Shown: in pieces, positions 1-20,000 of the stretch
Layout: each line of letters begins with the position of its first letter
Numbering within the stretch: the first letter of the stretch is position 1
Assembly: GCA_010405405.1 (NCBI GenBank)
Contig: MU004231.1
Location: 400,934 to 420,933, forward strand
Reading direction: 5' to 3'
Length of the DNA stretch: 20,000 nucleotides
Source of the DNA: Microthyrium microscopicum
Lineage: Eukaryota
Translations under genes and position numbers: made by a program
Notes under the pieces: generated by a model
What the model saw: only the letters and a program-made list of their open reading frames with translations
The model's database searches: none
Told to the model about the DNA's origin: nothing

Positions 1-984
1 CGGTGGTGGGTTCCTGCCGCTGGCATAAGTAGACAAGTCATACAGTCGGAGATCCAACGTTACTTGGGTGTTGATGCTTTGGTTCGACCAGGCAAAGGCG
101 GTAACAATCAGGTTTGACTTGACGGCCTCAGCTACCTACCAGCCTATATGCTAATTCATAAAAGACTACTGATGGCTACTATATATCTGCATATCGTAAC
201 TTAACATCGGTACGCTGCACATCATCTTCCATCCATTGTTTGCTCAACTAACCACCAACAGGCCATGCTAGAAGACCTCAAAAAAGAGACACTACGTGTA
301 CAAAAAGAAAAGGACGCCGGTTCTAGATATCAAGACCCTCCTCATCATGACCCCCGGCACAGTGGCTTAGGTCCTACTCCTCCTCTTGCTCATACTGGAT
401 CTGCCTACCCACCTCCTGGACAGGTACCCACGTTATACGGTGGACAAGAAAGTTATCCTCCACCTAGGTCGTCAGGCGGACTGCCTGGATCAGGATACCC
501 AGCTGCCGGTTATCCATCTAACGTTGACCCAAGAGATCAATACTATCAAGGCCAAGGCCAACAGCCCACGTATGGCGGACCTGGTCAACCCAATGTGTCT
601 CCCAATAGCCAGCAGTATGCAAATCCTCATTATTCTAATTCTACGCCCGTGAGTCAACCTTCTGCAGCACCTGGATATGGCTATCCATCGCCGCCTCCCT
701 CAGGATATCCCCAGCATGTTTATCCCAATAATGCCGCCCCTCCACGCCAAGGAGGTCAATATCCTCCTGGCTATTCGCAACCCCCTCAGTCTGGTTATTC
801 TTATGCTCAGGCGCCTACAAGGTACTTTGGACCACCTTCCTATTGGAATGATTTGGTTCACTAAACACTTTTAGTTCAAGCTCGCATGCTGGCTATCAAT
901 ACCAACAAGGAGGACGTAAGTATTTCCTGATTCTATCCCAGTCGGATTCTAATTCCCAGATCAGAATATTCCTACAGGCAATGA
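1..984 (+). CDS. RfeG-like fungal protein (conserved N-terminal domain plus Pro/Gln/Tyr/Gly-rich low-complexity tail), 5' partial; join(<1..111,165..209,262..821,875..915,965..984)
   Basis: Spliced translation RWWVPAAGISRQVIQSEIQRYLGVDALVRPGKGGNNQ/TTDGYYISAYRNLTS/AMLEDLKKETLR... resembles the RfeG-family pattern as I recall it (W.VP..GI.R.VI..DIQRYLG.DALVRPG...GY.I.AYR.LT..M..DL). GT..AG introns at 112-164, 210-261, 822-874 and 916-964 have CTAAT/CTAAC/CTAAA-type branch sites and keep the frame. Ends ...GYQYQQGGQYSYRQ* with TGA at 982-984. The last acceptor is the less certain one. Confidence 0.85.
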
Positions 985-3740
985 AAGATCATGTAATTCC
1001 ATCTTGTTATTTCCCAAGGTTTCTGGAGTTTATGGAGCCTAGATTGTGGTCCCCGGAGTTTTTGGCCCACAGGAATTGGCCTTGGAGCTTGGCGTTTGAA
1101 AGGATCGCAAACTTTGTTTACTTGTCGCTTTTTGTTCATTTGGCCATATCAAAATACGCGCCCATCACTAGATGAAAGGATACAGCCAAAGAGCTGACCA
1201 CGCCACGTTTGAACCCATAGTTAAGGAACACCAAGGTCCGAAGAGCTTCCATTGTAGAAACGGATCGCAGCTGCACCATACGCCAGGAGTTCGCGTCGTA
1301 AATTCCAGGAATTGCTTGTTTTGCATCGTCTACCATACTAGGCCTGGGATTACCACTGGAGGTCATTAACTTACTTTGATCATGGAACCCAATCTGGATT
1401 GTTTCTGCTGTTGCTACAAATAAGCCTTAGACGACTCGTAATTCTAATCCTTGTTCATTCCGGCGCCCGGTTGCTGGAGGATTAAAGCCAGAGCTAAGCT
1501 TCTTACCGGATCATTCAGGATTTGGAATGCCATGTGTTTCTAGATGCATATGCTGAATGGCTTCACTTCCAAAGGACCTCTGGAAGAGACACAGCTCTCT
1601 GTTGGATACTCGGATTCAGGTTGTAGCAGGTAGCCAAAAGTGCGCGGCGAGGGTTTAGCGAGAACGTTACGATTGACGTTGGAAATGTCCTTTTCTATTT
1701 CATGTTAATACGACCATATGGATGGATTCTTCCTGGTATGTTTTTGATCAGCATTATCTTATTTGAACCACTGCATCCACATCGGAGTTGGAAATGACAT
1801 GTCTCGCTTTTTCCTGGTTTGCTGCTTTCTTCTTGCGCTCTTGGTTTTGATATTGATCGCCATTGAACTCGTCCCATTTTTCAGGATTCGGCATTGCAAA
1901 TCATCCTGGAGATTGATATATGTGAATGATGTACGGATGCATCTGAGATTGGCCATCTTCTAACGCTCCTTGCTATGAATGCCCAAGCGAAGAGCAGGGA
2001 GTTACTAGATGTAGTACTTTGCCTCAAATTTGAGTTTCCAGAATCTATCGCGGCATGCTTCCCCAGGCTACCAGTTTTCTGCCAACTTACGATCCATGCT
2101 TGCCTCATAACCGCGGGTTCGCGACCTCGTCCACAAAGCGTTTCTGTTCGTGAAATGCTTGATTTTAGGAAAAGATTTCCTTGTACAGATATCCCTCCTT
2201 CGCAATCATGCTCTACGAACCAAATGTCAAATATGAGATGCAATCATCTGAGACGCTTCGTTGTTGCTGGCCAAGAATCGTCTAGTCATTGCTCATTCTT
2301 ACCTCGCGTCCTTGTATAGCCCATATATCGACAATGACTGTCTCGGAGACTATCATCACTGTGCTTAACTCTCGGGACAGCTGTTTATCTTTCTGTATCA
2401 AAATATGTGGTAATTTACCGTTTCTCAATGACGAGGCTGATATCAGATTCTATCCAGGAAGAGAAAGACCGCAACATCTTCGCGCTGGCCTGAAAAGAAG
2501 TTCGGCTTATGGTATTGTTGGGTAGAGTACTCGGACAATGGTTTCGTCATGTTCCAAGCTGAACAGGATAGTCTTGGATGTTTGATAGATTATTTGGCTC
2601 GAAGTCTATATCAAACATGATGGGGCATGAATCGATACGCGCATGCCAAGTAGAGTTCTGCATGAATGTGATATTAGCATGGAATCGCATTTTACCAAAA
2701 TCTTTCGCATCATTTCGAGAACTCAGGCCTTGCTGCTGGAGAATTATCAAAACCTCTTCGATCCTGGTTGGAATATCGGAAATCCGTACCCGTACGTTGT
2801 ACTACCTGCGTTCAACGATACGTTATACATCGCCACATCTGCTCGAAGGTCGGTTCAAATAATCAAATATAGGTCGATCTCAATGATTTGGAATTGACAA
2901 GAATATTCCAAATTGAAGTTTTCCACAAACTTCACTGTATTCCATAGAATTCCCCATCCTCCTCCTATTCTCGCATCTAGACCTGAGTGGCAAAAAATCG
3001 ATGTAAGCACGTGAAGTTCATTGGTGGTCCAATACATGTCGCAGAACCTCAACCACATTACAGCCATGACGGCATCCGTCGATGCAATTGACGATCTCGG
3101 TTAGGGACCTGACCGCCCAGACGTTTACGATCTGCTCTGTTATGTTCTCCGCCTTGAGCCGCATAACGCAACGCAATGCACGATGGGAAAATACCCTTAA
3201 AAAACAGCTTATCGTGCGTTAGTAATGTCGGTGAAGATTAGAAGAGGGTTCGGAAAGTGGGCCATGAAAGTTCAAGGGTCCTGCGACCCACTGCTATGGT
3301 CTGGGGAGGCCTCTTTTGCGGTTTGTGGTTAGATTTTGCGACTGAACGGCGAAATGCGAGAACTGGTGTAGAGTAGTCCGCGTGCAATTGGATAAGAGTG
3401 CTGATCAACACTGACAAAGTTTCTCGCGGATTGTTTTAGTTGCCTTGCGTTCCCGATAGGTTTCCACCGGCCGGACCGAATGGGCGGAGTTACAAGATAA
3501 TTTTGAAAGTTTTGATCGACATACGATGCTGCTAAAAGTACTCGCTAGAATGATATCTGTTAGTGCTATCGACGGTGGTCATGCTCTGCAGGATTGTCCA
3601 CTCTGGATCGTTACGGAGGAATACTCCGCCATGCTGACTCTCCAATCGCTATGATATCGTTTGACGGGTGGCGTATCTGGCAGTTTGAAGCAAGTCGGTG
3701 TGGCAAAAAATGATGTTCAAGGGTGCATGCGGATAATGAG

Positions 3741-3772
3741 AACCAATGTTATCTCAGCCAATCAGATCACGC
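3741..3772. promoter_or_regulatory. Two CCAAT-box-like motifs immediately outside the RIP boundary
   Basis: AACCAATG at ~3741 and AGCCAATCAG at ~3756; motif match only. Confidence 0.3.
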
Positions 3773-4371
3773 CAAGTCTCCACTAGCTGCGACGTAGTCA
3801 CGTCTAAGGATAACTTAGAAAATTTTATAGCGACTTACTTTGCAATTTTGCTATTTTTATAAATAACTTAATACTATTATAATTATAGCCCTATAGCTTA
3901 AATTTAGTACTATTTAATCCTTATAGTTAGAAATTAGCTTTCTAATAAATCTATTTTTATTTAGGATTAACGTAAAACTATAATATTTAACTATTCCTCC
4001 TAATATACCTAAAAACGTCTAACGTATTTATATTTTAGTAAGCGTACCTTTAACTATTAATTACTAAATAATCGCTATAATATATATAATTTTATATATA
4101 TAAATATACTTAAAACTATTATCTATTTTAATCTAGTACGTTATTTTTAGGTTATTATTATTAATAGTAGTATATACTCTATTTTTATTCTACTAACTAC
4201 TATATTATTACCTACCTAGTTAATTATTTCCTTATTATAGGATATATATATAAACTATTAAAGGATTATACTTAATAGATATTAAGAGTTTTCTAGTACT
4301 ATATATTAATTAAAGTCTATAAGACGTTAGTAAAATCTTTAATAAGCCTAATAAAGTTGCTACTTCTTATA

Positions 4372-4440
4372 AGATCTAGATAATATTAGAAGATCTATTA
4401 AGATATTAGAAGATCTATTAAGATATTAGAAGATCTATAG
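4372..4440 (+). repeat. 20-bp tandem repeat (ATATTAGAAGATCTATTAAG) about 3 copies plus a degenerate copy
   Basis: Directly visible: ..aagatctagataatattagaagatctattaagatattagaagatctattaagatattagaagatctatag.. Confidence 0.85.
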
Positions 4441-4529
4441 TAATATTTAATTATTCCATCTATGCCTTACTACTAATCTATTATACTTATTATATATTCT
4501 AAGTTAAAACTTTTTTAACTAAGTTAGTA

Positions 4530-7500
4530 ATGCTATTTATAAAGACGAAAAGAATACTAAAAGCGCTTCTAAGCTTTAAAAAGAAGCCTATAAATAGGCA
4601 AACTAATAATAGGGAACGTTTTTCTAATTATTACAAAAGCTAAGAGATATAATACCCTCTATTACTATACGACCTAGACGAGATAGAGCTAAAAGAACTT
4701 AATAAACGTACTAGGAGGATATTTAGAATAAAACTAGAAACTATCTATAAGATAATTAATATCTTAACTTAAAGTAAAAGTTATTTAAAGAAACAGCCTA
4801 GCGTATTAAAAAGTACTTTAAAATAATTCTATCTAGACATTAAGTTAAAAGAAGCCTAAATTTAAGCCTTTTATATATTAATTTATAATAGTAGGGATAT
4901 ACTTTTAATAGCTAAAACTAGGTTTAGCAAAAGCTTAATCCTATATACCTATAATACTTTAACTAGTAAGATTATACTCTAAATTATTCCTCTTAATAGA
5001 CTTAGGAAAGACTAGTATAATAGTATTAAGAACATAGAAGAATATACTTCTTATCTACTAATAAGGGATTCTAAAGAGAAAATTTAATATCTTACTTATA
5101 GGATAAGGAGAAGAGACTTTAGTTATATTCTTTTATTACTAAAGCTAGTATTATCTCTAGACTTCTAAAAACTTCTAAAGGATGTAGAGTTTTAGTAAAG
5201 AATTAAATATATTACTATTAATAAGTATTATCTTGTCTATTAGTAGTATAACTTTTAAACAAAGTTTACTATAATTAGCAAGCTTAGAGTAATATTACTA
5301 TAGAATATCGTCTAGTTTAGATATACTAGTATATTAAGTTAATTAGCGTAGGAAATAGTTCTTTAGCTTAGTAGCTTTTAATAGTTAGGTTAATATTAGC
5401 AATAAACTACTCTATTAAGAATAAGTATTAATTGTCTAAATCTTTCTATTATTATACGCTTTATTAAGAAAGGTAAGCTTACTTCTTTTAATAATCTTTA
5501 TAATATTTTATAGTACGCGTTTTAATAAGTATATAAAACTACTACCTTAGTAGATAAGAATTACTATAAAGTAACTACTAGCTAATAAAAAGTTTAACGC
5601 TAGGACGTATAGTTTAATAATAAGTATAGTACTAGTATAGATATAGTAAGTCCTAGATCTAATCTTTATTCTATAAAGAATAAGGATAATACTAATAGTA
5701 AACGTTTAGGTAAAGAAGATATTAATATTAATAGTTCTAGCTAACATCCTAAACTTAAGTATAAGTATATACGTAAACGCTCTAACTATAAGATTAAAGT
5801 TAGTAGTCTATCTAAGATACTAAAGATAATTATCTTTATTAATAGTATCTTTAGTATCTAAACTATACTTATATACCTTTACTATTTACTAATTATACTT
5901 ACTTCTTATCTTCCTAATAGTTACCCTAAGAAGTACTTACGTAATTTAAAAGCTAGAGTATTTTATGTTAATAAGATTATTAAGGAGTATACGTCTTAGT
6001 TATCTAAGTATAATCAAAATTACTATTATACTACTTTTTATAAACCTAACTCTAAGATTTAAATTATAGTAGTAATAACTTATCTTAAGCTTAGCTACTA
6101 TATTCCTAGTATTATGCTTATTATTATTTAGAAAATACTAATTAGTTATAATATACTAAATCTCTAGTAGTATACTAGTTATAGCGCGTAAAGTAAAGAT
6201 AACTATAGTATAGTTAAAATTTAGCTCCTATATTACTTATATAATAAATATATAAAAGAATAACCTATTTAGGATATACCTAAGCTTAGTATAGCTATAA
6301 CGCGCTAGTAGAAGACTACTACGCGTTATATACTTTTATTATATTACGCTATATAATAATAATATTAGTCTTAGTAAGCTCTTTTCTAGTAAGCTTTATT
6401 ATATCCTCTATTATAAGTATAGATACTAGGCAATATATTAGATATTAGCGAAAATAGCCTTACTAATATAGAATAAGAATCTACTAAACTAGAATCTTTT
6501 GTAGCTAGTTCATCTTAGGCTAGACTTTTAACCTAGAATATAGTAAGGAAGCAAAAGAAGTTAAAGAAGATAAAGTTCTTTTCTAAACCTAAGACTAAGT
6601 AATAAGTAAAAATACCCTAAGAGTTCTATAATTTAGTAAACGCTAATTATATCTACGTTATAATTTAGAAGTTTCTTAGTAAAGATTAAATACTATTTTT
6701 ACTAGCTTAGGATCTACTACTTTACTATAATAGATATAACCTAGCCCTATTACTTCTAAAGATTACTCCTTATAAAGACAAATTAGCTAAACTAAAACCT
6801 TTAGCTCTTAATAGTTATAGCTAGTTTACTTTAGAAAAGATTATAGCTTAAGTATAAGACTAGATATAAAGATTATATCTACTCTCTACTATATCTAAGT
6901 ATAGTATATTATCTTTTATAGTACTAAGCTATTATACTTAATAGTAGTTAGTTTATATCTTCTTTAGTATTACTAAGCTTAGTAACTTACTATCCTTAAT
7001 AAAATAGGATTAGTTAAAGAGTTAAGTAACTCTTCTTTATAACTAGGATGAATATAATAATTATAGTATAGACCTACTTAAAAAGCTTAAGGTATTAGCT
7101 ATTCTAGTACTTATAAGGTTTACTAAACTTAAGTAATAGAGGCAAGAACGTAAGAAATAAAAAGAGGTAATAAAAAGCTAAAGCGTATCTTAATCTACTA
7201 ATTAATAAGTAATTAAGATTAACTTAGCTAAGGATACTAATAAGGCTATTAGATAGTAGCAAGAAGCTAATTATACTAATATTAAGGCTTATTTTAAAGC
7301 TATAGCATATAAATAAGATAAAAAATAGCATTACTAAAGTAGCTTACTATCTTAGATAATAAGTATATCTAGTACTACGTTAATATCTAGTTTAGCTTTA
7401 AGACTATTAGCCTCTTCTCTAGCTCTTAAGCCTTCTTATTACTATACGTTATAGGCTATAGTTAATACTATAATTCTTAAGAATTCTAAGCTAAGTAGTC

Positions 7501-7685
7501 CTATATCTCTACTTACTAGCAAAACTATACGTTATAGTACTCTTATAGAGTTACCTATTAGCTTAACCTAGGCTAGAGCTAGTAAGTAAGTAAAAGATAC
7601 TTTAAGTATACTACCTAGTTATAAAAGAGCTACTTAGTTACTAAGTATCGCTAGTATTAAATAAGTAGAGAAGAGAGCTTAATAG
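4530..7685 (+). pseudogene. RIP-mutated RecQ-like superfamily 2 (DExH) DNA helicase, about 1,050 codons, intronless
   Basis: All motifs lie in frame with ATG 4530. Motif I GCT AAA ACT AGG TTT AGC AAA AGC (4911-4934) restores to AKTGFGKS. Motif Ia reads QIIPLNRLGEDQ. Motif II AAT AAG TAT TAT (5220-5231) restores to DECH in the context IAIDECHLV.QW..FR..F..IGELR. Motif III reads WFGCTGTL, followed by SIDRPNL. Motif IV IPKTIIFID is at 5817-5843, motif V IRIMVATT.L.LG..IP at ~6057-6107 and motif VI LWQRAGRGAR at 6162-6191. A Zn module C.R...CCNRCNP is at 6648-6743. Stops are TAA/TAG as expected from mutated CAA/CAG/TGG/CGA. The 3' end is approximate. Confidence 0.9.
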
Positions 7686-7749
7686 GGAACTATTAGGTTA
7701 AGCTATATCTAGAAAACGCATATTAGGCATTTATTAATTCTTATAGAAA

Positions 7750-10700
7750 AGGAAAAGTATAATACTATCTTTCCTAACTAATTATTACTTTAACTTAGTA
7801 TGTCTTTTAATACTAGTACGTAGAGTTCTATGCTCCTAGTAGGCTATCTACTCTATATCTAATATTAGTAAAATGCTACCCTCTAATTAGTTAATATTAA
7901 CTAAGATCTTCTAAGATTAAATTAGATTATTCTACAAATTTAAATATATTATAACAATACTAAACTTCTACTATCTAAGTATATTATTTCTAGCAAAGTT
8001 AGATAGGATAGTATATAGCTATAGGCTTACTAATAATAAGACTATATTCTATTATTATACTATTAATAGAAGCTATATATACTAATAACTTTTACTATAT
8101 TTTTAGCAAAAGTATAATTATAGAATAAGTTATTATATGCTTCTCTTATTAAAGCTTTTAGTTAATATACTATCTACTAGTATAGCTATCCCTTAGTATA
8201 ACGCTATTACTTTATAGTATTTAAAGCGCATAAGAAGATATATTTACTTCTCTCTTTAAAGGTCTTATTATAATATTAGTAGCCTTCTATCTATTATAGT
8301 ATATTACTCTTAGTATTATATCTTACTACGTCTAAGTAAAGATTAAATTTCTATATAAAGTAATAGCTTAAGATAGCAAGCTAAGTATAGTTACTACTTA
8401 CTTAACTTAATCCTTATAGCACGTAAAAGGAACTAACTACTATATAGTAATATTGTTAATATTAGTGCCTATAGAAAAGAAGTTAGTAAGCTAAAAGATA
8501 AGAAGTAAATATAGCCTACTATAGTGCCTATTTAAACTAGTTAAGACTAGAGCCTAATAAGTATTTAATTATATCTATCGCTCTAGATCCTTTATATTTC
8601 TTCTTTATACCTTTACTCTATATTTAAGCTTTATAAAGCTTTGCTTTATAGAGATATTTAGTAAGTTTAACGTTAATATTAACGTTATATACTATATTAT
8701 TTATACGCCTTTCTATGCGTAGTTTTAAGTTACTTTACTTACTTAGTAACCTCTAGTTAGCGTGCGTATAAGGCTATTTAGGTTTATTTCTAAGTTTAAC
8801 TCTTAGACTAATTCTTACACTTCTTTAGGCCTAATTATTATCTTTATAGTACTAATATTAAATCTCTAGTTACTACTTCTAAGTTTATAGCGCTAGATTT
8901 AAAATCGTATTTACTACTTCTTAGCAGCTTAGTAGCCTAGAAAATTAGGTCCTTATTTATACGTATTTAGTCTAATATTCTTTACTTATTTATTAAGCCT
9001 TATATTAAGAGAGTTCCTTAAGTTAATCTATATTTACCTAATAAGCTTTAAGTAAACTATTATTTTAAACACTACCTATTCTAAGCTTATTATAGCTTAT
9101 CTTTATAGGCTTATAAGTAGCTAGTAAGTAGTTAATATTTAATAGATAATACTACGTAAATCTTGCTAACTTGCTTATAAATAAGTAATAATATAGTTAC
9201 TAATTTTATAGGTTTAATCCTAGTCTTATAGCGCAAGATTTTAGTTACTAAATCTAGATAACTTTAGTTTATATAGTAGAGACTATCTTCTAAAATTTAT
9301 ATTACGTGCTATTAGACTAGGTTAGACTTCTTCTATTCTAAGGCTTAGAAGTAGACTATATAGTAGCTATTTATTCTACGCCTTATAGTAGTAGTATTAT
9401 TATAGCTTTTAGTAAGTTAATCTCATTCTATAATATCTAATTCTAAGATTAATAGTAAGCACTTTAGATTTTTATAATACCTCTAATACTTATAGAATAA
9501 ACCTATAGACCTCTTATATCTTTAAGAGATCTATTCTATTATAAGGCTATCGTAATTAAGCTACCTTATAATATCTACTATCTTGCGTTATTAACGCTCC
9601 TATAGTAAATAGGCTTTTACAAAGATATTCTAGTATATAATTAACTAATATTTTTATAGAACTTTATATAATTTATTAGAACTTTATACTTTAGGAAAGA
9701 ATAATAAGATATTATCCTTAGGAATAGTTTTAATAGGAAATAATAGCTTAAACTAACTAGGCTTTATTTTTATAAGAGTATAGATTAAATAGGAGTATTA
9801 CTATAATAAAACCTTCCCTTGCCCTATATTTTAAAGCTCTTTAATAATATATATATTAGCTTTATATACCCTTTATAAACGTTAGCTTTCTATTAGACTT
9901 TTAAAGATGCCTTAATATTACTAGCCTTTAGTATATTTAGTATACTATAATATGCTATATATTTATACTAACCTATTTAAATATAATTTTAAGGGTAAAA
10001 AAAAGATATATAGCCTAAAGGCCTACATAGTAATTATTATAGAATCTAGAATAGTCTATTAATAAGAGATATATTTATACTATAATAAGTACATAGACCT
10101 CCTAAGTACTTTTCCTAATGCTAATAAGTATATTCCTTTACTTTTAAATTATAAATAATAATATTAATAATATTATAGTAATAATAATTAAGAAGAATAG
10201 GTAGTAGTCTAGGGCTTACTATCCTTAAATCTACCTACTCTTCTCTTCTCTTCTCTACTATCGCTACTACTACTATAGTAGTCTTCTTGCGTAGTTACGC
10301 CTCTAGGTGTAATTTAATAACTATTATTATCTAAGCTTAAGCTCTTAAATAAGCGTAGATACCTTACTTTATCTACTTTCTTATATTCTTTTAAGCAAAA
10401 GTCCTTAGCGTTACCTACTAATTTTAATAGCGATTTATTTACTTTATAAGAGAAGGATTTACTTACCTTTAAAAAGGCTCCTCCTACTATAGAAAAGGAG
10501 GATTTATATATATAGAATAAGGATAAAGATAATACGCTAGTCTATAATAATAATTATAATAATAATAATAGTTACGATTTATTTATACCTTCTTAGTCTT
10601 CTTCTTCTCTCTACTCTTAAGAAAGCTCTACTACTCCTTTTACTAAGACGCCTTAGGGCTCTTTTCCTCCTTTTTCTTTTTCTCTTTAGTTAGCTAGTAT

Positions 10701-11000
10701 ACTATATTTTAGTAAAGTTTTTTCTTACGCTATAAACTTCTTTACTACGCATACTATTATACTATCTTCTTTTAACCTATTATCTCCTATTGCCTTAATT
10801 TCTTCTACTAGTATTTATAATAGCACTACCTATATAGACTTTAATAAGGAAGTTAAAGCTATAAAAGCTTTACTTATAGCTTATATAGTAGCTACTATTA
10901 TAAAGGCCTCCTCTTTAGGCTTAATTAGGTCTTTTAACTTAAAGGCTATAGCTATTACTAAGGCCTACGGTTTAGTTAAGAAAATCTCTTAGTATTTTTA
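7750..11000 (-). pseudogene. RIP-degenerate gene of unknown function, convergent with the helicase
   Basis: Long minus-strand frame with coding-like composition after de-RIP, including an acidic/charged tract near 10,600-10,720. Probable 51-nt intron GTAGGC...CTAAC...TATAG at 8469-8519 (minus). Cys/His-rich segment near 9,920-10,100. Boundaries are approximate. Confidence 0.45.
10545..10570 (+). repeat. Imperfect (AAT)n microsatellite-like tract
   Basis: ataataataattataataataataata; may be a RIP-converted trinucleotide coding repeat (e.g. poly-Ser TCA on the minus strand). Confidence 0.5.
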
Positions 11001-11999
11001 TAAGAGTAGTAATGTTTTAAATTACTCTCTCGTACTAGATTATTTCTAGTTAGTAACTATTAACTAGTAAGAGGCTATATTACTTAACTAGAAGCATAAG
11101 GTGACTTATATTAGTTATATAGAAGAGATAGATACTAGTAAGACTTTTACTAGTAATAATGCTTATAAGCGTTGCTAGCTTAAGAGTTATATATACTAAG
11201 TATATATTTTAGAGGTAAGAAATATTCTTAAAAAACCTAGGTTCTAGTATTTATAATACTATGTAGCAAAGCCGCTAAAGGATAGTTATAGTATAGTTAG
11301 ACTTATAAATATACTAACTAGGAAGAAGAGAGCGTTAGGAAGATTACTAAAGGAATATAGAGAGTTTATAGTAATTTTACCTATTAGTAGAGGTTTAGCT
11401 AGTATGTTAACTTAAATAGTAATAGGTATAGTATAGTAAAAGATAGTATTTTAATATACTTTATACGTAATAATAATAACTACCTAAGTATATTTTATTC
11501 TTTACGATTAATAGTTTAATCTAGCTTTATAGGTTTATAAGACTCTACTAAATAACTATAAATATCTAGTATAGCTTAATATCGTAAGATACGTCTTAAT
11601 ACGCTTTATTTTCGTAAAATAAGGTTTAACTTAGCTCTACAAGCTTAGTCTAGCTTCTTCTAAATAGCTATAGGTTTTAAGGCAGCCCTAATTATAAGAC
11701 TCTATATCCTATATAATTATAATAAATAAAACTATTATAATTATATAAACTTAGTTCTTATTCTTATTATAATCGTTTAACTATAACTATTAGTATTTAA
11801 TACTATATATAGATTAATTTAGGAGGTAAAGTAGCTATACTTCATTATAGTTAGAAAAGTTATTATATACTTAAAGTTAAGGAATATAATACGATTAAAG
11901 TACTAATATAAAGATTTAATAAAATTAATATAAATTTAATAAGATAAAGTTAGGAAAAGAGGCTATAAATACTAATTAATTAGATATACGCTTTTCTAT

Positions 12000-13700
12000 T
12001 AGTTAATATCTTTTAATATATCCTAAGAAAATTAACTTAGTATCCTTAGCTTTAATTATATAGCTCCTACTCTTAATAGTTTAGCTTTAGAAGAGCTACT
12101 ATTATATTTACTATACATCCTCTATAATACTAATACTACTATTCTTATTTGCTAGACTTTAGCTAAGTCTTTCTATTATAGAGATAGCACTTCTAATACT
12201 AATTTAGTCTATTTATTACTAGCTACTTATTACTATTAACTAAGAGATTACTAGATAGGCTCTACGTACTTACTATATATTAATATTAAATTATAGAATT
12301 AGATAAGTAAGTTCCTTAATACTTATTAAGTTATTACTTATATTAGATACTTATATTTATTATCTTACCTTCCTTAAAACCCTTACTCTCGTTATACCTT
12401 ACTTTATATTAGTAGAAGGTAACTTCTTCTTATAGAGATTACTATCTATTAGAACTATAATTTCCTTACCTTTTTCTATATATTTAGTTGCTATAATAGC
12501 TAATATTAATACTCTAGCCATAATTACTAACTATCGTTACTCTTAGCTATTCTAGTCTACGTCCTTCTATTAATACTACGAGTTCCTAGCTTCTATATAC
12601 TCTTTTAATATTACTAATGCCTATACTTACTACTATTACTACAAAAAGATAACTATTTTTATAGATATTATTGCTATTTATAGTATATTAATTATAAGGT
12701 TTCTTTAGAATATTACGCTAGTAAAGGCTATTATGTTATATAATAATAGTTATATAGTTATTTACTATTTTAGCTTAGGTTATATTATAATCTATAGCTA
12801 CGCTAATTGCTCTTACTTATTTCTTACTAAGTAGGTAGCTATTTAATTAAGTTATTATCTATAAAACTCTTCTACTTATCTATACCTCTATTACTTCTTT
12901 ATACTACTCTTTAACTCTCTATTAGAGTTCCTTACTCCTTTTAAGAGTAAGGACTTCTTTATCTTTATTTACTTTAATTACTTATACTACCTACTATATA
13001 TTATAATAGTATCTTATATTTAGCCTTATATTAAAAGACTATAAGTTCTACTATGCTATATCTATTTAAGAACTAACCTTATTTACCTAGTGCTATTAAC
13101 GTAGACTCTTGTCTACTAACCTTTAAAGTAAGGATCTCTTATTTTTTATAATTTACTATTACTTAGCGCTTCTTTCTACTACTCGCGCTAGGAGAGGCAA
13201 TTCTATTTTAGTCTTTAGCTATCTATTAGCTTAGTAATAAGAAAGCTATAAGTTCTATCCTATAATTATATTCTAATAACTTATACTTCTATTTAGCTCT
13301 ATAGATATATACTTGCGTGTATTTATACTTTTCTAGCTACTTAAACTACCTAATAAATTAGTCTTTAGTCTTTATAATTTTAGAAGAGAAGCTATTAATA
13401 TTATTAGTTTATAGTTATTATCTAATTACGCTACCTAGGTAATAACGTAGGACTTACTAAGAACCTCTTAACCTTTAAATCTTAATATAACTTTAAACTA
13501 TAATAATAACTTTAAGTACTATACTCCTAATAACTAACCTATAATTTAAATTACGTCTATTATTAGTACTATACCTAGCCTCTACTTCTAGGTTTACTTC
13601 TACGTACTTCTTATCGTTTAGAGTATTTAGTAATTCTATAAGTAGAACTTCTTCCCCTACGTAGTATAGTCTAAGTCTTAGACTAAAGCTAATTTTAATT
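12000..13700 (-). pseudogene. RIP-degenerate ORF remnant, unknown function
   Basis: Minus frame around 13,150-13,680 reads as an acidic protein after de-RIP (..YVGEEVPLMELPDALNDEKYVEVNLEVEAG.. and ..ASPSASGRKKR..). Stops are TAA/TAG. No family recognised and the limits are uncertain. Confidence 0.35.
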
Positions 13701-16700
13701 AGCGTAGTTTTATTCTTATAGCACTTATATTATATTATTATACTATCTTTATATTAGGCTAAGAGAGAAAGTATTAAGAGATACTTATACGTATATAATA
13801 TTAAGCTAACGTTAATACGCGACGTCTTTTTAGTTAGATTAACTTACCCTTTTAGCTCTCTACTATAATAGCTATTTATATTACGCTTAGATTAAAGGAT
13901 AATAGCTTACTCCCTACTTAGTAATAAGTAATGATATAAAATCTAGGTAGATAGTTAGTTCGCTAGGGACTAAATAATAGTTAGTATGCTTAAATTAATT
14001 TCTACTACCCTTTAACTTATTATATCTTCTAAGTCTTAGTCTAAATTATAAACATAAGTATATATTCTTCTAATTATAAATTATTTTACTAATCTTTAGT
14101 TAAGACCTAAGCTTATAGTAACTCTAGGTAGTTCCTCTCTATCTAAATAATTTTCTCGTAGGAAGTAATAACCTATTTCGTATATATATAATTAGAAAGT
14201 CTAGTATCCTATACCTAATAATAGACTTATTCTCTTAAATCTTTTAATAGTTTAGTGCTAAGATTGCTAGTATCTTTATTAAAGCTATAGTCTTATATAG
14301 TTATAAGAAATACTATATAGCTAATTAAAAATATACCTAATGCCTATCCTATTACTTAATAGTAGTTCCTTATTCTTAGTCCTAAATTGACTAGCTAGTA
14401 ATAATAAGGTGCGTTAACTTCCCTAGATATTAAAATAGTTAATATACGTACTATATATAGAATAGCGTATACTATAGTTTTAAAGACGTTATTCCTTATC
14501 TACTTGTCTTAAGAAATAAAGAATAGATTTATAGTACTACGCTACCTAGATTAGTTCTAATAATTAATACTAGCCTCTTATTGCTAATATTTTACGCTCT
14601 TTTCCTTAATATAGCTAATCTTCTAGCTATACTTAACCTACGAGGAAGTATATAGTTATAATTATTAGACGTAATTATAGTTAGATAATATCTACTAGCT
14701 CTAGCTACCATTAATATTTAGTAGCTCTAGATTTAGCTTTAGTTTAGTTACTAAGAGTAATATAAGTAGGAGGTAATAACTAACAAGATTCTATATAATA
14801 GTACTTTAAAGGCTTTACTTACTTATTAATTATAGCTAAGGAAGATAATACTAGCTTATAAACTTAAATCTTTCTAATATTATTCTTTATAATTATAACA
14901 TCGTTAAATATATTAAATCTCTATATTATTGTCTAATATAATTATATAGTTTTAGACTTTAACGAAGCGCTATATCTTATATAATAATATAAAGCAAATA
15001 GTAATAAGATTATATATAGTTTATACGTAAGAATATACTATAGGATGTCTTTATCTAAAGAAAGCTAAGATTTCTATAATCTATAGCTACTAAACTATAA
15101 GAGATATTATTAACTTAATAGAGATAAATAATGTATTAACTAAAGTAAAGAATAGGCCTTATAAATTATACTCTTTAATTCTACTATCTAGTTATTATAA
15201 ATAATTACTAAAAGTAATTTTAACTAATATAGCTCTTTTACTAAGAAGTGCTACTTAAAAAGAGATTCTATATAATTACTACTAATATTAGTTAGATAAG
15301 ATACCCTCTATAGTAGTAATTCTAAATAGTAAGTAATACTAAGTATAGATTCTATATTATTATCCTTAATATTTAAAGGTTAATATAGTATGCAAACTAT
15401 AGCTTCTAATAAGAGGTATTGCTACTTTTATATTTCGCGTTATTACTTCTAATATTTAGTAACTAATAAAGAATTTAACGATTAGGCTTTTAATAAATAT
15501 ATTACTAGTAGCGTATTTTATAAAATTACTACTAGTATTAAGACATTAATAAGATATTTAGTAAAGGAACTTTATATAGAAGTACTACTAGATATATATT
15601 TTATATAATTATTACTAACTTCTAGAAATTAATAGAATATTTAGTAAGCGGTCTAAAAGAGGCAATAAGCTAGCTAGTAATTAAACGCAGTTAGCATTAA
15701 TATAAGAGATAATAGTTAACTTAATAATTAATCTTATATATAGCTAGTAGCTAGCTAGTAGTTAAGGATAGTACCTATTATAGATTTATTATTTTGCTAA
15801 TAGAGATATATAAATTAATACTATAATAGGCTTCTTATATATAACGTAGTAATACTAATTATCTAGATAATAAAGCTCTTATTTTAGAGTATAAGGTATT
15901 CCTAAATTAGATATATAGTAGGTTAGAAGGATATATAGTAGGCTAAAGAGAGGAGATAGTTCATTTCTATTTAATTAATTTATAAAAGGAGTTAGCAAAG
16001 TAATCTAGTCCTTTTATAGTAAGGATATTCTACGTTATAATTATACTAATAGTAAATTAGATAAGGAGTTATTTGTAATTAAAGGTATTTCTATAAGATA
16101 GTAATTCTATCTAGTAGGCTTATCTATTATAGTATAATAGCTAATAGAGATATAGTATATAAAACAAGTATAGATATTTTATATTATATAAATGCTAGTA
16201 TAAGAATTAAAGAGTAGTAGTTATTAGAATTTAAAAGGTTATAATAAGAGATCTATACGCTAATATTAATCTTACTAAATCTAGTTAGATAAACGAAGTT
16301 ATATAATAATCTTTTAAGATCTTAGATAATATTATTACTTCTAAGCTAATTATTTACCTTAGTTCTAATTATATAGTTTATATCTTATCTAGTTTCTAAC
16401 CTATTAATTTTTAATACTATATTAACTTCTAATCCTTACTAGTCTTTGCCTCTATATCTTCTATTCTCTATCTTATAAACTACCTCTCTTATTTCTTACG
16501 CTAATATTTAAATTCTATACCCTTACTAATACTTCTACTATTCTCTTTATACCCTTAAAACATCTATCTAATCTAAGTACTACTACCCTCTATACTATCT
16601 TTTCCTTAGCTAATAGGAACTATTAACTAGCCCGCAATAATTATTATAAGTATATCTAGCAAGCTAATAACTATAATAGTATATCGTTATAAAAATATAG

Positions 16701-16732
16701 ACTCTATATAGCTTTAGGAAGAATTATAGAGC

Positions 16733-17081
16733 GTCTCCTATCCTCTAAAATAAGTATATTATACTCCTTATTGCTTATCTTACTAATAACGTAATACTCT
16801 TTACATTATAGAAATATCTATTAGATATCCCACCTTCTAAAATAAGTATATTATACTCCTTATTATCTATCCTATTAATAAAGCAATACTCTTTACGTTA
16901 TAAAAACATTTATTATATATCCTACCCTCTAAAAGAAGTATATTATGCTACTTATCGCCCGTTCTACTAATAAAGTAATATTCTTTATACCTATAAAATA
17001 TTTACTATATCTCCTATCCTCTATAATAAGCGTATTATTCTTCTTATCGCCTATTCTAACAATAAAATAGTATTCTTTACG
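16733..17081. repeat. 92-bp tandem repeat, about 4 diverged copies
   Basis: The anchor (T/G)AAG(T/C)(A/G)TATT recurs at 16751, 16843, 16935 and 17027, exactly 92 bp apart. Each is preceded by TCC(T/C)A(T/C)C(C/T)TCTA and followed by a ..TCTTTA(C/T) segment. Confidence 0.85.
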
Positions 17082-17479
17082 CTAATAGTTATAGTACTTA
17101 TAAAACTAAAACTACGTAATCTAGAAAGGCTTAAACGTTATTAGTACTAGCTACCTAGAATGCTATTAGATATTAACTATATAGTTAGGCGTCTTTATTT
17201 CTTTAAGATATACCTATTATAATATAGTAGTTAGTAATTTACTAATAGAGTAAGTAAAATAGTAATAATTATAAGATGCGTCTATATATAGTAAGGAAAG
17301 ACTAGACTAACTAAGCGTTTTAAAGCTCTAAAGCCTTAAAGGCTAAAGCTTTAGTAATTAAGCGAAGTAGTAACCTCTTACGATAGAGTAATTTTAAGCT
17401 TAATAGTAAGAGCCTACGTTTATAGTCTATTTAATCTCTTAATCTATTAACTTCTCTACTTCTTCTTCTTCTTTATACT

Positions 17480-20000
17480 CTTATATCTAAAGAATACTTT
17501 AAATAACTATAAGATACAATTTCTTCTACTAAAACTTATAATAATAGCTCTAAAGTATATATCTATAAGCTTTAATATTAAGTATACTATAACTACTTTA
17601 AGTATACTAAAAATACCTAAAAGCTCTACTAAAGACCTAATTACCCTAAACTTAAATAAATCCTTATTACTAGAATCTACCTAACAAGCTACTCTAATTA
17701 AGTAGTCTATAAATCTAAACTAAGTACGTTTAGTAAGCTATTAAACTACTCTAATCTAATTACTATAGATATCTCTACCTTCTACTAATTCCTAATTTTA
17801 TAATAAAAAATATCCTCGTTAAGAAATATTAGTATAATTACTATAAACTCTTTAAAAGCCTAACTAGGCCTAGCTAGCTATAGTTACTTCTACTAGCAAA
17901 ATAGCAAATTAACTCGTTACGTTATCTATATAAAGTAATAGAAACTAGACTTTTACTTCTATTAAATAATTAGTTAAAAAGGACGAGAGCTATTATAATT
18001 ATAATTATTTATTAATACTAATTTATAGTAAAGAGGATACTACTATAATAGAAAGAGGTTTTAAATATAGATTTATTTCTCCTCTAAAAGGAGAAGAAGT
18101 ATAGCTAACCCTAGATCGTAAAGAATTACTAATAACTATAGTAAGTTGCTGCTATAATAATACAATACTTCTATATAACGCTTATAAAGGAAATTTATAA
18201 ATTTAGTAAAAGAGGTACTATATAGCTAGTAGCAAAGTAGAAATAGTAAAATAATAAAAAGAAGCACGCTAAAAACGCTAAGTAAGTAACTTAGAACCTA
18301 TTACAAAGAAGGCTACTTATAGTTAAGCACGCGTATATTAAAGCACCTAAGATAATATAATTAATATAGGCTCTATAACTTTATCGCGAAATAATATAAA
18401 GACTATAGTATTACTTAAAAGTTTAATAACTTCTCTAACTTAAGTTATAGTTAAGAAGCTATTACCATCCTCTAAATTATCTACAAGTAAGAAGTTAATA
18501 CTAAAAGTAGACCTTTAGGTCCTAATTCTATAGTTCTTAGAAAAGCAATATATATTTAGTAATATAAAAGTATCTATCTTTAATAACCGCGTTAAAACTA
18601 CTAATATCTAAGTTATATAACTACTCTTCTACTTACTCTAAAAATAGATCTTTAATAATATTAATCTAATAATGCTTTAAGTACTTCTTAAATACTAACT
18701 AGTACGAGGTCTATAATAGTATAAATATTCTACTCCTTAGCTTATAAATATTCTTAAGATACTACCTTTATTATATACTATAATAACATATTGCCTTACT
18801 ACAAATTAGATTAAATATTCTTATTAGCGTTACTTTAAAATTTAAAGTCTTAGTCTATTCTAAACAAAGAATAGTAAAAAACTAATATTAGTATATACTA
18901 TCTATATAATTATAAAAGTTAAGGATAAAAGCATTCTATTTAAGGGTGCCTATATAAATTATATTATAAAAGGATATTATAAGACTTACTCCTTTTATAA
19001 GGATAATAAGTAATTAACGCCTAAGCTACGTCCTAATGTCGCAAAGACTAAAAAGGCTAAGGAGGACTTTAGTAAATTTATATCTTAGTAAATTGCTTAC
19101 CTTATTACTAGTAAGGAAAAATAGAAGTTATAGAAGACTAAATAATACGAGATAGTAATTAAAGGAGTAGAAACTTAAGATATAGCTATTTAAAAGGGTT
19201 TAGTTTAACTAACGACTATAATAATAATTTCCTACAAGATATATATTATTTGCCTAAAGATAGATAAATAATAATTCTTATTTAATCTTTTAAGACTAGA
19301 CTTAGAGAATTTTTATCGTTTTTAATACTACGTTATTACTTGCTAGTAGGCTTATATACCTATAAGCTATTACTAAATTCTATAACTCTACTTATACTCT
19401 TAAAGTATAAGTAATAATATACTTCTTAACTATAAATAGGATAGGTAATCTATAACTAACTATACTATACTTATAAATTTAGATTAGGTAATCTCTATTT
19501 TTAGCTTATCTTATCTTAATCTATAGAGCCTAATTAGTATAGTAGTATATAAGCTATATTAGTAGATTATATCCTAGTTAAATATTCCTTATTTTAGCTA
19601 ACTACATCTAGTAGCGATAGAGCTAAGCTATAGATTATATCTTAAATAACGTAATAGATATAAGCTATCTAATAATATAGTAAAGTCTTTTACTAGCTTA
19701 CTATTAGAATGTCTTAAACTACTACTAAGTAGTAATACTTTTAGAAGTTAACGTTATAAAGTTAAAAAGAGATTTCTAAAATCTCTTTCCTTTAGAATAG
19801 GATAATAGTAGGTTATATATCTAAATACTAGCTAGTCTATATTAGTCTATAAGTTAAACTATTTTATAGATCTACTCTAATTATAATTACTTAGAGCTCT
19901 ATACTAGAAACTAGTAGTACTATTACTCTTATTAGTACATTAATAGCTTACTTTAGCTTAATAGGTAACCTAACATTTAAAGATATACTCTAGAGCTTAT
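17480..20000 (+). pseudogene. RIP-degenerate ORF remnant(s), unknown function, running off the window
   Basis: Plus-strand frame near 18,700-20,000 has long coding-like runs (PKLRPNVAKTKKAKEDF..; after de-RIP ..YKMCIICPK......FHRFQHHVVTCWW..). A candidate start region follows a pyrimidine-rich tract at ~17,450-17,480. Frame continuity not proven. Confidence 0.35.

What the first reader, a model, noticed from the sequence alone, without database searches (positions are those of the whole stretch)
3800..20000. Giant (>16 kb) multi-gene RIP relic led by a RecQ-like helicase: candidate AcademH-like or undescribed giant fungal mobile element
Seen: one continuous RIP-saturated block with a sharp left edge, packed with at least four long degenerate ORFs on both strands. 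The first is a RecQ-type SF2 helicase starting ~700 bp inside the edge. Established: RIP marks duplicated DNA; AcademH transposons encode a RecQ-like helicase plus a DDE transposase; Starships begin with a DUF3435 tyrosine recombinase. Inference: the block was a repeated, gene-rich unit with a helicase at its end and non-TE-like passenger genes. I saw no reverse transcriptase, integrase, Tc1/pogo or DUF3435 motifs, so it does not fit common fungal TE types in this window. The mobilising enzyme may lie beyond 20,000 or be one of the unidentified ORFs.
Basis: partly seen in the sequence, partly recalled or inferred. Interest (0 to 1): 0.8.

Follow-up and report, generated by a model that had tools for sequence, protein, structure and literature searches.

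The report
RIP-killed RecQ-like helicase gene copy
A fungal genome-defence process (RIP) has mutated to death a 16-kb stretch of once-repeated DNA whose first gene is a copy of a RecQ-like helicase that still exists intact in Microthyrium microscopicum; this kind of relic is already known from related fungi, and nothing here shows a new giant mobile element.

Summary
The RIP block is real. GC falls from 0.42-0.50 to 0.18-0.27 at 3800-3850 and stays low to 20000. CpA+TpG density drops from 13.7% to 1% of positions.

The helicase is real. Window 4530-7781 (+) is a gapless, single-exon relic of the 1083-aa protein KAF2669323.1 of Microthyrium microscopicum. Of 1079 aligned codons, 1070 are identical or differ only by C>T or G>A changes. 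The intact protein is RecQ-like by Pfam, by sequence matches to solved structures, by conserved motifs including four cysteines, and by predicted fold.

The rest of the finding is not confirmed. Only one further coding-like stretch stands out (10.4-13.1 kb), and it has no identified homologue. I found no transposase, Starship captain, reverse transcriptase, LTRs, inverted repeats or telomere repeats. However, Pfam also misses the proven helicase relic, so these negatives are weak. The right end and any other genomic copies could not be reached.

The best reading is a RIP-inactivated, helicase-led repeat unit like those described at fungal chromosome ends (Parastagonospora X26, Zymoseptoria, Colletotrichum, Botrytis). 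AcademH-like or novel giant-element readings remain possible but have no support.

The parts
3800..3850 (.). Left edge of the RIP-saturated block, where unique sequence meets once-repeated sequence
   Evidence: 100-nt GC is 0.41 at 3751 and 0.24 at 3801. The change-point of CpA/TpG density is at about 3850 (13.7% before, 0.97% after). The last dense CpA/TpG site is at 3799, three stragglers lie at 3841-3849, and none follow up to 4300.
3801..20000 (.). RIP-saturated AT-rich block of at least 16.2 kb. It runs off the window, so the right end is not seen.
   Evidence: GC is 0.19-0.27 in every 500-nt bin from 4001. In all 16 1-kb bins, TpA/ApT is 1.48-1.97 and (CpA+TpG)/(ApC+GpT) is 0.07-0.20. 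No ORF of 100 aa or more with a start codon occurs inside it.
4367..4447 (+). Tandem repeat of 20 bp, about 4 copies, ending 83 bp upstream of the helicase start codon
   Evidence: Tandem Repeats Finder reports 4367-4447, period 20, 4.1 copies, 85% matches, with a perfect core at 4383-4438. The sequence was read.
4530..7781 (+). Dead, single-exon relic of a RecQ-like SF2 helicase gene: 1083 codons plus the original stop, with 98 internal stop codons
   Evidence: phmmer of the read-through translation finds P0001 (1083 aa) at E=0, 1112.9 bits, 53% identity, in one stretch. Shifted-pairing controls give 18-19%. A family HMM built from 104 proteins hits only 4437-6146, at 206 bits.
4854..5354 (+). 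Helicase lobe 1, corresponding to the DEAD/DExH domain (P0001 residues 109-275). Walker A and the DExH box are destroyed in the relic.
   Evidence: Pfam DEAD on P0001 109-275, E=1.9e-12. In the relic, G131R, G133S, D231N, E232K, C233Y and H234Y are changed, and Q110, W239 and R243 are now stop codons.
5988..6191 (+). Helicase lobe 2, corresponding to Helicase_C (P0001 residues 487-554). Motif VI is destroyed.
   Evidence: Pfam Helicase_C on P0001 487-554, E=1.3e-7. In the relic, Q547 and R554 are stops and R551 is Y.
6648..6737 (+). Four-cysteine cluster (P0001 C707, C732, C733, C736). All four are tyrosine in the relic.
   Evidence: C707, C732 and C733 are invariant and C736 is at least 90% conserved in the 62-sequence alignment A1. 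The relic codons are TAT/TAC. That this is the RecQ-type zinc-binding site is my reading; Pfam RecQ_Zn_bind was not detected on P0001.
10399..11448 (+). Unidentified coding-like relic. The strand is assigned from the open stretch, and a minus-strand reading is not excluded.
   Evidence: Purine/pyrimidine 3-periodicity chi-square reaches 23.9 on 2 df; purine fraction by phase is 0.56/0.38-0.39/0.32-0.33. The longest stop-free stretch of the block lies here, 100 codons at 10690-10992 (+); 2 of 200 simulations reach 100. No homologue was found.
12199..13098 (+). Second coding-like stretch in the same phase as 10399-11448. It may belong to the same relic. Unidentified.
   Evidence: Chi-square reaches 14.7, with purine fraction 0.53/0.38/0.35 by phase. 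The + phase-0 frame has 4-6 stops per 100 codons here, against 8-21 in the other frames. Pfam finds nothing.
16736..17103 (+). Tandem array of 92 bp, 4 copies, inside the block
   Evidence: Searches give 4 copies at 100/84/75/65% identity to copy 1. Copies 1 and 2 are 99% identical once purines and pyrimidines are collapsed but 84% identical as bases; they differ by 13 transitions and 2 transversions.

Best explanation
Shown: window 4530-7781 is a copy of a single-exon RecQ-like helicase gene. RIP has mutated it to saturation, leaving 98 premature stops and every catalytic motif hit. An intact, almost identical version (KAF2669323.1, 1083 aa) exists in Microthyrium microscopicum, so the window most likely comes from that species or a very close relative. 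The relic is the first gene inside a block of at least 16.2 kb that is uniformly RIP-saturated, which means the whole block was once present in more than one copy. Partly shown: the block holds at least one more coding-like relic (10.4-13.1 kb) and two tandem arrays, one of them just upstream of the helicase start. Inferred: the block is the remains of a helicase-led repeat unit of the kind found at fungal chromosome ends. The order here is unique sequence, sharp boundary, short tandem repeats, helicase gene reading away from the unique sequence, then AT-rich DNA with tandem repeats. Such units multiply by recombination, gene conversion or break-induced copying between chromosome ends, not by a transposase of their own. 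Once duplicated, the copies passed through sexual cycles and RIP turned CpA (and less often CpG) into TpA until they no longer resembled each other. A single intact copy is then safe from RIP because it has no recognisable partner. The helicase of the intact copy would act as a 3'-5' DNA helicase. A role at chromosome ends is a guess taken from the literature on telomere-linked helicases.
For: Identity of the relic: phmmer E=0, 1112.9 bits, one collinear stretch covering query 64-1143 and P0001 4-1083. Of 1079 gapless codons, 570 are identical, 500 are explained by C>T/G>A and 9 are not; 97 of 98 stops are explained; shifted controls give 18-19%. P0001 is KAF2669323.1 of M. microscopicum, named 'DNA 3'-5' helicase'.

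RIP signature measured inside the ORF: CpA mutated at 128 of 139 sites, CpG at 120 of 200, CpC at 33 of 261, CpT at 10 of 246.

RecQ-like nature of the intact protein: DEAD and Helicase_C are found in all 10 of 10 family members scanned. All 35 matching PDB sequences are RecQ-family or unnamed helicases; 32 are named WRN, Q5, RecQ, Q1 or BLM. The DExH box, W239/F242/R243, Q547/R551/R554 and the four cysteines are conserved across 62 sequences. The AlphaFold model has pLDDT 73 and pTM 0.68, and all listed Foldseek hits are BLM, RecQ, WRN, RECQL5 or RECQ1.

Architecture: edge at 3800-3850, 20-bp x4 array at 4367-4447, ATG at 4530, 92-bp x4 array at 16736-17103.

Precedents, from passages read. 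In M. oryzae, chromosome-unique sequence is followed by tandem repeats ending 181 bp before the TLH start, then the TLH gene, then 66% AT DNA with tandem repeats, then the telomere. C. higginsianum has 11.3-18.5 kb helicase-containing units that separate telomeres from unique sequence. P. nodorum has the sub-telomeric repeat X26, a RIP-degraded RecQ helicase, alongside 26 apparently functional copies. Z. tritici has a 3480-bp RecQ ORF with GC 34.7% in 13 subtelomeric copies. B. cinerea Vv3 has a 15.5-kb helicase-bearing element with captured genes at chromosome ends.

Many family members sit on short contigs of 3-14 kb, as repeats often do.
Against: No telomere repeat or RIP-mutated telomere repeat is in the window. 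There are 2 near-matches against 2.33 expected. In purine/pyrimidine space the longest telomere-like run is 16 nt, against a simulated mean of 17.3. So a subtelomeric position is not shown.

The helicase is not a canonical TLH. It has no C2H2 zinc-finger pattern, nor do any of the 198 family proteins held. Pfam shows only DEAD and Helicase_C. It is 1083 aa long, and no protein named TLH appears among its 59 relatives.

Atlas neighbours are multi-member helicase clusters, mostly Basidiomycota plus one cnidarian cluster. That patchy spread would also suit a transposon-borne helicase.

Only two copies of the gene are known to me, the relic and P0001. That the 12 kb downstream belonged to the same unit as the helicase is not shown, and no other copy of the block could be examined.
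Confidence: 0.4

Rival explanations
1. Mosaic AT-rich region. The block is an ordinary RIP-degraded repeat island assembled from several unrelated repeats, such as retrotransposon and DNA-transposon relics. The helicase relic is only one piece and happens to lie at the edge.
For: Only 3.25 kb of the 16.2 kb can be tied to the helicase. Coding-like signal elsewhere is patchy: two stretches, with nothing from 13.1 to 20 kb. GC skew and AT skew change sign several times along the block. AT-rich islands of nested RIP-degraded elements are the norm in Dothideomycetes (general knowledge; passages describe such repeat families).
Against: No LTR pair, inverted repeat or internal duplication of 60 nt or more exists even after collapsing transitions, apart from the 92-bp array. 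No Pfam family is found in any of the 24 read-through translations covering all six frames. This last point is weak, because the proven helicase relic is also missed.
Confidence: 0.3
2. Giant helicase-bearing mobile element: AcademH-like or a new type. A transposase or other mobilising enzyme would lie among the unidentified relics or beyond 20000. The helicase assists transposition, and other relics are cargo.
For: The helicase gene sits 730 bp inside a sharp boundary. An intact, probably single, 'master' copy survives. Family members lie on short contigs and in multi-member clusters with a patchy spread across fungi plus one cnidarian cluster. AcademH elements encode a helicase and occur at low copy number in Ascomycota (passage; TSD lengths). 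A second coding-like relic follows at 10.4-13.1 kb.
Against: No transposase-like protein was found in any frame; Pfam gives 0 of 24 translations, though the test is insensitive. No terminal inverted repeat partner is in the window. No relative of 1897 aa or more was found at E<=1e-10. All 59 relatives carry helicase or topoisomerase/nuclease domains only, and none carries a transposase domain. A Starship is excluded as far as it can be tested, because the first gene is a helicase and not a DUF3435 recombinase. A Helitron is excluded because the helicase is RecQ-type SF2 and not PIF1-type.
Confidence: 0.18
3. One-off segmental duplication of an ordinary genomic region that contained a cellular helicase gene and its neighbours, later hit by RIP.
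For: Only two copies of the gene are known to me, the relic and P0001. The relic differs from P0001 by only 9 of 1079 codons once RIP is discounted.
Against: RIP acts on both members of a duplicate pair, yet P0001 is intact with normal composition. Saturation (92% of CpA sites gone) implies many cycles with a recognisable partner. The family behaves as multi-copy in other fungi; for example, two copies occur in Achaetomium macrosporum on contigs of 13.8 and 14.8 kb.
Confidence: 0.1

Closest known systems
RIP-degraded sub-telomeric RecQ helicase repeats of Dothideomycetes (Parastagonospora nodorum repeat X26; Zymoseptoria tritici telomere-associated RecQ family)
   Same: The fungal class is the same. 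A RecQ-like helicase gene is present in several copies, some RIP-degraded with very low GC while other copies stay apparently functional. ORF size is comparable: 3252 bp here against 3480 bp in Z. tritici (passages).
   Different: Chromosome-end location is not shown here. Sequence relatedness to those families could not be tested, because their sequences are not held. Here the relic is at saturation (GC 0.25) and only one intact copy is known.
Telomere-linked helicase (TLH) ends of Magnaporthe oryzae and BcTLH of Botrytis cinerea
   Same: The order of features matches: unique sequence, sharp boundary, tandem repeats just upstream of the start codon, helicase gene reading away from the unique sequence, then AT-rich DNA with tandem repeats (one search compared). 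The helicase core is RecQ-like.
   Different: TLH proteins are described with two C2H2 zinc fingers and a TLH-specific domain. P0001 and all 198 family proteins held lack a C2H2 pattern. No telomere repeats are in the window. At least 12.2 kb follows the gene here, against up to about 5.5 kb in M. oryzae.
Long helicase-led subtelomeric units (Colletotrichum higginsianum DHX_G198 and derivatives, 11.3-18.5 kb; the 15.5-kb 'Helitron-like' element of B. cinerea Vv3)
   Same: These are units over 11 kb with a DEAD/Helicase_C helicase, some carrying other genes, lying between unique sequence and the chromosome end. The size range matches the block of at least 16.2 kb.
   Different: Those units are GC-normal and conserved (42% AT for DHX_G198), and they contain DUF3505 and TTAGGG motifs. 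Here everything is RIP-saturated and neither feature was detected. Pfam is insensitive on these relics, and the telomere motif was tested and is absent.
AcademH DNA transposons (Kojima 2020; paper not held, known to me only from citing passages and recall)
   Same: They encode an SF2 helicase with DEAD and Helicase_C domains and are reported at low copy number in Ascomycota.
   Different: The defining Academ transposase was not found. The 9-10 bp target-site duplications and the termini cannot be tested with only one end in the window. Whether the AcademH helicase is the same family as P0001 was not tested.

Membership tests
RecQ-family SF2 helicases | Two RecA-like lobes with helicase motifs 0, I (Walker A), II (DExH), III and VI | tested here: met
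   On the intact homologue P0001, Pfam finds DEAD at 109-275 and Helicase_C at 487-554. Q110, T130/G133/K134/S135, D231/E232/H234 and Q547/R551/R554 are invariant or at least 90% conserved in 62 sequences. The window copy has lost them.
RecQ-family SF2 helicases | Closest solved relatives by sequence and by fold are RecQ helicases | tested here: met
   Of 35 PDB sequence matches, 32 are named WRN, Q5, RecQ, Q1 or BLM and 3 are labelled only 'ATP-dependent DNA helicase'. All listed Foldseek hits are BLM, RecQ, WRN, RECQL5 or RECQ1, with E down to 3.7e-18 and target TM-scores of 0.41-0.77.
RecQ-family SF2 helicases | Zinc-binding subdomain with four cysteines; RQC and HRDC domains | tested here: inconclusive
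   Four conserved cysteines (C707, C732, C733, C736) follow the helicase lobes. Pfam RecQ_Zn_bind, RQC and HRDC were not reported on P0001 at E<=0.01. The region 680-880 is modelled with high confidence but was not compared on its own.
Telomere-linked helicase (TLH) genes / subtelomeric helicase repeats | Located within a few kb to tens of kb of a telomere | not testable with these tools
   The window is 20 kb of unknown position. It holds no telomere repeats, native or RIP-mutated. No fungal genome DNA could be searched.
Telomere-linked helicase (TLH) genes / subtelomeric helicase repeats | Two C2H2 zinc fingers and a TLH-specific domain beside the helicase core (as described in the passage) | tested here: not met
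   No C2H2 pattern in P0001 or in any of the 198 family proteins held. Pfam reports only DEAD and Helicase_C. The TLH-specific domain itself could not be tested.
Telomere-linked helicase (TLH) genes / subtelomeric helicase repeats | Multi-copy gene flanked by tandem repeats, with a sharp boundary to chromosome-unique sequence upstream of the gene | tested here: inconclusive
   The boundary and a 20-bp x4 array upstream, plus a 92-bp x4 array downstream, are present. Only two gene copies are documented.
AcademH DNA transposons | Academ-type DDE transposase encoded beside the helicase | tested here: inconclusive
   No Pfam family in any of 24 read-through translations of the block, but the same scans miss the proven helicase relic. 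No relative of 1897 aa or more at E<=1e-10 (weak).
AcademH DNA transposons | Defined termini with 9-10 bp target-site duplications; several copies with the same ends | not testable with these tools
   Only the left edge is in the window, and other copies cannot be fetched. The TSD length comes from the passage.
Starship elements | DUF3435 tyrosine recombinase ('captain') as the first gene at the 5' end | tested here: not met
   The first gene inside the only visible edge is the RecQ-like helicase. No DUF3435 hit in any frame. The other end of the block is unseen, so a captain there is not excluded.
Helitrons | Rep (HUH) nuclease fused to a PIF1-type SF1 helicase | tested here: not met
   The helicase is SF2 and RecQ-like. 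Pfam reports no Helitron_like_N or PIF1 on P0001.
LTR retrotransposons | Pair of long terminal repeats; reverse transcriptase and integrase | tested here: not met
   No direct repeat of 60 nt or more within 20 kb even with transitions collapsed, apart from the 92-bp array. No RVT or rve hit (insensitive). An element with one LTR outside the window is not excluded.

The most novel reading that the evidence does not exclude
The relic marks one end of an undescribed, low-copy, helicase-led giant mobile element of ascomycetes, over 16 kb with cargo genes. Its intact master copy (around KAF2669323.1) is still present in Microthyrium microscopicum. Its stand-alone RecQ-like helicase family, with its patchy spread in fungi and multi-member clusters, would be the element's hallmark gene. 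It could be a divergent AcademH relative or a new class mobilised by an enzyme not yet recognised.
Probability: 0.12. Interest if true: 0.65.

Novelty: new member of a known kind. Interest (0 to 1): 0.25.

Why it matters
As it stands this is a clean, well-documented example of something already described: a multi-copy RecQ-like helicase gene killed by RIP while one copy survives intact. Its value is practical. The relic and its intact counterpart differ almost only by RIP, so the pair gives a direct readout of RIP site preference in this species: CpA 92%, CpG 60%, CpC 13%, CpT 4% of inferable sites mutated. The case also shows that standard domain scans are blind to saturated relics, while a search against close intact paralogues recovers them. 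If the 12 kb downstream proves collinear with the intact locus, the case would bear on an open question. Are the helicase-led units of fungal chromosome ends selfish elements or host structures, and how do single copies escape RIP?

Tried and rejected
1. Pfam on read-through (X at stops) translations of all six frames of 3801-20000. All 24 translations gave 0 families at E<=0.1 or E<=1. This is not informative, because the proven helicase relic is also missed, whereas intact P0001 scores 47.7 and 32.3 bits.

2. phmmer against PDB with relic translations. 4650-5900 (+) gave 0 hits. 17673-19292 (+) gave 0 hits. 10150-11499 (-) gave one chance-level hit at E=0.84.

3. Word-indexed protein search with 10201-11550 (+) gave no hit among proteins of 247-788 aa. 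This is a weak negative: the helicase relic shares only 36 exact 5-residue words with P0001, 18 of them in its first 500 residues.

4. Search for longer, fused relatives of P0001 found none at E<=1e-10.

5. Second helicase copies in the window. tblastn with 198 family proteins gave 30 weak HSPs outside the relic (best E=0.003), several of them in the flank at 2237-2800. The family HMM did not confirm any, so I rejected them.

6. Telomere repeats, native or RIP-mutated, were not found.

7. Internal repeats, LTRs or TIRs with transitions collapsed were not found.

8. Tandem Repeats Finder on a two-letter collapsed copy of the window gave 607 mostly spurious rows. Only the 92-bp array stood out (score 633), so I discarded the method.

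9. Codon-usage and purine/pyrimidine-codon log-odds trained on the helicase relic gave only weak, ambiguous signals outside it.

11. Rfam and tRNA scans found nothing. Pfam on 9 flank ORFs found nothing.

12. Kojima 2020 (AcademH) is not held. Statements about AcademH rest on citing passages and recall.

Other copies, the right end, TSDs and empty sites therefore stayed unchecked.

Full report
1. THE OBSERVATION

The composition change is real and sharp. GC is 0.42-0.50 in 500-nt bins over 1-3500. It is 0.37 in the bin 3501-4000 that spans the edge, and 0.19-0.27 in every bin from 4001 to 20000.

The classical RIP indices flip at the same place. In all 16 1-kb bins from 4001, TpA/ApT is 1.48-1.97 and (CpA+TpG)/(ApC+GpT) is 0.07-0.20. 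In the four flank bins the values are 0.57-0.93 and 1.05-1.61.

CpA/TpG sites occupy 13.7% of positions before about 3850 and 0.97% after. The last dense site is at 3799, and none occur between 3850 and 4300.

No ORF of 100 aa or more with a start codon lies in the block. The block runs off the window, so its right end is unseen.

2. THE HELICASE

A purine/pyrimidine periodicity scan is blind to RIP, because RIP makes only transitions. It pointed to a + strand frame from about 4350 to 7600.

I sent that frame (4350-7949, 1200 residues) to the exhaustive phmmer search. It returned 188 proteins at E<=0.001. The first, P0001, scored E=0, 1112.9 bits and 53% identity. It aligned in one stretch, query 64-1143 to protein 4-1083.

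P0001 is KAF2669323.1 of Microthyrium microscopicum, which UniRef names 'DNA 3'-5' helicase'.

A codon-by-codon test shows what the window copy is. Over 1079 gapless codons (4542-7778):
- 570 encode the same residue as P0001.
- 500 can be turned into a codon for the P0001 residue by undoing only C>T or G>A changes.
- 9 cannot.
- 97 of the 98 in-frame stops are explained the same way.
- With the pairing shifted by 5-47 residues, only 18-19% of codons pass.

The ATG at 4530 and the original stop at 7779-7781 are both in place. The gene has no intron.

Where the ancestral base can be inferred from P0001, the fractions mutated by context are CpA 128 of 139, CpG 120 of 200, CpC 33 of 261 and CpT 10 of 246. 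That is the textbook RIP preference.

Every catalytic motif is hit: Walker A, the DExH box, motif VI and all four conserved cysteines. The window copy is therefore a dead relic. Before RIP it was at least 99% identical in protein to a gene that still exists intact. The window most likely comes from M. microscopicum or a very close relative; this is an inference.

3. WHAT THE INTACT PROTEIN IS

Pfam finds DEAD (residues 109-275) and Helicase_C (487-554) on P0001, and on all 10 of 10 family members scanned. It reports nothing else relevant.

All 35 PDB sequences matched are helicases. Of these, 32 are named WRN, Q5, RecQ, Q1 or BLM.

A 62-sequence alignment shows these residues as invariant or nearly so: Q110, T130/G133/K134/S135, D231/E232/H234, W239/F242/R243, Q547/R551/R554, and four cysteines at 707, 732, 733 and 736.

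An AlphaFold model built from that alignment has pLDDT 73 and pTM 0.68. It matches only RecQ-family cores (BLM, RecQ, WRN, RECQL5, RECQ1) among the listed Foldseek hits.

The family consists of stand-alone proteins of about 600-1250 aa in Ascomycota: Verruconis, Histoplasma, Ascosphaera, Botryotinia, Achaetomium and Penicillium, plus many unnamed records. They often sit on contigs of only 3-14 kb. P0001 is the only M. microscopicum member among the 59 hits.

No relative of 1897 aa or more was found at E<=1e-10, which is weak evidence against fused forms. The Atlas places P0001 nearest to multi-member helicase clusters, mostly of Basidiomycota, and to one cluster from Cnidaria. This is a lead only.

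4. THE REST OF THE BLOCK

There is only one helicase relic. A family HMM built from 104 proteins hits 4437-6146 at 206 bits and nothing else. It did not confirm the weak tblastn HSPs seen in the left flank.

With transitions collapsed, the window contains no direct or inverted repeat of 60 nt or more other than a 92-bp x4 tandem array at 16736-17103. So there are no LTR pairs, no inverted termini and no internal duplication. A 20-bp x4 array lies at 4367-4447 and ends 83 bp before the ATG.

A training-free chi-square test of 3-base periodicity in purine content flags, besides part of the helicase (up to 27.6), two stretches in one shared phase. These are 10399-11448 (up to 23.9) and 12199-13098 (up to 14.7). 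The first contains the longest stop-free stretch of the block, 100 codons at 10690-10992 on the + strand. Only 2 of 200 simulated blocks reach that length.

These stretches are probably one or two further gene relics. Their strand is not certain, and I could not identify them. Pfam, PDB and one word-indexed search of the + frame gave nothing.

All such negatives are weak. Pfam misses the proven relic, and the relic shares only 36 exact 5-residue words with P0001. Nothing else in 13.1-20 kb stands out.

The claim of 'at least four long degenerate ORFs on both strands' is therefore not confirmed. The evidence shows one proven ORF plus one or two candidates.

5. WHAT IT MOST LIKELY IS

RIP acts on duplicated DNA, so the whole block was once repeated. 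The order of features is:
- unique sequence,
- a sharp boundary,
- short tandem repeats,
- a helicase gene reading away from the unique sequence,
- AT-rich DNA with another tandem array.

This is the order described for telomere-linked helicase ends in M. oryzae. There a tandem-repeat block ends 181 bp before the start codon and marks the transition to chromosome-unique sequence (passages).

Several other precedents fit:
- C. higginsianum has helicase-containing units of 11.3-18.5 kb that separate telomeres from unique sequence.
- B. cinerea Vv3 has a 15.5-kb helicase-bearing element with captured genes at chromosome ends.
- In Dothideomycetes, P. nodorum has a RIP-degraded sub-telomeric RecQ repeat (X26) beside 26 apparently functional copies. 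The authors remark that it is unclear how some copies are preserved.
- Z. tritici has 13 copies of a 3480-bp RecQ ORF with GC 34.7%.

I therefore read the block as a RIP-inactivated, helicase-led repeat unit of this known kind, multiplied by exchange between chromosome ends. A single intact survivor is then immune to RIP because the relics are too diverged to pair with it.

6. WHAT ARGUES AGAINST THAT READING

No telomere repeats, native or RIP-mutated, are in the window.

P0001 is not a canonical TLH. TLH proteins are described with two C2H2 fingers and a TLH-specific domain, and none of the 198 family proteins held has a C2H2 pattern.

A subtelomeric position could not be tested. It is not shown that the 12 kb downstream belonged to the same unit as the helicase.

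My estimates for the four readings are:
- helicase-led chromosome-end-type unit: 0.40
- mosaic of unrelated RIP-degraded repeats: 0.30
- helicase-bearing giant transposon (AcademH-like or new): 0.18
- one-off segmental duplication: 0.10

A Starship does not fit as far as it can be tested, because no DUF3435 gene is at the visible end. A Helitron does not fit, because the helicase is not PIF1-type. An LTR element does not fit, because the window holds no LTR pair.

AcademH membership cannot be judged. The transposase test is insensitive, the termini and the 9-10 bp duplications need the other end and other copies, and the defining paper is not held.

7. NOVELTY

This is a new member of a known kind. 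The helicase identification is solid, and the relic-intact pair gives a neat measurement of RIP preference. The proposal of a giant novel mobile element has no positive support here.

The decisive work is a transition-blind comparison of the block with the rest of the assembly, especially with the locus of KAF2669323.1, together with mapping relative to the telomeres.

Noticed in passing
window 4530-7781 versus P0001 (KAF2669323.1): A saturated relic and an intact, almost identical gene coexist. Only 9 of 1079 codons differ once RIP is discounted, and 3 of those 9 look like transitions on the P0001 side. How one copy escaped RIP is unexplained. The same puzzle was noted for the RecQ genes of P. 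nodorum (passage).
   Followed up: partly
window 16736-17103: Tandem array of 92 bp, 4 copies. Copies 1 and 2 differ by 13 transitions and 2 transversions, so RIP acted after the array had formed. Later copies also differ by many transversions. Summed over all six pairs of copies, there are 93 transitions and 63 transversions.
   Followed up: partly
window 205-864 (+): The flank holds a 219-codon open frame rich in P, Q, G, Y and S. It is low-complexity and has no Pfam family. None of the 9 flank ORFs scanned has a Pfam hit.
   Followed up: partly
window 2237-2800 (-): Several helicase-family proteins gave weak tblastn HSPs here in the GC-normal flank (best E=0.054, P0009 residues 59-216). The family HMM found nothing there, so they are probably chance.
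   Followed up: yes
window 17451-19300 (+): This frame has fewer stops than its neighbours (2-8 per 100 codons in places) and a 77-codon open stretch at 17451-17684. Its periodicity is not significant (chi-square below 6). There were no PDB or Pfam hits. It was never searched against the large protein sets.
   Followed up: partly
P0001 residues 265-268: P0001 reads C-T-G-T where the family consensus has C-S-A-T, the motif III 'SAT'. This is a minor departure in the intact copy, and its significance is unknown.
   Followed up: no
P0001 family: Relatives often lie on very short contigs of 3-14 kb. The Atlas neighbours are multi-member clusters in Basidiomycota, plus one in Cnidaria. This pattern would suit a repeat-borne or transposon-borne helicase and deserves a proper phylogeny.
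   Followed up: no
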